Assembly (NCBI GenBank): GCA_964507485.1
Contig: CAZDQP010000001.1
Span: 753 to 64,752 of the forward strand
Length of the DNA: 64,000 nucleotides
Origin: an uncultured Pirellulales bacterium
GTDB taxonomy: Bacteria > Planctomycetota > Phycisphaerae > Sedimentisphaerales > Anaerobacaceae
Reading direction: 5' to 3'
Of the stretch, positions 1-64,000 are shown piece by piece. The first letter of the stretch is position 1. The number at the start of each line of letters is the position of its first letter. Below the pieces are notes generated by a model. The model did not search any database. It saw only the letters and a list, made by a program, of their open reading frames with translations, and was not told where the DNA came from. Position numbers and translations under genes: made by a program.

Positions 1-2
1 TA

Positions 3-329
3 TTGCCTAACATTATAGTATGCCATAGTTGCGACAACCCTAAATGTGTTAATCCTAAGCATCTATTTTTATCAACACCAAAAGGCAATGCTTTAGATAG
101 AGAGTCCAAAAATCGACATCCACATATACAGACAGCGGATTTATCAGGAGAAAATAATCCAGCTTCTAAAATAAATCCTCTTATTGTACGCACGATACGA
201 AAATATAGAAAAAAAGGCCATACATATAGCCAATTAGTCGAGAGAATAGATTTTTCATTTAATGTAAAACTTTCCAAAAGCCAAATAGCAAATATTGTAC
301 ATAGGAGAAGTTGGAAAAATGTCGGATAA
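3..329 (+). CDS. HNH homing endonuclease, C-terminal part (5' end outside window)
   Basis: ORF is open to the window edge. It has the Cys/His motif CHSCDNPKCVNPKHLF followed by a basic helical tail. Confidence 0.55.
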   Translation: MPNIIVCHSCDNPKCVNPKHLFLSTPKGNALDRESKNRHPHIQTADLSGENNPASKINPLIVRTIRKYRKKGHTYSQLVERIDFSFNVKLSKSQIANIVHRRSWKNVG

Positions 330-1185
330 TTCTAAAATCGAATGGACTACTGCCACATGGTCGCCAGTTATCGGTTGCTCAAAGTGCTCGCCTGGCTGTG
401 ATAACTGTTACGCCGAGCGAATGGCTTGCAGGCTTAAAGGGATAGAAGAAGCAAAATTTGACGACATTAAAACTTATGCCCCACCTGACTCAACCTTTAA
501 TGAAAAATATATTAAAGTAATTAGCAATGGTAAATGGAATGGAAATATTGTTTGTGATGAATCAGTCCTTGATGCTCCCCTTCACTGGAAAAAGCCCCGC
601 AAGATTTTTGTCTGCTCGATGTCCGATTTATTCCATAAAAAAGTGCCTGATGAATTTATACACGAAGTATGGGACGTAATGAAAAAATGCCCCCAACATA
701 TATTCCAAGTTCTTACCAAAAGGCCGACACGAATGTATCGCGTTGTAAAAGAACACATATACAGAATGGAAGCGGCTGGTCATGCTATGGGTTTTTGGAG
801 TCATGTCTGGCTCGGAGTATCAATAAGCACACAAAAAGAGGCTGATGATAAGATACCGATTCTATTACAGATACCTGCGGCGATCCATTTTGTAAGTATC
901 GAGCCGATGCTGGAAGGAATAGATTTGCAAAATGTCGATTGGAATGGTTCGACAGGTTTATGCACATTAGATAATCCACCGATGCAAATTGGATGGGTTA
1001 TTGTCGGCGGCGAATCCGGTTCTAAGAGACGATGGTGCAATGAAAAGTGGGTAAAATCAATAGTAAGCCAATGCGAATCCGCAGGCGTACCTTGTTTTGT
1101 CAAACAAATACATCGTGCCGGCAAGTTAATAAAAATGCCTCCGGATTATCCACAGGAGTACCCGAATGAAGATAAAGACCTGTGA
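319..1185 (+). CDS. phage Gp37/Gp68 family protein (DUF5131)
   Basis: N-terminus SKIEWTTATWSPVIGCSKCSPGCDNCYAERMA is typical of the family and includes a CX3CX2C three-Cys motif. The ATG at 319 is preferred over the track start at 295. Confidence 0.8.
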   Translation: MSDNSKIEWTTATWSPVIGCSKCSPGCDNCYAERMACRLKGIEEAKFDDIKTYAPPDSTFNEKYIKVISNGKWNGNIVCDESVLDAPLHWKKPRKIFVCSMSDLFHKKVPDEFIHEVWDVMKKCPQHIFQVLTKRPTRMYRVVKEHIYRMEAAGHAMGFWSHVWLGVSISTQKEADDKIPILLQIPAAIHFVSIEPMLEGIDLQNVDWNGSTGLCTLDNPPMQIGWVIVGGESGSKRRWCNEKWVKSIVSQCESAGVPCFVKQIHRAGKLIKMPPDYPQEYPNEDKDL

Positions 1186-1492
1186 CCAATGCGGCAAGCC
1201 TAAGATACGCAAATCATCGAAAGAGCTTGATATATGCCAGTGTGATTTCGTGCATGAAAAGGAACTGGAAAATAAAATTAACTATGAACCAAAATTTGAA
1301 TGTCAGCGTTGTGGTCGATGTTGTATGCACATGCATTCAGACGATACGGGTATGCCTTGTGAATATCTACTTGTAAAAGATGGAATAGCAACCTGCTTAA
1401 TCCACGATAAGAAACCGGAAGTTTGCAGGAATTATCCCGACCACCCCGATTTCGGCGGGGAACCGTGTTTTTTCTATAAAGAAGAAATTTGA
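1166..1492 (+). CDS. YkgJ-like CxxCxxCC cysteine-cluster protein
   Basis: CQRCGRCC motif plus further Cys/His residues. Overlaps the upstream gene by 20 nt. Confidence 0.55.
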   Translation: MKIKTCDQCGKPKIRKSSKELDICQCDFVHEKELENKINYEPKFECQRCGRCCMHMHSDDTGMPCEYLLVKDGIATCLIHDKKPEVCRNYPDHPDFGGEPCFFYKEEI

Positions 1493-1503
1493 AATAAAAA
1501 CTC

Positions 1504-1532
1504 TTGACAAAACGGACTGAAAAGAGTAAGTT
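1504..1532 (+). promoter_or_regulatory. candidate sigma70-type promoter
   Basis: TTGACA (1504-1509), 17-nt spacer, TAAGTT (1527-1532). Lies in the intergenic gap upstream of the HNH-AP2 gene. Confidence 0.35.
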
Positions 1533-1537
1533 AGGGA

Positions 1538-1634
1538 TGACTGTATACGTAACATATAATTTAATATTTTTGGATCTGAGCCCCAAAGGTGTATTCCAAC
1601 CTCGTGTTGCGTATACAGTCAAGCCGATGGGGCT
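1538..1634 (+). promoter_or_regulatory. long imperfect inverted repeat / structured 5' leader
   Basis: 1538-1555 pairs with 1604-1621 (18 bp). The two non-Watson-Crick positions are G-U only on the + strand RNA. AGCCCCA (1579-1585) pairs with TGGGGCT (1628-1634) in a crossing, pseudoknot-like arrangement. Confidence 0.35.
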
Positions 1635-1656
1635 TATTTAATGCGCAAGGATTAAT

Positions 1657-2130
1657 ATGAAAACCATACCGCTTACACAAGGCAAATGTGCGATTGTTGA
1701 TGACGAAGATTATGAACAGCTTAATCAGTGGAAATGGATAGCCTGTAAAAGTCGCAATACATTTTATGCGGCTAAATCAGCTAAAATAAATGGATATTGG
1801 TCGACAAAAAAAATGCACCATTTCATTTTACCAAGTATTCCTAAAGGCTCAATGGTGGATCATAAAAATAGAAATGGCCTTGATAACAGAAAAAATAATT
1901 TACGAATATGTTCAATAGCACAAAATACAAGAAACCGCAAAACTCCTCCACATAGTAGTAAATACAAAGGAGTATGTTGGGAAGGCCGAAGAAAAGCATG
2001 GAGAGCATATATAACAATAAAAGGAAAATTTATACATATAGGTTATTTCAACAAAGAAGAGCGTGCTGCAATCGCTTATGATAAAGCTGCAAAAACATTA
2101 TTTGGCGAATTTGCCTATACTAATTTTTAA
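1657..2130 (+). CDS. HNH endonuclease with AP2-type DNA-binding domain
   Basis: HNH motif VDHKNRNGLDNRKNNLRICSIAQN, then the AP2-like segment YKGVCW...WRAYITIKGKFIHIGYF...AAIAYDKAAKTLFGEFAYTNF. Confidence 0.8.
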   Translation: MKTIPLTQGKCAIVDDEDYEQLNQWKWIACKSRNTFYAAKSAKINGYWSTKKMHHFILPSIPKGSMVDHKNRNGLDNRKNNLRICSIAQNTRNRKTPPHSSKYKGVCWEGRRKAWRAYITIKGKFIHIGYFNKEERAAIAYDKAAKTLFGEFAYTNF

Positions 2131-2141
2131 GTATTTATAGC

Positions 2142-2627
2142 ATGGATGCTAACATGAATAAAAGACCAGCGTTTCAGTTTTATCCGGCAGACTGGATAAA
2201 AGACCCGGATTTGCAAATGTGCAGTATGAGCACTATAGGTATTTGGATTAATTTAATATGCAGAATGTGGGAGGCAAAAGAACAGGGTAAAGTAAGGGGC
2301 ACAAAAGAAGAAATATGCCAAATAGTAGGATGTACAATTTCAGAACTCGCCCTCTTCTTTGACGATAATAATTTTCACAAATTTGCAAATGTAACAAAAC
2401 GTAACAAAAAAGTAACAATTATAAATAGGCGGATGTACAAGGACTATATCGAGCGTGAGAGTGTAAAAAAGAGGGTTTCAAGGCATAGAGAGAAAAGGAA
2501 ACGTAAATGTAACGCCAAAGTAACGCCTTATTCTTCTTCTTCACCTTCTTCTTCTCTCTCTCCTGAGATAGAGAGAATGTTACAAGAAGAAGGAAAAAGC
2601 ACTATTCATCCGTCACAAAAAAAATAG
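2142..2627 (+). CDS. DUF1376 (YdaU-like) phage protein
   Basis: Signature RPAFQFYPADWIKDPDLQMCS, with a Ser-rich basic tail. Confidence 0.6.
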   Translation: MDANMNKRPAFQFYPADWIKDPDLQMCSMSTIGIWINLICRMWEAKEQGKVRGTKEEICQIVGCTISELALFFDDNNFHKFANVTKRNKKVTIINRRMYKDYIERESVKKRVSRHREKRKRKCNAKVTPYSSSSPSSSLSPEIERMLQEEGKSTIHPSQKK

Positions 2628-2637
2628 GAATCTCAAA

Positions 2638-3147
2638 ATGGAATATCACGAAGTTGATGAAATATTAAGATACTTGAAAGAGTTATGGCCTCATTGGAAA
2701 TGGGCAGAAGATGAACAACCGAATCTTCAGACAAAAATCTGGAGAAATAAACTTTTCCCATTTAATTACAGTATCGCTATGCAGGCAATAGAGAATATTT
2801 ATAGTCACGGCCTGGCTGATTTCCAAAGGGAACTACTGCCGGCGTTTTTGAAAGAAGCTAATCGAATAGCAAAAAAATATTCTAAATTGATTGAGGCAAA
2901 AGAAAAACCTGAGCCTGTCTTGGTTTATACAATCGTAGACCAAAACAACGAAAAATGGAAAATGAGATTTTATCATCCTACAAAAATGCCCGAAGATAAA
3001 AACATATTAGCTCAGGAATCTTTCAATATGAAAGAACAAATCGAGCAGCAGTATAACCGTGATTGCTACATCGTCAGAAATTGGGAAGAATATCAAGAGC
3101 CTGTATATCAGGAAGTAGAATCTAATAATGATGACATACCATTTTAG
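2638..3147 (+). CDS. hypothetical protein
   Basis: 169-aa ORF in the operon context. No motif recognised. Confidence 0.5.
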   Translation: MEYHEVDEILRYLKELWPHWKWAEDEQPNLQTKIWRNKLFPFNYSIAMQAIENIYSHGLADFQRELLPAFLKEANRIAKKYSKLIEAKEKPEPVLVYTIVDQNNEKWKMRFYHPTKMPEDKNILAQESFNMKEQIEQQYNRDCYIVRNWEEYQEPVYQEVESNNDDIPF

Positions 3148-3161
3148 CAGGAGTTAAGAAA

Positions 3162-3275
3162 ATGAGAAAAGAATTTTGTGATTTTTGTAAAGATGAATTA
3201 GAAATAGCAGACCATATTGATAATAGTTTTTTTGGAAGAATTGAATATCCGATTTATCAAAACAAAAGGCAATGA
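3162..3275 (+). CDS. small CxxC ORF (37 aa), possibly truncated by the IS
   Basis: AGGAG RBS lies 8 nt upstream. The TGA stop lies inside the IS left inverted repeat. Confidence 0.3.
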   Translation: MRKEFCDFCKDELEIADHIDNSFFGRIEYPIYQNKRQ

Positions 3276-3290
3276 ATCACTTGGCTCACC
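3268..3290 (+). repeat. IS terminal inverted repeat (left)
   Basis: GGCAATGAATCACTTGGCTCACC, 21/23 identical to the copy at 8822-8844. Confidence 0.75.
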
Positions 3291-3328
3291 AAAAAAAGGC
3301 AAACAGATATGAGTAAAATGTGGATAAC

Positions 3329-3460
3329 TTATTTTTTGGACTTGCGGCGTTTCTTACGCTCTGCCTGTTCTTTAGCTATTTTTGCATTGACGATTTCTTT
3401 AGGCACAGCGACAAGTTTGCGTGCAAGTTCGTTGAATTTACCCAATCCTTTAGGCTTCAT
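3329..3460 (-). CDS. small basic ORF (43 aa) downstream of the transposase
   Basis: AAGGAG RBS 6 nt upstream of the ATG. Product is MKPKGLGKFNELARKLVAVPKEIV... Too short to appear in the ORF track. Confidence 0.4.
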   Translation of the reverse strand: MKPKGLGKFNELARKLVAVPKEIVNAKIAKEQAERKKRRKSKK

Positions 3461-3470
3461 ATTAGCTCCT

Positions 3471-4421
3471 TTATTCTTTTCCCATGAATCCAGCATCATC
3501 AATACCAGCGAGAAACCGATAAGTCAAACGCTTATTGAAAACCATACACAACAAAAACTCAAAACGGACACTATCAGTCCATTCCCGCATATTGAATCTG
3601 AATACCTGTTCGGCGACATAACGGAAAAGGTGATATGGTTCGACACTAACATAAGTTCCCTTAATTGCTCTTTTGAGCAGAGTCCAGAAATTCTCGATAC
3701 CGTTTGTGTGGACAATCCCATCAACATAGGCTTTAGAATGGTCAACAGCCCTGTGAGCGTGACTATTGATAAGCCTGTCGTATTCTCTGGCTTCATCGGT
3801 GAAAACTTCCGCACCATATTTTACAGACGATTTGACGCGGGCAAGGGATGTTTCTTCATCGTCGCGATTGACAACTTTGGCATTTACCTTGCTCGTTTCG
3901 ACTCTTTGCAGGATACCATGAACCGGTGTTTTGCCGACCGAGCCGCGTCCTTGAATGAGCTTTTCTCGGCGTTTGGTGTGCATATTCCTTGCCTGTCCGC
4001 CGATGTAGGTTGTATCGGCTTCAACAGGGCCGTCAAACTTCTCAGATTCGCATTCCATAGCTTTGCGGATACGATGAAGCATGAACCATGCCGTTCTTTG
4101 AGTGACGCCGATAGCCCGACTAAGCTCATGGCTGCTGATACCGTTCTTGCAGTTGGCGATTGCCCATACAGCGACAAACCATTTATCAAGTCCGAGGGGG
4201 CTATCCTCAAAGATTGTGCCGACTTTGGAGCTAAACTGTTTGCGGCAATCCTTACAACGGAGCATCCGGCGTGTTTTGATTTCGCCGATTCTCTTGCTTC
4301 CACAATTAGGGCAAACGGGTGGGTTGCCAGCCCAGCGGATTTCCCGCATATAGTTCTCACAAATATCGGGGTCTGCAAAGTATCGGGCGGCTTGCAAAAG
4401 TGTTTTGGGTGTTTTCATCAT
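3471..4421 (-). CDS. IS1595-family transposase
   Basis: N-terminal zinc ribbon CPNCGS...CKDCRKQFS, followed by a DDE-type body typical of IS1595/ISXO2-like transposases. Confidence 0.85.
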   Translation of the reverse strand: MMKTPKTLLQAARYFADPDICENYMREIRWAGNPPVCPNCGSKRIGEIKTRRMLRCKDCRKQFSSKVGTIFEDSPLGLDKWFVAVWAIANCKNGISSHELSRAIGVTQRTAWFMLHRIRKAMECESEKFDGPVEADTTYIGGQARNMHTKRREKLIQGRGSVGKTPVHGILQRVETSKVNAKVVNRDDEETSLARVKSSVKYGAEVFTDEAREYDRLINSHAHRAVDHSKAYVDGIVHTNGIENFWTLLKRAIKGTYVSVEPYHLFRYVAEQVFRFNMREWTDSVRFEFLLCMVFNKRLTYRFLAGIDDAGFMGKE

Positions 4422-4476
4422 CTACTCCTTGTTAATAACCTGTGTAAAACTAACTTCATTCTATCTATATATACGC

Positions 4477-4499
4477 GGTGAGTCAAGTACAAAATCAAA
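4477..4499 (-). repeat. degenerate IR-like copy
   Basis: GGTGAGTCAAGTAC... 11 of the 12 innermost positions match the IR and the outer half is diverged. Overlaps the methylase start. Confidence 0.4.
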
Positions 4500-5338
4500 A
4501 AAACATGATAAATTTACCAAAAAACCAAATAATTTGCGGAAATTGCGTAGAAATAATGGAGCAATGGCCTAACGATTGTTTGGATTTAACAGTAACTTCT
4601 CCACCATACGATGAATTAAGAGACTATAAAGGTTATCATTTTGATTTTGAGGGTATTGCCAAACAGCTATACAGAATAACAAAAAATGGTGTTGTTGTTG
4701 TTTGGGTGGTTGGGGACCAAGTAATAAACGGGAGTGAAAGCGGTACGAGCTTCAAGCAAGCATTATTTTTTAAGGAATGCGGTTTTAATCTACACGACAC
4801 GATGATTTATGAGAAAAACGGAGCATTGCCGGATAATTGCCGTTATTTTCAAATTTTCGAGTATATGTTTGTTTTGAGTAAGGGCCGGCCCAAAACAGTA
4901 AACTTCATAGAAGATAGAAAAAACCGATTCAAAGAGCGGTGGGGCAAAGGTCGTTGTGTAAGAGAAAAAGATGGGTCCCTTACGCCGAGAGACGAATGGA
5001 AGGGCAGGGAATACGGACGCCGAAATAATATTTGGAGATATAGTACAGGGGCAGGATATAGTTCAAAAGAGAAAGTAGCTTTTGAGCATCCAGCTACGTT
5101 TCCAGAGCTATTAGCACACGACCATATCAAGAGTTGGAGTAATTCCGGTGATATTGTTCTCGATTGTATGTGTGGAAGCGGTACAACCTGCAAAAGAGCG
5201 AAAATGTTAGGCCGCTGTTACATCGGCATAGATATAAGCCCTGAATATTGCAAATTATCAGAAGAACGGATTAAAGCGGTTATTACTGGCGTTTCTGTTA
5301 AAGAGGCCCGACAGGGCCAGAAAGCGTTATTTGAATGA
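4478..5338 (+). CDS. DNA methyltransferase (beta-class N4-C/N6-A type)
   Basis: Motif IV TSPPY lies near the N-terminus and motif I VLDCMCGSGTT near the C-terminus. GTG start at 4478, alternative ATG at 4505. Confidence 0.85.
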   Translation: MSQVQNQKNMINLPKNQIICGNCVEIMEQWPNDCLDLTVTSPPYDELRDYKGYHFDFEGIAKQLYRITKNGVVVVWVVGDQVINGSESGTSFKQALFFKECGFNLHDTMIYEKNGALPDNCRYFQIFEYMFVLSKGRPKTVNFIEDRKNRFKERWGKGRCVREKDGSLTPRDEWKGREYGRRNNIWRYSTGAGYSSKEKVAFEHPATFPELLAHDHIKSWSNSGDIVLDCMCGSGTTCKRAKMLGRCYIGIDISPEYCKLSEERIKAVITGVSVKEARQGQKALFE

Positions 5339-5341
5339 AAA

Positions 5342-5818
5342 ATGGTGAGCCAAGTGATTCAATACCATTACAAGAAATTAAGATGTTATCATTGGTATGC
5401 AGTCAAAAACAAAAGGACATACTACGCAGAACGATACGTCCGCATAATAAACAATAAACAAATAAGCATATTTATGCACAGAGAAATTTTAGGGCTTAAA
5501 TACAAAGATGGAAAAGTATCTGACCATATTAACGGTAATGGCTTAGACAACAGACGTTCTAATTTGCGGGTGTGTACTGCGTCTCAGAATGCATGGAACA
5601 GGCGAAGTAATAGTAAATGTGGATATAGAGGTGTGCGAAAGTTTTTTCATAGGTGGCAAGCAAGAATACAAGTTAATAGGAAGTGCAGGCATTTGGGTAT
5701 GTATGCTACCGCCATAGAAGCAGCTAAGGCATATGATAAAGCGGCCAAGAAACAATACGGTAAGTTTGCTTGTACTAATTTTTGTGCCGCTATCAAGGCA
5801 AAGGAGAAAGCCGAATGA
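5342..5818 (+). CDS. HNH-AP2 endonuclease with an IS-derived N-terminus
   Basis: Paralog of 1657-2130 (DHINGNGLDNRRSNLRVC...YRGV...AAKAYDKAAKKQYGKFACTNF). It lacks about 17 N-terminal residues. The first 8 codons are encoded by the IR. Confidence 0.75.
   Translation: MVSQVIQYHYKKLRCYHWYAVKNKRTYYAERYVRIINNKQISIFMHREILGLKYKDGKVSDHINGNGLDNRRSNLRVCTASQNAWNRRSNSKCGYRGVRKFFHRWQARIQVNRKCRHLGMYATAIEAAKAYDKAAKKQYGKFACTNFCAAIKAKEKAE
5344..5366 (-). repeat. IS terminal inverted repeat (right)
   Basis: GGTGAGCCAAGTGATTCAATACC. Its reverse complement is 23/23 identical to 8822-8844. Confidence 0.75.
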
Positions 5819-6051
5819 GTAAAAAAGTTGGTCCAACTAAAACAAAATCATATCTTATCTGTGCCAAATGTAAATATTTGGATTTTTGGTGTGGTATGTG
5901 CCAATGCTATGCAAGATGCAAACATCCAAAGTATAAAAAAAGAAAAACCGGCGAAAGAAATATAGGAACTTATGATAGAGGCAATGACAGGGGTGTACCC
6001 ACGCCAAAATGGTGTCCAATTATAAAACAGGAGACTTCCGATGGAAGATAA
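5815..6051 (+). CDS. small Cys-rich protein
   Basis: ATGA overlap with the upstream stop codon. Several CxxC motifs. Confidence 0.4.
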   Translation: MSKKVGPTKTKSYLICAKCKYLDFWCGMCQCYARCKHPKYKKRKTGERNIGTYDRGNDRGVPTPKWCPIIKQETSDGR

Positions 6052-6844
6052 AATAAAACAAGCGATAGAAATGCTGGAAAAAGCAAAACTGAATATAGAA
6101 TATGCCCGTGACTATTATCCAAAAGCGGATACGAAGATAAGCGAATTAAGACAATTAAACATAGCTATTGAATTTCTTGGTCAAGCTCTTGCCCTTCTCT
6201 CCAACTGTCAAGCCAAGCCGGAGTGCGAGACTTGCGAGTGGATATCAGTTAATGATAGATTGCCAAAAAGAGGTATGCAAGTTTTTATGATAGATGCTGA
6301 TACAGGTTATGCTTATGTGGGATGGATGGATGAGCCAAAAAACTGGTGGTATTTTACGGCAGATAAAGAGAAAAGTTTTCCATCAGATAATGGCAAAGAA
6401 ATAACACACTGGATGTCTGTAATTCCTCCCGACTGTCAAGGCAAGCCAGAGCAGCCGGAGAGTGAATTATGGAAAGAATGGAGTCGATTAAATTCAAGTG
6501 ATTGTTCAGATAGGGAGTGGATTGTTAATGCGGAAAAATTAATACCTATAATACTTAGAAAGCTCGAAGCCGCAGAGCGAGAGAATACTATACTCACAGG
6601 GCATATAATGGACGCTGACAACAAAGCACAGCAGCAGGCAGAGAGAATATCGCAGTTGGAGGATATATTCAATAAAATCGAGAATTGGTGTAAAGCATAT
6701 CCGATTGATATTTTTCCAAAACCAGATTTGAAAAAAGCACACACAGTATTGGAATCTGCTGGAATGACTCTTGACGCTATTACCGCTGATGCTATGCGCC
6801 ATGTGACCGACGGAATTAAAGATTTAATCGAAAAGAAAGGCTAA
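6041..6844 (+). CDS. DUF551-domain phage protein
   Basis: WISVNDRLPKRG...GWMDEPKNWWYF...EITHWMSVIPP matches the DUF551 pattern. C-terminal half looks coiled-coil. Confidence 0.55.
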   Translation: MEDKIKQAIEMLEKAKLNIEYARDYYPKADTKISELRQLNIAIEFLGQALALLSNCQAKPECETCEWISVNDRLPKRGMQVFMIDADTGYAYVGWMDEPKNWWYFTADKEKSFPSDNGKEITHWMSVIPPDCQGKPEQPESELWKEWSRLNSSDCSDREWIVNAEKLIPIILRKLEAAERENTILTGHIMDADNKAQQQAERISQLEDIFNKIENWCKAYPIDIFPKPDLKKAHTVLESAGMTLDAITADAMRHVTDGIKDLIEKKG

Positions 6845-6846
6845 GG

Positions 6847-7320
6847 ATGGCAAGTAATTTCGGACACGTCGAAAGAGTAACGGAGTGCGTAGGTGGTCGG
6901 GAGATAACTTTCAGATCCAAACTTGAATACCGCTGGGCACAATGGCTTGAGCTTGAAAAGCAACAGGGATATATACTCGAATGGTGGTACGAATCCCAGG
7001 ACACTTTATTACAAATTGAAACGCCTTATTTTCACAACCAAAAATTATACCTACCGGACTTCTGTGTCCAGATACTGGACGGCACTTGTGAGCTTCACGA
7101 ATGCAAAGGTTGGTTCACACCTAAAGATTACACAAAATTAAAGCTGGCTGCTCAACAATATAAAAATCCTATAACTCTGATATTCGCAAGTCTCAGCGAC
7201 CATAGCAAAAACAGCAAGACCCAGGCGCAGTACAGTAGAGCCAAGAGATTAGAGCCATTTCTAAAGCGTATAATTTACAATGCTAATCGTGACATATTCA
7301 GGAAGGCCGGAATAAAATAA
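6847..7320 (+). CDS. PD-(D/E)XK nuclease-like protein (DUF1064-like)
   Basis: FRSKLEYRWAQWLE...YLPDFCV...ELHECKG pattern. Confidence 0.45.
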   Translation: MASNFGHVERVTECVGGREITFRSKLEYRWAQWLELEKQQGYILEWWYESQDTLLQIETPYFHNQKLYLPDFCVQILDGTCELHECKGWFTPKDYTKLKLAAQQYKNPITLIFASLSDHSKNSKTQAQYSRAKRLEPFLKRIIYNANRDIFRKAGIK

Positions 7321-7333
7321 AGAATGGTGAAAA

Positions 7334-7531
7334 ATGAGAAAATATGCCTGTCCATTATCTGATAGTGGTATTTGTAAGTATGGGGGTAATAAACGATATA
7401 ATTATGGCTTTGTTTATGGGACAGGTAGTTATTGTTATCATCCAAGGCGCAAGCAGTTTATATACAATATGCTTAGAAAAGACCCAATAACATGCCCATT
7501 GAATGCAGAAGAAAAAAGCCTATACCAATAA
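7334..7531 (+). CDS. hypothetical small Cys-containing protein
   Basis: 65-aa ORF in the operon. Confidence 0.35.
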   Translation: MRKYACPLSDSGICKYGGNKRYNYGFVYGTGSYCYHPRRKQFIYNMLRKDPITCPLNAEEKSLYQ

Positions 7532-7563
7532 GTAAGGAAGCTAAATAAAGGGAAATGTGAGAA

Positions 7564-7824
7564 GTGAAGTACCATCCTGTCAAGAAGAGGTACTTGCCAA
7601 CGGAAGGCGAAAGATTCAGAGCGTATATTATAGTAAAGAAAATCAAGCCTTCGAGAAACGAAAAGTACGGCCATGGAAAACAGGTCGAGTATATCGTACG
7701 ACCTTTGAAATATAATCGGGCATGCAAATTTATCAAAGATGATGGTGCTTATATCTTCGCTAAAGATACAAAGAATTATATACGGAAGTTCTATAAAGCT
7801 GATTTTTATTTTGTCAAGCTTTAG
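7564..7824 (+). CDS. hypothetical basic protein
   Basis: 86-aa ORF with a GTG start. Last + strand gene before the minus-strand island. Confidence 0.35.
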   Translation: MKYHPVKKRYLPTEGERFRAYIIVKKIKPSRNEKYGHGKQVEYIVRPLKYNRACKFIKDDGAYIFAKDTKNYIRKFYKADFYFVKL

Positions 7825-7887
7825 CTCTAAGCCCTTAAAATCATTTCTTCGGCCAATTGCCTATGCCGTAGCTCGGAGATTGACGAG

Positions 7888-8214
7888 TTATTCTTCTATT
7901 TCTTTCCAATATAAAAATAAATGAGCAAATCTCTCTACAGCCGAAAATATAGAGCACTCAACATATCCTTCTGGTGGACGAATCTTGTTTTTATGTATTC
8001 TACAAGTGAATGAATGGGCATCTTCGCACCAAGAACAATCGTCCCTTCTATATGCTGAACTTTGAGGATTAGAACGAGTTCCTTTTAACAGCCATGTATG
8101 TTTGTAATGTGCATCTTTATCACAAATGTCACATTTATGTCTTACATATTTCATTGTTATTGTTTTTGCTGTATCTTGTTCTGGTAAAATTTCTAATGTT
8201 TTATCCATTTTCAT
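7888..8214 (-). CDS. hypothetical Cys/His-rich protein
   Basis: 108-aa ORF with CDICD...CSWCED...C motifs. Confidence 0.45.
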   Translation of the reverse strand: MKMDKTLEILPEQDTAKTITMKYVRHKCDICDKDAHYKHTWLLKGTRSNPQSSAYRRDDCSWCEDAHSFTCRIHKNKIRPPEGYVECSIFSAVERFAHLFLYWKEIEE

Positions 8215-8268
8215 TACCTCACTTTCTAATAGCCTTAAAACGCCCCAGATTGCCCTGTGGTGGACGAA

Positions 8269-8475
8269 CTAAGAACGATAGGGCGGTTGTTTTAATATTT
8301 GTTTGATAATAGCATTGTTCATACCAAACAAAAATTCAATTTTTTCATCAATAGACAATTCTTCATCTTCACGAGGCCAAGGAAAATCCTTATTTGGAAT
8401 CAAAGAAGAATTTCCACTTAAAGCTTTTTCTGAATAATAATATCCCATTTTATAAGCTGATGTACCTGTTTTCAT
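8269..8475 (-). CDS. hypothetical protein
   Basis: 68-aa ORF with an AAGGAG RBS. Confidence 0.4.
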   Translation of the reverse strand: MKTGTSAYKMGYYYSEKALSGNSSLIPNKDFPWPREDEELSIDEKIEFLFGMNNAIIKQILKQPPYRS

Positions 8476-8587
8476 TTTTTTCGCTCCTTAATAAGCCCCG
8501 AAGGGATAGGGGTTAATCTTCTATTATTATAGAAAATAACCTTTTGCAAACGGAGGAACATCCTTAATAACAGAGCCATATCTATTT

Positions 8588-8797
8588 TCATATGCTCTTA
8601 TAATTTGTTGTAAATCCCTTAATTCTTTCAATACAAAATACAGCCCAACTATCAGATTTATGATGAATATCAATTCCGACTTTAATAAGATTCTCTATAT
8701 TCTTAATTCGCAATTCTTGCTGCTTTTGTTGTTTTATTAAATTATTAATATCTAAAATTTTATATATTTTATTTTTCAACCATATTTTTACTTTCAT
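8588..8797 (-). CDS. hypothetical protein
   Basis: The ATG at 8797 has a GTGAGG RBS. The track starts at a TTG at 8815. Confidence 0.4.
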   Translation of the reverse strand: MKVKIWLKNKIYKILDINNLIKQQKQQELRIKNIENLIKVGIDIHHKSDSWAVFCIERIKGFTTNYKSI

Positions 8798-8821
8798 AAT
8801 ATACCTCACTTTCAAAAATAA

Positions 8822-8844
8822 GGTATTGAATCACTTGGCTCACC
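8822..8844 (+). repeat. MIC left inverted repeat
   Basis: GGTATTGAATCACTTGGCTCACC. Confidence 0.8.
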
Positions 8845-9451
8845 ATAAATCATCCACCTTTGGATAATCTTCTCTGACTATATCTGCACATTGTTTTAAT
8901 ATATTCTTTCGAGCAGCATCAGCAGCAGCATCAGCAGCAGCAGCAGCATCAGCAGCAGCAGCAGCATCAGCAGCAGCATCAGCAGCATCAGCAGCAGCAT
9001 CAGCAGCATAAGCAGCATAAGCAGCAGAATAAGCAGCAGCAGCAGCATCAGCAGCAGCAGCATCAGCAGCAGCAGCATCAGCAGCAGCAGCATCAGCAGC
9101 ATCAGCAGCATCAGCAGCAGCAATAACAGCAGAGCGAACGTCATTGAGATTAATATTATTTTCCCCCTTTGCCCATTGTTCGGCTGTTTCAATAGCTTTT
9201 AACGGTCTTTCTTCGTCCTTTTTTACATAAGACAAAACTAATCTGGCACATTTACAGGCAGTTAATACGAGCTGCTTTCTTTTTTCGTTGCCAAGCTCAC
9301 CGGATAGCTTTCCAATAAGCCACAGCATCCAGTCACCTCGCTTGCAATCCAACCACAAAGCTTGAGATGTTTTGTAATTGTGAGCTTCCTTAATAGCTTC
9401 TTCACAAGCACTCAATTTTTTAATTCTTGAAATATATTCGTTTATTTCCAT
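8840..9451 (-). CDS. passenger protein: helical N-domain plus Ala/Asp repeat region
   Basis: AAGGAG RBS 5 nt before the ATG at 9451. The TGA stop lies inside the IR. The middle of the protein is (A/D/Y)-only repeats. Confidence 0.6.
   Translation of the reverse strand: MEINEYISRIKKLSACEEAIKEAHNYKTSQALWLDCKRGDWMLWLIGKLSGELGNEKRKQLVLTACKCARLVLSYVKKDEERPLKAIETAEQWAKGENNINLNDVRSAVIAAADAADAADAAAADAAAADAAAADAAAAAYSAAYAAYAADAAADAADAAADAAAAADAAAAADAAADAARKNILKQCADIVREDYPKVDDLW
8913..9122. repeat. trinucleotide low-complexity tract (GCA/TCA)n
   Basis: About 210 nt of GCAGCAGCATCA-type repeats encode the Ala/Asp stretch. Shadow ORFs appear in the other frames. Confidence 0.9.
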
Positions 9452-9463
9452 TTTCACTCCTTT

Positions 9464-9486
9464 GGTGCGTCAAGTGATTCAACGCC
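9464..9486 (-). repeat. MIC right inverted repeat
   Basis: GGTGCGTCAAGTGATTCAACGCC. Its reverse complement matches the left IR at 19/23. Confidence 0.8.
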
Positions 9487-9524
9487 AAAAATAAAGCCCC
9501 GCCGTAACTACTATGATTCGGCAT

Positions 9525-9602
9525 CGCCGGCAAGCGATGGAATGTCCGTCAATGCAGAAACTTTGGGGCTTATGTTTACTGATTTGTTTATGCTTGCCGG
9601 CG
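9525..9602. repeat. 11-bp perfect inverted repeat
   Basis: CGCCGGCAAGC (9525-9535) and GCTTGCCGGCG (9592-9602), in an intergenic region. Confidence 0.6.
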
Positions 9603-9741
9603 TTCATATCTATTCCTTAAATCGTCCCCACAGTACCACACTCTTTAGAGTATTACCAGAAGAAAATAAAAAAAATTTCATAAATCGCCGTTTTTGGGCT
9701 CTAATCGCCGGAAAAAGGTTAAAAAAAGTGGAATTAAATGT

Positions 9742-9770
9742 TTGATGTAAAAAAGTGAAAATGTTAAGTT
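9742..9770 (+). promoter_or_regulatory. candidate sigma70-type promoter
   Basis: TTGATG, 17-nt spacer, TAAGTT (the same -10 hexamer as at 1527). It points at the terminator at 9815-9862 with no ORF in between. Confidence 0.3.
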
Positions 9771-9814
9771 TGTAATTTATGCAAGGATGCATATTACATT
9801 TTAATAGCTTAAAT

Positions 9815-9862
9815 GCGGTATGGGATAGACCTAAGTTAATTATCTATCCCTGCCGCTTTTTT
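9815..9862 (+). terminator. rho-independent terminator
   Basis: Stem GCGGTA-GGGATAGA / TCTATCCC-TGCCGC (14 bp, one bulge), 13-nt loop, then TTTTTT. Confidence 0.7.
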
Positions 9863-10162
9863 ATTGACCGGAGAACTCACGATGGGTAGGTCAATACTGA
9901 TAATTAACTTAAGGCCGGAGGCTACGTCTGTGCGACTTGACGACCTCAAAATGTCACGAACAGCCAACTGTGTTTGTGATGGAACGCATCTTCTAAAAAG
10001 CGCGGGAGATTTCAATCGGGATGCCTGGAATCATTTGACCGTTCAGTTGGTCGCTTAACCAAATGCAGCTCTAACTAAAGGGGCATGTATTCGACTTTAG
10101 GTTAATTATTGCGGGTAACTGTAAAAAGTCGCTCTGCCCTTACAGATAACACAGGGGCATGT

Positions 10163-10735
10163 ATGAAAAAAACAGATTATACTCGAGTAAAAGAAAAACA
10201 AGACGACGGTTCTTATATAGTAAGTAATGGTAGCGCAAGAAAATTCAGAATGTATAAGAATGACCGTCAGAAATATAAAAAGAGGCGCAAGCCTTTAACT
10301 AAAAAGCAGTTTTTACGCAAAAAGGCTGTTGAGTTAAAAAATCATCCCACTGAAGCAGAAATCATATTTGAGCGCAAATTACAGGAAATAGGCTATAATT
10401 ATCGCACACAAAAAGTATTTATTTATAAGGGAATAAGCGGAATAGCTGATTTTTGGATACCTTCGTTAAGAGTATATATTGAGGTTGACGGCGGGTATCA
10501 CCTCGAGGAAGACCAAAAACAAAATGATAGAGTGAAAGATTTTGTTTACCGAAAGATGAATACAGGCATATTGAGATTAACTAATAATCAGGCAATGTAC
10601 TTATCTATCGAGCAAATAAAAACGCTCATTGAAAGTAAAAAAGTTGTTAAAAAGCATAGAGAACAGAGAAATAAAGCAAAAAGCGATAAAATCAGAGCAT
10701 GGAAGAAACGCAAAAAAGGCAAAATGGATGCGTAG
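10163..10735 (+). CDS. DUF559 (Vsr-like fold) endonuclease-domain protein
   Basis: PTEAEIIFERKLQE...ADFWIPSLRVYIEVDGGYH...D pattern with Lys-rich N- and C-terminal tails. ATG at 10163. Confidence 0.6.
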   Translation: MKKTDYTRVKEKQDDGSYIVSNGSARKFRMYKNDRQKYKKRRKPLTKKQFLRKKAVELKNHPTEAEIIFERKLQEIGYNYRTQKVFIYKGISGIADFWIPSLRVYIEVDGGYHLEEDQKQNDRVKDFVYRKMNTGILRLTNNQAMYLSIEQIKTLIESKKVVKKHREQRNKAKSDKIRAWKKRKKGKMDA

Positions 10736-10789
10736 AATTTTAAAGAAGAATCCTTGGCTAAGAGCCTTAAAACAACAAAGGTTGTTTGA

Positions 10790-11329
10790 ATGAAGAAATA
10801 CCAAATAATATATGCAGACCCGCCTTGGCAGGTTAAGGCTGGACCAGGGTGGTCCAGCTCTGGCATTTCTCGTGATTTAAAGTATCCGACAATGGCTATT
10901 GAAGAAATAAAGAATTTACCAATTAAAGATATATCAGCTAAAAATGCTCATTTATATCTATGGTTAATTAATAAATATATCCCTGAAGGTTATGAAATAG
11001 CTAAAGTATGGGGTTTTAAGCCTATTACATTATTGACATGGTGCAAGCCTGCGCATAGATTAGGATTAGTTGGGGCTTTCGTGCAAACCACAGAACATTT
11101 ATTATTCTGCAGGCGAGGAAATCTTAAAACATTGAAAAGGATTGATACTACATGGTTTTTGAATGAAAGACATAGACATTCTGAAAAGCCTCAATTTTTT
11201 AGAGATATTATAAGGCAAGTTAGTGGTGATTTAATGAAAATAGAATTATTTGCACGAGAACGTACTTTTGGTTGGGACGTTTGGGGCAATGAAGTAAAGA
11301 GTGATATTGAATTGAAGGTGGCTGGCTAA
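10790..11329 (+). CDS. MT-A70 family N6-adenine methyltransferase
   Basis: IIYADPPWQ (DPPW) motif, with a typical size of 179 aa. Confidence 0.8.
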   Translation: MKKYQIIYADPPWQVKAGPGWSSSGISRDLKYPTMAIEEIKNLPIKDISAKNAHLYLWLINKYIPEGYEIAKVWGFKPITLLTWCKPAHRLGLVGAFVQTTEHLLFCRRGNLKTLKRIDTTWFLNERHRHSEKPQFFRDIIRQVSGDLMKIELFARERTFGWDVWGNEVKSDIELKVAG

Positions 11330-11357
11330 GAGAACAAAAGCAAAAGGTGCTGTGGGA

Positions 11358-11492
11358 ATGATTGATATAATTTTATTAATATTGTTTTTTTGCATAGGTT
11401 GGTTGAGTGGGGTATGGCATTCTTATAATTTTATGAAAGATAATCCTGAATATTTTATTGAAAATAAGAATTCAAGGGACCGGAGTTTTTAG
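11358..11492 (+). CDS. small membrane peptide (44 aa)
   Basis: Hydrophobic N-terminus IILLILFFCIGWLSGVW. Below the ORF-track cutoff. Confidence 0.3.
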   Translation: MIDIILLILFFCIGWLSGVWHSYNFMKDNPEYFIENKNSRDRSF

Positions 11493-11594
11493 TCCAAAAA
11501 CAAGGATAGGACCTGAATGAACCGCATTTTTAAGCAAATAATAAGGGTGAGTAAGAATTCAGAGTACCAGTTCGGGACCACGTAGCTTAAACCA

Positions 11595-12005
11595 ATGAAA
11601 ACTCTAATTTATTTAATGTTATTAAGTTTAATGTTTAACAGACCACCTGAGCCTACGGATATTCCCTTCACTTTTGACCGCTCAAAGTGCAATTATGAAA
11701 TACTCAAATGGCATGAAATAGAGCTAAATCAGGCTTTACAGAGCACAAGGAAGATATTCGAGCCTGACGGCGACCCTGTAACTCTAACAACTAACACAAC
11801 CGGAGTATTCATAAAATTAGATAAGACTATTCCCGATCCGAACGGTGTAGTTTATGAGTATAAATGGGATTTTAGAGCACAAAACGGACTTGGTGTGTAT
11901 TATATAGATTTCACAGCCAAAGACGATAAAGGTAAAAGTGACCAAAGAACTGTCCTCGTAAATGTAGTGGAAAAGCTGAATAAACCACCTTTAATTATAG
12001 ATTGA
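11595..12005 (+). CDS. secreted Ig/cadherin-like domain protein
   Basis: N-terminal hydrophobic signal. EPDGDPVTLT...FTAKDDKGKSDQRTVLVNV resembles a cadherin-like repeat. Confidence 0.45.
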   Translation: MKTLIYLMLLSLMFNRPPEPTDIPFTFDRSKCNYEILKWHEIELNQALQSTRKIFEPDGDPVTLTTNTTGVFIKLDKTIPDPNGVVYEYKWDFRAQNGLGVYYIDFTAKDDKGKSDQRTVLVNVVEKLNKPPLIID

Positions 12006-12006
12006 T

Positions 12007-12240
12007 ATGAAAATAGATGATTTAATTAAAGCTTTAGAAACAGCTAAAAAGACTTGGAATAACAATCTTGATATTTATGATATTTATATTGAAATTGATG
12101 AGGATGAGGATTGCCCGACTTGTGGCGAACCTCAAACTCATATTTATGACGCATTTGCAGAAAAAACCGAAGTTATGAGCGTTGATAGCATACCAACATT
12201 TACTATTTTTGCTAATCGTGACGCTGAAAGACAGAAATGA
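12007..12240 (+). CDS. hypothetical acidic protein
   Basis: 77-aa ORF, adjacent to the neighbouring genes. Confidence 0.4.
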   Translation: MKIDDLIKALETAKKTWNNNLDIYDIYIEIDEDEDCPTCGEPQTHIYDAFAEKTEVMSVDSIPTFTIFANRDAERQK

Positions 12241-12464
12241 AACGCGGAACATTTATAAAATCAGTTATAGCGGCAATTACTGGAATATGTGCCTGGTCGA
12301 AGAAAGATAAAATTGCTGGCCCTCCTTACGTCTCAGTGGCAAACAGTAGTTGTTGTGGGCCTAAAGACCAATCCTTATATGATGAAATTTGGGAACAATT
12401 AAAAGAAAGAGTTAATAAACCAAAAGAAGGAAATACAATCATTCATTTTGAAAAATTCAAATGA
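12237..12464 (+). CDS. hypothetical protein
   Basis: 75-aa ORF with a 4-nt overlap with the upstream gene. Confidence 0.4.
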   Translation: MKRGTFIKSVIAAITGICAWSKKDKIAGPPYVSVANSSCCGPKDQSLYDEIWEQLKERVNKPKEGNTIIHFEKFK

Positions 12465-12523
12465 ATGGATATGTTATCAATGGATAAACCATGATTACTC
12501 CAGAAAAAGCAAAACAAAAAACA

Positions 12524-12552
12524 TTGACATAAGAAAAACAATCCTATAAAAT
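12524..12552 (+). promoter_or_regulatory. sigma70-type promoter of the packaging operon
   Basis: TTGACA, 17-nt spacer, TAAAAT. Confidence 0.55.
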
Positions 12553-12589
12553 AAAACTCAAGGTTCAAACGTAGGGGAAAGTTAAAGAG

Positions 12590-13204
12590 ATAAAACTGGC
12601 CGATATATACCCACACCTATCAGAAATAACACTATTAGAACAAAGATTTGTCGAAAACCTTTTTAATATTGCCGGGATAAATCAAACCCAAGCTCTTATA
12701 AAAGCAGGCTCAGAACAACGTGGAGATTCTGCCAAAGTCTATGCCTCACAGCTACTAACCAAGCCTAACGTAAAGGGTTATCTAACTTGGTTAAGAAGTA
12801 AATCAACTAAAAAATTACAACATTCAGTCGAAGAGACGCTGCTTGAACTTGAGAAATTATCATTTTCAAATATCCAAGATTACATAGGCGAGGAAAACAC
12901 AATAAAGGATTTATCGAAGATACCCAGAGAGCACGCAGCAGCGATAGAGGCGATAAAGACGGATATTAGGCATGATAATGGGGATTCTGAAGGATACAAC
13001 GAGAAAACAACTTTCAAACTGCACAGCAAAATATCAGCCATAAAAGAACTTCTCGACCGACGTATTGGCAGACCTACGCAGAATGTCAACGTTAAGAAAG
13101 TCGTATTATCGAGAGAGATATCCGACGAGGAACTGGCTGAGATAATGTCGAGAAAGAGATTGACGGACGGCGACGAACACAGGAAGGCGATAGCCGGCGG
13201 ATAA
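12590..13204 (+). CDS. terS: terminase small subunit
   Basis: LLEQRFVENLF...NQTQALIKAGS...AKVYASQLLTKPNVKGYL fits the Terminase_2 pattern. The frame is open from 12575 with no ATG, GTG or TTG. ATA at 12590 sits 8 nt after GGGGAAAG, and CTG at 12596 is the alternative start. Absent from the ORF track. Confidence 0.75.
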   Translation: MKLADIYPHLSEITLLEQRFVENLFNIAGINQTQALIKAGSEQRGDSAKVYASQLLTKPNVKGYLTWLRSKSTKKLQHSVEETLLELEKLSFSNIQDYIGEENTIKDLSKIPREHAAAIEAIKTDIRHDNGDSEGYNEKTTFKLHSKISAIKELLDRRIGRPTQNVNVKKVVLSREISDEELAEIMSRKRLTDGDEHRKAIAGG

Positions 13205-13332
13205 GTACAGGATATTCAAAGACTTATGTGTAATTAAAAATAAAAAATGTCTGATAATAACTATTATGGGACACTTTTAGCGATATTTGGGTTGAAAACC
13301 TGCGTTTTTGGTCTAATAACAGGGTTAGATAA

Positions 13333-13767
13333 ATGGTAAACAAGATAGAAAATAGTGTTTCTAATATATGTTGGAATTGTGGCAAATTAATACCTTTATC
13401 TACAGGCAAGCGTAAGCGTCATTATTGCAATGATGCCTGTCGCATATCTTACAGGCGCAAAACCGAACAAATGGTTACGAAATCCAAAACCGAACATTCA
13501 AAACCGAACAACTTTGAAAAGTGTCGATATTGCGGCTGTGATTTACCCAAATTGAGTATGCCGAGAAAGTATCCGGGCGCATGTCTTAGTTGCGTGATGG
13601 AACAGCCGGGCAAATCTCCAGACAGGGATTTACCTGTTTATGATTGCAAGGACAGGAAATTGACTATCATGGAGCGTTTATTTTATCGTCCTGCTTCTGA
13701 GTTAAAGTCTGGTGAGCATAACTTTGTGAGTTTACCAGGCAGGGCATGTTATGGGGTTTATCAATGA
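13333..13767 (+). CDS. zinc-ribbon protein
   Basis: CWNCG...HYCNDACRISYRR and CRYCGC...CLSC motifs. Confidence 0.45.
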   Translation: MVNKIENSVSNICWNCGKLIPLSTGKRKRHYCNDACRISYRRKTEQMVTKSKTEHSKPNNFEKCRYCGCDLPKLSMPRKYPGACLSCVMEQPGKSPDRDLPVYDCKDRKLTIMERLFYRPASELKSGEHNFVSLPGRACYGVYQ

Positions 13768-15527
13768 AGTTAGCCGATTGCATAGACAGTCTGCCATATC
13801 CTGATTATGCTCCGAGAGCCTTGAAGATAATCACTATGCAGGGCCAGTTAGTGCCGCTCGACTTCAATTATCCCCAGAAGATTGTTCACGACTGCTTAGA
13901 GGATCAGCGGGAAGCAGGATTCCCAATGAGGGCGATTATCCTTAAGGCAAGGCGTGAGGGCGTGTCTACTTACGTATCCGGCAGGTTCTTCCGGGAAATC
14001 AACCGTAAGTCCAACCGATTCGCTTGTGTGGCGAGTGCCGATATTGACGCTACAATCAAGGTTTTTAAGATGATAACGCTCTTTCAGGACGAAATCCCCG
14101 AAGATATAAAGAGAGAGACCGTCTATATGTCCCGAAAGAAAGATATTGTCTATGCCAAGCCCCACCGAAGCGAGTATTTATGCCAGACGGCAGGAACGGA
14201 CGTTCTCGGGCGTGGCGGATTAACTCATTATCTCCACTGTACAGAGGTTGCGTTCTGGTCACAGGCCAAGAAGCAGCTCGGCGGAGCTATGCAGGAAGTA
14301 CCGGACGACCCTGAGACCATTATCATCCTCGAATCTACTGCCAACGGGACAGGCGGAGCCTTCTATGATATATATCTTCAGGCTGTTGACAGGTGGAAGC
14401 AGACTAAATCTCTCGACGGTTTTATTCCTATCTTCCTTCCCTGGACTTTGTTGCCTGCCTACTCACGCCCTGTACCCGCAGGGTGGCGGCCTGACGCAGA
14501 GGAAAAGGAGGTACAGTCACAGCACAGTCTTTCCGACGAGCAATTATACTGGCGTCACTGGGCGATAGAGAACAAATGTCAGGGCGATTTAAGTTTATTC
14601 AAGCAGGAGTATCCTATCACATGGCAGGAGGCATTTCAGGCGAGTGGCAGTCCTGTTTTTATCAAGCGTATAATAGACTATCAGAAGAAGTTTTTGCGTA
14701 ATGATATCAGGTACGGCTTATTTGACCACAGGGACGGTTCATTCATTGAGAACAAGGGAGGCAGTCGTTATGGCTGGCAGTATTTGGACGTTCCGGGCAG
14801 TGAGGAGCATGTAATAGGGGTTGATACGAGGGAGCACAAGTTATCTGATGAGGGCGACATTAAGAGTGAGCGTGACTTTGACGGGGTGGTGGTATTGGGT
14901 CGGGGTGGTAGTCGGCGTTTAGTGAAGGCGGTATTACACTGCAAGATGGGTCAGAAGGAGTTGGGATTACAGGTATTGGGGGCGGCGAAGCATTTCAACA
15001 ATGCGTGGGTGGTTCCTGAGATACCTATGGGGATGATGGTGGTTCAGGTCTTGGCTGACGCTGGTTATCCCAATTTATATCACAGGCAGGTAAAGGAGTT
15101 TTCTTATAATCCTGAGGATGGTGAGGACATTGGCTTTAGGACTACTGCTGTTACTCGTCATTACTTGGTGAATGACATGATAAGTTGTTTACGTGGCGAC
15201 ATGGTCTTGGTTCAGTTCAGTGATATAGTGGACCAGATGGAGGTCTTTGCCTACGACAAGCTGGGCCGTCCGCGTCACATGGCGGGCCGGCATGACGATT
15301 TAATGTTCGGATTAAGTTTGGCTATACAGGGCGATTTACAATGTCCGAAGTTGAATTTGATTTCCGGCCGGAACTCGTATCCGGAGTTTACGGGTGAGTC
15401 AGGTGGTTACAGTGGTTTTTTCCCTTCTCCGCAGGAGCGCACGCTTGACAGTCTGGCGGTATCCGGTGCTTACGACGATTTGGACGATGAGGACTACGGC
15501 GATGATGCGTGGTATTTTACGGAGTAA
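13764..15527 (+). CDS. terL: terminase large subunit
   Basis: Consistent in size and position. ILKARREGVSTY looks like a Walker-A region and ILESTANGTGGAFYD also fits. ATGA overlap with the upstream stop. Confidence 0.8.
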   Translation: MKLADCIDSLPYPDYAPRALKIITMQGQLVPLDFNYPQKIVHDCLEDQREAGFPMRAIILKARREGVSTYVSGRFFREINRKSNRFACVASADIDATIKVFKMITLFQDEIPEDIKRETVYMSRKKDIVYAKPHRSEYLCQTAGTDVLGRGGLTHYLHCTEVAFWSQAKKQLGGAMQEVPDDPETIIILESTANGTGGAFYDIYLQAVDRWKQTKSLDGFIPIFLPWTLLPAYSRPVPAGWRPDAEEKEVQSQHSLSDEQLYWRHWAIENKCQGDLSLFKQEYPITWQEAFQASGSPVFIKRIIDYQKKFLRNDIRYGLFDHRDGSFIENKGGSRYGWQYLDVPGSEEHVIGVDTREHKLSDEGDIKSERDFDGVVVLGRGGSRRLVKAVLHCKMGQKELGLQVLGAAKHFNNAWVVPEIPMGMMVVQVLADAGYPNLYHRQVKEFSYNPEDGEDIGFRTTAVTRHYLVNDMISCLRGDMVLVQFSDIVDQMEVFAYDKLGRPRHMAGRHDDLMFGLSLAIQGDLQCPKLNLISGRNSYPEFTGESGGYSGFFPSPQERTLDSLAVSGAYDDLDDEDYGDDAWYFTE

Positions 15528-15529
15528 CA

Positions 15530-15739
15530 ATGTCTACGTATAAGACAAAATTTAATGTCGGCGATAAGGTTACAAGTATGGGTTTTTATGGTTTTATAAC
15601 AGCGATATTTATTCGAAGTGGTATTTCTTACGAGTTTACTTATGTCGGTCCTGACGGTGTCATAAATTCTTCTGTTGTCGAGGATTTTCAGATAGAAAAA
15701 TCCAACAACGGCAAGATAGGCTTTAATAAGGTTGGTTAA
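15530..15739 (+). CDS. hypothetical protein
   Basis: ATG lies 3 nt after the terL stop. Confidence 0.4.
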   Translation: MSTYKTKFNVGDKVTSMGFYGFITAIFIRSGISYEFTYVGPDGVINSSVVEDFQIEKSNNGKIGFNKVG

Positions 15740-15946
15740 ATGAGTTACTGGTACTTGATATATGGTTTAAGTTACCTGGGAGTATTCATTTGCGGGGTGG
15801 TCTTGGGAGTTTACGTAATTGAGCGTGGCCACCGGGCGGGGGTTAAGCTGATGGACAGATTGAAGCATGACCAGGTTCCTTTCGAAGCCGAGGAGCCTAA
15901 TATTATTCAGACTCATACGGACGGTACTTTTGAGGAAGTGGGATGA
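15740..15946 (+). CDS. small membrane protein
   Basis: One hydrophobic helix, YLIYGLSYLGVFICGVVLGVYVI. Confidence 0.4.
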   Translation: MSYWYLIYGLSYLGVFICGVVLGVYVIERGHRAGVKLMDRLKHDQVPFEAEEPNIIQTHTDGTFEEVG

Positions 15947-15980
15947 ATCGATAAATGGGACAGGAAGTCCTAACGGGGCA

Positions 15981-18038
15981 ATGAAAAAGAAAAATGAAAA
16001 AGCAGAGCCGCTTGACATAGCGACCAGTCTTCTGGACTATGCCAAGCGTCGTGAAGAGGTCGGCATGGCGATAACCGGAAGGTGGATAGCCATGTGGCAG
16101 GACTCTCTCAGCTATTTTCTGTCTCATCAGTTGAAGGGCCGCAAGAAATCGAAGAAGTGGGACTGGGTGGTCGTCAATTATCTGTGGCCTTCGGTAATGC
16201 AGGAGATGGCGAAGCTGGCGAGGAATTTCGAGTTTATAGCCACTCCCGGCGACTCCAGTGACTCCGAGGCCGCCGAGGCATTTCAGGGTTTTCTTCACTG
16301 GCAATGGCGTAAAAAAGGTGGTCTTCACCCCAATACTATGAGGATAGAGCAGTTAAAGGCCATTTTGGACGGCAAGCTGCACGGATACAGGGTTTCTAAG
16401 CTTTACTGGGAAGAGAAAGTAAGGTTCAATCGTAAGGTTTTCCCACCTCGGTGGGAGGGTCAGGTCCGGCACCGTTTATGGCCGCCTCAGCAGTTCTGGG
16501 CGTCTGATAAGGAATATATTAACGACGGCGACTGTGGAACGGTGAGATATATCGAGTTGAGTTACGCCAAAAGTTTATGGTCGGATTATAAGTCTTCACT
16601 TGAGGAGAATTCCGTTTCATTCATTGAAGCCCAGCGAGGCACAGGTGATACTATAAGGGGGCGTACGGCGGCCAATGCGACCTACGGCACTTCCTCCGCC
16701 ACCGGTGGTATCGACCGTGGAGTCTATCAGGGCCAGGGTTCCAGCCAGCTTCTCGATCTTGTTCTCAGTTCTTTTGCCGATGAAGGCGTCGCAGGCGAAA
16801 GGGAGGACGACCTTAGATACTGCCGTATATCCGAGGAATACTTAAAAGACCCTCGTGAGGAACACAAAAAGGAGGTCATTCCACAGGACCCCGATATTTT
16901 AGAAAAGCAGGGCCTTATACGGCCGGGCGATAACGGCACTTTCGTTGATACAGAGGGCAATCCGATAGAGGATTTCGATACCCAGTTCCCGTCCGATGAA
17001 ATCGAATGGGACGAACCGTTATTCGAGAATGGCCGGTATATCATAAGAAACGAAGATACTATCCTCAATCCGGACGAAGAGGACCAGAAATATCCTCATT
17101 CGGTATGGCCTTTCATTGTTACACCGCATTACCTACTGCCTCATATGTGGCAGGGTTCGGACGCCTTCAGCCTCTATAAGGATACGCAGGACCATATAAA
17201 CGTTACCGTTTCACACTTACTGAATAATAACCGTGAATTCGGCGACCCGAGGATAGCGGTCGAATCCGGTGCGCTTGACCCTGTAAGGAACAGGATGGAA
17301 AAGCCGTTTTCCATTATGAGGGGAGCGGGCGCGATTATACGACTGGCCAGAGGCGGCCTTAGCAGGCTCAAGATTATACCACCAACACCTATCGGGGCGG
17401 GCAATCTTGCCCTTTACCAGCTATTTGTCCAGGAGTTCAAGAATATTCAGGGCCTTCAGGACATAGCAAGGGGCAAAAAAACGGAAGGTGAAATGACCGC
17501 CACTCAATCGCAGTTCCTTGCAATAAGCTCCAACGACCGGATAAAGTTACAGAACATATTCGAGGAGCAGTGGGCTTTCGAGTTAGGCTCTCTCCTGGCC
17601 GAGATGGACCAGTATTACTATGAAGCCGACCGAATTATCCGTGTTATCGGTGAGGACAACGTCATGGGCGCCTACCAGATAACACAGCATGTCAAAGAAG
17701 CCGAGTTCGATATCGACCTTGAACCGACCGAATGTATGCCCTTCGACGAGGAAAAGACGATTATTAAATACGAGAAAGCTTACGGCCTTCTCAATAACCC
17801 TGTCCCGAACCCAATGCTGCCGGACATGCTGAGGGTACTGAAAATAAAGGCGTGGCAGAAGATACTCAAAAAACATCAGATATGGCAGGACTGGGTCGCA
17901 TACGAAAAACTTATTATGGCCGTCCAGAACGGTGAGATAAAGCCGGAGGACGCCGTTGGAATGTTAATTCAGAACGCCAAGCAGAGGATAATGGCACAAG
18001 GAGAAAACAATGGAAACAGAAGCACCGTCTCGGCCTAA
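15981..18038 (+). CDS. portal protein (putative)
   Basis: About 685 aa, immediately downstream of terL. ATG at 15981 is preferred over the track start at 15867. Confidence 0.6.
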   Translation: MKKKNEKAEPLDIATSLLDYAKRREEVGMAITGRWIAMWQDSLSYFLSHQLKGRKKSKKWDWVVVNYLWPSVMQEMAKLARNFEFIATPGDSSDSEAAEAFQGFLHWQWRKKGGLHPNTMRIEQLKAILDGKLHGYRVSKLYWEEKVRFNRKVFPPRWEGQVRHRLWPPQQFWASDKEYINDGDCGTVRYIELSYAKSLWSDYKSSLEENSVSFIEAQRGTGDTIRGRTAANATYGTSSATGGIDRGVYQGQGSSQLLDLVLSSFADEGVAGEREDDLRYCRISEEYLKDPREEHKKEVIPQDPDILEKQGLIRPGDNGTFVDTEGNPIEDFDTQFPSDEIEWDEPLFENGRYIIRNEDTILNPDEEDQKYPHSVWPFIVTPHYLLPHMWQGSDAFSLYKDTQDHINVTVSHLLNNNREFGDPRIAVESGALDPVRNRMEKPFSIMRGAGAIIRLARGGLSRLKIIPPTPIGAGNLALYQLFVQEFKNIQGLQDIARGKKTEGEMTATQSQFLAISSNDRIKLQNIFEEQWAFELGSLLAEMDQYYYEADRIIRVIGEDNVMGAYQITQHVKEAEFDIDLEPTECMPFDEEKTIIKYEKAYGLLNNPVPNPMLPDMLRVLKIKAWQKILKKHQIWQDWVAYEKLIMAVQNGEIKPEDAVGMLIQNAKQRIMAQGENNGNRSTVSA

Positions 18039-18198
18039 AGAGAAGATGATAAACGGTTTTCCCGAATGGGAGGCCATGGGCTTCGCTGATACTATCGACC
18101 GGGCACTTGAAATCAAGTCGAACCCGAAGAAACTTAAGGCCGCGATGATGGTCATAAGACAGAGACAGAAAAGAGATAAGACCGCTCGGGAGGTTTGA
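18010..18198 (+). CDS. hypothetical protein
   Basis: 62-aa ORF overlapping the portal 3' end. Confidence 0.3.
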   Translation: METEAPSRPKEKMINGFPEWEAMGFADTIDRALEIKSNPKKLKAAMMVIRQRQKRDKTAREV

Positions 18199-18202
18199 CA
18201 AA

Positions 18203-18412
18203 ATGAGTCCATGGGCACCTTCAGACGCAAAACATAAAACTAAAAAAGCAAATACTAAAAAGAAAAAACGGCAGTGGTCTGATGTGGCTAACAGCGCCTT
18301 GGCTTCAGGCGACTCGGAGGCCTCGGCTATAAGACAGGCCAATGCCGTCGTTGCCGGAACAGCAAAACACAGAGGACGAAAAAAGAAGAAAGGCTGGTCA
18401 GATAAACTATGA
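18203..18412 (+). CDS. small basic protein, ChaB-like C-terminus (tentative)
   Basis: Lys-rich, with WSDVANSALASGDSEASAIRQANAVVAG. Confidence 0.3.
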   Translation: MSPWAPSDAKHKTKKANTKKKKRQWSDVANSALASGDSEASAIRQANAVVAGTAKHRGRKKKKGWSDKL

Positions 18413-18720
18413 AACATGAATTCATATTAGCTGATGTTAACGTATCAAGGCCGGGCATAGCTGTACTCAACTGTGAGATAAGGACATGGAAAGACGCCGA
18501 CCCGACCACCGGGGCAGCTGACTTTTCGGATACCATCACACAACAGGCCAAGACCCATGTCGAGGGCTTTACTACCGCACAGCTTCTTGACCGTGTCCGG
18601 AAGGAACTTACGGCCAAAGCGCAGGAAAAAATTAATATAAGGGCTGAAGAACTCCAGATACTGTCGAAACAGGCACTCGCTGATTTGATAACGGATATTG
18701 ACGGCACTTTAACCAGTTAG
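18409..18720 (+). CDS. hypothetical structural-module protein
   Basis: 103-aa ORF with a 4-nt overlap. Confidence 0.45.
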   Translation: MKHEFILADVNVSRPGIAVLNCEIRTWKDADPTTGAADFSDTITQQAKTHVEGFTTAQLLDRVRKELTAKAQEKINIRAEELQILSKQALADLITDIDGTLTS

Positions 18721-18729
18721 GAGTAGATT

Positions 18730-19365
18730 ATGGCAGCTACAATAGAAACAGAACGTACCGTTACGGAACTTCTGGCCTGGACTGACCTGTCGGATACAGG
18801 CAATGTTCCATGGCTTGAGACCTCACAGATAGACATATCAAATGAAGTAGGATGCCTCTTGAATATCGATATGGCTCAGGACAATACAACGGCCATAGCA
18901 GACTCGCCTATCTGGATTGCATGGGGCAAGGCCGGCAGTACGGACGATGACTGGCATGAATTCGCCAGAGGCAGTTATGGAACGATTGCTAATGGTGTTA
19001 CAGATTTGTCTGCTGACAGTCTTAGCTCCGGCGATACTACCTGTAGGGTGGCCGATACTACCCATATGGAATATTATGGTCAGAAAGTTTTTATAAAACA
19101 CTCAACTTTAGCAAATTCAATGATAAACACAGTCGTTGATTATTCTAATGATGTTATGGTTGAATTACTTGATGGCGCTACGGCTGATTTTACGGATTCT
19201 GCGGATATAATGTGTCCATCAACAGGTGATGGCGTAAAACAATGGTCTGTCAGAGTGCCGGATGAGATGTGGGCGGCCAAGATAAGTTTTCATAACAGGG
19301 ACAACGACGCAATATTCGCATGTCGCGTGCAGTATAACTTTATAACGGACTATACGAGTGCTTAA
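18730..19365 (+). CDS. hypothetical structural-module protein
   Basis: 211-aa ORF. Confidence 0.5.
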   Translation: MAATIETERTVTELLAWTDLSDTGNVPWLETSQIDISNEVGCLLNIDMAQDNTTAIADSPIWIAWGKAGSTDDDWHEFARGSYGTIANGVTDLSADSLSSGDTTCRVADTTHMEYYGQKVFIKHSTLANSMINTVVDYSNDVMVELLDGATADFTDSADIMCPSTGDGVKQWSVRVPDEMWAAKISFHNRDNDAIFACRVQYNFITDYTSA

Positions 19366-20345
19366 TGTCTGATTTCTTAACAAAATCTAAACCCATGATG
19401 GGGTCATTAATTGACTATGGACATTTCCTGTCCCATGGCCTTATCGGCTGCTGGCTTATGAACGAGAATAAAGGAAATGTAATTTATGATATCAGCGGCT
19501 GGGGCAGGCACCTGTCTTTCGGTGGTGATGCCAACTGGAATAAAGAGGAGCATTGCGTAAATTTTCCGACCCCTGATAATGATTATCTCGGCACAGTGGA
19601 TGTGAACGGGCCTAAACGCTTTACAGTTATAGGATGGGTCCGCATTGCCAACGATAGTATCTTTCATACTATATTAAGCTGGTGCGCCGATGCAGGAAGC
19701 GGTGCCGATGAAGGATTATGGTTCGGATTCGACCCGTCAAGCGGTGCAGGTTCGAGAATCTATTATTATTCAAAGCTCGGGCTGAATTTTTCGGCAGACA
19801 CTTCTTATAGTATAAACGATGGAGAATTTCATCAGTTGACATTAAGCTATGACGGCGTGGCCGTGCGATACGGACTTGACGGCAAATATTTCGATAGTGA
19901 CGCCGTTTCCGGTGACCCAACCTATAACGTGCTCTCCGGCGACAATACACTTTGTATTGGTTCTATTGAAAATGGTTCGATATATGGCCATGACGGAGAT
20001 ATAGGAACTGTCTCTATTTATGACCATGCAATTACTGATTTCGAATTGTCACAACTATATACCGAACCTTATTGTTTCATATCAGGCGGCAGAAGAAGAA
20101 AACTGTTTATCGCCGAGGAAATAGCCGCAGGCGGAGTTGTCCAGGCGGCGGGCGAGGCTACAATAACAACTTCATCCCTTGCGGGCATGAGAAGATTGAA
20201 TATCCCGGGGGCCGGCACCGCAACGGTGACAACCGCTTCCTATGCAGGCTGTACGGGCGGGGCGGTGTCCGGTGTAGAAGAAATACTAAGGTACAGAAGG
20301 TTTAATTCAAAAAAATTATATGGTTTCGGAAGAGTAAACTTTTGA
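19365..20345 (+). CDS. LamG/concanavalin-like domain protein
   Basis: FTVIGWVR...GEFHQLTLSYDGVAVRYGLDGKY...LCIGS fits the LamG jelly-roll pattern. Confidence 0.55.
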   Translation: MSDFLTKSKPMMGSLIDYGHFLSHGLIGCWLMNENKGNVIYDISGWGRHLSFGGDANWNKEEHCVNFPTPDNDYLGTVDVNGPKRFTVIGWVRIANDSIFHTILSWCADAGSGADEGLWFGFDPSSGAGSRIYYYSKLGLNFSADTSYSINDGEFHQLTLSYDGVAVRYGLDGKYFDSDAVSGDPTYNVLSGDNTLCIGSIENGSIYGHDGDIGTVSIYDHAITDFELSQLYTEPYCFISGGRRRKLFIAEEIAAGGVVQAAGEATITTSSLAGMRRLNIPGAGTATVTTASYAGCTGGAVSGVEEILRYRRFNSKKLYGFGRVNF

Positions 20346-22111
20346 AGAAAATAGTATTAATTATTTTATTAACAGCGGCTTTGTGTAATGCCTATACACC
20401 GCCGATAGGGATAGTCGATCCACCGTCTGTACTAATGGATGCAGATGTGGATAATTATTTAGGTCAGACCTATGACTTTACTTTAGACGGTCGCGGTGTT
20501 CAGACTTATCCTGTTTCCAGTTCGGGTCATCCATATACTCACTATATTAACAGTGCTACAGGTGATGATACAAGCAATCCGTACGGAACCGAAGCTAACC
20601 CAAGGGCTACTATTCCCTTCGAAGGCGATAAAGACCCCGATACCGCCGCAAAGGCACTTGCAGCGGGAAGTATAATCGAACTTCACGGCGGCCCTTTTGT
20701 CGGACAATCGAAAGATTCTTTGTACTGCGCGGGTACTCAGGCGGCCCCTATATTTATAAGGGGTGAGGACGGTGCTACTATAGGCACTTTCATTTTTTAT
20801 CTCGCAGGCTACTATGTAGTTATCGAGGACTTAAACTTCAGTGCGACCAGATTGCTACTGGATAAAGTGGCCGCCACGATTAGTAATTTCGGAATAGATT
20901 ACTGCATTATCAGAAATTGTACAGCCACCGGCACGGGAGTAGATGACGGTGACCTTACTTTTCTGGATATATTCGGCGGCGGTTCAGGCGCAACTTTAGA
21001 TGCTTCTTATATAGTGGTTTATAATAATGAGATTTCCCAATATGGCGACTGGACGGACACGCAGACTTTTCCGCAACCTACACCAAATGACTGTTGTGGT
21101 ATATATATCTGGGGATATTCGTCTTATATATGGATTCTCAATAATACCATCCACAATAACAACGGCGATTCCATCCAGGTAGGAAGTGATGCGGCAAGGA
21201 ACACACATCATATCTATATAGGAGACAATGAATGTTATGAGGACAGGGAAAATGCGCTCGATATAAAGGAAGCTGAAGATGTAATTGTTTCTCATAATTC
21301 ATTTCACGATTACTATGAACTCGGTAGAGATGATGATGGAATATGTTGTGTAACTCATGGCCAAGGTTCACTTCCTGGACTTTTGACGGAAAGCCCTCAT
21401 TATGTCTGGTATTTATTTAATGATATTTACAATGCCAGTTACGGCCTTCATGTAAGTCATACCGGAGAATACATATATCTTATAGGAAATACATTTAGAA
21501 ATTGTCCGAAAAGCGGTTACGGCGGACCTACCAACCAACCCGCCCTGAATGCTTATCTTTTCCAGGGCGGAGGCAGTGAATATCATTATTATATAAATAA
21601 TACGATAGAAAACTGTCAGGCGGGAATCTGGATAACCTGTAATGTATCAGACCCTACTATTTATATTTATAACAACATAATTGATACGCTTTCAGAAGGA
21701 ACTACACTTCCCTGGCAGAACAGTCATATCATTAGCGACGGCAGTAAGAACGACTGGATAGATATGGATTATAACCTGTTCTGTCAGTCAGGCGGAAGTG
21801 CCCAGATATATCTGAAACCTACCACATATTCACTTGCCACCTATCAGGCGACCGGAGAAGGATTGAACTGCGATGAAGATGATCCTGTATTTACAAATCA
21901 GGCAAGCGATGATTTGACTTTACAAATTACAAGTAACGCCAGAGGCGTTGGAACTTCTGGGGGTGTGGTAAATACGGTTTACTCTACTTTTCAAAGCCGT
22001 TATGGAATAGATATAACCGAAGATAAAAACGGCACTGATATAACGGCCTGGGACGCAGGTGCTTACCAGTACACTTCAGGCGTAAAATACTTCTTTTTAT
22101 GGATACCGTGA
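20342..22111 (+). CDS. right-handed parallel beta-helix protein (tailspike/depolymerase-like) with N-terminal signal-like segment
   Basis: Repeated NNTIHNNNGDSIQVG, NNEISQYGD and NNTIENCQAGIWI motifs. N-terminus KKIVLIILLTAALCNA. TTG start. Confidence 0.6.
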   Translation: MKKIVLIILLTAALCNAYTPPIGIVDPPSVLMDADVDNYLGQTYDFTLDGRGVQTYPVSSSGHPYTHYINSATGDDTSNPYGTEANPRATIPFEGDKDPDTAAKALAAGSIIELHGGPFVGQSKDSLYCAGTQAAPIFIRGEDGATIGTFIFYLAGYYVVIEDLNFSATRLLLDKVAATISNFGIDYCIIRNCTATGTGVDDGDLTFLDIFGGGSGATLDASYIVVYNNEISQYGDWTDTQTFPQPTPNDCCGIYIWGYSSYIWILNNTIHNNNGDSIQVGSDAARNTHHIYIGDNECYEDRENALDIKEAEDVIVSHNSFHDYYELGRDDDGICCVTHGQGSLPGLLTESPHYVWYLFNDIYNASYGLHVSHTGEYIYLIGNTFRNCPKSGYGGPTNQPALNAYLFQGGGSEYHYYINNTIENCQAGIWITCNVSDPTIYIYNNIIDTLSEGTTLPWQNSHIISDGSKNDWIDMDYNLFCQSGGSAQIYLKPTTYSLATYQATGEGLNCDEDDPVFTNQASDDLTLQITSNARGVGTSGGVVNTVYSTFQSRYGIDITEDKNGTDITAWDAGAYQYTSGVKYFFLWIP

Positions 22112-22112
22112 T

Positions 22113-22844
22113 ATGAAAAAGCTGATTTTTACTTTAATATTGTGTTTTGCAAGTTTATCTTTTGCAAGTCCAGTTTCTTCTTTCGGCGGATTTCTTGAAG
22201 CAGATACGCAGGTTATAGTTACTATCGGCCCTTTTGTTGATGTGGCCGACCATGTAACTCCTGAAACCGCAGTAACTTTAACAGGAGGTGGTGATAATGC
22301 AGATGAGGCCGAATTATTAAAAAACGGCTCTACAAGTGTGGTAGATATATCGAGTAATACATGGGCTGCCGTAACCAACTGTGACGGATGGTATTCCTTG
22401 ACACTTACAACAAGTGATACCGATACCGAGGGAAATCTGCTTATAGTAATCCAAAATGATTCGGTACATGATGCAGTCAGTGTAAGATACGAAGTGCAGG
22501 GGCAGGCTGCCTATAACAGTGAGCATATAACCAAGGCAAGCGGTTATATAGACGTCGACGTTACCGCAATAAGTACAAGTACGACCGCCGCAGATAACGA
22601 AGAAACGGCTTTTGATACGGATTTCGCAACGAACTATGACGCAGCGAATGATATGTGGGTAACTAATGTGGGTTTATGGAATAGTAATAGCATACCATGC
22701 ACGACAGCCCAGGTAGTTTCAGACGCCGCCGCTTCCGGCGATGTGGCGGATAGCGTTCTCGATGAATTAGTAACAGACCATGATAGTACGAAATGGTCTC
22801 TGGGCTGGATGCTGAAAAAAATTTACGATTATGTGAGTTGGTAA
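22113..22844 (+). CDS. hypothetical protein with signal-like N-terminus
   Basis: N-terminus MKKLIFTLILCFASLSFASP. Confidence 0.5.
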   Translation: MKKLIFTLILCFASLSFASPVSSFGGFLEADTQVIVTIGPFVDVADHVTPETAVTLTGGGDNADEAELLKNGSTSVVDISSNTWAAVTNCDGWYSLTLTTSDTDTEGNLLIVIQNDSVHDAVSVRYEVQGQAAYNSEHITKASGYIDVDVTAISTSTTAADNEETAFDTDFATNYDAANDMWVTNVGLWNSNSIPCTTAQVVSDAAASGDVADSVLDELVTDHDSTKWSLGWMLKKIYDYVSW

Positions 22845-22846
22845 TT

Positions 22847-23353
22847 ATGAGTTATGACAGTGTAATGCAGAATGGTTATAACAGGATGCGGAAGCAGGAC
22901 GTGACTGCCGATGATGCCGCTTTCGACGGTTCCAGTTCCGGCGCACGATACACGGATATCACAAAGAGAGAAGTATTCTTTTTCGATACAGGCGCTAATG
23001 TCGTGGAAATAATGTTCTACGGCGAGGGCGACGACGGTGATACTTTCGGAGTCGAAATTTGGAATGTCATTAAGGGCGGATACGCCGAATATGTCGCCGA
23101 TATAACAGGCGCGCTCGGGACCGCTTATGCAGACATTACGAACAGGGACTCCACCGAAAGATTGTTTGCCGATGATGTTACTATCAGTGATTCAGACCAC
23201 CTGAAAGGCGTAACCATTGCCGACCAGGGCAATAACAGGTATAGCAAAATAACTTATTCTCCGTTCGGCGCTATCGGCGGATGTGTCAGGTTTTATAACG
23301 TGGGCGGAGTTGGAGAAGTTGCAAGAATCGTTCCGATGATACGGTTCTTTTAG
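22847..23353 (+). CDS. structural-module protein, paralog A
   Basis: About 50% identical by eye to the product of 23769-24275 (FDGS..GARYTDIT...DDGDTFG...DSTERLF...ADQGNNR...FYNVGG...RFF). Confidence 0.55.
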   Translation: MSYDSVMQNGYNRMRKQDVTADDAAFDGSSSGARYTDITKREVFFFDTGANVVEIMFYGEGDDGDTFGVEIWNVIKGGYAEYVADITGALGTAYADITNRDSTERLFADDVTISDSDHLKGVTIADQGNNRYSKITYSPFGAIGGCVRFYNVGGVGEVARIVPMIRFF

Positions 23354-23367
23354 AAAGGAATTAAGAT

Positions 23368-23757
23368 ATGGCAGGCAGTGTTAGTGATTATGGCGAAAAC
23401 GCGCTTTTGGATTATCTTTGCGCAAGTGCTTTACAGTTGGCGCTTTTACTGGCTGACCCACTGGATGATAATTCGGGAATGCTGGAACCTACAGATGATA
23501 CGGACTATGAAAGAAAGGCGGTTGCCGCCGCCGACTGGGGCGCAGCAGGAGCAGGCTCGATAACGACGGTAAATCCCCTTAGTTTCTGTGCCGCTGATTC
23601 GGATTTTTCAACGGTCAGTCACTGGGGACTATATGATTCGACTGAAACAGGGGCAGGCAATTTGCTGGTACATGGTGATTTGAGTACGGCAAGGGATGTC
23701 ACTGGCGGTGAGACCTTAACATTTGCCGCAGGTAAGATAACTGTAACCTGCGCATAA
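23368..23757 (+). CDS. hypothetical structural-module protein
   Basis: 129-aa ORF between the two paralogs. Confidence 0.5.
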   Translation: MAGSVSDYGENALLDYLCASALQLALLLADPLDDNSGMLEPTDDTDYERKAVAAADWGAAGAGSITTVNPLSFCAADSDFSTVSHWGLYDSTETGAGNLLVHGDLSTARDVTGGETLTFAAGKITVTCA

Positions 23758-23768
23758 GGAGCAAAGAT

Positions 23769-24275
23769 ATGACAATTTTACATACAATGCGGAATCCTTT
23801 TTGTCCGGCGAGAAAACTGGATGTTACCGTAGCCGATACCGCTTTCGACGGCTCGACAAAAGGCGCACGATATACCGACATAACAAGAAGGGATATATAC
23901 GAGCTTGATGAGGCATGTAACGGTATCGAAGTATTATTTGCGGCGGAAGCGGACGACGGCGATACTTTCGGCTGTGAAATCTTAAACGTGACAAGAGATG
24001 GCCTTGCTGATATGGTTGCCGATGTAACGGGTGCGGTCGGGACTGCCTGGGCTGATATGACCAATATAGATTCAACGGAAAGATTGTTTGTTGATGATTT
24101 ATCCATATCAGCCGAATATCACTTGAAGGAAGTAACTGTAGCCGACCAGGGAAATAATCGGTTCGCTAAACTCGGCTGGGATACTATCGGGGCAAGGGCA
24201 ATATATTTCCGCTTCTATAATGTAGGAGGCGGCGGCCAATGCGCAAGAATAAGACCCTGGGTTCGGTTTTTCTAA
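23769..24275 (+). CDS. structural-module protein, paralog B
   Basis: Paralog of 22847-23353. Confidence 0.55.
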   Translation: MTILHTMRNPFCPARKLDVTVADTAFDGSTKGARYTDITRRDIYELDEACNGIEVLFAAEADDGDTFGCEILNVTRDGLADMVADVTGAVGTAWADMTNIDSTERLFVDDLSISAEYHLKEVTVADQGNNRFAKLGWDTIGARAIYFRFYNVGGGGQCARIRPWVRFF

Positions 24276-24376
24276 TTATTTAAGGAATATACTATTTAAT
24301 AAAAATTAAAAACCAAAAGAATACAAGCACAGACAAGTCGCTCTTGTTAAGGTGCTATCCCACCGAGCTTGGATAG

Positions 24377-24411
24377 AAGCCGTCGGTTATTTACTGACGG
24401 CTTTTTCTTTT
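24377..24411 (+). terminator. rho-independent terminator
   Basis: AAGCCGTCGG / CTGACGGCTT stem, 7-nt loop, then TTTTTCTTTT. Confidence 0.7.
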
Positions 24412-24543
24412 GGGAAATATGACAGTTAACTGTGAAGAAGGAAAAAGGTCTAAACGACAAACTTCGGGCTTCACGGGATTTAAGTTACCTAATAATGCGG
24501 AAAGAACCAAGAGTTCAAACGCAAGCGTTGAAAGGAAAAAGTT

Positions 24544-25416
24544 ATGGCTAAAGCAGATTCAGACCTTTTAGAAGATTTAATTGACCAGCAGTTGGAGACC
24601 GACGATGACGGCCCTCAGATTTTTTCAGACCTGCCTGATACCAGCGAAAGTGAGTTGACGGACGAAGAAGCCTCAGAAAAAGAAGAAGAAACTGAAGAGA
24701 AAGAAGAAGAGGAAAAGTCTGAAGAAAAAGACAAATGGGACAAAGACAAGCAGATGATTGAGTTCGAACGTGCCAATGCACGTCGGGCAAGAGAAGAACT
24801 TTCCACGATTCAGACTGCTTATTCCCAGGCTAATGAACAGCTCAATCAGCTTAAGCAGGAAATTACCTCTCTCAAGCATGAAAAGAAAGAAGAGGCGAAT
24901 AAGCTCGAAGATATGGATGAGGATATGGTTGATAAGGCCGTATCAAAGAATATTCGTCTTATCGAGAACAGGCTGAGAGAAAAGGAAAAGCAGGTTGATG
25001 ATATCTTGAAAAAGATATCTCAATACGAGGAAAGTCAGGCCGAGAATCAACGGAAAGAAAGCAACGAGCAGGCGAAGCAGGCGGTATTCAGGACAACTGA
25101 AAAAACGCTTGCGAGGGCCGGTATTAAAAATATGGCTAAATACCGGTCGGCCGCTAATGAACTTGCCAATCATCTCGTCGATATCGGCCAGGTTATACAG
25201 CCGCAGAACTTCGAAGAGGCCGTTGACCTTATGGCGGACTGCTATCTGAAGGTCAAAGAAAGAGCTGAAAAAAAGATTAAAAAGAAAGGGTCTGTCTCTG
25301 TTGATACGGGCAAAGGCGGCGTTGGCGGTACTCGCAAAAAAGAAACCGGAATAAAACCGGGTAAACTTAAGGACGTCAAAGCCCAAATGCTCAAAGACCG
25401 GTCTTGGCTCGACTAA
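24544..25416 (+). CDS. scaffolding protein (putative)
   Basis: Acidic Glu-rich N-terminus and a long coiled-coil, directly upstream of the capsid gene. Confidence 0.6.
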   Translation: MAKADSDLLEDLIDQQLETDDDGPQIFSDLPDTSESELTDEEASEKEEETEEKEEEEKSEEKDKWDKDKQMIEFERANARRAREELSTIQTAYSQANEQLNQLKQEITSLKHEKKEEANKLEDMDEDMVDKAVSKNIRLIENRLREKEKQVDDILKKISQYEESQAENQRKESNEQAKQAVFRTTEKTLARAGIKNMAKYRSAANELANHLVDIGQVIQPQNFEEAVDLMADCYLKVKERAEKKIKKKGSVSVDTGKGGVGGTRKKETGIKPGKLKDVKAQMLKDRSWLD

Positions 25417-25439
25417 GAACCGGAGAAATGGAGTATTAA

Positions 25440-26471
25440 ATGGCAACCACAGATTTAGATAAAGCCACACGCGAACTGTTCGTCAAGGGACTCGTTGACC
25501 AGAGTATAATGAGGACACCTGTAATTGAAGAATTGCAGAGAAGAGAACAGGTTACGCATTCCGCAGGCAAGTATGTCGAACGTCTTATTGATACCGAGGA
25601 CATCGACGACCTTGTCCAGACTTATGAAGTCAATGACGCGCTGACCGACGAGAAAAAGACAACTCTCGAAAAGCCGCGCTTCACTTGGCGAAAATCACAA
25701 CTTCCGCTTCGGTATGACGCCGACGAAGAACTGGAAAACGTACACGGCGATCAAGTTGTTCAACTGCTCAATCTTGCCGAACACCTTGTCAAAAAAGGTC
25801 ATACGGCATTAAGAAAGTGGTTTGAAAAACAGATATTCAATAACGGTTCGACCACCCCTGTCGCCGATGGAACATTATCGGCCTGGCAGAGTCTCGTTTC
25901 CGCACTCAATCACGATACTACCTATGGAACTATTTCCAGAAGTTTCTCGGCGGGCACACATGACGAATGGCAGGGCGCCGACCCGGAAGCGCTTACGGAA
26001 AACGTAAGTTCGTCAGGTCAGGACACTTCTTATACGTTGACTAAAGGTAATCTGGCAAAATGGATTAACGAAACAGATGTCGCCGATTCCATGGAGTCGC
26101 CGGAAGACCTTATGATACTGATGTGTCCGACCCTCTGGGATAAACTGCGTGCGGAGTTCGAGGCGCATTCTATGTATAAGTCCGGTATGAAACAGTCTCA
26201 GGGTATTACCAGTATGATGTTCGACGGCCACGAAATCGTTTCCGTACCGTATCTGCAAAGAACATCGACGATGAGAACCTGGCTGTTCATACTCAATCTG
26301 AGATACTTCGAACTTCGTATCCATAATCGCAGAAACTTCAAGACCACTCCTTGGAAATGGCAGGGCGAGAACACGAACGGCTACGATTTCTGGCTTTCAA
26401 GAATACTGTTGCAAGGCAATTTCTGTTGCTGGAAACCGAAATCGAGCATCTGGTTGTCCTCTGTGTCATAG
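25440..26471 (+). CDS. major capsid protein (putative)
   Basis: 343 aa, following the scaffold gene. The operon ends at a strong terminator. Confidence 0.6.
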   Translation: MATTDLDKATRELFVKGLVDQSIMRTPVIEELQRREQVTHSAGKYVERLIDTEDIDDLVQTYEVNDALTDEKKTTLEKPRFTWRKSQLPLRYDADEELENVHGDQVVQLLNLAEHLVKKGHTALRKWFEKQIFNNGSTTPVADGTLSAWQSLVSALNHDTTYGTISRSFSAGTHDEWQGADPEALTENVSSSGQDTSYTLTKGNLAKWINETDVADSMESPEDLMILMCPTLWDKLRAEFEAHSMYKSGMKQSQGITSMMFDGHEIVSVPYLQRTSTMRTWLFILNLRYFELRIHNRRNFKTTPWKWQGENTNGYDFWLSRILLQGNFCCWKPKSSIWLSSVS

Positions 26472-26524
26472 GGACTTACGACAAATTAAGCCTTTTCTTT
26501 CTCAATGAAAGGAGAAAATAAAAA

Positions 26525-27304
26525 ATGGCAAATTTAGCTATTGCAAAAATTATACTGGATGGACACAAATGGCCCGGCGCTGTGAACAGATGGAACTGGT
26601 ATCCTACAAAGACCGCCTTCTGCGGAACAACCGGTAAAGGCTGGGACAATACCGTGGATAACTTCAGTTCCGCCGACGAAACCCAACGAGCCCTGAATGC
26701 CGGACAGCCGACCAATGGTGGCACAAGAACGCCACTCGGGACTAAGATTTCATGCTACTACGATAGTACGGAGAATCCCGGTTACTACACTGTTCAATAT
26801 CTTGCCTTCCACTCGTTCGAGGACGGCATGGATATATCCAAAGATTTCAGTGACGGCAAATTCTGGTGTTCAGGTGCCGCTATCGGATGTATTTCATGCT
26901 CAGAATGGGCGGATACTTCCACGGGTCCTTGGTTCGTTGTGACAAGATGCTCTACCGGTGGAGACCAGACACAGGGTTCGCCTGTCTGTATCCCTTGCAG
27001 TACACATATTTATAGTGACGGTACTGGCGTCGCAACTAACGGATACGGTGACGGCTGCGGCTGGTTCCTGATTGATGGTGTTATGCCCTGCAAGGATATT
27101 ACCTTGCTTGACGATGAGACCGGTGCCGGCAAAGGCGTTGAGATAACCTGCCAGTGCGAACGCGGGGACATCATTATCGAAATCACCGGAGACCAACCGA
27201 TTCTCATGCCTGCTGATGTCTCTAACCTAACTGATGCTACCGGCCTTGTTGGTATAGCTGCCAGTGCGCTTACTATCGGTTGGGCATGTGCGAGTGCGGC
27301 GTAA
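26525..27304 (+). CDS. Cys-rich head-associated protein (decoration?)
   Basis: 259 aa with many Cys residues. AGGAGAAAA RBS. Confidence 0.45.
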   Translation: MANLAIAKIILDGHKWPGAVNRWNWYPTKTAFCGTTGKGWDNTVDNFSSADETQRALNAGQPTNGGTRTPLGTKISCYYDSTENPGYYTVQYLAFHSFEDGMDISKDFSDGKFWCSGAAIGCISCSEWADTSTGPWFVVTRCSTGGDQTQGSPVCIPCSTHIYSDGTGVATNGYGDGCGWFLIDGVMPCKDITLLDDETGAGKGVEITCQCERGDIIIEITGDQPILMPADVSNLTDATGLVGIAASALTIGWACASAA

Positions 27305-27324
27305 GCCGGGAAAGGAGGCCTTAA

Positions 27325-27648
27325 ATGGCAGGTTTTAATGATGCTACTCTCGGCAGCCAGCGCAAGTGTGTAATAGGAAGCGGTGTTGTGATGGAACTTG
27401 GTTATATTGATTTCAGTAACGATGTATCTGTCTCCACCACTGTACCGTCGACGCTTACCAAGTTATTAGGCTGGGTTGGTCATGTTTCTGTCTGTTCCGA
27501 TGCAGGTTGTGTATCGGCAGGATTTGGTAAACCGATTACAAATATGAGTCTTTGTGTCGGACCTGTTTTGGAAATAAGTGCACCTGATGTTACTACAGCC
27601 ACACTTACAGCAGAAGCGAAAATGACTTATACAGCCTGGGGCTGGTAG
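27325..27648 (+). CDS. hypothetical head-module protein
   Basis: 107-aa ORF with a GGAGG RBS. Confidence 0.5.
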   Translation: MAGFNDATLGSQRKCVIGSGVVMELGYIDFSNDVSVSTTVPSTLTKLLGWVGHVSVCSDAGCVSAGFGKPITNMSLCVGPVLEISAPDVTTATLTAEAKMTYTAWGW

Positions 27649-27672
27649 TATAAAAATTGCCTACTTGAACCT

Positions 27673-27733
27673 TCCGGCCCGGAGATGAACATAAAAGGCA
27701 CGGTATGATTCGTGTGCCGGGCCGGATTTTGTT
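27673..27733 (+). terminator. rho-independent terminator
   Basis: 10-bp GC-rich stem TCCGGCCCGG / CCGGGCCGGA, then TTTTGTT. Confidence 0.65.
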
Positions 27734-27748
27734 AAAAGGAGAAAGCCA

Positions 27749-28480
27749 ATGGCTATGTCCTGTAGCGAGTTGATTGACGAAATACAGGCGCGATGCGGTC
27801 GGCCTGATACGACCGACCTTATCGATACTACCTGGCTTACCAGAAGAATCAATGAAGCCCAGAAGATTATTATCGAAGAAGTACCACTTATCCCTTCTGT
27901 TACTTTTCACAACAGAGACTCAATAGATACGACCGGAACAACCAAATATGCGATAAACGAAATATCCGTAGGCGACAGTACGACAGCCAATTTTCCATGC
28001 AATATAACCGATGTATGGTATCTCGACGGAAATGAGAGTAAGAAACTCGTATTTAAGCCTGTTGATGAATACGACAGACTGTATCCCGACCCTACTCATT
28101 CGGACGCTAATAGAGAAAAACCCGTTCACTGGACTTTGAGAGATAACGGATATATTGAAATTGCTCCTCTGTGCGCAAGCGGATACTGGGACAATGACCT
28201 TAAAATAACAGGTGATTTCTATGCGGCGGATTTCACTACGGACAGCACTTCCTTAAGCGATATAAGCCGTGCAGACGAGGGGCTTATCCTTTACGGTGTA
28301 TGGAAATCGTGGCAGGCCATAGGCTCCGCCAATCCCTCAGTAGTTTCAGAGATAAGAAACGCAAAAAAAATGTGGTCAAACCCATATCCGGCCACTGGCG
28401 AAACTCTCGGATGGCTCGAGAGTTTCGGCGATAAAATAAATAGTATGGTTCAGTGGAACGATAATTTTTATGAGGATTAA
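27749..28480 (+). CDS. hypothetical structural-module protein
   Basis: 243-aa ORF with a GGAGAAAG RBS. Confidence 0.5.
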   Translation: MAMSCSELIDEIQARCGRPDTTDLIDTTWLTRRINEAQKIIIEEVPLIPSVTFHNRDSIDTTGTTKYAINEISVGDSTTANFPCNITDVWYLDGNESKKLVFKPVDEYDRLYPDPTHSDANREKPVHWTLRDNGYIEIAPLCASGYWDNDLKITGDFYAADFTTDSTSLSDISRADEGLILYGVWKSWQAIGSANPSVVSEIRNAKKMWSNPYPATGETLGWLESFGDKINSMVQWNDNFYED

Positions 28481-29309
28481 AATAATCGCAGAAACGGGGG
28501 CTGCGCACAGGAAAAGCTATTCGAGATGCCTTGCTATGATAGATGCCGCAAGACAATGCGGCGCCGATGCTATAAAATTCTCGGCCTATAAAGCCGACGA
28601 AATGACTATTGACAGTAATAAAGAGCCTTTCGTTATCAAATCCGAGCCATGGAAAGGAATGAGCCTTTATTCGATTTATGACAGTATTGCCATTCCATAT
28701 CACTGGCTGAATGACCTTAAAAGAGCAACGATGGCCGCCGGGATGGAATTTATTTTAAGCGTCTATCATCCTAATACCGTCGAAATTCTGGGGCAGTTGG
28801 GAGTAAAAACCGTCAAAATAGCCTCTTTTGAGTTAAACTATACCGAATTATTGAAAAGTTTAGCTAACGACCCGAAAGTTTATAATATTCTTCTCAGTAC
28901 CGGGGGGGCTACTGAGAAAGAGATAGATAAAGCCTCTGATATACTCAAATATAAAGACCTTACTTTGCTTCATTGTATCTCCAAATATCCTGCAAAACCG
29001 GAAGAAATGAATCTTGTAATGCTGGATAATATGAAGAAGTTCGGCTTCAAGGTCGGTCTTTCCAATCATTCAAGAATTCTAACTGTTCCGGTCATGGCCG
29101 TTACTATGGGTGCTACTGTCCTGGAACAACACTTAAAGCTGGATGATGATAATCTGGACGCTTCTTTTGCGCTGTTTCCAGACGCTTTTAAGGCCGTTGT
29201 CGATGTTTGCAGAAAAACAGAAGCCATATTGGGGACGGTCGATTATAGCCAGCCAAAAACTTTCCACAGAAAAGAAATTAACGGTAAATGGGTTCGAGCG
29301 GTATGGTAG
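28470..29309 (+). CDS. NeuB/PseI/LegI-type nonulosonic acid synthase (no SAF domain)
   Basis: IIAETGAAH...GADAIKFSAYKAD...VKIASFEL...ILLSTGGAT..EI...LLHCISKYPA...GLSNHS...GATVLEQH is colinear with the NeuB TIM barrel. Confidence 0.75.
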   Translation: MRIKIIAETGAAHRKSYSRCLAMIDAARQCGADAIKFSAYKADEMTIDSNKEPFVIKSEPWKGMSLYSIYDSIAIPYHWLNDLKRATMAAGMEFILSVYHPNTVEILGQLGVKTVKIASFELNYTELLKSLANDPKVYNILLSTGGATEKEIDKASDILKYKDLTLLHCISKYPAKPEEMNLVMLDNMKKFGFKVGLSNHSRILTVPVMAVTMGATVLEQHLKLDDDNLDASFALFPDAFKAVVDVCRKTEAILGTVDYSQPKTFHRKEINGKWVRAVW

Positions 29310-29614
29310 ATTTTAAATGTAATCTTAACTGTCCTCAGAAAACACAGCCACCGCCTTGCTGTCGATTATGTTCCAAGGCAAGAAAAGATTTCATTGATGA
29401 ATCCAATAAGAAATTCTGGACGGATAGTCGTGGTTTCTGGTCTGAAAATGGCTGCAAGCTGGAAAGAGATAAAATGCCTGAAGAATGTAAGTCTTATGAC
29501 TGCCGGATGTATCAGTTTGTAACGATAAGCGTTTGGAGTGGTCAAGGCTGGCTGCAAAACGTAAAAGCCGTACCGCAAGGCAAAAGGGTCGAATATAAAA
29601 TGGCTGACGTATGA
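29303..29614 (+). CDS. Cys-rich protein, paralog 1
   Basis: CNLNCP...CCRLCSKARKDFIDESNKKFW...GCKLERDKMPEECKSYDC. Paralog of the next ORF. Confidence 0.5.
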   Translation: MVDFKCNLNCPQKTQPPPCCRLCSKARKDFIDESNKKFWTDSRGFWSENGCKLERDKMPEECKSYDCRMYQFVTISVWSGQGWLQNVKAVPQGKRVEYKMADV

Positions 29615-29991
29615 AATGTGATTTAAATTGTCCGGCAACGGGGTCAATATTTCTTGGCAGGTTCTGTTGTCATAATTGCTCTGCCGCAAGAAAATATTAT
29701 GTCAAAGAATCGAATAAACATTTGTGGAACGAAGAAAAAGGATTTTTCGAAGAAGGTAAAGGTTGCAGACTGTCAAGAGCAGAAATGCCGCAGGAGTGCA
29801 AGGAATACGATTGCCATAAGAAATCATTTTATATTTGTGAATTAAAATACTCCCAGCTTGTATGGAATGAAAAATGGGTTAAGAAAAAACCTGTTACTTT
29901 ATTTGTAAGAGGTGAAGTAAACGAAGGTCATTTTGATAATTTGTTTGAACAGATGAAAAAAGATATTGCAAGGTTTAGTAAAAATGAATGA
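29611..29991 (+). CDS. Cys-rich protein, paralog 2
   Basis: CDLNCP...CCHNCSAARKYYVKESNKHLW...GCRLSRAEMPQECKEYDC. Confidence 0.5.
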   Translation: MKCDLNCPATGSIFLGRFCCHNCSAARKYYVKESNKHLWNEEKGFFEEGKGCRLSRAEMPQECKEYDCHKKSFYICELKYSQLVWNEKWVKKKPVTLFVRGEVNEGHFDNLFEQMKKDIARFSKNE

Positions 29992-30835
29992 TAAGACAAT
30001 CCTGATAACCGGCGGGACTGGAAGTTTAGGGCAGGCGATAATTGAGAAAATCAGTCGGAACTACAACCCCAAAAAGGTTATTATTTATAGTAGAAATGAG
30101 TATAATCAGCACTTAATATCTAAAAAATACTCCCATATACCTTGGCTTAGATTCCGTATCGGCGACGTTAGAGACAAAGAAAGACTTGCTTGGTGCTGTG
30201 ATAAAGTTGACTATCTGATACACGCCGCCGCATTAAAGCATATCCGAATATGTGAAGAAAATCCTTTAGAGGCTATACAGACCAATATAATCGGCAGCTC
30301 TAATGTAATAGACGCCTGTGTAAAAAACAGGGTACAAAAAGCAGTTCTTGTAAGTACGGACAAAAGCCCAAAGGCCGAGAATCTTTACGGTGCGACAAAA
30401 TTCACAGCCGAAAAACTGTTTGAATCTGCGAATATCTACGGAAGAACAATCTTCAGAATAATCCGATATGGCAATGTAATCGGCTCCCATGGCTCAGTTA
30501 TCGAATATTTCCTCAAACTAAAAAAAGAGGGAATACATAAATTTCCTATTACAGATCCGCAATGTACCCGGTTCTGGATAACACTGAATCAGGCCGCAAA
30601 AGCAGTTATAGAACATTTGTTAAAAGAGAATACCGAAACTTTGTTCATTCCAAAATTACCGTCAATGAAGATAACCGATATGGCAAGGGCAATAGACCCC
30701 GACTGCACTTTCGAATTTATCGGTATTAAAAAAGGCGAGCGTCTGCATGAGGAATTGGCTGAAGGATACACTTCAGACACGAATGACTGGTGGCTTAAAA
30801 AAGAAGAATTTAGAGAATTATTAAAAATATCTTAA
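29984..30835 (+). CDS. UDP-sugar 4,6-dehydratase (PseB/CapD-type SDR)
   Basis: KTILITGGTGSLG, IGDVRD, YLIHAAALKHIRICEENPLEAIQTNIIG, LVSTDKSP...NLYGATK. Confidence 0.8.
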   Translation: MNDKTILITGGTGSLGQAIIEKISRNYNPKKVIIYSRNEYNQHLISKKYSHIPWLRFRIGDVRDKERLAWCCDKVDYLIHAAALKHIRICEENPLEAIQTNIIGSSNVIDACVKNRVQKAVLVSTDKSPKAENLYGATKFTAEKLFESANIYGRTIFRIIRYGNVIGSHGSVIEYFLKLKKEGIHKFPITDPQCTRFWITLNQAAKAVIEHLLKENTETLFIPKLPSMKITDMARAIDPDCTFEFIGIKKGERLHEELAEGYTSDTNDWWLKKEEFRELLKIS

Positions 30836-30843
30836 AATTTCAC

Positions 30844-30872
30844 TTGACAGAAAAAGAAAGATAAAGTAATAC
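30844..30872 (+). promoter_or_regulatory. possible internal promoter
   Basis: TTGACA, 17-nt spacer, TAATAC. The -10 is weak. Confidence 0.3.
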
Positions 30873-30909
30873 TATGCTATGAACGTAGATTTGATAATGA
30901 TAAATAAAA

Positions 30910-30960
30910 GCCCCGACGAGTGCATTTCTGTTATCAGGTCTGCGTTCAGCTTGTCGGGGC
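30910..30960 (+). promoter_or_regulatory. GC-stem hairpin in the leader of 30983-31918 (or a terminator of the upstream genes)
   Basis: GCCCCGAC / GTCGGGGC 8-bp stem, 35-nt loop, followed by ATTTT. Confidence 0.4.
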
Positions 30961-30982
30961 ATTTTAACTAAGGAGTAGTAAA

Positions 30983-31918
30983 ATGATTTCTCAATTTATG
31001 AAAGATGTTCGAGAGGAAAAAAACGGGTTCAGTTTCGGCAAAGTGTTTCGATTTGATGAAGAAAGTGTTGTCGCTATATTACCAATTATCAGAGAAAGCC
31101 AAGTCGAACGAGATTATATTGTTTTGCCAGAAGCTAAAGACGTAAAAATTGAAGATACTGGTGATATTGATAAAGCAAAAATTACTAATAATGGTGATAA
31201 ACCCGTTTATATTAGAAGCGGAACTGTTTTAAAAGGCTCTACTCAGGAAAGAGCTTCTGTTATCAGCAGAATTATCTTCCCGAACCAAACGAAACAAATC
31301 AAAGTCGTTTGCGTTCATCAAACCAAAGGCATATCAATAGGCGCAAAAATGGATTATTCCGGTCTAACGCCTTCTTCAATAAGCCTTGGTTCTCAACAGG
31401 CTACTTGGAATAGCGTTAATAAATATACCTGTTGTGCCCGTAACTCTTTTTCGTCTTCGGCTCCGGATTTATCTTCAAATATTGGAGGAACTTTTTTTGT
31501 AAGTCCCACTGATGATTTGCACTCCTATATGAAAGATTATTCCAAAAAAATTGAAAAAATTTTATCGAAGATAGAATACAAAAAGAATCAAACCGGAATG
31601 GCTTTGTTCGATGTGGAAGGTGTTTTTTTGATAGAGATATTTGATTTAACCGGTTCTTGGAAAGCTATACGTGATGATGTTATTTCAAGAGAGGGGGAAA
31701 ATATCATAAAGAAGGATTTGCAGGGTATTTTTCAGTTGAAACCTGAAAGGGCGAATGAATTGGTAATTAATATTCTCAATGAAAATTATAAAGAAAAAGA
31801 ATTACATAAAAATCAGAGTTCAACTTATGCTTTGGAAGGTGACAAATATATCGGCGAGACAACGATTTTGAATCAAAAAGTTATTCACTTTAGTTTAATG
31901 AGAAAAAGTAAGAATTAA
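30983..31918 (+). CDS. ARPP-1/DUF6569-like protein (tentative)
   Basis: The motif order VAILPI...YIVLPEA...VKIEDTG...ITNNGDKPVYIRSGTVLKGSTQER...IKVVCVHQTKGI...KVIHFSL matches my memory of that family. AAGGAG RBS. Confidence 0.4.
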   Translation: MISQFMKDVREEKNGFSFGKVFRFDEESVVAILPIIRESQVERDYIVLPEAKDVKIEDTGDIDKAKITNNGDKPVYIRSGTVLKGSTQERASVISRIIFPNQTKQIKVVCVHQTKGISIGAKMDYSGLTPSSISLGSQQATWNSVNKYTCCARNSFSSSAPDLSSNIGGTFFVSPTDDLHSYMKDYSKKIEKILSKIEYKKNQTGMALFDVEGVFLIEIFDLTGSWKAIRDDVISREGENIIKKDLQGIFQLKPERANELVINILNENYKEKELHKNQSSTYALEGDKYIGETTILNQKVIHFSLMRKSKN

Positions 31919-31920
31919 TT

Positions 31921-32652
31921 ATGTCTGATTTGTTTTCTCGAATAGCTATAGGCTGTGCAGGATGGAACCAGCCTTACAACGGAGTCCAAGTTCCTGATAA
32001 GGACATAGATAAGATACTTGGCTATTGCCAGTCTTCAGGCATTGATACTCTCGATATGGCAACTGCTTACGGGAATGATTTCAACCGACCGAATTCTTAC
32101 TTCAATAAGATAATCAAAATCCGCAAGGGCGATGATATTGAAAAGATTCTTGAATCGCAACCATACTGCATAATGGCACATGGCTTAGAGAATAATAGTT
32201 GTTTATATCCAGAACCAAAAATAGATAAATGGACAGGGCTCATAAATAGAGGTATTTCACTTTATTCTCCCAATGAAATGGGAGCAGTTAGATGGGAACA
32301 GAAAATAGGTCCACCTATACATGTTATGTTTGGTAATACAAGATTTTCACCTATAGAAATTCTTCAAGTACCTTACAGTCTTTATGACAGAAGATGGGAG
32401 ATACATTTTCCAGAAGTTCACAAACATTATAAAATTCATGTCCGCTCAATCTTCCTGCGTGGCAGGATAATCGAGGATGGAATTCCGGCAGAAGAATGTA
32501 TCAAATTCTGCCTGTGCAATCCTTATATTGATAAAGTAATTATCGGCGCCGATTCTTTTGACCAGTTAAGAAGGAATCTGGATTTCTTATTCAAATGGAA
32601 GAACCTTGAAAAACATGATGAAAAACTTTTGGACACAAGAAAATGGGATTGA
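31921..32652 (+). CDS. aldo/keto-reductase-like protein (short)
   Basis: IGCAGW...GIDTLDMATAYGN resembles an AKR N-terminus. Only 243 aa. Confidence 0.35.
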   Translation: MSDLFSRIAIGCAGWNQPYNGVQVPDKDIDKILGYCQSSGIDTLDMATAYGNDFNRPNSYFNKIIKIRKGDDIEKILESQPYCIMAHGLENNSCLYPEPKIDKWTGLINRGISLYSPNEMGAVRWEQKIGPPIHVMFGNTRFSPIEILQVPYSLYDRRWEIHFPEVHKHYKIHVRSIFLRGRIIEDGIPAEECIKFCLCNPYIDKVIIGADSFDQLRRNLDFLFKWKNLEKHDEKLLDTRKWD

Positions 32653-32810
32653 AACGTACTCTTATAAGTTGCAAAAAATGTAATTATAAATGTCAAATGC
32701 CATATCAGGGAAAAGTACATATAAAATGTCCTAAATGTGGCGGCGAAACAAGACAAAGAGTAGCAGATAATGTTGAAAAAGGTTGGGATGTAAAAACGGA
32801 ATATGAATAA
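32643..32810 (+). CDS. zinc-ribbon mini-protein (55 aa)
   Basis: CKKCNYKC...CPKCGG. Overlaps the upstream stop. Below the track cutoff. Confidence 0.35.
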   Translation: MGLKRTLISCKKCNYKCQMPYQGKVHIKCPKCGGETRQRVADNVEKGWDVKTEYE

Positions 32811-32922
32811 TATGATTAATAAAATCCTGTTTTTAGGAAGTATATTTTTTGTCGCTTTGTCATTCTTGGCTTTTATTTATTACGTGCTGAATATATCAAT
32901 ACTTTAAGATAAAGGAGAAATA

Positions 32923-34314
32923 ATGAATTTTCGACACACAAAAACCTTGATACCTGATGGAGTCCAAACTCTTAGCAAACGTCCCTGCTGTTATGTCGAG
33001 GACGTATATCCTGATTACCTTGTACGGGGAAATGGTTCCTATGTATGGGACTTAAAGGACAAAAGATATATAGATTATCATTCAGCTTTAGGCGCGATAA
33101 TTCTCGGCATAAACAACCAGAAGGTATCCGATGCCGTATGTAACCAGATGAGAGAGGGGAATCTGTTTTCGTTATCTCACCCGAAAGAAACGGAACTCGC
33201 TGAACTGATGAGAGAGACATTTCCTTCCATGCAGGTTATGAGATTCGTCAAGACCGGGTCAGAGGCATGTTCCGCCGCCATTAAAGTTGCAAGGGCATAT
33301 ACTGAGAGGGAAGCAGTGATAACCTGCGGATATCACGGCTGGCATGAATGGTATAACTGCACTACACCCAAAAATGCAGGTTCTTATCCACAACCTGTTT
33401 ATCCGGTCGAATGGGGCAATTTGGAAAAGCTGAAAGAATTGTTAGAAACTAAAAAACCGGCGGCCTTTATTACTGAGCCATATATATACGCAGATGAAAA
33501 AGAGGTTGAAAAGTGGCTGAAAGAGTCCCGCAAGCTGTGTGTTCAGAACAAAGCACTTTTCATATTGGATGAAAATGTAACCGGATTCAGAACTACTAAG
33601 TTGGGCGCCCAAAATCACTGGAAAGTCAAGCCTGACCTTTCCGTGTTCGGCAAATCTATGGGTAACGGAGTGCCCATTGCCTGTTTTGGTGGCCTGGATG
33701 ATATCATGGGCGTATTGAAGAAGGATTGTTTTGTCTCAAGTACCTTCGGGGGAGATTTACTTGGTATAGTTGCAGCCATTGAGACAATAAAACTCCTGAA
33801 ATCTAAGCCTATAATCCATCATATATGGACTATGGGTTCCAAGCTTAAAACAGGTTTTAATCAAAGCGCAGAAGCAGCTATGAAAGAGAGCATAAGATGT
33901 GTCGGGCTTCCGCCGAGAACGCATTTCCTGTTCCCGAGCGCAGAACATAAAAGCCTTTTCTGGCAGGAATGTCTCGACCAGGGAATATTCTTCGGACACA
34001 ATAACTTCGTAACTGCCGAACATTCGATAATAGATATCGATACTACACTCTCCGTGATAAGACATGCCATGAAAATACTTCTGAAGAACTGGGACGCACC
34101 CATGAAGGCTTTGAGAGGGAAAGTCGCCATTGAAACGCTGCGAATGGTCACTGTGCCTGCGCCGAATAAGAAAAAAGAAACGGCCAAGGATATAATTGAA
34201 AAGGCTGACCAGCAGGCGGAAGAAATAAAAACCGATAAACAAAAAAGAACGTCACCACCTCTCTGTAAAAAATGCGGTAATAAACACTGGCCAATGCACA
34301 AATGTAAAGTGTAA
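32923..34314 (+). CDS. class-III (GSA-like) PLP aminotransferase with Lys-rich zinc-knuckle tail
   Basis: YHGWHEW, ILDENVTGFR, FGKSMGNG (PLP Lys) and SSTFGGD motifs. The C-terminal roughly 60 aa are basic and end in CKKCGNKHWPMHKC. Confidence 0.75.
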   Translation: MNFRHTKTLIPDGVQTLSKRPCCYVEDVYPDYLVRGNGSYVWDLKDKRYIDYHSALGAIILGINNQKVSDAVCNQMREGNLFSLSHPKETELAELMRETFPSMQVMRFVKTGSEACSAAIKVARAYTEREAVITCGYHGWHEWYNCTTPKNAGSYPQPVYPVEWGNLEKLKELLETKKPAAFITEPYIYADEKEVEKWLKESRKLCVQNKALFILDENVTGFRTTKLGAQNHWKVKPDLSVFGKSMGNGVPIACFGGLDDIMGVLKKDCFVSSTFGGDLLGIVAAIETIKLLKSKPIIHHIWTMGSKLKTGFNQSAEAAMKESIRCVGLPPRTHFLFPSAEHKSLFWQECLDQGIFFGHNNFVTAEHSIIDIDTTLSVIRHAMKILLKNWDAPMKALRGKVAIETLRMVTVPAPNKKKETAKDIIEKADQQAEEIKTDKQKRTSPPLCKKCGNKHWPMHKCKV

Positions 34315-34320
34315 ATAATT

Positions 34321-34926
34321 ATGAAGTTAGAAATCTTGACTTTAGAGCAATGCGAGGAAGTGAGGAAGTGGCGCAATCAATGCCTCGAAACTCTCCGGAC
34401 ACCATATCCACTTACAAAGGAAATGCAGGAAAGTTTCTATCAGAACGTAGTGTGTAATCGCAACAGTCCACATAGATATTGGGCGATATGGGGCGAAAAA
34501 GAAGACTATCCAGCAGGTTCAGCGATAAAAGTAAAAAAAGGTGAATTGATAGTTCCAAAAATACCTGAATTCTTTCTCGGTATGGGTGGCTTGACTGGCA
34601 TATCGCTTGAAAATCGAAATGCCGAAATCTCACTTATAATAAATCCTGAGTATCGCAATAAAGGAATTGGCAAACAGGCAGTTACATTATTACTCGACCA
34701 AGGATTTAATTATCTCAATCTGCAAACAATATACGGAGAAGTATATGGATGCAATCATTTTGAGATAGTTGAATTTTGGAAAAAGATTACGGAAGAATAT
34801 ACGAAAACTAACTTCGTAAATTGGATAGTTATGAGAAACCGTAAATTCTGGAAAGGCAAATATTATCAGGGTTATTATTTCACTATAGACAGGGACGATT
34901 TTAATTCGGTTGAAAATGAAGATTGA
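34321..34926 (+). CDS. GNAT N-acetyltransferase (PseH-like)
   Basis: LTLEQCEEVRKWRNQCLETLR...TKEMQESFY and the acetyl-CoA motif NKGIGKQAV. Confidence 0.65.
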   Translation: MKLEILTLEQCEEVRKWRNQCLETLRTPYPLTKEMQESFYQNVVCNRNSPHRYWAIWGEKEDYPAGSAIKVKKGELIVPKIPEFFLGMGGLTGISLENRNAEISLIINPEYRNKGIGKQAVTLLLDQGFNYLNLQTIYGEVYGCNHFEIVEFWKKITEEYTKTNFVNWIVMRNRKFWKGKYYQGYYFTIDRDDFNSVENED

Positions 34927-35749
34927 AAAATTTACAGCCTTATATTCACCACTTGACATTGAGATATCGCAGGAAATATCCGGACAATATGAAGACCTGT
35001 CTTATCGTGATGAAGATTGCCATGTAATTGCTGGATTAAAAGATAATCGCATATCCGGTTTTTGGCGTCCCATGATAGCAGTTGGCGATAATAAATCTCT
35101 GAAGATGCACATAGAGAGACTTTATGATATTTGCCAGGACATATTCTATATGGACTTCCTGATTGATGGAAAGCTTTCTGTTATCAGCCAGTTTCTTTTA
35201 CGACATGGCTACAAGGCAAGACCGTATTATACACAGGTGATTGATTTAACCAAACCATGTTCTGAATTACACTCTGACCTGAGAAAAAGTTATAAATCCC
35301 TTGTTAATAAAAGAGAAAATCTTTTAAGAGGCTCTGTTTCAGATTTCAGAATATTGCACGAAAAAGACAGAGGCATAAAGCGGTCTGATAAGGCTTGGGA
35401 TATTCAAGAGAAGATGAAAGAAAATGGGCGGGCGTTTTGTATTCTTGATGACTGGTCGGATACTCAGGCAGAAATTATGATTTATTATAATGATATCTGG
35501 GCTTATTATGCTTCAGCAGCCTCTAAATCGGGGGCTAATAGCCATGCCTGTCTATGGGAAGGGATAAAAACCTGTATGGCAATGGGTTGTAAATACTTTG
35601 AAATGGGCGAACAGGTATTTTCGGTTGGCGCTAAAATGCTTGGTGGTGCCGATAAGCCGAAATTCGCCAACAAGAAAGATGTTGATATAAGTCTTTTTAA
35701 GAGAGGATTCGGGGGTGAATCGAAAGTTAGATTGATATTGGAGAAATAA
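34916..35749 (+). CDS. FemAB-like / GNAT-fold acyl(aminoacyl)transferase (tentative)
   Basis: About 278 aa. The C-terminal IYYNDIWAYYASAAS...ANSHACLWEGIKTCMAMGCKYFEMGE resembles the FemAB/Acetyltransf_6 pattern. Confidence 0.4.
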   Translation: MKIEKFTALYSPLDIEISQEISGQYEDLSYRDEDCHVIAGLKDNRISGFWRPMIAVGDNKSLKMHIERLYDICQDIFYMDFLIDGKLSVISQFLLRHGYKARPYYTQVIDLTKPCSELHSDLRKSYKSLVNKRENLLRGSVSDFRILHEKDRGIKRSDKAWDIQEKMKENGRAFCILDDWSDTQAEIMIYYNDIWAYYASAASKSGANSHACLWEGIKTCMAMGCKYFEMGEQVFSVGAKMLGGADKPKFANKKDVDISLFKRGFGGESKVRLILEK

Positions 35750-35771
35750 TTATAAATGGAGAGATTTCAGG

Positions 35772-35996
35772 ATGAAGTTCTTGAGCAATATAATGAATTT
35801 TATGCAGAAAATGGCTATACTCTCAAAGAAAAGGCAAAGTTGTGCGCATTGCAGTTATAGATACGCTGTTTATCGTGCTTCAGGGAATATATATGAATGG
35901 CATTGTGGCTGCAAAGACTGTGAATATTATCGTCAATATATAGGCGAGTTTGGCGGAAGAGTTTTATTTTCTTTTTGCCCGCATTTCAAAAAATGA
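35772..35996 (+). CDS. small Cys-rich ORF
   Basis: 74-aa ORF with a GGAGAG RBS. A competing 34-aa ORF starts at 35756. Confidence 0.3.
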   Translation: MKFLSNIMNFMQKMAILSKKRQSCAHCSYRYAVYRASGNIYEWHCGCKDCEYYRQYIGEFGGRVLFSFCPHFKK

Positions 35997-36000
35997 AACT

Positions 36001-36180
36001 ATGAATCTTATCGATGTTACAGAAATAACAGAAAGACAAAAAATGGCTATTTGGCTTATGATACAAATAGACCTTGGCAATTTTACCAAAGAACAAGCAT
36101 TAGATATCGGTCGTGATTTCAATGAATATTTGAACGATACTCCAGATTCAACAATGAAAGAATATTTAGATGCACGATAA
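36001..36180 (+). CDS. hypothetical small acidic protein
   Basis: ATG at 36001 within the track ORF 35950-36180. Confidence 0.35.
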   Translation: MNLIDVTEITERQKMAIWLMIQIDLGNFTKEQALDIGRDFNEYLNDTPDSTMKEYLDAR

Positions 36181-36895
36181 AAAGAAGCTTTGTATTATCG
36201 GTTGCGGATTGAGCCACAAGAAGGCGCCCTATGGTGATGATTCTTATGAGATATGGAGTCTCAATGAGTTTGAGCCACCAAGATACGATATAATGTTCGA
36301 GCTTCATCCGATGGAAGTGCAAAATGAAAGAGAACTCGAATTTCTTATGAACTGCGAAAAGCCAGTTTATGTCCTTAGCGAAACGCCGCTTGTCCCGAAT
36401 GGTATTGAATTTCCTCTGGACGAAATATTAAAACAGTCTTGGGCAATAGAATACTTCACATGCACTATGGCTTATCAGATAGCTTATGCGATTCATCTTG
36501 GTTTCGAAGAAATACAACTCTGGGGACTCAATATGGATTATGGTTCACCAAGAGAAAAAACGGTTGAATCTGCATGTATTCAATATTGGGTTGGTATAGC
36601 CAAAGGCAAAGGAATAAAGGTAAAATGGGACGAAAATCCTGCTAACTGGCGATGGAAATATGGCTATGAATATTTCCAAGAAAAAAGCAATATAGAAAAC
36701 TGGATATGTCGCCTTGCAGTTAGTTCTATTTACCGCCTTGGTCCAACGGCTTCTATGGGTGGTGACGGACTTCCTATAAGGAAGGAACATAATGCGAGAA
36801 AATTACTCGATTATGCTGGCCACAAAAAAGATTGCAAGATGGATGATTTTCACGAATGTACCTGTGGACTGGATGATATTCTAAGGAGTTTGTAA
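36170..36895 (+). CDS. possible nonulosonic-acid transferase (DUF115/GT42-like Rossmann pattern)
   Basis: KKLCIIGCGLS near the N-terminus and FTCTMAYQIAYAIHLGFEEIQLWGLNMD resemble sialyl/pseudaminyl-transferase-like families. Weak. Confidence 0.3.
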   Translation: MHDKKKLCIIGCGLSHKKAPYGDDSYEIWSLNEFEPPRYDIMFELHPMEVQNERELEFLMNCEKPVYVLSETPLVPNGIEFPLDEILKQSWAIEYFTCTMAYQIAYAIHLGFEEIQLWGLNMDYGSPREKTVESACIQYWVGIAKGKGIKVKWDENPANWRWKYGYEYFQEKSNIENWICRLAVSSIYRLGPTASMGGDGLPIRKEHNARKLLDYAGHKKDCKMDDFHECTCGLDDILRSL

Positions 36896-36898
36896 AGA

Positions 36899-37366
36899 AT
36901 GACTAAATCAGTCTATATGACTATAGGTTTCACTGGTTCTGGAAAAAGTTTTTGGGCGCGTACGTTCGCAAAAACTCATCCTCGAACAAAGATAGTATCT
37001 CCTGATACTTTTAGAACAATGTTAAACGGCACTTATAAATATCTTGAGGAACTTGACGACGTGATTACTGAAAGCTGTTTCGATACGGCTGAAAATTTAT
37101 TAAATGCGGGATATGACGTAATAATAGACTGTGGAAACCTGACGAAATCCGATGACCGCAGGGGCAAATGGAAAAAGTTGCCTGCCGATAAGTTCGTTGC
37201 TGTATTAATGCCGGTTCATCAGACTGTTGATTGGTATGTTAAACGCAGAAAACAAAATCCACATTGGAATACAATGGATATAGAAAAAATTGTTATTGCC
37301 GAAATGAAGGCATTTGAACCGCCGACAGAAGATGAATTCGATGAAATAATAAAGATTAAGGAGTAA
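36899..37366 (+). CDS. P-loop kinase (AAA_33/Pnk-like)
   Basis: Walker A IGFTGSGKS, 155 aa. Confidence 0.55.
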   Translation: MTKSVYMTIGFTGSGKSFWARTFAKTHPRTKIVSPDTFRTMLNGTYKYLEELDDVITESCFDTAENLLNAGYDVIIDCGNLTKSDDRRGKWKKLPADKFVAVLMPVHQTVDWYVKRRKQNPHWNTMDIEKIVIAEMKAFEPPTEDEFDEIIKIKE

Positions 37367-37369
37367 TTA

Positions 37370-38788
37370 ATGGCTAAGTTTTTGATATTAACCGCCTCAC
37401 CAACGAGGGATGAGATAGTGGATATTCTCATTAAAGAGGAATTAGAAAAATTCGGTCACCAAGTATCTGTCCGGCCATGCCTTAGAGAGGGTAGGTCTGC
37501 GATAGTAGATGAATTGAATAAGCTGATTCTGGGTGAGGAAAATCCTTTTATTCCCGACACTGTTGTTGTCCCACCGATAAGAAATCCGTACAGCCGTGAC
37601 CTTGTAGCTGTTCTAAAAAATTGGGGCTTAGGGGTTGTAAGCAGACACACGGAACCTTCCTGTGATATGAAAGACTTCGAGAAGATAGTTGGACAGGACA
37701 AAAAAGACAAAACGTCAAGGGCTATGGAAATACTCGGTCGGTATAAATATGAGGTTGACTGTGAATTGGTTTGGTCTAAAGACGAGGCTGAAATATTAAA
37801 TACCAAGCGCAAATACGATTTCAAAACTCATTCTGTTGGCGCCTTAACGGTAGATGCCTATATGCGACAGGACAAAATCGATAAATATAAAAATATCGAA
37901 GAGTTCAGAAAGAAATTTAATTTCGACGAAAAGCCTGTCCTTTTGGTTTGTTCCGCCTGGGGCTTTGTCGATACGGCGCCAGACCTTCATATCGATGAAG
38001 TCAATGAAGCCAAGAAGGATATCGAGGGTATGAACAGGCACTTGGAAATGATAAAAAAACTTGATGTTCTGAGAAAAGACTGGAACATTCTCGTAACCAC
38101 ACATCCCGGCGTAATTCAGGAACCATATCAGGATGTTTGCAAAAAAATGAGTATTCCCTTGGATACTGAATCGACGAGTTTTTATCTTAAGGTTCATGTT
38201 GACGCCTTTATTCATGCCGGTTCGACTATGGCCATCGGCGCCCATTTTCTGAATAAACCGGCTTATCAGTTCGGCGATATAAATACCAAAAACGCTAATA
38301 ACTGGTGGGCTGATCCGGAATCCGCTATTTCCAGAATATCACCATATTTTAAGACTCCGGAAGAACTGATAGAAGCTATAAATTCATATAAGCCTGAAAC
38401 TAATGCGAATTCGGAATCTCTCAAAGAATTGGAAGAAGGGCGTTTCGGTCTGATGGACGGCCAGGCTACTGTTCGCGCCGCTGCGATAATCGATAAAGTC
38501 AGAGGTCAATTTAAATTCTGCTGGCCTAAGAGTTCGATGGATTATTCTCAGTTAACTTTGATGAAAGAGGAAAGAAGATTATTTACGCCTATTACCTGTG
38601 GTATTTGCGGCGAAGAAATGGCGATAGTAAACGAATCTTGGACAACGCAGGCGACACAGAACTTCTTTACGCACCTTAAAGATTACCTCAAAGGCCCGAT
38701 ACCTCCTGATGTCATACAGAAGATATGGGCGCCGCCGCATGGGGATGCATGTCCCCACTGCGGGGCCAGATTCTTCAGGCAAGATTAA
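37370..38788 (+). CDS. hypothetical, possibly GT-B-fold transferase or hydrolase, with C-terminal zinc ribbon
   Basis: 472 aa. LLVCSAWGF...THPG...FIHAGSTMAIGAHFLNKPAYQFGD, with a tail CGICGEE...CPHCG. Confidence 0.3.
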   Translation: MAKFLILTASPTRDEIVDILIKEELEKFGHQVSVRPCLREGRSAIVDELNKLILGEENPFIPDTVVVPPIRNPYSRDLVAVLKNWGLGVVSRHTEPSCDMKDFEKIVGQDKKDKTSRAMEILGRYKYEVDCELVWSKDEAEILNTKRKYDFKTHSVGALTVDAYMRQDKIDKYKNIEEFRKKFNFDEKPVLLVCSAWGFVDTAPDLHIDEVNEAKKDIEGMNRHLEMIKKLDVLRKDWNILVTTHPGVIQEPYQDVCKKMSIPLDTESTSFYLKVHVDAFIHAGSTMAIGAHFLNKPAYQFGDINTKNANNWWADPESAISRISPYFKTPEELIEAINSYKPETNANSESLKELEEGRFGLMDGQATVRAAAIIDKVRGQFKFCWPKSSMDYSQLTLMKEERRLFTPITCGICGEEMAIVNESWTTQATQNFFTHLKDYLKGPIPPDVIQKIWAPPHGDACPHCGARFFRQD

Positions 38789-38790
38789 TA

Positions 38791-39423
38791 GTGATATTAG
38801 CAATTCTACAATGCAGACTCGGTAGTAAGCGTCTTCCGAACAAGGCATTATTACAAATGCCGCCGGGAAGTGGTATCTGTATGTTGGAAATGTGTATAAG
38901 AAAAGCACTTCTGGCTATCTTGATTGATGATGTTGTTGTAGTAACCCCGGATAAGAAAATAGAAAGCCTGTGCAGAAAATGGAATATTAGATGTTTTCTT
39001 AAAAAGTTTGAAGGCAGGGACGTTCTTCGGGAATATTATGAGGCGGCCAGAAAGATGAAGGCCGATACTATAGTTAGATTGACGGCGGACTGCCCCATGA
39101 TTCGACCGGATATTATTGATGAATGTATTCAGGCGTACCTTGATAATGATTGTTATATAGCTTATAATACTGATGAAAGCACAGGGCAGTTAGCTGGCGA
39201 GGGTTCGGACGTTGAGGTTTTCTGTTATGATGTATTAAGGGAAGCATATTTTGGCGCCGATGACTCTTATGACAGGGAACATGTAACAAGTTGGATTCGA
39301 AAATATGCAGACAGCTATATGATTCCGACACGACAATTGGGAATTCGAAGCGTGAATACTTGGGAAGATTATGCTTGGGTATGTCAAAATTATTTAGATA
39401 TGCCAAATCCAGTAGAACCGTAA
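38791..39423 (+). CDS. cytidylyltransferase (CMP-nonulosonate synthetase/SpsF-like)
   Basis: The GTG start gives ILAILQCRLGSKRLPNKAL. LTADCPMIRPDIID also fits. Confidence 0.65.
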   Translation: MILAILQCRLGSKRLPNKALLQMPPGSGICMLEMCIRKALLAILIDDVVVVTPDKKIESLCRKWNIRCFLKKFEGRDVLREYYEAARKMKADTIVRLTADCPMIRPDIIDECIQAYLDNDCYIAYNTDESTGQLAGEGSDVEVFCYDVLREAYFGADDSYDREHVTSWIRKYADSYMIPTRQLGIRSVNTWEDYAWVCQNYLDMPNPVEP

Positions 39424-39427
39424 AAAA

Positions 39428-39718
39428 ATGAAAAAAATAATCCTTAAATGTGAACAATGTAATATCAAACATGAATTTACCGATGAAGAAATAGCAGCTA
39501 TGAAATTGGTTAATTCTTTTGGTGGAGGTCCAAATCCATTCCCGTTATGGCCGTTTATACCGGCAACTATGCAATGCACAAAATGCGGAAGTGCGGTTGT
39601 GTGTGAAATTATTAAGGAAGAAATAGGTTGTCAACACGAATGGGTAGATGGCGATAATGAAGTTGTAAAAAATACTGAAATATGCAAAAAATGTAAACAT
39701 ATAAGGCCTAAAAAATGA
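39428..39718 (+). CDS. zinc-ribbon protein
   Basis: CEQCN...CTKCGS...CKKCKH. Confidence 0.4.
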   Translation: MKKIILKCEQCNIKHEFTDEEIAAMKLVNSFGGGPNPFPLWPFIPATMQCTKCGSAVVCEIIKEEIGCQHEWVDGDNEVVKNTEICKKCKHIRPKK

Positions 39719-39966
39719 AACGTCGTAATTTTCTAAAACTTGCTGGCATTGCAGTATTTGCGCCAACGAAATTGATAAATACATCCTCTATTTGTGGATG
39801 GAACTCCTATATAGTTAAGCATCTTACGCTTAATGAAGTGCAAAAAGAAATACTTAAGAAATCACACTCCAAAGTTGATAATTGGTTTTTATTTGAAGGT
39901 CGAAAAATATTTTATGCGTTAAATCACTTGACGCACCAAAGGAAGAAAAATGAAGAAGAAATGTAA
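39715..39966 (+). CDS. hypothetical protein with Tat/signal-like N-terminus
   Basis: MKRRNFLKLAGIAVFAP. Confidence 0.4.
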   Translation: MKRRNFLKLAGIAVFAPTKLINTSSICGWNSYIVKHLTLNEVQKEILKKSHSKVDNWFLFEGRKIFYALNHLTHQRKKNEEEM

Positions 39967-40360
39967 AAATTGTAAATGGTGGTTTCGGGGCCCAAAAGAC
40001 GATGGTACTGTAGATAAAAACGGAACATGTTACAGGTGCGCACCAAAGCCAGCAAGAATCACAAGAGAACAAGCGATTCAAGAGGACAATAACGGTTGGC
40101 CAATAACACGATGGCCAGAGACAGCAGAGTATATGGGCTGTGGCGATTTTACGAATAGAGATGAGCCCGATTTGAAACAATCAATAAGTGCCTTAAATTT
40201 GTCTGCGAGATTAAATAATGCTTTGTGGAGTGAGAATATCAGAACTGTTCAGCAATTGATTGATTTAGGGCGGCAAAACGCAAAACGAATACGGATGATT
40301 GGCAGCGCCAGTATTAGAGAAGTAAGCAGAAAATTAGCAAAAATTGGAATAATCTGGTGA
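39950..40360 (+). CDS. zinc-finger protein with RNA polymerase alpha-CTD-like helix-hairpin-helix domain
   Basis: CKNCKWW...CYRC, then LNLSARLNNALWSENIRTVQQLIDL...IGSASIREVSRKLAKIG. The TGA stop lies inside a solo IS inverted repeat. Confidence 0.45.
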   Translation: MKKKCKNCKWWFRGPKDDGTVDKNGTCYRCAPKPARITREQAIQEDNNGWPITRWPETAEYMGCGDFTNRDEPDLKQSISALNLSARLNNALWSENIRTVQQLIDLGRQNAKRIRMIGSASIREVSRKLAKIGIIW

Positions 40361-40378
40361 GCCAAGTGATTCAATACC
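40356..40378 (-). repeat. solo IS inverted-repeat copy
   Basis: GGTGAGCCAAGTGATTCAATACC. The 26 bp at 40355-40380 are identical to 5343-5368. Confidence 0.7.
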
Positions 40379-40397
40379 ATATTTTATAAAAATATGT

Positions 40398-40425
40398 TTG
40401 ATTTATAAAAATATTTTTATATAAT
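40398..40425 (+). promoter_or_regulatory. sigma70-type promoter of the tail operon
   Basis: TTGATT, 16-nt spacer, TATAAT, in an AT-rich gap. Confidence 0.55.
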
Positions 40426-40465
40426 CATACATATCATCAGGTTCGAGTAGGGGAAAGAAGCAGAT

Positions 40466-41392
40466 ATGCTAAATCCTATAGCTCGGACTTATCACGGAAT
40501 TCATTTCCAGATACCTGTTTCTAATTTCAGCCGATTTAGATTTACTGTTCATCCGGACGGCAGTGGCACTTCATGGGATGAAGACAGCCCTGACGTTGGA
40601 CAACCTCACGGCTTGGACTACCGGTCATTACAGGATCTTCGCAAAGGTATTCGCAAACGTTTAGAACATGAACACGCAGATTTAGGAGATAATACGGTCG
40701 GCGGTATTCATAATCCAGGCGGATGTGCAGTTCTTGGTATTGAGGATGGAACCGCCACAATAGTAGCCGATGGAACTCTTCACGGCCACGGTATCGTCTG
40801 GGACAATACTGCCCGTTTATGGTGCTCAACCGCTGCTGCGGGCGCTTCTACGACCGGTGATTTTACATTAGTTCAAATACATCCTGATAAGCAATGGGGG
40901 GGGCAGGATATCACGTGGACGGGGGGACATGAATTCGATGCCTCTATTGACATTACGGGGAATGTGGCGCTTGACGGCGATTTTTCTGTTGATGGTATGG
41001 TATATTGTAATGCTGGTCTTGTCGCTGACGGTACAGTTCAATTTACAGGTCAAATAAATATATTTGGCACAGATAACACAGAGGATAGCGATAATGCTTC
41101 TCTTGCTAACGATGTTACTTACCAAGTATCGTCAGATGGGTTTCTTGTAGTTGATGTTTCCCATGCGGGTAATTCAGTGAATTACAGGGTCTTTGTAGAT
41201 ACAACCAAAGGAATGACCACAACGAGTTCTAAATATGAAGTTAACTTATCTCAGGCAGGCGTTCCAGTTATTGCCGGGCAAACTGTTATTTTGCCGAAAA
41301 ACAGTTATTGGTGTATATCAATTACGGCAGGTTCATTGTATCGATGTATATGGTATCCACTTGGGGATGGTTCTTGCGATAAGAATATATAA
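40466..41392 (+). CDS. tail fiber-like protein
   Basis: The C-terminal module IDITGNVALDGDFSVDG...INIFGT is shared with the product of 43458-44108. Confidence 0.55.
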   Translation: MLNPIARTYHGIHFQIPVSNFSRFRFTVHPDGSGTSWDEDSPDVGQPHGLDYRSLQDLRKGIRKRLEHEHADLGDNTVGGIHNPGGCAVLGIEDGTATIVADGTLHGHGIVWDNTARLWCSTAAAGASTTGDFTLVQIHPDKQWGGQDITWTGGHEFDASIDITGNVALDGDFSVDGMVYCNAGLVADGTVQFTGQINIFGTDNTEDSDNASLANDVTYQVSSDGFLVVDVSHAGNSVNYRVFVDTTKGMTTTSSKYEVNLSQAGVPVIAGQTVILPKNSYWCISITAGSLYRCIWYPLGDGSCDKNI

Positions 41393-41400
41393 GGTGAATT

Positions 41401-43458
41401 ATGCCGGATATACTAACGCGCACACCGACAAAAGGACTTTCGAGCCAGGCTCCTGAAACCGCTAAAGACTTATATACAGCGGCAAAAGGTTCGCAGAATG
41501 TTTTTTATGAATACGGACTTATCAGAACTCCCTATGGCTTTACCAAACTCGGTCTTACTACGACTGGTCTGAATTCCGGCGATATAGTTCTTTCAGTTTT
41601 CCAATGGCGTGAAATAGACAGGACTTCACATTTAACAGCAGTAACAACAGAAAAAATATATGATTATGATAATGTAAATGATGAATGGGACGATAAAACT
41701 CAAAGCGGTATTGCATACGATTCAAATATAGATAATCCGGTAAGTTATGTTGAATGCGGACATGATGATACTAATATATATATTGATGATAATGCCGCCA
41801 AAGCCAATGCCTATCACCATGTTATTGTATGTGATGGTGGATTAACGAATATTCAAAGATGGGCCGGAAGGTTCGAGCAGGACTTCGCCGACTTAACAGG
41901 TGGCGGAGATTACCATGACGGCACTACTCACAGGGCAAAGCAGATTAGTCTTTCAAGTAAGAACAGGCTATTACTGCTTTCCCCTCTTGAGTACAATTCA
42001 TCTTCTAAAACATGGGTGGAAAATAACCAGAGACTCAGGTGGCCAACGATAGGCAAGATACAGACTTGGACTGGTACGGGTTCTGGTAGTGTAGATTTAT
42101 ATGATACCGGCGGAGTTAATATCTGGGCGATACCACTGGGGATGGACCATATAATTTATCAAACGAAGGGCATATGGTCTATAAATTATGTCGGCAGTAC
42201 AACGGTATATGACCCGAGACCGATGATACCGGACTTGGGTTTACTGGCGCCACATGGTCTTGTCAGTTACAATAATGTCCATTATTTCATGGGCACGGAT
42301 TATAATGTTCACGCTTATTATGGTGGATATTCACAGGAAATTATAAGCGAGCCGGTCCATAAATTCTTATTTGACGACCTTTACGAACAATACGAATCAC
42401 GATGCTGGATGAGCATGTCGCCAAGGGGAAATTTTCTATGGGTTCTCATTGCCTCAAGTTCGGGGTATTTGGTTAAGGCATATATCCGAAACATGAAAAC
42501 AGGGGCTTGGACTATAAGAGATTTTTCTGCCGCATACGATAGTTCCGGCGGACTTACCTCTTTAACACTTGCCGGGTCTGCAAGCTATATTATCGGGGAT
42601 ACTTATAATGAGGAACTTAATTCAGTCTCTTTATATGATGATAGCGTAGGCGACGCCACGGAAAGGTATGGAGATAATCTTATGGACAGCAGCAGGACTC
42701 TGGCTGCTGATTATACGACTGGAACTTGGGGTGCCGGTGGCTTCAGCTATCAGGCGGTGGGCGAGAATTTTCAAAATGATTTTACTGTCAACGATATGAT
42801 GGTATCAATGGACCCGTCCGGCACTAATACGATGCCCGGATATCATTTCTTTACGGTCGAAAGTGTATGTGCCGACGGCTTTAAAATATATGGAACACAA
42901 CATACAGCCGCCGGAAATGAACATGGCATAGCAGATAATTCGACTAATGTGCCGACAGATTTATCGTTCGGCGCAAATGATACTCTTGGTTTTTATTCAC
43001 TGTGCGCAAATGATAGTCCGGGCGAAACTTATAATGAGGCGATTGAAACTATAAGAGTTTCTGAAAGATTAATAATAGCAGATAGCTCAGGTTTTATATA
43101 TCAAATAGACGAAACTTATACGGATGATGATGGTAATCTAATGGATTGCAGGCATTTGACACCTGTTATTGATGGCGGTTCACCTCACAGATTCAAAAGA
43201 TGGGGCAACTTTAATCTGTCTGTTGACGGTTCCGCTGACGGCGCTATGTTGTTTAGTTATAGAGTAGATTATTTCGAGACTTCTGACACTGGCTGGGTAG
43301 ACTATACTATTGATTTAACTACAGAGAATAAAACTTTCAACTTCTGGCCGAATGTATCTTCCAAAAGGATTCAATGCAAATTCAGTGATTTTTCCGGTAA
43401 GACTTTCTATGTTCGTAATTTTGTTATAGGTCCGCCGCAGTTTCAGGGAAATAGATAA
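41401..43458 (+). CDS. large tail/baseplate-type structural protein
   Basis: 685 aa, between the two fiber-like genes. Confidence 0.5.
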   Translation: MPDILTRTPTKGLSSQAPETAKDLYTAAKGSQNVFYEYGLIRTPYGFTKLGLTTTGLNSGDIVLSVFQWREIDRTSHLTAVTTEKIYDYDNVNDEWDDKTQSGIAYDSNIDNPVSYVECGHDDTNIYIDDNAAKANAYHHVIVCDGGLTNIQRWAGRFEQDFADLTGGGDYHDGTTHRAKQISLSSKNRLLLLSPLEYNSSSKTWVENNQRLRWPTIGKIQTWTGTGSGSVDLYDTGGVNIWAIPLGMDHIIYQTKGIWSINYVGSTTVYDPRPMIPDLGLLAPHGLVSYNNVHYFMGTDYNVHAYYGGYSQEIISEPVHKFLFDDLYEQYESRCWMSMSPRGNFLWVLIASSSGYLVKAYIRNMKTGAWTIRDFSAAYDSSGGLTSLTLAGSASYIIGDTYNEELNSVSLYDDSVGDATERYGDNLMDSSRTLAADYTTGTWGAGGFSYQAVGENFQNDFTVNDMMVSMDPSGTNTMPGYHFFTVESVCADGFKIYGTQHTAAGNEHGIADNSTNVPTDLSFGANDTLGFYSLCANDSPGETYNEAIETIRVSERLIIADSSGFIYQIDETYTDDDGNLMDCRHLTPVIDGGSPHRFKRWGNFNLSVDGSADGAMLFSYRVDYFETSDTGWVDYTIDLTTENKTFNFWPNVSSKRIQCKFSDFSGKTFYVRNFVIGPPQFQGNR

Positions 43459-44108
43459 TGACAGTTATAACACCACCAATACCAGCTTGTCCAGACCCTT
43501 CGAAAGACCCGCAGGGCTTTAAGGTGTATATAGAAACATATCTTCAATCATTATTAGAAGATATGAAAATAACCGAATCTGCGGCAACGGCAACTGGAGA
43601 CCATGGTGATTTGACAGGACTTACTGATAATGACCATCCTCAATATCAACTGGCAGGAGTTTCTATCGATATAACGGGAAGTATTCAAGTTGATGGCGAT
43701 TTCAGCATTGATGGAACTATTGTTGCAAATAATATTGTAATTGACGGAACTGCCGAATTTAATGGTGTTGTAAATATTTTTGGGACATATACCAATGAGG
43801 ATGATGATAGTAATGCCATGGTTGGTGCTCATGTATATTTAGCTAATCAGGATGGTTTGATTTGCATTGACGGAGATTCCGCCGGCATCGGAACATATAT
43901 CAGGTGTTATATTGGTGATACGACCGACCCTATAGGTGCGGGTGATAGGATTCGAGCAATACAGAGTGCAGGTGGCGCCGGTTATGATATGGGTACAAGT
44001 TTTTCTGTGCCTAACGGCAAATATTTCGATATATCGGCAAACGCTACAATTAATAATATATTCTGGTTTCCTTATGGAATCCTTGTTAAACCTACGGACA
44101 TAGACTGA
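43458..44108 (+). CDS. tail fiber-like protein (paralogous C-terminal module)
   Basis: IDITGSIQVDGDFSIDG...VNIFGT. ATGA overlap with the upstream gene. Confidence 0.55.
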   Translation: MTVITPPIPACPDPSKDPQGFKVYIETYLQSLLEDMKITESAATATGDHGDLTGLTDNDHPQYQLAGVSIDITGSIQVDGDFSIDGTIVANNIVIDGTAEFNGVVNIFGTYTNEDDDSNAMVGAHVYLANQDGLICIDGDSAGIGTYIRCYIGDTTDPIGAGDRIRAIQSAGGAGYDMGTSFSVPNGKYFDISANATINNIFWFPYGILVKPTDID

Positions 44109-44110
44109 TT

Positions 44111-44509
44111 ATGCGATTTTATAACACAAAAAAACCTGAAGATGTTATCAAGATATTTCCGTGGCTTATACCAACTGAGACAGAGACCAGAATGGATATA
44201 GCAAAAGAAATTGCTTTTAGGTTGGAAAAGTATCCGGAAGATACTTTCGTTCTTATCGCTATAGAGAATTATATTACCAGGGCCATACTTGTAGTCCATA
44301 AATTGAGTAAGAAAGTTGTCTGGTGTTGGCAGGCAAATTCGGAATCAGGATTTAAGTATTCAAAATATATGTTTACGGCAATGATTTCGTGGGCAAAAAG
44401 CAGGGGCGCTAAAAATATAGGAACAAATCCAAGCAAAAGAAAAGAAGCTTTAATGAGGAGATGGGGATTCAAGAAAATTAGAAATGGTGAATTGCGCCTT
44501 AAAATATAA
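44111..44509 (+). CDS. hypothetical protein (GNAT-like?)
   Basis: 132 aa. Weak acetyltransferase-like C-terminus. Confidence 0.3.
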   Translation: MRFYNTKKPEDVIKIFPWLIPTETETRMDIAKEIAFRLEKYPEDTFVLIAIENYITRAILVVHKLSKKVVWCWQANSESGFKYSKYMFTAMISWAKSRGAKNIGTNPSKRKEALMRRWGFKKIRNGELRLKI

Positions 44510-44520
44510 GGAGTTAAGAT

Positions 44521-45450
44521 ATGCTGTATGACGAATTTGAAAAAATAGATACAAAAGAATTTGTCAGAAAAAACTGGTCACGTGGTTTATTTATGCGGTT
44601 TGACCAAAGATCAAGTTCTAAACAAACTTCCGTTCAGACTACAGGCTTGTCTGATTATCAGTTGCAAGGCGCACAGGATATATGGAATACTTATTTGCCT
44701 CAACTCGGAACAGGTACGCTTGGATATCCTTCCGACTTGGAAGAGTCTGCACTTAATATGCTCAAATCCGCTAATATCTGGGAGCCAATGGTTCAGGCTG
44801 GTACAAATCTTATTACAGGCGCATCAGGTCCACAGGAATTAACACCGGAAGAACAACAGAGAATGTGGACACAGCGCAAAAACGAACTGACAAATATTGA
44901 GAAAAATATAGCAGAGCCATCAAGGAAAGAGGCTTTTGCCGGTCCCGGTTACTGGAGTAGTGCCCGCAAAGAAGGCCAGATTACCGGATATGGCGAAGGT
45001 GGAAGGTCGAGTTTTGCCGATTATCTCGGCAATGAATATACGGCTTTCAGGAATTGGGCAGACCAGTATAACCGAACAATACAGCAGAATAAAGCCGGCC
45101 TTGCGTTATCCGCTATCGGTGCTGTTCCGAGCGCCTTATCAGGATGGGCTAATACTTTATTCGGCACAGGTGCCCAGGCAAGAGAACTGCTTAACCAGAT
45201 AACCGACCCGCAGGTACTTCAAGTGTTACAAAGTTTACTGGGCTTGCAGACACAGAATATAGTTACAACTTCAAAAGGTACGACAACTCCAAGTGATTTT
45301 CAGAAGGCGGCTAATTGGGCAGGAGTATTAAGTCTTGGTATGCAGGGACTTGGCGGATTTGGGGGCACTGGCAGTGCAGGCTTAGGCGGTGGAACTCAGC
45401 CATATACGCTATCGCCGCAATTATATGATATAGCTTATGCTTTAACATAA
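44521..45450 (+). CDS. Gly/Gln-rich virion protein (putative)
   Basis: 309 aa with a glycine-rich tail. Confidence 0.45.
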   Translation: MLYDEFEKIDTKEFVRKNWSRGLFMRFDQRSSSKQTSVQTTGLSDYQLQGAQDIWNTYLPQLGTGTLGYPSDLEESALNMLKSANIWEPMVQAGTNLITGASGPQELTPEEQQRMWTQRKNELTNIEKNIAEPSRKEAFAGPGYWSSARKEGQITGYGEGGRSSFADYLGNEYTAFRNWADQYNRTIQQNKAGLALSAIGAVPSALSGWANTLFGTGAQARELLNQITDPQVLQVLQSLLGLQTQNIVTTSKGTTTPSDFQKAANWAGVLSLGMQGLGGFGGTGSAGLGGGTQPYTLSPQLYDIAYALT

Positions 45451-45467
45451 GAAAATGAGGTTAAAAA

Positions 45468-46358
45468 ATGGCAAATGCACTCGCAAATATAGGACAATTT
45501 GCTTCGAATGTTGGTCAGAATTTTGGTAATGCACTTTCAGGCGTTAGTAAAGTCGCAATGCCTTTTGTAGAAGGATTCGCTTCTGTTGGCAGTCCTAATT
45601 ACAGACAGGCCAAACAATTACAGCAAAGCGAAAAATCACTTAATCTCAATATGGAATCCCAGAGGTTATCCAATATTATCAAGATTATAGGAAATCCTTA
45701 CTTCTCGAAAGAATTAAGAATACAGGCGGCACAAATGCTGAGCCAGTTACCTTCTTTTAAGATGTTGGCGAACGCTACCGGTCGGACAGATTTACTTGCA
45801 GAGGACTATGACTGGGAAAAATGGCTGAATGAAAAAGACACAGGCACACGACGTTCGGTAAGAATGGGACCAGCAGGTCAGATCTTAGGTGGCTATGAGA
45901 CAAGTAATCCTCAAAATAATGCTTTAACTTCAACAATAATTGACCAATATTATCGTATTAAAGGGGAATATGATGATGAGCCTGATAAAAAGTCCCCGGA
46001 AGCTAAAAGAAAATTACAATTACTAAACCAAATCGAAGAAAGAATAGGCGTTGACTTAACAAATGAGTCTAAATCAGAAGAACCCACGATAAAGAAATCG
46101 AAGAAGAAATCTCCTGATGAATTTGCCGAATCTATTCAAAAAAACGTTAATGAAACAGCAAAAACCTTACTGACTATGGGCGCTAAGGCTGGATCACAGG
46201 CGATAGAACAAGAAAAAGCAATGGTAGGTCCACCAGCTTCTTTTGCTGTCCCTACAGAAAAACAATATCCGGAAGTGAAAACCAATGAAGATTATGCAAG
46301 GCTTCCGAGTGGTACTATCTTCATTGACCCTGAAGGAAAATTAAGAAAGAAGCCGTAA
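45468..46358 (+). CDS. hypothetical virion protein
   Basis: 296-aa ORF. Confidence 0.45.
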   Translation: MANALANIGQFASNVGQNFGNALSGVSKVAMPFVEGFASVGSPNYRQAKQLQQSEKSLNLNMESQRLSNIIKIIGNPYFSKELRIQAAQMLSQLPSFKMLANATGRTDLLAEDYDWEKWLNEKDTGTRRSVRMGPAGQILGGYETSNPQNNALTSTIIDQYYRIKGEYDDEPDKKSPEAKRKLQLLNQIEERIGVDLTNESKSEEPTIKKSKKKSPDEFAESIQKNVNETAKTLLTMGAKAGSQAIEQEKAMVGPPASFAVPTEKQYPEVKTNEDYARLPSGTIFIDPEGKLRKKP

Positions 46359-49300
46359 ATGGCAAATTGGCAAGAAGCTACATTACTGGATGAGCCTAAA
46401 AATAAATGGCAGGATGCGCCTTTATTCGAGGAAGAAAAAAGGCCGAAATATGAAGAAGCGGAATTGGTTGGTCCGCCTTTATCTCTTGCACAGCCAGAAG
46501 CTATATTAAGACATCAGATGCCGGAACCACCAGCAGTCGAGGGAATAAAACCTATTTTAGACAGGAATGAACCTATTCCACCTAAATTCAAGTCTGCCGA
46601 ACCTATGAAACTTAATGCCGGTAAACCTTCAGACATAAAATTATCTAAGCCTGAAGACTGGAAATATTTTTCTCCTATCGAGAAGTTTACCTGGTCTATA
46701 GATAACAGTGATATTAATACTGGAATAGAAGACGGATTTGCGAAAATTAAATATATATCTACAAGATTCGGTAAGCAACTCGCAAATTCCTGGGCAAGGG
46801 CAGGTGAAGGAATAATATCCCATCCTTTAAGTCCTATTGGAATTCGACAGGCCGAAATAGACAAATATTTACCACAGGCATGGAAAGAACTCGAAGATTC
46901 CGGATTTAAGGGTTCGGCAAGCGAAAAAGCTATTCTTGCAAGACAACGCGCATCAGAAATAGCTGCGTCAGTCAAAGTGCCTAAATTTCAAGTTAATCCA
47001 AGAGCTAATGCAACGGAATTTCTAACAGATGTATCTGCCGGACTAACAGGATTTATAACTCAATTAGGCTTATTAAGATGGATTATGCCTACCGGAACCC
47101 CTGAACCTGTTATATGGGAGATGCAAAATCAGGCTACAGGCGGCGCGCCAGGAGAAGGTGCCGCTATGCGAATGACTTTAGGACAGATTGGTAGAATTCC
47201 TACTACAAAGTTAAGCGGCAAGGCACTTAAAGTAATGCTCGAATCCGGGCTTTTCGGTGGTTATACATATTTATCTGGCGGTGATTTGGAAGAGGTAGTT
47301 GTTTCAAGCCTGATTCCGGTGGCGTTTAATACTTATAACTTCGCGCAGCAAAAGAGATATATAGCTAAAACTACGGACGAGTGGTATTCGAAGATAAAAG
47401 AAGTAGACCAAAGGCGCGTATCACTTGCAAATAGAAGGTATGATAGAGCTGTATCTAACGCTAAAAAATTAACTTCTTTAGATGCACAGAAAAAAGCTCT
47501 CGATGCCGCTTTAAGGCAGAAAACTCTTGATTTAAGAAATTCCAATCAATTACTTGAATCTGATATGCGCAAACTTGGAAGGGCGTTAGATGTAGCTAAA
47601 AGACAGATTTACAGTGATGACGCCTTTGCACCGGCAAGAGAGAAATGGCTGAATGAACGTCAAAAAGCAATGAAGATGATTGAAAAGGGCGGCAAATCCG
47701 CTGAGGCAGGAAGAAGGGTTCTGGACTTCCTTGAAAGCAAGCAAATCGCGCCTCCCGCGGTTATGCCGAAAGATGTTGTCGGTATTCCTGCTTTTGAAGT
47801 CAGGCTTGCCAATCTTGAGGATTCTATCCGCAAGGCCGCCGGTATTGAAACTGAAAAGCATATATCAACCGGATTTACCGAAGACCCGACAGAGGAAGGC
47901 CCGGCAGTGGGAGAGCCGGGATTTGTTGGAATAGCAGGTCGTCCCGGCGGCAAAGTCAAAAAGCCCTGGTTAAATCTTGAAAGAACTAAATCACCCGATA
48001 ATGACATTGAAGATTTTTTTGGCAGGACAAAGAGACCGCCTTACAAGAAAAAAGTCAGTGGAATACTTGAAAAAATATATGTTGGATTAAGGGAACGTTT
48101 TGAGTTTGCTATGCACATACCCAAAACAAAGGAAAATGCTATTTACATAGATATAATCAGAACTATGCCGGAAGAACGCAGGGCGGCGATAGAAAGAGCC
48201 ATACTTCACATTCTGGCTGTTCTCGACGGTGATGGTACTGTTCAGGCCCTTGATTCAGCCGGTCTCGACCTTTTAAGGCGTAAAGTATTTATTCAGGATT
48301 TGTTATATGAATCAACTATAGACAGGTCTGTTTCGGGAAATCTCGAACACGAAAAACTCGAATTGGAGAATAAAAGGCTTGATGAACTGATAGACAGAAT
48401 TCCGTCAGTAAAAAAAGCACATCAGGCAAGACAAAAACTTTGGAGGTCGGTCAGTGAGGATTTACTTGAAAGAGGGGTTCTTGACGAAAAAGCAGCGAAG
48501 AACCAGGCGTATGTAAGGCACTTTGTACTTGACTTGGCTGAAAAGAACAGGCCTACCGGATTCTTGAGGAAAAAACTATCTGCTCCTTATAGGGGTTATT
48601 CGAAGCGAAGAAAAGGTTCGAAAAGAGATATATCAACAGATTATCTCGAAGTTGAAACTCGTGCTCTTGCAGATATATATGCGGATAATGCCGTGGAAGA
48701 TGCGGCTAATAGAATAGCGGAATTAGCGAACAAAAGAAAGTTGTATGCGCAAAAGGCAAAGGCTGAGAATTTTGAAAACTTGGTAGGGGGTTCGGAAGTC
48801 GTTGAAAGGATTGAAGAACTGCGTTCGCTTATAAGAGAATCAAGAGAGAATCCGGACACAGAACAAAAGAAACTTCGCAAAGCATGGATAGAGGAACTTA
48901 CTGAGATTGACCCGACTTACCCATATCGGAAACGAATCGCTATGAATATGAGCAGGTTCAAAAGTCTTAAATATCTCGGCGGCGATATGGATATACAAGA
49001 AGATTCGGCATTATTCAAAGAATTATCTCGTGCTGCGAAGGAACAAGCCAAAGAGCCTGAAGGATTGGCCGCAAGGGGTATCTTTAAGGCAATGGCCGAA
49101 AAGGAAAAAATGATACATCAGGCACTTGGTGCCGGATATGTAACACCTGAAAAAGCCGCTTTAAGAGAAGGCTATACAGAATGGTTTTATAAAAGACCGA
49201 ATTTATTTTATCGTGCCCAGACTGTTACTCAGGCTCAGATGGCGGCCTTTGTCGAAAACGCTGCCGACGAAGCGGCCAAAATGCTTAATATACCTGTAGA

Positions 49301-50867
49301 AAAACTCCATGAAGCTTTGGTTCTCGGCAGAAGAAAGGGCTGGATTATACCAGACTACCTTGCAAAACAGTTGGATGATTTGCCGGTCAACAAAAGAAGC
49401 GGATATATAATAAGGTCATCCACGAAACCATTCGTCCAATTCTGGAAACGATGGATACTTAGATATCATCCCTTAAGATATAATGCCAGGAATTTAGTGG
49501 GGGATTCTGAAAGATTCTGGGCAAGTGGGCAGGAAAAAGCTTTGGGAGAAATAACACGTGCTGTAAAAATGCTCATTAAAAAGGATGAGTATTATAAGAT
49601 AATGAAGGAATATGGCGTTATCGGTTCCTCATTATGGCATGAGATGAACGATGTTTCAAAATTAAAGGAATTCGAAAGATTCAAAGATTTTTCAAAGCCT
49701 AAAAATTTCAAAACTGCGACTAAAAGAGCATTTCTTGGGCCGTTAAAACTTGTTTCAAGGACGGGAAGCTCAATACAGGATTTGACTCAGTTCAGGGAGG
49801 ATATATTACGTGCTGCTGTTTTTATTTATAATTATGAACAGTTACAAAAAGGTAATAAAGTAAGACATTGGGCTGGCAAAATAGCAGAGATAGAGGAAAT
49901 CGCCAAGATTAACAAGGCGAGAGCTGCCGCTAAAATATCAAGAGAAACGCTCGGTGACTATGGCAAATTTACTCCCTTTGAAAATGATGTGCTGCGTCAG
50001 GGTATAATGCCATTTTATTCTTGGTTCAAAATCAATACATTGTTCTGGCCGCACGTTGTTCTTGAGGCGTCCAAGGCTGAGGGAATCAGTGGTACGGGTA
50101 AAAGGGGAATTAAAGTCGCAGCTATTGCAGCACCGAGAGTGGCAGTAAATCTTACAAGATGGCTTGTAAGAACTCTATTTGTATATGCAGCTATGTATTG
50201 GTGGAATCACCGGGACGAAGAAGCAGAGAATAAAGAAGCCTCATTACCGTTCTGGCTGAGGTCAATGCCTCATGTAAATGTCAATGATTATACTTTATGG
50301 GGACAAACGGCGCTAAGCGATTTTACTGAATGGCTTGATATGAAAAGGCTTGCAGGTGTCCAATGGCGCAGAGATGCCGGATTTCTTGACTGGAAAGAGG
50401 CTGCTTTGGAAGCATCAAGAATAATTGCGGAATCGCCTGTAAATAAAGTATATCAGACATTCAATCCCTTTATGAAGGCGCCCATAACTGCCATTACCGG
50501 CATGGAAACTTATCCGAGTGTATTCCGGCCAAGACAAGTCGCCCCAGAGGCAAGTCAAAAATCTCTTGAACGTGCTATGCTTGGAATTATGGGTTCTGAT
50601 GCAAAAAGGTTCCACCAAAGTCTTACAGGAAAAAGAGCTTTTGAAGATACTTTATATGCTTATTTCGCCGGTTGGTTTGCAAGGCCTTCCGATGTTGATA
50701 CTTTTATTAATGATGTTAAAAAGACAAAAGAATGGACTACGCTGAAACGCAGTTCTAAATCTACAGGTCGATGGCCGGGAGAGGCGAAAAAGGGAAAGGA
50801 GGAAGAATATCAGGAAGCGAAAATAAGAACCGAAGCATTGAAGAAACGTGTTTTGATAGAAAAATAA
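46359..50867 (+). CDS. very large (1502 aa) virion-associated protein (internal/ejection type?)
   Basis: Longest ORF in the window, helical and basic. No enzymatic motif recognised. Confidence 0.55.
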   Translation: MANWQEATLLDEPKNKWQDAPLFEEEKRPKYEEAELVGPPLSLAQPEAILRHQMPEPPAVEGIKPILDRNEPIPPKFKSAEPMKLNAGKPSDIKLSKPEDWKYFSPIEKFTWSIDNSDINTGIEDGFAKIKYISTRFGKQLANSWARAGEGIISHPLSPIGIRQAEIDKYLPQAWKELEDSGFKGSASEKAILARQRASEIAASVKVPKFQVNPRANATEFLTDVSAGLTGFITQLGLLRWIMPTGTPEPVIWEMQNQATGGAPGEGAAMRMTLGQIGRIPTTKLSGKALKVMLESGLFGGYTYLSGGDLEEVVVSSLIPVAFNTYNFAQQKRYIAKTTDEWYSKIKEVDQRRVSLANRRYDRAVSNAKKLTSLDAQKKALDAALRQKTLDLRNSNQLLESDMRKLGRALDVAKRQIYSDDAFAPAREKWLNERQKAMKMIEKGGKSAEAGRRVLDFLESKQIAPPAVMPKDVVGIPAFEVRLANLEDSIRKAAGIETEKHISTGFTEDPTEEGPAVGEPGFVGIAGRPGGKVKKPWLNLERTKSPDNDIEDFFGRTKRPPYKKKVSGILEKIYVGLRERFEFAMHIPKTKENAIYIDIIRTMPEERRAAIERAILHILAVLDGDGTVQALDSAGLDLLRRKVFIQDLLYESTIDRSVSGNLEHEKLELENKRLDELIDRIPSVKKAHQARQKLWRSVSEDLLERGVLDEKAAKNQAYVRHFVLDLAEKNRPTGFLRKKLSAPYRGYSKRRKGSKRDISTDYLEVETRALADIYADNAVEDAANRIAELANKRKLYAQKAKAENFENLVGGSEVVERIEELRSLIRESRENPDTEQKKLRKAWIEELTEIDPTYPYRKRIAMNMSRFKSLKYLGGDMDIQEDSALFKELSRAAKEQAKEPEGLAARGIFKAMAEKEKMIHQALGAGYVTPEKAALREGYTEWFYKRPNLFYRAQTVTQAQMAAFVENAADEAAKMLNIPVEKLHEALVLGRRKGWIIPDYLAKQLDDLPVNKRSGYIIRSSTKPFVQFWKRWILRYHPLRYNARNLVGDSERFWASGQEKALGEITRAVKMLIKKDEYYKIMKEYGVIGSSLWHEMNDVSKLKEFERFKDFSKPKNFKTATKRAFLGPLKLVSRTGSSIQDLTQFREDILRAAVFIYNYEQLQKGNKVRHWAGKIAEIEEIAKINKARAAAKISRETLGDYGKFTPFENDVLRQGIMPFYSWFKINTLFWPHVVLEASKAEGISGTGKRGIKVAAIAAPRVAVNLTRWLVRTLFVYAAMYWWNHRDEEAENKEASLPFWLRSMPHVNVNDYTLWGQTALSDFTEWLDMKRLAGVQWRRDAGFLDWKEAALEASRIIAESPVNKVYQTFNPFMKAPITAITGMETYPSVFRPRQVAPEASQKSLERAMLGIMGSDAKRFHQSLTGKRAFEDTLYAYFAGWFARPSDVDTFINDVKKTKEWTTLKRSSKSTGRWPGEAKKGKEEEYQEAKIRTEALKKRVLIEK

Positions 50868-50879
50868 AAGGGAAATGTG

Positions 50880-51161
50880 ATGAGTGAAGTAACGAAAGAA
50901 GATATAGCAGCAGTGCATAGTCGTATTGATGAGATAGTAACTTGTAATACGGCCATCCAGGTCAGTATCGGTAAGATTCAGCAGAGGTTCGAGGACTTAA
51001 CTATCCCGAAACAGCCATGCTCAGAGCTTAGAAATCATATCAAAGACCACAAGGAGAATGTGCGTATCTGGCAAAGGCCGATAGTGCATACGATTGTAGA
51101 TTTGGTCAAGTTGGGCATTGTGGCTTTCTTGACTTATGTATTTGTGAAAAGGGAAATGTGA
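50880..51161 (+). CDS. small protein with C-terminal TM helix
   Basis: LVKLGIVAFLTYVFV. Confidence 0.4.
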   Translation: MSEVTKEDIAAVHSRIDEIVTCNTAIQVSIGKIQQRFEDLTIPKQPCSELRNHIKDHKENVRIWQRPIVHTIVDLVKLGIVAFLTYVFVKREM

Positions 51162-51165
51162 AATC

Positions 51166-51369
51166 ATGGATGATAATGAAGATGCTAATGAAAATATTAA
51201 TCATGTAAATCGCGTAGAAGGTCTTATGTCTGAGGCGTGGAAGCATTTAAACGATTTAGTGCCTAATTTTCCGAGACAGACTGTTGCAAAGGCACAGGCG
51301 ATTGAAGAAGTTGATTTATTTATCAAAACTACTTTAAGTGATTTAAGAATTGTATTTGAAGGAGATTAA
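51166..51369 (+). CDS. hypothetical acidic protein
   Basis: 67-aa ORF. Confidence 0.35.
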   Translation: MDDNEDANENINHVNRVEGLMSEAWKHLNDLVPNFPRQTVAKAQAIEEVDLFIKTTLSDLRIVFEGD

Positions 51370-51370
51370 T

Positions 51371-51580
51371 ATGAACATTAAAAAGAATCTTAAGAGCGTT
51401 AACACGACAATAGCAGGTATAATCGCCGGGCTTATGATTATCCTGCCCCAATTGGCAAATCTTTTTGACGGAGACCCCGAAACAACCTTGTCTGAAACAA
51501 TATTGATATCAGGCATTGCTATTATGTTCGGCGGATTCGCCGCTAAGGACGGCGATAAATCAACAGAAGATGTAAGTTAA
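51371..51580 (+). CDS. two-TM small membrane protein (holin-like)
   Basis: TTIAGIIAGLMIILPQ and ILISGIAIMFGGFAA. Confidence 0.4.
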   Translation: MNIKKNLKSVNTTIAGIIAGLMIILPQLANLFDGDPETTLSETILISGIAIMFGGFAAKDGDKSTEDVS

Positions 51581-51591
51581 GGAGAAAAATA

Positions 51592-51924
51592 ATGAAAAGA
51601 AAAACAACATTGCTAACACTTAGCCTGTTAGTTTTGGGTTGTGCGACAATTCCACCAATGACGCCTAAAGAGCATTTTCAGGCAACACAGAAAGCTTTCT
51701 TGGCTACTATCCAGACGCTTAAAATATTAAAAGATGCGGATAAGTTTACTGGGGCAGAAGTAATAAGAATTGGAAATCTCATACGAGCCGGAGACAGAGC
51801 TATGGATTTATGGTATGAGGCTTTACAGGAAGGTCAAACAAATATTAACGCGATAGACGCCCTTGAAGCTATCCTCGAAGAACTTATTGCATATCAAAAG
51901 AAAGGAGAGGGAAATGTCGAATGA
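51592..51924 (+). CDS. lipoprotein (spanin-like?)
   Basis: Lipobox LLVLGC after a signal sequence. Confidence 0.45.
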   Translation: MKRKTTLLTLSLLVLGCATIPPMTPKEHFQATQKAFLATIQTLKILKDADKFTGAEVIRIGNLIRAGDRAMDLWYEALQEGQTNINAIDALEAILEELIAYQKKGEGNVE

Positions 51925-52051
51925 TGCACAATTAATCATGGAACTTTTACTCGTAATCCTGAAAGCTTTAAGAGAATCTGGTATAGTTATAGACGAACAA
52001 ATCGCAAAGACTCGACAGGAAATCAAAGACGAAATTGCTAAATGGGATTAA
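51914..52051 (+). CDS. small ORF
   Basis: AAAGGAGAGGG RBS before the ATG at 51914. Confidence 0.3.
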   Translation: MSNDAQLIMELLLVILKALRESGIVIDEQIAKTRQEIKDEIAKWD

Positions 52052-52052
52052 G

Positions 52053-52757
52053 TTAATCTGAATGACTGCACCACGACATTAAAGATACTCCACCAAGAGT
52101 CTCAACCATTAATTTCGACCAAATGCTGAATAATCCCTTACGAAAAGGATAGGCTAACACGCTTAAGGGCGTTCGATGAAATTTGATATCAAGCTCGAAC
52201 TCAGGCGTATAAACCCATTTATTAATAGTCAATTCAGCATCTTTCAGTAATTTCAAGGCTGTTCTGGTATTAAAAAAATGCAGATGTCCGACCGGACTGT
52301 TTTTCGGATCTGTTTTGCCTCTTAGCTTTCCCATTAAATGCCCCTCAATCGGAAGATTGATAATAAACTCACGCAAGCCCTTCTGGTAAAGCTTAAGCAG
52401 GAAATCAACCGGATTTTCAAGGTGTTCGAGAATATCAATCAGTAAACATAAATCATAATCAAGTTTTTCCATTTCCAGAATATCACAGCATTCATATAGG
52501 ATATTATCGGGTGCGTTTTCCTGGGCGCGTTCTATCGCCAAAGAGGAAATGTCGTATCCGGCCATTGAACATTTTTCCGATAATATATCATTCAATGCTA
52601 TCAATACACCACCTACTCCGCAGCCTATATCGCATATCTTCATAGGCTCTTTAAAGTCAAATACCCTACACATTTGCTGGACTTTCCAAGGCGAATCCTC
52701 CTTGTGCCATGTCGGTCTTTTCTCCGTATAAAGGCCGCTTACGTATAACTCTCGCAT
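52053..52757 (-). CDS. class I SAM-dependent methyltransferase
   Basis: Motif I ICDIGCGVGG. 234 aa on the opposite strand. Confidence 0.7.
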   Translation of the reverse strand: MRELYVSGLYTEKRPTWHKEDSPWKVQQMCRVFDFKEPMKICDIGCGVGGVLIALNDILSEKCSMAGYDISSLAIERAQENAPDNILYECCDILEMEKLDYDLCLLIDILEHLENPVDFLLKLYQKGLREFIINLPIEGHLMGKLRGKTDPKNSPVGHLHFFNTRTALKLLKDAELTINKWVYTPEFELDIKFHRTPLSVLAYPFRKGLFSIWSKLMVETLGGVSLMSWCSHSD

Positions 52758-52768
52758 TTTCCCTCCTT

Positions 52769-52957
52769 CTATTCTTCTTTATGCAATACAACCAGATGTA
52801 AGACTTTTTTCGAGAAATTATCATTTATTTCATCGTCGATTTCAGGGAAATACTTTTTTAATAATCGGTCTGTTATTATCATTGATATCAAATAAGGTAA
52901 CGCTGGTATTAACAAAATAATATTAATCAATGCCATTATTCGTATTATTATCTTCAT
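52769..52957 (-). CDS. small membrane protein
   Basis: GGAGAG RBS before the ATG at 52957. IMALINIILLIPALPYLISMII. Confidence 0.4.
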   Translation of the reverse strand: MKIIIRIMALINIILLIPALPYLISMIITDRLLKKYFPEIDDEINDNFSKKVLHLVVLHKEE

Positions 52958-53000
52958 TTTCTCTCCTATCACTTAAAGCGATTCCGCTTAAATCTCAGTC

Positions 53001-53055
53001 GCGCCCGGGCACAAGGAACCCTTTTTCAAGGGAAGGGAAATGTGGTCCCGGGCGC
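53001..53055. repeat. GC-rich hairpin, copy 1
   Basis: GCGCCCGGG (53001-53009) pairs with CCCGGGCGC (53047-53055). The same 9-mers recur at 55914/55945. Confidence 0.7.
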
Positions 53056-53297
53056 TTAGTAGCACACTACGGATTAGCGATATTAAGAGTGTGCCTGCTT
53101 ACCTATTTTACTTTTTAAAGAAACTTTTCATTATTTTATTGACAAAATCTTATAATATTATTTATGATACCCGTTGGAAAAGCCTTGATGAAAACAACAA
53201 AGCAAGTAGCGGAAACCATTGGGGCTGTGTCGTATTTTCTGCGGGGTTTTAATCATGGAAGCCGAGCCTACCTTATTGTTTAAAAAAAAGGACATTA

Positions 53298-53549
53298 TCA
53301 ACGTTTCTTACCGCCTTTCTTTGGCTGTGGCGGCACTGACAGTTTCTTTATTATGCCGAGAATTTCCTCACGCAATTCAGTGTCGTCCGAAATCAGGGCA
53401 AGCTGTAAAATACGGGGCAGAGCGTTAAATATATCCACAGCAGCCTCGTAAACCCTATACTTTTTCGTATTAAGCATATCAGTTAAATCCGATACGATTT
53501 CTTTGTGTTTCTCTCCAATTCTGCTACCGATAGTTACTTTTTCGTCCAT
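53298..53549 (-). CDS. small putative DNA-binding regulator (RHH-like?)
   Basis: 83 aa, divergent from the Rsr operon promoter, with a basic tail. Confidence 0.35.
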   Translation of the reverse strand: MDEKVTIGSRIGEKHKEIVSDLTDMLNTKKYRVYEAAVDIFNALPRILQLALISDDTELREEILGIIKKLSVPPQPKKGGKKR

Positions 53550-53683
53550 TTCAATCCTCTTATCATATTATTGTTCTTGATAACGTTCCTTCTATATCTC
53601 TTTATATTACATAGGCTTACATGAAGTAAAGAATTATTATGTACTATTTTGGTATAGCAGAGTAAGATTTTTCAAAAAAAATA

Positions 53684-53711
53684 TTGACAATGTAATATTT
53701 TGTTTTATAAT
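53684..53711 (+). promoter_or_regulatory. consensus sigma70 promoter
   Basis: TTGACA, 16-nt spacer, TATAAT. Confidence 0.65.
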
Positions 53712-53764
53712 GTAAGAAGAAAATGACGATAAATAAATAATGGAGATATGAGTAAGGTTCACGG

Positions 53765-53992
53765 ATGGCGAAAAAGAAAGAACAAAAAAAAGTGAAAAGG
53801 ACAGCAAAGGTAGTAATGCTTAATTCAGACAGGGCACTTGACAGAGAAGCAGTAAAACATTTGGCGGCATTGCGTGATGCTGTGCCTGGATTATCTGAAT
53901 TAACAGATACAATGCGTTGGTTGTGCGAGAATGAAGTTCCTCTAATTATTGAGAAATATCAGAAAATGACCAAGGGATTGAAGGCAAGCTAA
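53765..53992 (+). CDS. hypothetical small basic protein
   Basis: 75 aa, first gene after the promoter. Confidence 0.45.
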   Translation: MAKKKEQKKVKRTAKVVMLNSDRALDREAVKHLAALRDAVPGLSELTDTMRWLCENEVPLIIEKYQKMTKGLKAS

Positions 53993-54020
53993 GGCAGGGC
54001 GGCTAAATTAAGGAGAATAA

Positions 54021-55328
54021 ATGGCAAGCATAAATACTAAAACAAGAGCACCGAAAACACATGAAGGAGCTATTGCTGCTCATATAAATTCAGAACAGCA
54101 ATTAAGACGTTCTGTAATGGCTTGTATGCTTTGGGAAGATCAATTCTATGAGGATGGTGTATCTATTGCGGATAGAATTGCACATTTAATATCTCTGATA
54201 GATAGCAGGATAGTATCTGAAATAGCTGCCGAGGCAAGGCATAAAATGAAGTTACGTCATGTTCCTCTGCTATTGGCTGTAGAATTAGCGAGAAAAGGCA
54301 AATTGAAAGCTAATATACTTGATGAAATTATACAACGCCCTGACGAACTAACAGAATTTCTTGCTATTTACTGGAGAAAAGGCCGTTGTCCTTTATCAAA
54401 ACAAGTCAAGCTCGGATTGGCTCAGGCATTTCCTAAATTCGATGCTTATCAGCTTGGCAAATACAACCGTGATAAGGCAATAAAATTAAAAGATGTATTA
54501 TTTCTTTGTCATGCGAAACCAAAAGATAATGAGCAAGCCGGAGTGTGGAAAAAACTAATAGATGGCAGTCTTGAGTCTCCTGATACATGGGAAGTCAATC
54601 TATCTTCCGGCAAGGACAAAAAGCAGACATGGACTAAATTACTTGCTGAAAACAAACTTGGTGGAATGGCATTACTTAGAAATCTTCGGAATATGGCTGA
54701 TGTGAATGTTGATGAAAAATTAATAATTCAAGGTCTTGCAAATATGAATGTTTCCCGAATATTACCGTTCAGATTTATCGCTGCTGCTCGGTATGCTCCG
54801 CAATGGGAAAGTCATATAGAAAAGGCCATGTTTAAATCATTATCCGAAGCTCAAAAATTCAAAGGCAAAACTATTCTTTTGCTTGATGTGTCAGGCTCGA
54901 TGGATTGGGATAGATTGTCAGGCAAATCAGATATGAGAAGACTTGATGCTGCCTGTGGTGTCGGTATCTGCGCAAGAGATATGTGCGAGCAGATAGCAGT
55001 TTATACCTTCAGTAATGAATGTGTAAGAGTGCCTGATAGACGTGGTTTTGCTCTGAGAGATGCAATAACGAATAGTCAGCAACATGGTGGAACCTATCTT
55101 GCCGGTGCAATAGATACAATTAATCGAAAAGAAACTTACGATAGAATTATTGTTGTTACCGATGAACAAAGCCATGACTCTATAAAGAATCCAAATGGTA
55201 GAGGATATGTCATAAATGTAGCCTCTTATCAAAATGGCGTTGGTTATGGTAAATGGTTGCACATAGATGGATGGAGTGAATCTGTCCTAAAATATATTCA
55301 AGAATACGAATGTTCTTTTGAAAATTAA
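54021..55328 (+). CDS. rsr: Ro60-related protein (TROVE + vWA domains)
   Basis: LRRSVMACMLWEDQFYEDG in a TROVE-like N-terminal region, and a C-terminal vWA with LLLDVSGSMDW. Followed by Y-RNA-like genes. Confidence 0.8.
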   Translation: MASINTKTRAPKTHEGAIAAHINSEQQLRRSVMACMLWEDQFYEDGVSIADRIAHLISLIDSRIVSEIAAEARHKMKLRHVPLLLAVELARKGKLKANILDEIIQRPDELTEFLAIYWRKGRCPLSKQVKLGLAQAFPKFDAYQLGKYNRDKAIKLKDVLFLCHAKPKDNEQAGVWKKLIDGSLESPDTWEVNLSSGKDKKQTWTKLLAENKLGGMALLRNLRNMADVNVDEKLIIQGLANMNVSRILPFRFIAAARYAPQWESHIEKAMFKSLSEAQKFKGKTILLLDVSGSMDWDRLSGKSDMRRLDAACGVGICARDMCEQIAVYTFSNECVRVPDRRGFALRDAITNSQQHGGTYLAGAIDTINRKETYDRIIVVTDEQSHDSIKNPNGRGYVINVASYQNGVGYGKWLHIDGWSESVLKYIQEYECSFEN

Positions 55329-55336
55329 AAGCGAAT

Positions 55337-55478
55337 AAAGCAAGTGGCGTAGATTACAGCTACTTCGCTTTGGGAGCCGGATGTCACAGGTTCGAGTCCT
55401 GTCTCTGTCCCGAATGGACAGAGTAGCTCAGTTGGTAGAGCGCCGTTAACGTACTGTTATCGCCTGTTCCCTTGCTTT
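55337..55478 (+). ncRNA. yrlA: YrlA-like Y RNA with tRNA-like domain
   Basis: Closing helix AAAGCAAG/CTTGCTTT. Internal T-arm (ACAGG TTCGAGT CCTGT), an acceptor stem capped by a CGAAT loop, and TA plus D-arm GCTC AGTTGGTA GAGC. Confidence 0.7.
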
Positions 55479-55489
55479 GTTCATAAAAT

Positions 55490-55557
55490 TGCAGGTGGCG
55501 AAGATGGGAGTTACTTCGCTTAAAACGACCAATACTCTTATCGCTTGTTCCCCTGCA
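55490..55557 (+). ncRNA. short Y-RNA-like paralog (YrlB-like)
   Basis: Closing helix TGCAGG/CCTGCA, hairpin GGCGAAG/CTTCGCT, and conserved box TTATCGCTTGTTCC. Confidence 0.5.
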
Positions 55558-55564
55558 TTAAACT

Positions 55565-55633
55565 TGTGCGTGGTGAAGGCTGGAGCTACTTCGCTGTTAA
55601 CGAAACCGTGCTCCTGTCGCTTGTTCCCGCACA
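55565..55633 (+). ncRNA. short Y-RNA-like paralog (YrlB-like)
   Basis: Closing helix TGTGCG/CGCACA, hairpin GGTGAAG/CTTCGCT, and box CTGTCGCTTGTTCC, followed by TTATTTT. Confidence 0.5.
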
Positions 55634-55657
55634 TTATTTTAACCGGAGAGAAGCTAA

Positions 55658-55855
55658 ATGGAAATTCCATTAAATCGCATGATTGAAGTCAGGCATAAAT
55701 ACGACAGAAGATTTAAGTTCTGGATTTGTGCTGATGATTTTAGCGACCCTGTTTTTTGTAAAGGAATAAGTGATAGCAGAGAATTTCCACGAGAGGTTTT
55801 AGAGTTCATCAATATTGACGACCCTGCAAAAATAGCAAAATCGCAGGCATCCTAA
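55658..55855 (+). CDS. hypothetical protein
   Basis: 65-aa ORF with a GGAGAG RBS. Confidence 0.4.
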   Translation: MEIPLNRMIEVRHKYDRRFKFWICADDFSDPVFCKGISDSREFPREVLEFINIDDPAKIAKSQAS

Positions 55856-55913
55856 CCGGAGAAACGAAATGGCCTCATCAAATCCCTTAATTATATATAG
55901 CTGTTTAGGCAAG

Positions 55914-55953
55914 GCGCCCGGGTTATGTTCTGTGATGAGGCCAGCCCGGGCGC
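55914..55953. repeat. GC-rich hairpin, copy 2
   Basis: GCGCCCGGG (55914-55922) pairs with CCCGGGCGC (55945-55953), then AGCTTTT. Its loop segment TGATGAGGCC pairs with GGCCTCATCA at 55871-55880. Confidence 0.7.
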
Positions 55954-55972
55954 AGCTTTTATAGGTGAAGAT

Positions 55973-56368
55973 ATGAGTGAAATAAAATTCAGACTCATTG
56001 AAAAAGGCCAGATTGTTGGCTATGAGCGATGGAACAGCATTGCAGGTAAGTGGTGTTACGATACTAAGTCTGATGGTATTTTTGATATCCGCAATGAATT
56101 TATTCCGCATACAGACAAAGAGCAATTTACAGGCTTGAAGGACAAGAATGGCAAGGAGATAGATTGGTGGGAAGGTGATTTGTTAAAAAGTCCTGAAGGC
56201 GAAATATGTATCATCGAATACAATCCTTATGGAGCCGGTTTTTATTTGAAAAATCCTAAATATAAAAATGGTTATTGGTATCCAATATACAAAGTACGCA
56301 AAACATGGAAAAAAATTGGCAACATCCACGAAACCCCCGACTTACTGGCAGAAAGAGCGAAGAAATGA
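55973..56368 (+). CDS. YopX family protein
   Basis: FTGLKDKNGKEIDWWEGDLL...IGNIHETPDLL. Confidence 0.75.
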   Translation: MSEIKFRLIEKGQIVGYERWNSIAGKWCYDTKSDGIFDIRNEFIPHTDKEQFTGLKDKNGKEIDWWEGDLLKSPEGEICIIEYNPYGAGFYLKNPKYKNGYWYPIYKVRKTWKKIGNIHETPDLLAERAKK

Positions 56369-56517
56369 GTAAACATTACAAAATAACCAATAGAATGATG
56401 GAGATATATATTTTGCTTGTTTGTATTTCATGGTTAATTGCTATAGGAATTATTGCCTACAATAAATATAAACAAATGCACCCATATCCACAGCAAACTC
56501 TTAAAGCAACAGAATAA
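56365..56517 (+). CDS. small membrane protein
   Basis: ATGA overlap with the upstream stop. ILLVCISWLIAIGIIAY. Confidence 0.35.
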   Translation: MSKHYKITNRMMEIYILLVCISWLIAIGIIAYNKYKQMHPYPQQTLKATE

Positions 56518-56584
56518 CATAGCACCCTTGAAGCTCTGTAAAAAGTTATAAGTAGAAAGAGGACAGAATGAATAGGACAGAATA

Positions 56585-56911
56585 ATGAATAGGACAGAAT
56601 ATTGGCAAGAATGTATATCAGAAGCATTTGAAGATGCTGAAATATCTGCAACCAAAAAGCAGATTGCCAATGTTGTTGAGGCTGTTGAGGGCGGCTATGA
56701 AAATATTGATATGGCATTCGGGGTACACTGCATACCAAATCCTTTAGAGACTGAGAATAAAGAACTTCAAAAAAAATTAAAAAAAGAAAAAAGTAAAGAA
56801 GTATGCGATGAATGCAAAGGCAGCAAAAGAAAATGGATTTCAGTAGGTACTGCACATGAGACTTTTGATAGATGTTGGAAATGCGATGGTACTGGAATGA
56901 TATATCCATAA
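56585..56911 (+). CDS. protein with DnaJ-type CxxCxGxG zinc finger
   Basis: CDECKGSK and CWKCDGTG. Confidence 0.45.
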   Translation: MNRTEYWQECISEAFEDAEISATKKQIANVVEAVEGGYENIDMAFGVHCIPNPLETENKELQKKLKKEKSKEVCDECKGSKRKWISVGTAHETFDRCWKCDGTGMIYP

Positions 56912-56962
56912 AGAATCGTTCTCTTACAAGTAAATATGAGAATAAGCTCGAATGAAACATAA

Positions 56963-56990
56963 TTGACCTTCAGGGAAGATTAAATATAAT
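56963..56990 (+). promoter_or_regulatory. sigma70-type promoter upstream of the integrase
   Basis: TTGACC, 16-nt spacer, TATAAT, then the hairpin GGGGCAG/CTGTCCC. Confidence 0.55.
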
Positions 56991-57031
56991 GGGGCAGTCG
57001 AGTCTGTCCCATAAAGAAAGGAGGTTTAATT

Positions 57032-58006
57032 ATGAATTTAAGTGACAAGCACGAACTATATTTGTCGAGAATGGACTTACGGCCATCTTCAAAGAGGTTC
57101 AAAAACAGAGCCTTAAAGCATTTCATTCACTATTTCGGTGATATGGATGCGGATAAGGTTACTACTGAGCACGCAGAAGAGTTTCGTAGATTATTGGCGA
57201 TAGGGCGGTCAAAGAGAGCGGCTAACGGCTATATAGCAAACTTCAAGCCGTTCTGGGTATGGCTTCACTTGCACGGCCATATACTGAAGAATCCATTTCT
57301 GGGTTTACGGCTCTACCGGATCACAAAGCCTGAGCGAACTACATTTTCAGCAGATGAACTGAGTAAAATGTTGAAATTCGCCAGCCAACTCTGGAGAGTG
57401 CGTATATGCTTCGGATTATTAGGTATGAGGCGAGGTGAAATGCTTAACGTGACGGAATGCGATATAAAAATGGAAACGAATCAGCCACATATCATTTTAC
57501 AGAAAAAGAAAGCCACAGACCGAACCTGGCCGTTCGACCTTAAAGACCATGCGAATAGATACGTAGCTCTACCTGAGAAGATGGTATTTGCGGATATAAT
57601 AGTTTATCTGCATAAGGACGTAAAAGCATTAATGAATAAGATGTGTCCATATATCTGTCTCGAAGAAAAATACTGGCTTAAATTATTGAAGTGGCAAAAA
57701 AAAGGAAAGCCTGAAGGAAGTAAGACTCCTTTTGAAGAAGATATTTTGGACCCGACAGGTAATTTCCAGCGCATGTTCCGAAACCTACAAAAGAAAGCCG
57801 GTATTAAGCAGACTAAGACATATCACGAATTGAGAGCAACTTTCGCAACTAAGATGATAGAAAACTGCGGCCTGAAAAGAACATCCGTTGCTATGGGACA
57901 TTCATCACCTAAAACAACTATGGGTTATGACCGTTCTTCCGAAATGTCATTAGTGGAAAGTATCAGCAAAGCGACTTCAGAATGTTATCAGACCAACGTC
58001 CGCTAA
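57032..58006 (+). CDS. int: tyrosine site-specific integrase
   Basis: GMRRGEML (Arg), HELRATFATKM (H-x-x-R) and GHSSPKTTMGY (His, Tyr). Confidence 0.85.
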   Translation: MNLSDKHELYLSRMDLRPSSKRFKNRALKHFIHYFGDMDADKVTTEHAEEFRRLLAIGRSKRAANGYIANFKPFWVWLHLHGHILKNPFLGLRLYRITKPERTTFSADELSKMLKFASQLWRVRICFGLLGMRRGEMLNVTECDIKMETNQPHIILQKKKATDRTWPFDLKDHANRYVALPEKMVFADIIVYLHKDVKALMNKMCPYICLEEKYWLKLLKWQKKGKPEGSKTPFEEDILDPTGNFQRMFRNLQKKAGIKQTKTYHELRATFATKMIENCGLKRTSVAMGHSSPKTTMGYDRSSEMSLVESISKATSECYQTNVR

Positions 58007-58052
58007 TATATGTTAACAGTCAAGTTATCAGACACTCTATGAAAGTTATGGG

Positions 58053-58074
58053 ACTACTCGACAAGTAGTTTTTT
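58053..58074 (+). terminator. weak rho-independent terminator
   Basis: ACTACT cgaca AGTAGT, then TTTTT. Confidence 0.45.
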
Positions 58075-58079
58075 GGTGT

Positions 58080-58800
58080 TGGCGGTGGCGAAAGCAACGT
58101 AGGTTAGGGTAACGCCTAACGAGACAAGTCAGGACTGATGGAATATTGATACAGCGGTATTTGTATGTCCGTGTTGATTGGTATTTAGCGTACCTGCCCG
58201 CCAGCTTTTAATCTTCGAGTGTGTGGGGCGGCGTGGATGGGACACGCAGGAACGTTGTGAGTTAATTCCGAGGATAATAGAGGGATAAGTTGACCAACCA
58301 AGCGAAGCCCTATGATTCCTAAGACAGGTAAAAATCCTGCACCCACACACTTTCAAACTACTCAGCCGGTAAATCCTCCTACTCGCCGGCTGAATCGGTG
58401 CGTGATATCACAAATATTTCGCACTGCAAAGGATGATGCTTTTCATCACCCTCCTCCGAACGGGGGCATGGAAGCTCTAATGCCCCTGTTTATTTTCGAG
58501 CTTATATGCGGAGTGGTGGAAGCGTGCCAATATGTACTCATAACGGTTGCGGGAAAAACAACCCCTAACGCTTGTACGAGAAGTCAGGAAGTACCGTACC
58601 CTGAAGCAGACGTAGTCCTGCCTCCGCATTTTTCAAGCCAGTCGCTCAAGGGGCAGGTCATCACCGCTTTCTTTCACCACAAAAACCCTGCCCCTCCTAT
58701 TTGATATCTATTTGACCGCCCCAGCCAGCGGTAGGCAAAAACACTGGCGATATGCAAACTCCATTGCTTGGGGCGGCTTAACGGTCGCCCCTTATTAGAA
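58080..58800 (+). other. ORF-poor, GC-enriched, hairpin-dense region (candidate attP and/or large structured RNA)
   Basis: Only implausible Pro-rich or shadow ORFs. Several 7-9-bp GC stems and a 14/16-nt direct repeat at 58119 and 58576. Confidence 0.4.
58463..58496 (+). terminator. terminator-like hairpin
   Basis: GGGGCAT / ATGCCCC, 10-nt loop, then TGTTTATTTT. Confidence 0.5.
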
Positions 58801-58807
58801 AGGAAAT

Positions 58808-58987
58808 ATGAAAATGACAGAACAAAAATTAGGAAGATGGTTAACGAATATTGAACCAGATAATGAGCAATACAAAGACTATATCGCGGCACATTTAATC
58901 GGGCCGCCAAAAGCTGCGGAGAAATACACAGTCGAGCAGTTAAAAGAATTGAACATAGTAGGCATATATGCCAAACCGGAAGATTAA
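58808..58987 (+). CDS. hypothetical protein (59 aa)
   Basis: AAAGGAAAT RBS. Just below the ORF-track cutoff. Confidence 0.45.
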   Translation: MKMTEQKLGRWLTNIEPDNEQYKDYIAAHLIGPPKAAEKYTVEQLKELNIVGIYAKPED

Positions 58988-59018
58988 CCACGAGAGCGGG
59001 AGAGAAGAAAGGCGAGAT

Positions 59019-59336
59019 ATGTTTGAAGAACTGAATTATGCAGAATTGGAAATATGGAGAGAAGAACTGTTGCAGGAAGCTTCAGGAAAGAAGGTCAATG
59101 ACCCTACTATCAACGAGACGATGAAATGGGTTCGGGCTATTTCTATTGAAATGGAAGCCCGTGAGCGAGAGACAGCCAGTCGAATAAGATTTTTGGTTTG
59201 TGGTGTCAATGCTATTGTTCTGGCCACGATTATATTCGTAACTACTGGCTGCCAAACAGTCAAAGGCGTAACAGGTGATGCCGGATGGATATTAACGAAA
59301 GTAAGTGAAAATATCAAAGTAGAACAGGAGAAATAA
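59019..59336 (+). CDS. membrane-anchored small protein
   Basis: ATG at 59019. TM helix FLVCGVNAIVLATIIFVTTGC. Confidence 0.4.
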   Translation: MFEELNYAELEIWREELLQEASGKKVNDPTINETMKWVRAISIEMEARERETASRIRFLVCGVNAIVLATIIFVTTGCQTVKGVTGDAGWILTKVSENIKVEQEK

Positions 59337-59338
59337 GA

Positions 59339-59569
59339 ATGGCGGAAATAAAATTTCCATTTAAGCCAAATAAAAAAGTGGTGACAGCATTTAGGCGAGT
59401 TAAAAAACAAAGACGTGCAATTCGCATGTTTATAGAACAGATAATTGATATGTGCAACGAAGAAGACCCTTTTGAAGTATTGCAGGAAGAACATTCAGAG
59501 TTTAAAGAGATTTCTAACAAACTTACATTTAACGTAAATACTGAAAAGATAGAAATAAAAGCTGAATAA
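59339..59569 (+). CDS. hypothetical protein
   Basis: 76-aa ORF. Confidence 0.4.
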   Translation: MAEIKFPFKPNKKVVTAFRRVKKQRRAIRMFIEQIIDMCNEEDPFEVLQEEHSEFKEISNKLTFNVNTEKIEIKAE

Positions 59570-59637
59570 TGGACGGCGGCGCAATGCACGGACGGGTGAG
59601 GGCAACGGAGTGCTCCCGCCGTTCTTAGGAGTGAATT

Positions 59638-60102
59638 ATGGCAAAATATGCGGCTAACACACAAGTTCCTGTCGGTAGAAGTAAGCAACAAATAGAAAAG
59701 CTTTTAACCGATTGGGGCATAAATGAGTTTTTCTTTGGTACAAGCCCCAGAGGCGATGGAATCGGTTTCAAATATAAAGACAATGTATATAAATTTAATG
59801 TCCCAACGCCTAAAAAGAGCAATTATTATTCTAATGCTACTTATCAAAGAGAACTGAGAAGGCGATGGCGTGTTTTATATATGTCTCTCAAAATGGAACT
59901 TGAAAAAATAAATTCTGGACTTACGACTTTTGAAGACCAATTTTTAGCAATGAGGTGTTTGCCAGATGGTTCTACTGTCTCCGACTTTATGAATTTACCA
60001 GAAAATCTTGAATTATTACATAAAGCTGAAATGCCAAGATTGCTAACGGGGGAAATTAAATGTGTATCAGGGCGTGGAAAGCATGAACCAAAAGAATTGT
60101 AA
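59638..60102 (+). CDS. hypothetical phage protein
   Basis: 154-aa ORF with a GGAG RBS. Confidence 0.5.
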   Translation: MAKYAANTQVPVGRSKQQIEKLLTDWGINEFFFGTSPRGDGIGFKYKDNVYKFNVPTPKKSNYYSNATYQRELRRRWRVLYMSLKMELEKINSGLTTFEDQFLAMRCLPDGSTVSDFMNLPENLELLHKAEMPRLLTGEIKCVSGRGKHEPKEL

Positions 60103-60209
60103 TGTCAAATTAATTTAGGAGACAGTTCTTAAAATGAGCCTACGTAAAAATGTAAAATCTTGTTTTCAGACGTTGTGGCTTTCCACGTCTTTATTTATGA
60201 GGTGAAATT

Positions 60210-60482
60210 ATGAGTGAATGGGAAATAGACCCTATCTTGAATGAATATTTAATAATACGAGATGAAAAAGATTTTATACAAGAACGCATTATGTTTGAAT
60301 CTCCGCAAAGAGCCAAAGAATTTCTCCATTGCGTTAATAACTTCGATGAATTGTTGAGATTATGGCGCAAGATAGGTCGTCAAATAGCATACCTTAAAAC
60401 CTTCGATGAAGGTATAGAAGTTGCTTATGAATTAGAAAAAATCCAAAAGCAAGCCCTCGCGGAAGCGGAGGAAATCAAATGA
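60210..60482 (+). CDS. hypothetical protein
   Basis: 90-aa ORF. Confidence 0.45.
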   Translation: MSEWEIDPILNEYLIIRDEKDFIQERIMFESPQRAKEFLHCVNNFDELLRLWRKIGRQIAYLKTFDEGIEVAYELEKIQKQALAEAEEIK

Positions 60483-60730
60483 TATACAAAAGAAGATGGA
60501 TTTATCCACCAAAATATGAATACGTAAGTACTAATCAACATGGTGATAGATATAAGAAAACATCCCCCGAAAAAGTCAATGTTGTCGAATTGCGTTGCAA
60601 CAAAAATGATGCGGTCGGAATGTCAGACCTTATAGCATTAGGACACATGCTTAACGTTCCAGTGCATTATGATTTTACAAATCATCAGGCATTTATAGAA
60701 GTAATTAGTGCCGAGGATATACAATTATGA
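60479..60730 (+). CDS. hypothetical protein
   Basis: 83-aa ORF with a 4-nt overlap. Confidence 0.45.
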   Translation: MIYKRRWIYPPKYEYVSTNQHGDRYKKTSPEKVNVVELRCNKNDAVGMSDLIALGHMLNVPVHYDFTNHQAFIEVISAEDIQL

Positions 60731-60808
60731 AACTCATATCAGCACTAATCTGGTCACTTATAACTTTATTCAGCCCTTCTATGGGCTTAGAGGAAATGGG
60801 GCTAAAAA

Positions 60809-61021
60809 ATGGATGGCTTTAATTTTTGTCCGTCATGCAATGGTAAAACCAAAGTTCTCGATTGTCGTATATCAAGATTTGGTTTTAGAAGAAGGCGACA
60901 ATGTAAAGCCTGTGGCAATAAATGGACAACTTATGAAGTAATTATACCTTATTCAAAACGAAAGAAAAGACGACGCAAAAAAACTAATATAGAAGAATTT
61001 AATAAAATGAGAAGTATATGA
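60809..61021 (+). CDS. NrdR-like zinc-ribbon protein (no ATP-cone)
   Basis: CPSCNGKTKVLDCR...RRRRQCKACGNKWTTYE parallels the NrdR N-terminus. Confidence 0.35.
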   Translation: MDGFNFCPSCNGKTKVLDCRISRFGFRRRRQCKACGNKWTTYEVIIPYSKRKKRRRKKTNIEEFNKMRSI

Positions 61022-61131
61022 ATGGGAGCGGCCAACCTCAAAATTAGAAAGTTTATTGTCCTATCGTCCCTGAAACGTGAGACAAGAAATATTAATGCTG
61101 CTCCCATTTATTACAAGGAGTGTGTCAAGAA

Positions 61132-61641
61132 ATGAACAAAGAAGAAATAGTTGACAAAATAATTGAAATCTTAGCTGAATCTATAGCTGGTAAATATCAA
61201 ATAGTAGATGGCAAGCTACAGCCATTACTCGAATCCGAGCCGAAACTTCGGCATGGGGATTATGGATATGCTGGAAAGCCTTCTAAAAATAATATGTATT
61301 TTATTGATGGTCGTCCAGTCAGGCCATTTGGCATATCAAATGATGGTGGACAAGAAATGATTGATGCGCCCTATCACCAATTCAAAGCCGTCGGCAACAT
61401 ATTCGACGACCTCAAAGCCATGTCCGAGGATGTAAAGGAATTTAAGATAAAACAAGACAGTTTTGTGGATGCTGTTCATGTTTATTTTCAAGATGAAGGG
61501 TGTCTTGTTATAAAAGACTTAGGCGACAATGATAAAGTATATATCAGTCCTAAAAACGTAGAATTATTTCATCGCAAGCTCGGCGCGATGATAGCCACAG
61601 CGAAAAGGCAATGTGAACTAATCAAGGACGACGAAGAATGA
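61132..61641 (+). CDS. hypothetical protein
   Basis: The ATG at 61132 follows an AAGGAG. Confidence 0.45.
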   Translation: MNKEEIVDKIIEILAESIAGKYQIVDGKLQPLLESEPKLRHGDYGYAGKPSKNNMYFIDGRPVRPFGISNDGGQEMIDAPYHQFKAVGNIFDDLKAMSEDVKEFKIKQDSFVDAVHVYFQDEGCLVIKDLGDNDKVYISPKNVELFHRKLGAMIATAKRQCELIKDDEE

Positions 61642-61874
61642 CTGAAGTAAAAACTCAGACCGACACTAATTCTCAAAGAGAGTTGATATATAGCTATTTA
61701 GAGCAAGGCAATACGATAACTCCCTTGGAAGCATTGAATAAATTCGGCTGTTTTCGGTTGGGTGCAAGAATTTACGAACTTAGAAGGGCTGGTCATAACA
61801 TCATAACTGAAAACATAACCGAGAATGGTAAAACTTTTGCGAAGTATAGGTTAATAAGATGCCAAGATTCTTAA
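61638..61874 (+). CDS. winged-helix/HTH DNA-binding protein
   Basis: TPLEALNKFGCFRLGARIYELRRAGHNI fits a phage HTH_39-like pattern. Confidence 0.5.
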   Translation: MTEVKTQTDTNSQRELIYSYLEQGNTITPLEALNKFGCFRLGARIYELRRAGHNIITENITENGKTFAKYRLIRCQDS

Positions 61875-62065
61875 TGACAGATTGCAAAGAATGCGCAGAT
61901 CCACAGATAAGCCTTAATTCCTGTGAAGCTACAGGTTGTGATAATGAATATTGTGATACATGCAGTGAAATAAAATTAAGACAATGTGCCGGATGTGGGC
62001 GGGATATATGCCCAGACTGTAGGGACGGAATGTACTGTAATGAGTGTAGAAATGGAAACAATTGA
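61859..62065 (+). CDS. small Cys-rich protein
   Basis: Six CxxC-type pairs in 68 aa. Confidence 0.4.
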   Translation: MPRFLMTDCKECADPQISLNSCEATGCDNEYCDTCSEIKLRQCAGCGRDICPDCRDGMYCNECRNGNN

Positions 62066-62654
62066 TTGTATCCAGGGCTCTGAAGAATGGTATCAGGCAA
62101 GACTCGGTTTTGTGACGGCCAGCAATTTTTCTAAAGTCCTGAATAAGAAATCCGGTCGGGGATTATATATGCGAAAAATTGCAGCCGAGAGACTTACAGG
62201 ATATAGGGAGGATGAATACAAAAACGATATTATGTTTCACGGTAATGAAATTGAGGATATAGCTCGAAACGTATATCAAATGATAAAAGACTGTGAGGTA
62301 CAGCAAGTCGGGTTTGTAAGGCGTGATGATGACGTAGGCGGTAGTCCTGATGGATTGATAGATGAAGATGGTTTGATTGAGATTAAATGTCCCTTACCTT
62401 CTACTCATATCGAATATATCATAAGTAATAAAGTACCTTCTAAATACATACCCCAAATACAAGGACTTCTCTGGATTACAGGACGGGCATGGTGCGATTT
62501 TGTCTCTTATGATAACAGGATAGTTTCTAAGCCTATGCACATTATCAGAGTTGAAAGAGACTCTGAATACATAAATGATATGGCAGCTAATGTGAATGTG
62601 TTCGTTAAAGAATTGAAGGCATTAATAAACAAGATAGATGATGGCACATTTTAA
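62052..62654 (+). CDS. YqaJ-like (lambda Exo fold) recombination exonuclease
   Basis: GSEEWYQARLGFVTASNFSKVL, GGSPDGLI and IEIKCP. Confidence 0.8.
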   Translation: METIDCIQGSEEWYQARLGFVTASNFSKVLNKKSGRGLYMRKIAAERLTGYREDEYKNDIMFHGNEIEDIARNVYQMIKDCEVQQVGFVRRDDDVGGSPDGLIDEDGLIEIKCPLPSTHIEYIISNKVPSKYIPQIQGLLWITGRAWCDFVSYDNRIVSKPMHIIRVERDSEYINDMAANVNVFVKELKALINKIDDGTF

Positions 62655-62665
62655 GGGTGAAACAA

Positions 62666-63484
62666 ATGAATGAAGTAAAAAGAAAACCGAAAGCAGAAAT
62701 AACTATAACAAACAAATCTCCGATAGAAGTAGCTGCGGAATTACTAAAAATCGGTGATGAAAACCAAATAGCAAATCTTGACAAGATACTTGATATTCAG
62801 GAACGCTACGATGCTATGCAGGCCAAGAAAGCCTATATGGAAGCAATGACAGCTTTCAAGGCTAATCCTCCCAAGATTATCAAGGACCGTAAAGTTAGTT
62901 ATCGGGCAGGAACAGGAACAACAAGCTATAATCACGCTACATTAGCGAATGTGACTGATACCATCAATAAGTCTTTAAGTGAACATGGATTGACGGCCTC
63001 TTGGGTAACTCAGCAGAACAATGGCACAATAACCGTAACCTGTAAGATAACTCATGTCATGGGACATAGCGAATCTACATGCCTTACTGCAAGCCCAGAC
63101 AATTCGGGCAGCAAGAATCCTATCCAAGCTATAGGAAGCACGGTTACATATCTCGAAAGATATACTCTTTTGGCTTTGACTGGCTTGGCAACTTACGAAC
63201 AGGACAATGACGGCGGAGAGCCAAAAGAACCACAAACGGCATCGGCAAAAGCTATGGAAATAGTTGATGAAGCATTTCAGGAGTTTGAGAAAATGCACGC
63301 AGACTTGCTCGCCGACGGCTTTCATTATGATAAGGATAAATTCGTAAAAGCTATCTACAAACATTTCAGCCGATTGCCTAATGGTAAGCCATCGAAAAAG
63401 GCCAATATTAAGAAGATACTCGATAAAGTAAAGCCAGAAGAAGTGATAGTAGAAATATCAAAGGAACAATTATTTAAGGAATGA
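62666..63484 (+). CDS. ERF-family single-strand annealing protein
   Basis: YNHATLANVTDTINKSLSEHGL and GSTVTYLERYTLLALTGL. Confidence 0.6.
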   Translation: MNEVKRKPKAEITITNKSPIEVAAELLKIGDENQIANLDKILDIQERYDAMQAKKAYMEAMTAFKANPPKIIKDRKVSYRAGTGTTSYNHATLANVTDTINKSLSEHGLTASWVTQQNNGTITVTCKITHVMGHSESTCLTASPDNSGSKNPIQAIGSTVTYLERYTLLALTGLATYEQDNDGGEPKEPQTASAKAMEIVDEAFQEFEKMHADLLADGFHYDKDKFVKAIYKHFSRLPNGKPSKKANIKKILDKVKPEEVIVEISKEQLFKE

Positions 63485-63488
63485 TAAG

Positions 63489-64000
63489 ATGCCAAAAGAA
63501 CAAACATTAGTAGAACCAAAAACCGAATTAGCAATGTTTAATCCTGTTGAAGCGATAATCGCTGAAGCTAAGGTAGAAAATGAAAAGCTGGTATTCGATT
63601 ATGATACCCCACAAGGCGAAAAAGAAGCTCGAAGTCATATAGCAAAACTGCGAAAAGTTAAAACTAAAATAAGTGATATTCACAAAGAAGCTAAGGCCGA
63701 TGCTTTAGCATTTAGCAAAAAACTCGATGCCAAAAAAAGAGATTTAATTGGTGAAGTAGAAGAAATGATTGCCGTGCATAAAGATCCTCTTGATGCTATT
63801 GAGGCTGAAAGGCAGCGACTTATTGAAGAAGAAAAGCGCAAAGCCGAACAAGAAGAAGCCAAAAGAATTGCTGAACTTGAAGAACGTGAGCGTAAACTTA
63901 AAGAGGCTGAAGAAAAACTCGAACGAGAGAAGCGAGAAGCAGAAGAAAAACTCGAACGAGAGAAGCGAGAAGCAGAAGAAAAGTTGGCAAGAGAAAAGGC
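63489..64000 (+). CDS. coiled-coil phage protein, 3' end outside window
   Basis: ORF is open to the window edge, with a Glu/Lys-rich repeat at the end. Not in the track because there is no stop codon. Confidence 0.5.
   Translation, partial: MPKEQTLVEPKTELAMFNPVEAIIAEAKVENEKLVFDYDTPQGEKEARSHIAKLRKVKTKISDIHKEAKADALAFSKKLDAKKRDLIGEVEEMIAVHKDPLDAIEAERQRLIEEEKRKAEQEEAKRIAELEERERKLKEAEEKLEREKREAEEKLEREKREAEEKLAREK
63909..63974 (+). repeat. 33-bp tandem duplication
   Basis: GAAGAAAAACTCGAACGAGAGAAGCGAGAAGCA occurs twice (EEKLEREKREA twice), followed by a diverged third unit. Confidence 0.85.

Follow-up and report, generated by a model that had tools for sequence, protein, structure and literature searches.

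The Ro60 gene and its phage setting

The window (the whole 64-kb stretch of DNA analysed here) is a phage genome that encodes a terminase, a portal protein, a virion protein, an integrase and YopX, with nearly all of its genes on one strand. One ORF of 435 amino acids encodes an orthologue of Ro60/Rsr. In Pfam it matches TROVE (E 3e-17), VWA_2 and vWA_Ro60; in PHROG it belongs to family 850, 'RNA-binding protein' (E 7e-47); and its top match in the PDB, over its full length, is the Ro60 of Thermus phage phiLo (9KOP/9L5Y, E 2.7e-25). Ten nucleotides past its stop codon, on the same strand, begins a putative Y RNA (module 1), well inside the 4 kb within which YrlA RNAs have been found on the same strand as Ro60 in 254 bacteria and 22 phages (PMC4201824). 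Two shorter modules follow it (Table 1).

Upstream of the Ro60 gene, a perfect match to the sigma-70 consensus is the candidate promoter of a unit comprising an ORF, the Ro60 gene and the Y RNAs, proposed as a consensus match. No terminator-like site was found in 53500-56500, nor a promoter or terminator specific to the Y RNAs. The ORF that comes after the Y RNAs carries a ribosome-binding site, GGAGAG. Two ORFs, 55446-55670 (minus strand) and 55477-55686 (plus strand), overlap the Y RNAs; neither matches Pfam, and both were treated as spurious. When the region of the Ro60 gene and Y RNAs was compared with INPHARED phages by blastn, there was no match; the Y RNA array by itself gave only short tRNA-like matches and matches to Caulobacter phage CcrPW.

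Table 1. Features of the Ro60 and Y RNA region, with positions in the window
Feature	Position	Strand	Basis or remark
Candidate promoter of the ORF-Ro60-Y RNA unit, TTGACA-16-TATAAT	53684-53711	+	12/12 consensus match
Ro60/Rsr orthologue, 435 aa, TROVE and vWA, presumed protein partner	54021-55328	+	Pfam, PHROG, PDB
Whole predicted YrlA-type Y RNA (module 1)	55339-55477, ends approximate	+	R1 match; ends set by closing stem
Closing stem GCAAG / CTTGC	55340-55344 / 55471-55475	+	Covariation
GGCGUAG, equivalent of the proposed Ro60-contact motif GNCGAAN0-1G	55346-55352	+	Sequence
Y stem 5' strand GAUUACAG, 8 bp	55352-55359	+	Covariation; pairs with 55454-55461
CUAC, matching the YUAY conserved in YrlA RNAs, upstream of the T arm	55360-55363	+	Sequence
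Putative anticodon-arm-like hairpin, G55367-C55377 and C55368-G55376, loop UUUGGGA (55369-55375)	55366-55378	+	Family conservation
Link helix 5' strand CGG	55378-55380	+	Pairs with 55443-55445; equivalent of tRNA 41-43
Variable-loop equivalent ATGTC (RNA AUGUC)	55381-55385	+	C55385 is position 48
T arm ACAGG/TTCGAGT/CCTGT (RNA ACAGG UUCGAGU CCUGU)	55386-55402	+	Rfam YrlA alignment, covariation
Capped acceptor-like stem CTCTGTCC-CGAAT-GGACAGAG, 8 bp and 5-nt loop (RNA CUCUGUCC/GGACAGAG, closing loop CGAAU)	55403-55423	+	Sequence, RNAalifold
TA (U8-A9)	55424-55425	+	Sequence
D arm GCTC/AGTTGGTA/GAGC (RNA GCUC AGUUGGUA GAGC)	55426-55441	+	Sequence
G26	55442	+	Sequence
Link helix 3' strand CCG	55443-55445	+	Equivalent of tRNA 27-29
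Y stem 3' strand CUGUUAUC and conserved CGCCUGUUCC	55454-55470	+	Alignments
Y RNA module 2, Ro-binding-type stem without T, acceptor and D arms	55490-55557	+	R1, three-module alignment
Module 2 small hairpin UCG CUUAAAA CGA	55516-55528	+	Sequence
Y RNA module 3, same stem type without T, acceptor and D arms	55565-55633	+	R1, alignment
Module 3 hairpin UUCG CUGUUAA CGAA	55590-55604	+	Sequence
Tyrosine integrase gene	57032-58006		1.6 kb downstream of the Y RNA element

A tRNA-like domain within a larger RNA

A sequence-only reading of this DNA had singled out 55378-55445 as a circularly permuted tRNA-like domain of the YrlA type. All of the elements that it named are present exactly on the plus strand, and the 68 nt were delimited correctly, but they are only the inner part of an RNA of about 140 nt. 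The link helix of the domain consists of C55378-G55445, G55379-C55444 and G55380-C55443. When 55378-55446 is folded by itself with RNAfold, the four-helix fold is both the minimum free energy (MFE) structure and the centroid (-25 kcal/mol, 62% of the ensemble, z = -2.1). The nucleotides U8, A14, G15, G18, G19, C48, U54, U55, C56 and A58 are all present, and the Levitt pair 15:48 is G55431:C55385.

The T arm, closed stem-loop and D arm follow one another in that order. A canonical tRNA runs acceptor-D-anticodon-T-acceptor with free ends; this element departs from that order, and its acceptor stem is capped. ARAGORN finds no tRNA or tmRNA gene anywhere in the 64-kb window, just as had been predicted for a linear tRNA scanner. 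The Rfam tRNA model gives the region 16.7 bits, short of its gathering score of 29, and the window has no Rfam match to tmRNA.

Outside the tRNA-like domain, the strands GUGGCGaAG...UACUUCGC and UCGCuUGUUCCC are common to modules 1, 2 and 3. The 5' motif is GGCGUAG in module 1 (with U for the first A of GNCGAA), GGCGAAG in module 2 and GGUGAAG in module 3; both GGCGUAG and GGUGAAG are common among relatives, in which the equivalent of YUAY is a nearly invariant UUAC or AUAC. Modules 2 and 3 retain only the anticodon-type small hairpin of the inner domain, and from their sequences they look as if they arose from module 1 by deletion of everything in the domain but this hairpin. In the MFE structure of the whole of module 1, the 5' strand contributes to a local GUAG...CUAC hairpin that relatives do not conserve and that gives way to the covarying Y stem. 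The published hallmarks of YrlA are the order T arm, acceptor stem, D arm and the motifs GNCGAAN0-1G and YUAY (PMC4201824). Binding by Ro60/Rsr in vivo and modification by TruB and DusA also count among the features that define YrlA RNAs. Judged by sequence, everything expected of a YrlA RNA is in place, save that the 5' motif deviates once and that the Rfam score stays below the gathering value.

Matches to covariance models

At gathering thresholds, no Rfam family reaches its score anywhere in the window. A permissive scan of 55200-55800 matched YrlA (RF02553) to 55378-55446 with 40 bits (E 2.2e-7 for the 601-nt search), and the alignment spans positions 23-86 of the 114 in the model, which are the tRNA-like core of the family. 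The gathering score of RF02553 is 69 bits, so the window falls below it. The YrlA RNAs of phage CcrPW (Colossusvirus), which has the same kind of array beside a TROVE gene, are also below the threshold, at 30-33 bits, and none of 20 loci from Acidobacteria, Bradyrhizobium and Caulobacterales reaches it. Because the window, CcrPW and all 20 bacterial loci fall short alike, the missed score is a property of the narrow Rfam model and not of this locus.

A second covariance model, R1, was built from 22 full-size relatives with the window left out. Its structure is the unsupervised RNAalifold consensus, which recovers the Y stems, the T arm, a 6-bp acceptor hairpin and the D arm, with compensatory changes in 25 of 30 pairs. 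R1 matches module 1 over its full length (55338-55486, 115 bits, E ~1e-32 over 64 kb), module 2 with its central 73 model positions deleted (55489-55567, 54.3 bits, E 2e-14) and module 3 with central positions deleted (55568-55630, 32.9 bits, E 5e-8), and it has no match beyond the three modules on either strand of the 64 kb. The region, for which a check by covariance model had been suggested, is recognized by the Rfam YrlA model at 40 bits and independently by R1 at 115 bits. The CcrPW RNAs score 112-117 bits with R1.

Relatives were collected from 178 loci (18 viral, 80 metagenomic and 80 genomic), each of which encodes a relative of the Ro protein. R1 has 186 + 103 matches in these loci, all of them on the strand of the Ro gene and often in multi-module arrays. 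The closest viral relative (L001), with a Ro protein 62% identical, has a three-module array collinear with that of the window; the Ro-binding strands are conserved between the two, and the T stem, the acceptor stem and the module 2 and 3 stems differ by compensatory changes. A strict regular expression leading from the T loop to the D arm found nothing in the first 18 viral loci, as the pattern was too narrow; the arrays there were seen by direct reading.

Covariation and the Levitt pair

Pairing statistics were computed from a MAFFT alignment of 23 sequences that includes the window. The whole structure is 93.6% paired, compared with 79.7% in column shuffles, which leave relatedness uncorrected (0 of 500 reach the observed value), and 36-45% with slid partners; in 21 of the 30 pairs both partners change. 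More robust support than the shuffles comes from the slid-partner controls and the variety of pair types. By helix, the T arm is 100% paired with compensatory changes in three of its five pairs, the D stem 96.7% paired, the 8-bp Y stem 90% paired with two-sided changes in seven of eight pairs, and the closing stem 95.7% paired with compensatory changes in four of five. The acceptor hairpin has six consensus pairs in the RNAalifold structure of the 22 relatives, every one of them compensatory, and among relatives it varies from 6 to 8 bp with about 30 different strand sequences.

Conservation extends to the tertiary structure. Among 42 distinct relatives, the Levitt pair 15:48 is G:C in 28, A:U in 13 and something else in one (Fisher 6e-11, uncorrected for relatedness). 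The GG of the D loop, described as canonical in the sequence-only reading, is present in 41 of the 42. That reading had named homologues lacking covariation as the observation that would count against it; instead, compensatory changes were found in every helix, the CGG/CCG link included. Together with the Rfam YrlA match, the adjacent same-strand Ro60/TROVE gene and the family model made from relatives, this covariation upholds a permuted, YrlA-type tRNA-like domain.

The link helix and an anticodon-type hairpin

The relatives form three classes according to the segment between a conserved UUACUUC and the variable loop. The first class has a plain two-strand helix of 5 bp, UCCGA/UCGGA, without a loop; the second has almost no spacer; and the third, to which the window belongs, has 14 nt of the form CGC-7 nt-GCG-GG. 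This third class amounts to 61 distinct sequences from phages, Acidobacteriota, Bradyrhizobium, Caulobacterales and others. The two core pairs of its link helix, which join the two nucleotides immediately preceding the variable loop to the two that follow position 26, occur in 60 of 61 sequences each, as GC, AU, CG and UA. The hairpin of 3 + 3 nt is paired in 56-60 of the 61, with changes from CG to AU or UA. In the window and in loci L149, L131, L120 and L026, the outermost pair of the hairpin is lost (C x C or C x A) and its nucleotide pairs across the link instead; since this happens in all five such sequences, the total of hairpin and link stays at 5 bp. The hairpin proper of the window has only 2 bp, as C55366 and C55378 cannot pair and C55378 is in the link helix instead, and it would need to stack on the link helix for stability. 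The hairpin and link as a sub-structure are 91.3% paired; shuffles give 75.3% (0 of 500 as high) and slid partners 20-54%.

A fourth stem-loop upstream of the T arm, 'less-conserved', was read as a variable arm by Chen et al. in 2014 (PMC4201824). In the window, a self-contained 5-bp hairpin of this style, UUCGC/GCCGG, which draws on the invariant UU, was tried and rejected: its outer two pairs change on one side only (U-G/U-A) and fail where the link covaries.

The 7-nt loop bears the signature of an anticodon loop, with C32 in 27 of 32, U33 in 28, a free triplet, R37 in 31 and A38 in 27. Across 36 distinct loops, G37 follows G36 in seven of nine and any other base in three of 27 (Fisher 4e-4). 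Real tRNAs show this same coupling, owing to m1G37. The architecture put forward in the sequence-only reading stands, but its statement that there is no anticodon arm is probably wrong for the subfamily of the window, in which a hairpin with a 7-nt anticodon-type loop is conserved; the hairpin is deduced from the family rather than from the window by itself. The YrlA of S. Typhimurium, by comparison, 'lacks the anticodon loop' according to Wang et al. (10.1101/312249).

A bolder reading, which we consider rather unlikely though not far-fetched, is that in this subfamily the domain is a complete four-armed tRNA with a split anticodon stem of 5 bp (a hairpin of 2-3 bp and a link of 3-2 bp) and that the arm is a functional recognition element. 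The Ro-binding stem would then branch out of the 5' strand of the anticodon stem, the loop would be Y32-U33-NNN-R37-A38, and the triplet would vary by locus, that of the window being of the tRNA-Pro type. If so, the loop, tethered to Ro60, could face enzymes or nucleases that act on anticodon loops; possible roles include a decoy or sensor for defence systems that target tRNA and a guide for repair. Alternatively, the anticodon-type arm may be a silent relic of a dimeric-tRNA ancestor.

Resemblance to tRNA genes and alternative explanations

The resemblance to tRNA genes is considerable. By blastn, 55365-55403 is about 88-90% identical to tRNA-Pro genes of phages, and 55369-55444 aligns with the junction of adjacent tRNA-Pro and tRNA-Ala genes in Synechococcus phage S-SKS1 with 76% identity over 76 nt. 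The hairpin segment of the window falls on the anticodon arm of the S-SKS1 tRNA-Pro, the loop UUUGGGA being identical, and R1 gives this junction 38.7 bits.

On these grounds the locus might be what remains of two neighbouring tRNA genes that have decayed, a tRNA-Pro that kept its 3' two-thirds followed by another tRNA that kept its 5' third; the T arm of the one and the D arm of the other would then only resemble a permuted tRNA, and the locus would have no function now. It would be exactly the sort of false positive of which Chen et al. warned (PMC4201824), and a dimeric-tRNA origin has been proposed for YrlA itself (10.1101/312249). The strands that such a pair would owe to two acceptor stems, however, pair with each other (8 bp and a 5-nt loop) and not with partners outside, and this hairpin covaries. 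[quoted passage not shown] We consider simple decay very improbable, and the likeness to a tRNA dimer is best read as ancestry, not present identity.

Slightly less credible still is a permuted or split tRNA gene whose product would be cut by RNase P in the capped stem and given a CCA end, yielding a working tRNA-Pro(UGG) for the host pool. The YrlA of M. smegmatis is indeed cut by RNase P and CCA-tailed (10.1101/312249), and the loop UUUGGGA is that of the tRNA-Pro gene of S-SKS1. When the sequence is re-permuted (55416-55445 joined to 55367-55410), ARAGORN calls tRNA-Pro(tgg), as it calls tRNAs in 25 of 26 constructs made likewise from relatives, but this test barely discriminates, since ARAGORN still makes a call for 82% of constructs whose anticodon arm has been shuffled. 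The re-permuted construct suggested in the sequence-only reading, which omits the hairpin, is not called by ARAGORN. The Ro-binding stem interrupts the anticodon stem, so that no simple cut would release a tRNA in one piece; the acceptor stem is 8 bp long; and the triplet at positions 34-36 is free among relatives, with 36 distinct loops. The identity elements of bacterial tRNA-Pro are C1:G72 and A73, whereas the window would have G1:C72 and C73.

The least credible proposal, a tRNA-derived attP for the tyrosine integrase 1.6 kb downstream (enzymes of this kind often target the 3' ends of tRNA genes) or a chance match, fails against the structure-aware E value of ~1e-32 with R1, the compensatory changes in relatives that are mostly chromosomal loci without an integrase context, and the joint presence of T and D arms in the conserved YrlA order inside a stem of the Ro-binding type.

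Proposed function and significance

The plus strand at 55339-55477 very probably encodes a YrlA-type Y RNA of the kind found in bacteria and phages, of which 55378-55445 would be the tRNA-like effector domain. The assignment rests on the sequence, its homology and its gene neighbourhood, together with a conserved secondary structure and one tertiary pair. For the transcription, processing, Ro60 binding and effector of the Y RNA, we infer the following. The RNA would be made within the transcript of the upstream phage Ro60 gene, along with modules 2 and 3, and the three Y RNAs would be cut out of this transcript. The paired 5' and 3' ends, with their GGCG(U/A)AG and UCGC-UGUUCC strands, would bind the ring-shaped Ro60 of the phage. 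The inner domain would fold into a tRNA-like L, with the T and D loops as the elbow and G15:C48 as the Levitt pair; as its acceptor stem is closed by a loop, it has no CCA end.

Judging from D. radiodurans, S. Typhimurium and phage phiLo, the RNA may link Ro60 to a host factor, acting as a tether or gate; the tRNA-like domain may serve as an effector or stability module. A Y RNA couples Rsr to the exoribonuclease PNPase in D. radiodurans and S. Typhimurium, and the Ro60 of phiLo binds its Yrl RNAs and the PNPase of its host in vitro, in a ternary complex resembling RYPER (PMC12135203). If PNPase, the best-documented partner, were also the partner here, the phage could redirect RNA decay or quality control of its host during infection.

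YrlA RNAs beside Ro60 have been known in bacteria and phages since 2014 (PMC4201824), and the window adds one more. The points added here are modest: the split-stem anticodon-type hairpin, the resemblance to tRNA-Pro and to a tRNA dimer junction, and the gap in Rfam annotation. A temperate-looking phage (with terminase, portal and integrase) joins the viruses that carry their own set of Ro60 and Y RNA, which supports the idea that phages import a ready-made module for RNA surveillance or decay. The curated Rfam threshold for YrlA misses a whole clade, and standard tools call parts of such Y RNAs tRNAs, so that in annotation pipelines these RNAs are both overlooked and wrongly labelled. The family comparison lends sequence-level support to the published dimeric-tRNA origin of YrlA, and it raises the question of whether the retained anticodon-type hairpin is recognized by anything.

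Comparison with known systems

The closest known system is YrlA (RF02553), as found in S. Typhimurium, M. smegmatis, mycobacteriophages and Caulobacter phage CcrColossus (PMC4201824). The element in the window has the same Ro60 neighbour on the same strand and shares the paired ends with a GNCGAA-like motif, YUAY, the order of T arm, capped stem and D arm, the tRNA core and the Levitt pair; it differs in its sub-gathering Rfam score and in having GGCGUAG for GNCGAA. The YrlA of S. Typhimurium folds as a tRNA, and the acceptor-like stem, of 8 bp in the window, has 6 in the YrlA of Salmonella and 7 in that of M. smegmatis (10.1101/312249). Whereas the S. Typhimurium RNA has no anticodon loop, the 3-bp link of the window is extended by a hairpin with a 7-nt loop of the anticodon type. 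Modules 2 and 3 compare with YrlB and other short Y RNAs beside YrlA: they share the Ro-binding-type stem, have no tRNA-like domain and are in tandem with a YrlA. The Salmonella operon is laid out as rsr-yrlBA-rtcBA, with YrlB in tandem with YrlA in one transcription unit.

Thermus phage phiLo also encodes a Ro60 with several Y-like RNAs next to the gene (PMC12135203), but its Yrl1 and Yrl2 are upstream of the Ro60 gene and the Y RNAs of the window downstream; the term 'tRNA-like' is absent from the main text of that paper. Yrn1 of D. radiodurans, which tethers Rsr to PNPase, is a Ro60-bound Y RNA with tRNA-like features. Its T and D elements are oriented oppositely to those of the window, with the intervening hairpin in the position of the anticodon and the ends in the position of the acceptor.

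Dimeric tRNA transcripts have been proposed as ancestors of YrlA (10.1101/312249), and the tRNA-Pro/tRNA-Ala dimer of S-SKS1 shares with the window its 76% identity over 76 nt and the UUUGGGA loop. Unlike those of the window, the acceptor strands of the dimer come from different tRNAs and are not mutually paired, and there is no Ro-binding stem. The tRNA-like domain of tmRNA, the TYMV TLS and the permuted tRNA genes of algae and archaea have tRNA mimicry or circular permutation in common with the window; their CCA-type ends are free and they are charged with an amino acid, or their pieces are joined again into genuine tRNAs (10.1101/312249), whereas the acceptor stem of the window is closed.

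Y RNA array and its transcription

The YrlA-type RNA whose tRNA-like domain was flagged is followed on its 3' side by two shorter Y RNAs in tandem (Table), each of which has the same Ro-binding stem as the flagged module and lacks the T, acceptor and D arms. Beside this stem, modules 2 and 3 retain nothing but a small hairpin, whose 7-nt loop is of the anticodon type (CUUAAAA in module 2, CUGUUAA in module 3). The viral relative L001 (L-numbers denote collected loci encoding relatives of the window's Ro protein) possesses a three-module array collinear with that of the window, and the Caulobacter phage CcrPW carries an unannotated array upstream of gp146c, a gene annotated as 'hypothetical protein' that in fact encodes a TROVE+vWA Ro60 protein.

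A perfect sigma-70 consensus precedes the Ro60 gene and a 75-aa ORF (53765-53992) that matches no Pfam family, and no terminator-like site was found downstream of the consensus up to position 56500. The Y RNAs of the window are probably cleavage products of a polycistronic transcript. The G+C content of the terminase/portal/structural block (14000-28000) is 0.43-0.50, whereas that of the remaining window is 0.36-0.42; this contrast may indicate a mosaic origin.

Table. Y RNA features, tRNA-scored YrlA parts and promoter consensus
Feature	Location	Strand	Remarks
Sigma-70 consensus TTGACA-16-TATAAT	window 53684-53711	+	perfect match
Y RNA module 2	window 55490-55557	+	directly 3' of flagged Y RNA
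Y RNA module 3	window 55565-55633	+	after module 2
Nine Y RNA modules in a row	L181 2089-3290 (CcrPW, MH588545.1, about 116000-117200)		35-117 bits with R1
5' YrlA-module part	L005 2371-2444		ARAGORN tRNA-Asn gtt
5' YrlA-module part	L099 1162-1232		ARAGORN or Rfam tRNA
5' YrlA-module part	L101 1165-1235		ARAGORN or Rfam tRNA
5' YrlA-module part	L001 4378-4441		ARAGORN or Rfam tRNA
5' YrlA-module part	L011 2722-2789		ARAGORN or Rfam tRNA
5' YrlA-module part	L016 2648-2715		ARAGORN or Rfam tRNA
Opposite-permutation YrlA	L003 4661-4789		IMG/VR relative
Opposite-permutation YrlA	L014 4592-4727		IMG/VR relative
Opposite-permutation YrlA	L014 4759-4892		IMG/VR relative
Opposite-permutation YrlA	L015 4432-4560		IMG/VR relative

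Detection of YrlA RNAs

The curated Rfam YrlA family appears to be too narrow: at its gathering score it detected none of the YrlA RNAs that adjoin the window-type Ro60 subfamily at 20 genome loci of Acidobacteriota, Bradyrhizobium and Caulobacterales (L099, L101, L103, L143, L164 and others), all of which score 80-140 bits with R1, a covariance model built from 22 full-size relatives excluding the window. At six loci, the 5' part of a YrlA module, from the Y 5' strand through the anticodon-type hairpin, the variable loop and the T arm to one acceptor strand, was called a tRNA by ARAGORN or passed the Rfam tRNA threshold, with 30-33 bits. Such parts probably give rise to spurious tRNA annotations, and their tRNA-like scores are consistent with ancestry from a tRNA dimer.

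RNA genes beside Ro60 and a reversed permutation

Other RNA genes accompany Ro60 in viral contigs. In L004/L018 (IMG/VR), a bacterial class-A RNase P RNA (47-368, 148.8 bits) is followed by approximately 25 tRNA genes (375-2950) directly on the 5' side of a Ro60 gene whose product is 57% identical; this is a phage-borne cluster of tRNA-processing and Ro/Y RNA genes. The viral contig L015 has a Pistol ribozyme (4998-5058; 57.9 bits, where the gathering score is 34.5) approximately 700 nt on the 3' side of its Ro60 gene and Y RNAs.

The opposite-permutation RNAs of L003, L014 and L015 (Table) score 32-43 bits with the Rfam tRNA model, and ARAGORN called no tRNA in them; the part of the Y RNA literature that was covered yielded no account of this form. 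Its open 7-bp acceptor stem is followed by a D arm, an anticodon-like hairpin and a T arm, and a capped Ro-binding (Y) hairpin separates the D arm from the anticodon hairpin; the minimum free energy fold of the L003 RNA is exactly a five-arm cloverleaf with the Y hairpin inserted. In comparison with YrlA, the circular permutation of these RNAs is reversed, so that the tRNA-like arms stand in normal tRNA order.
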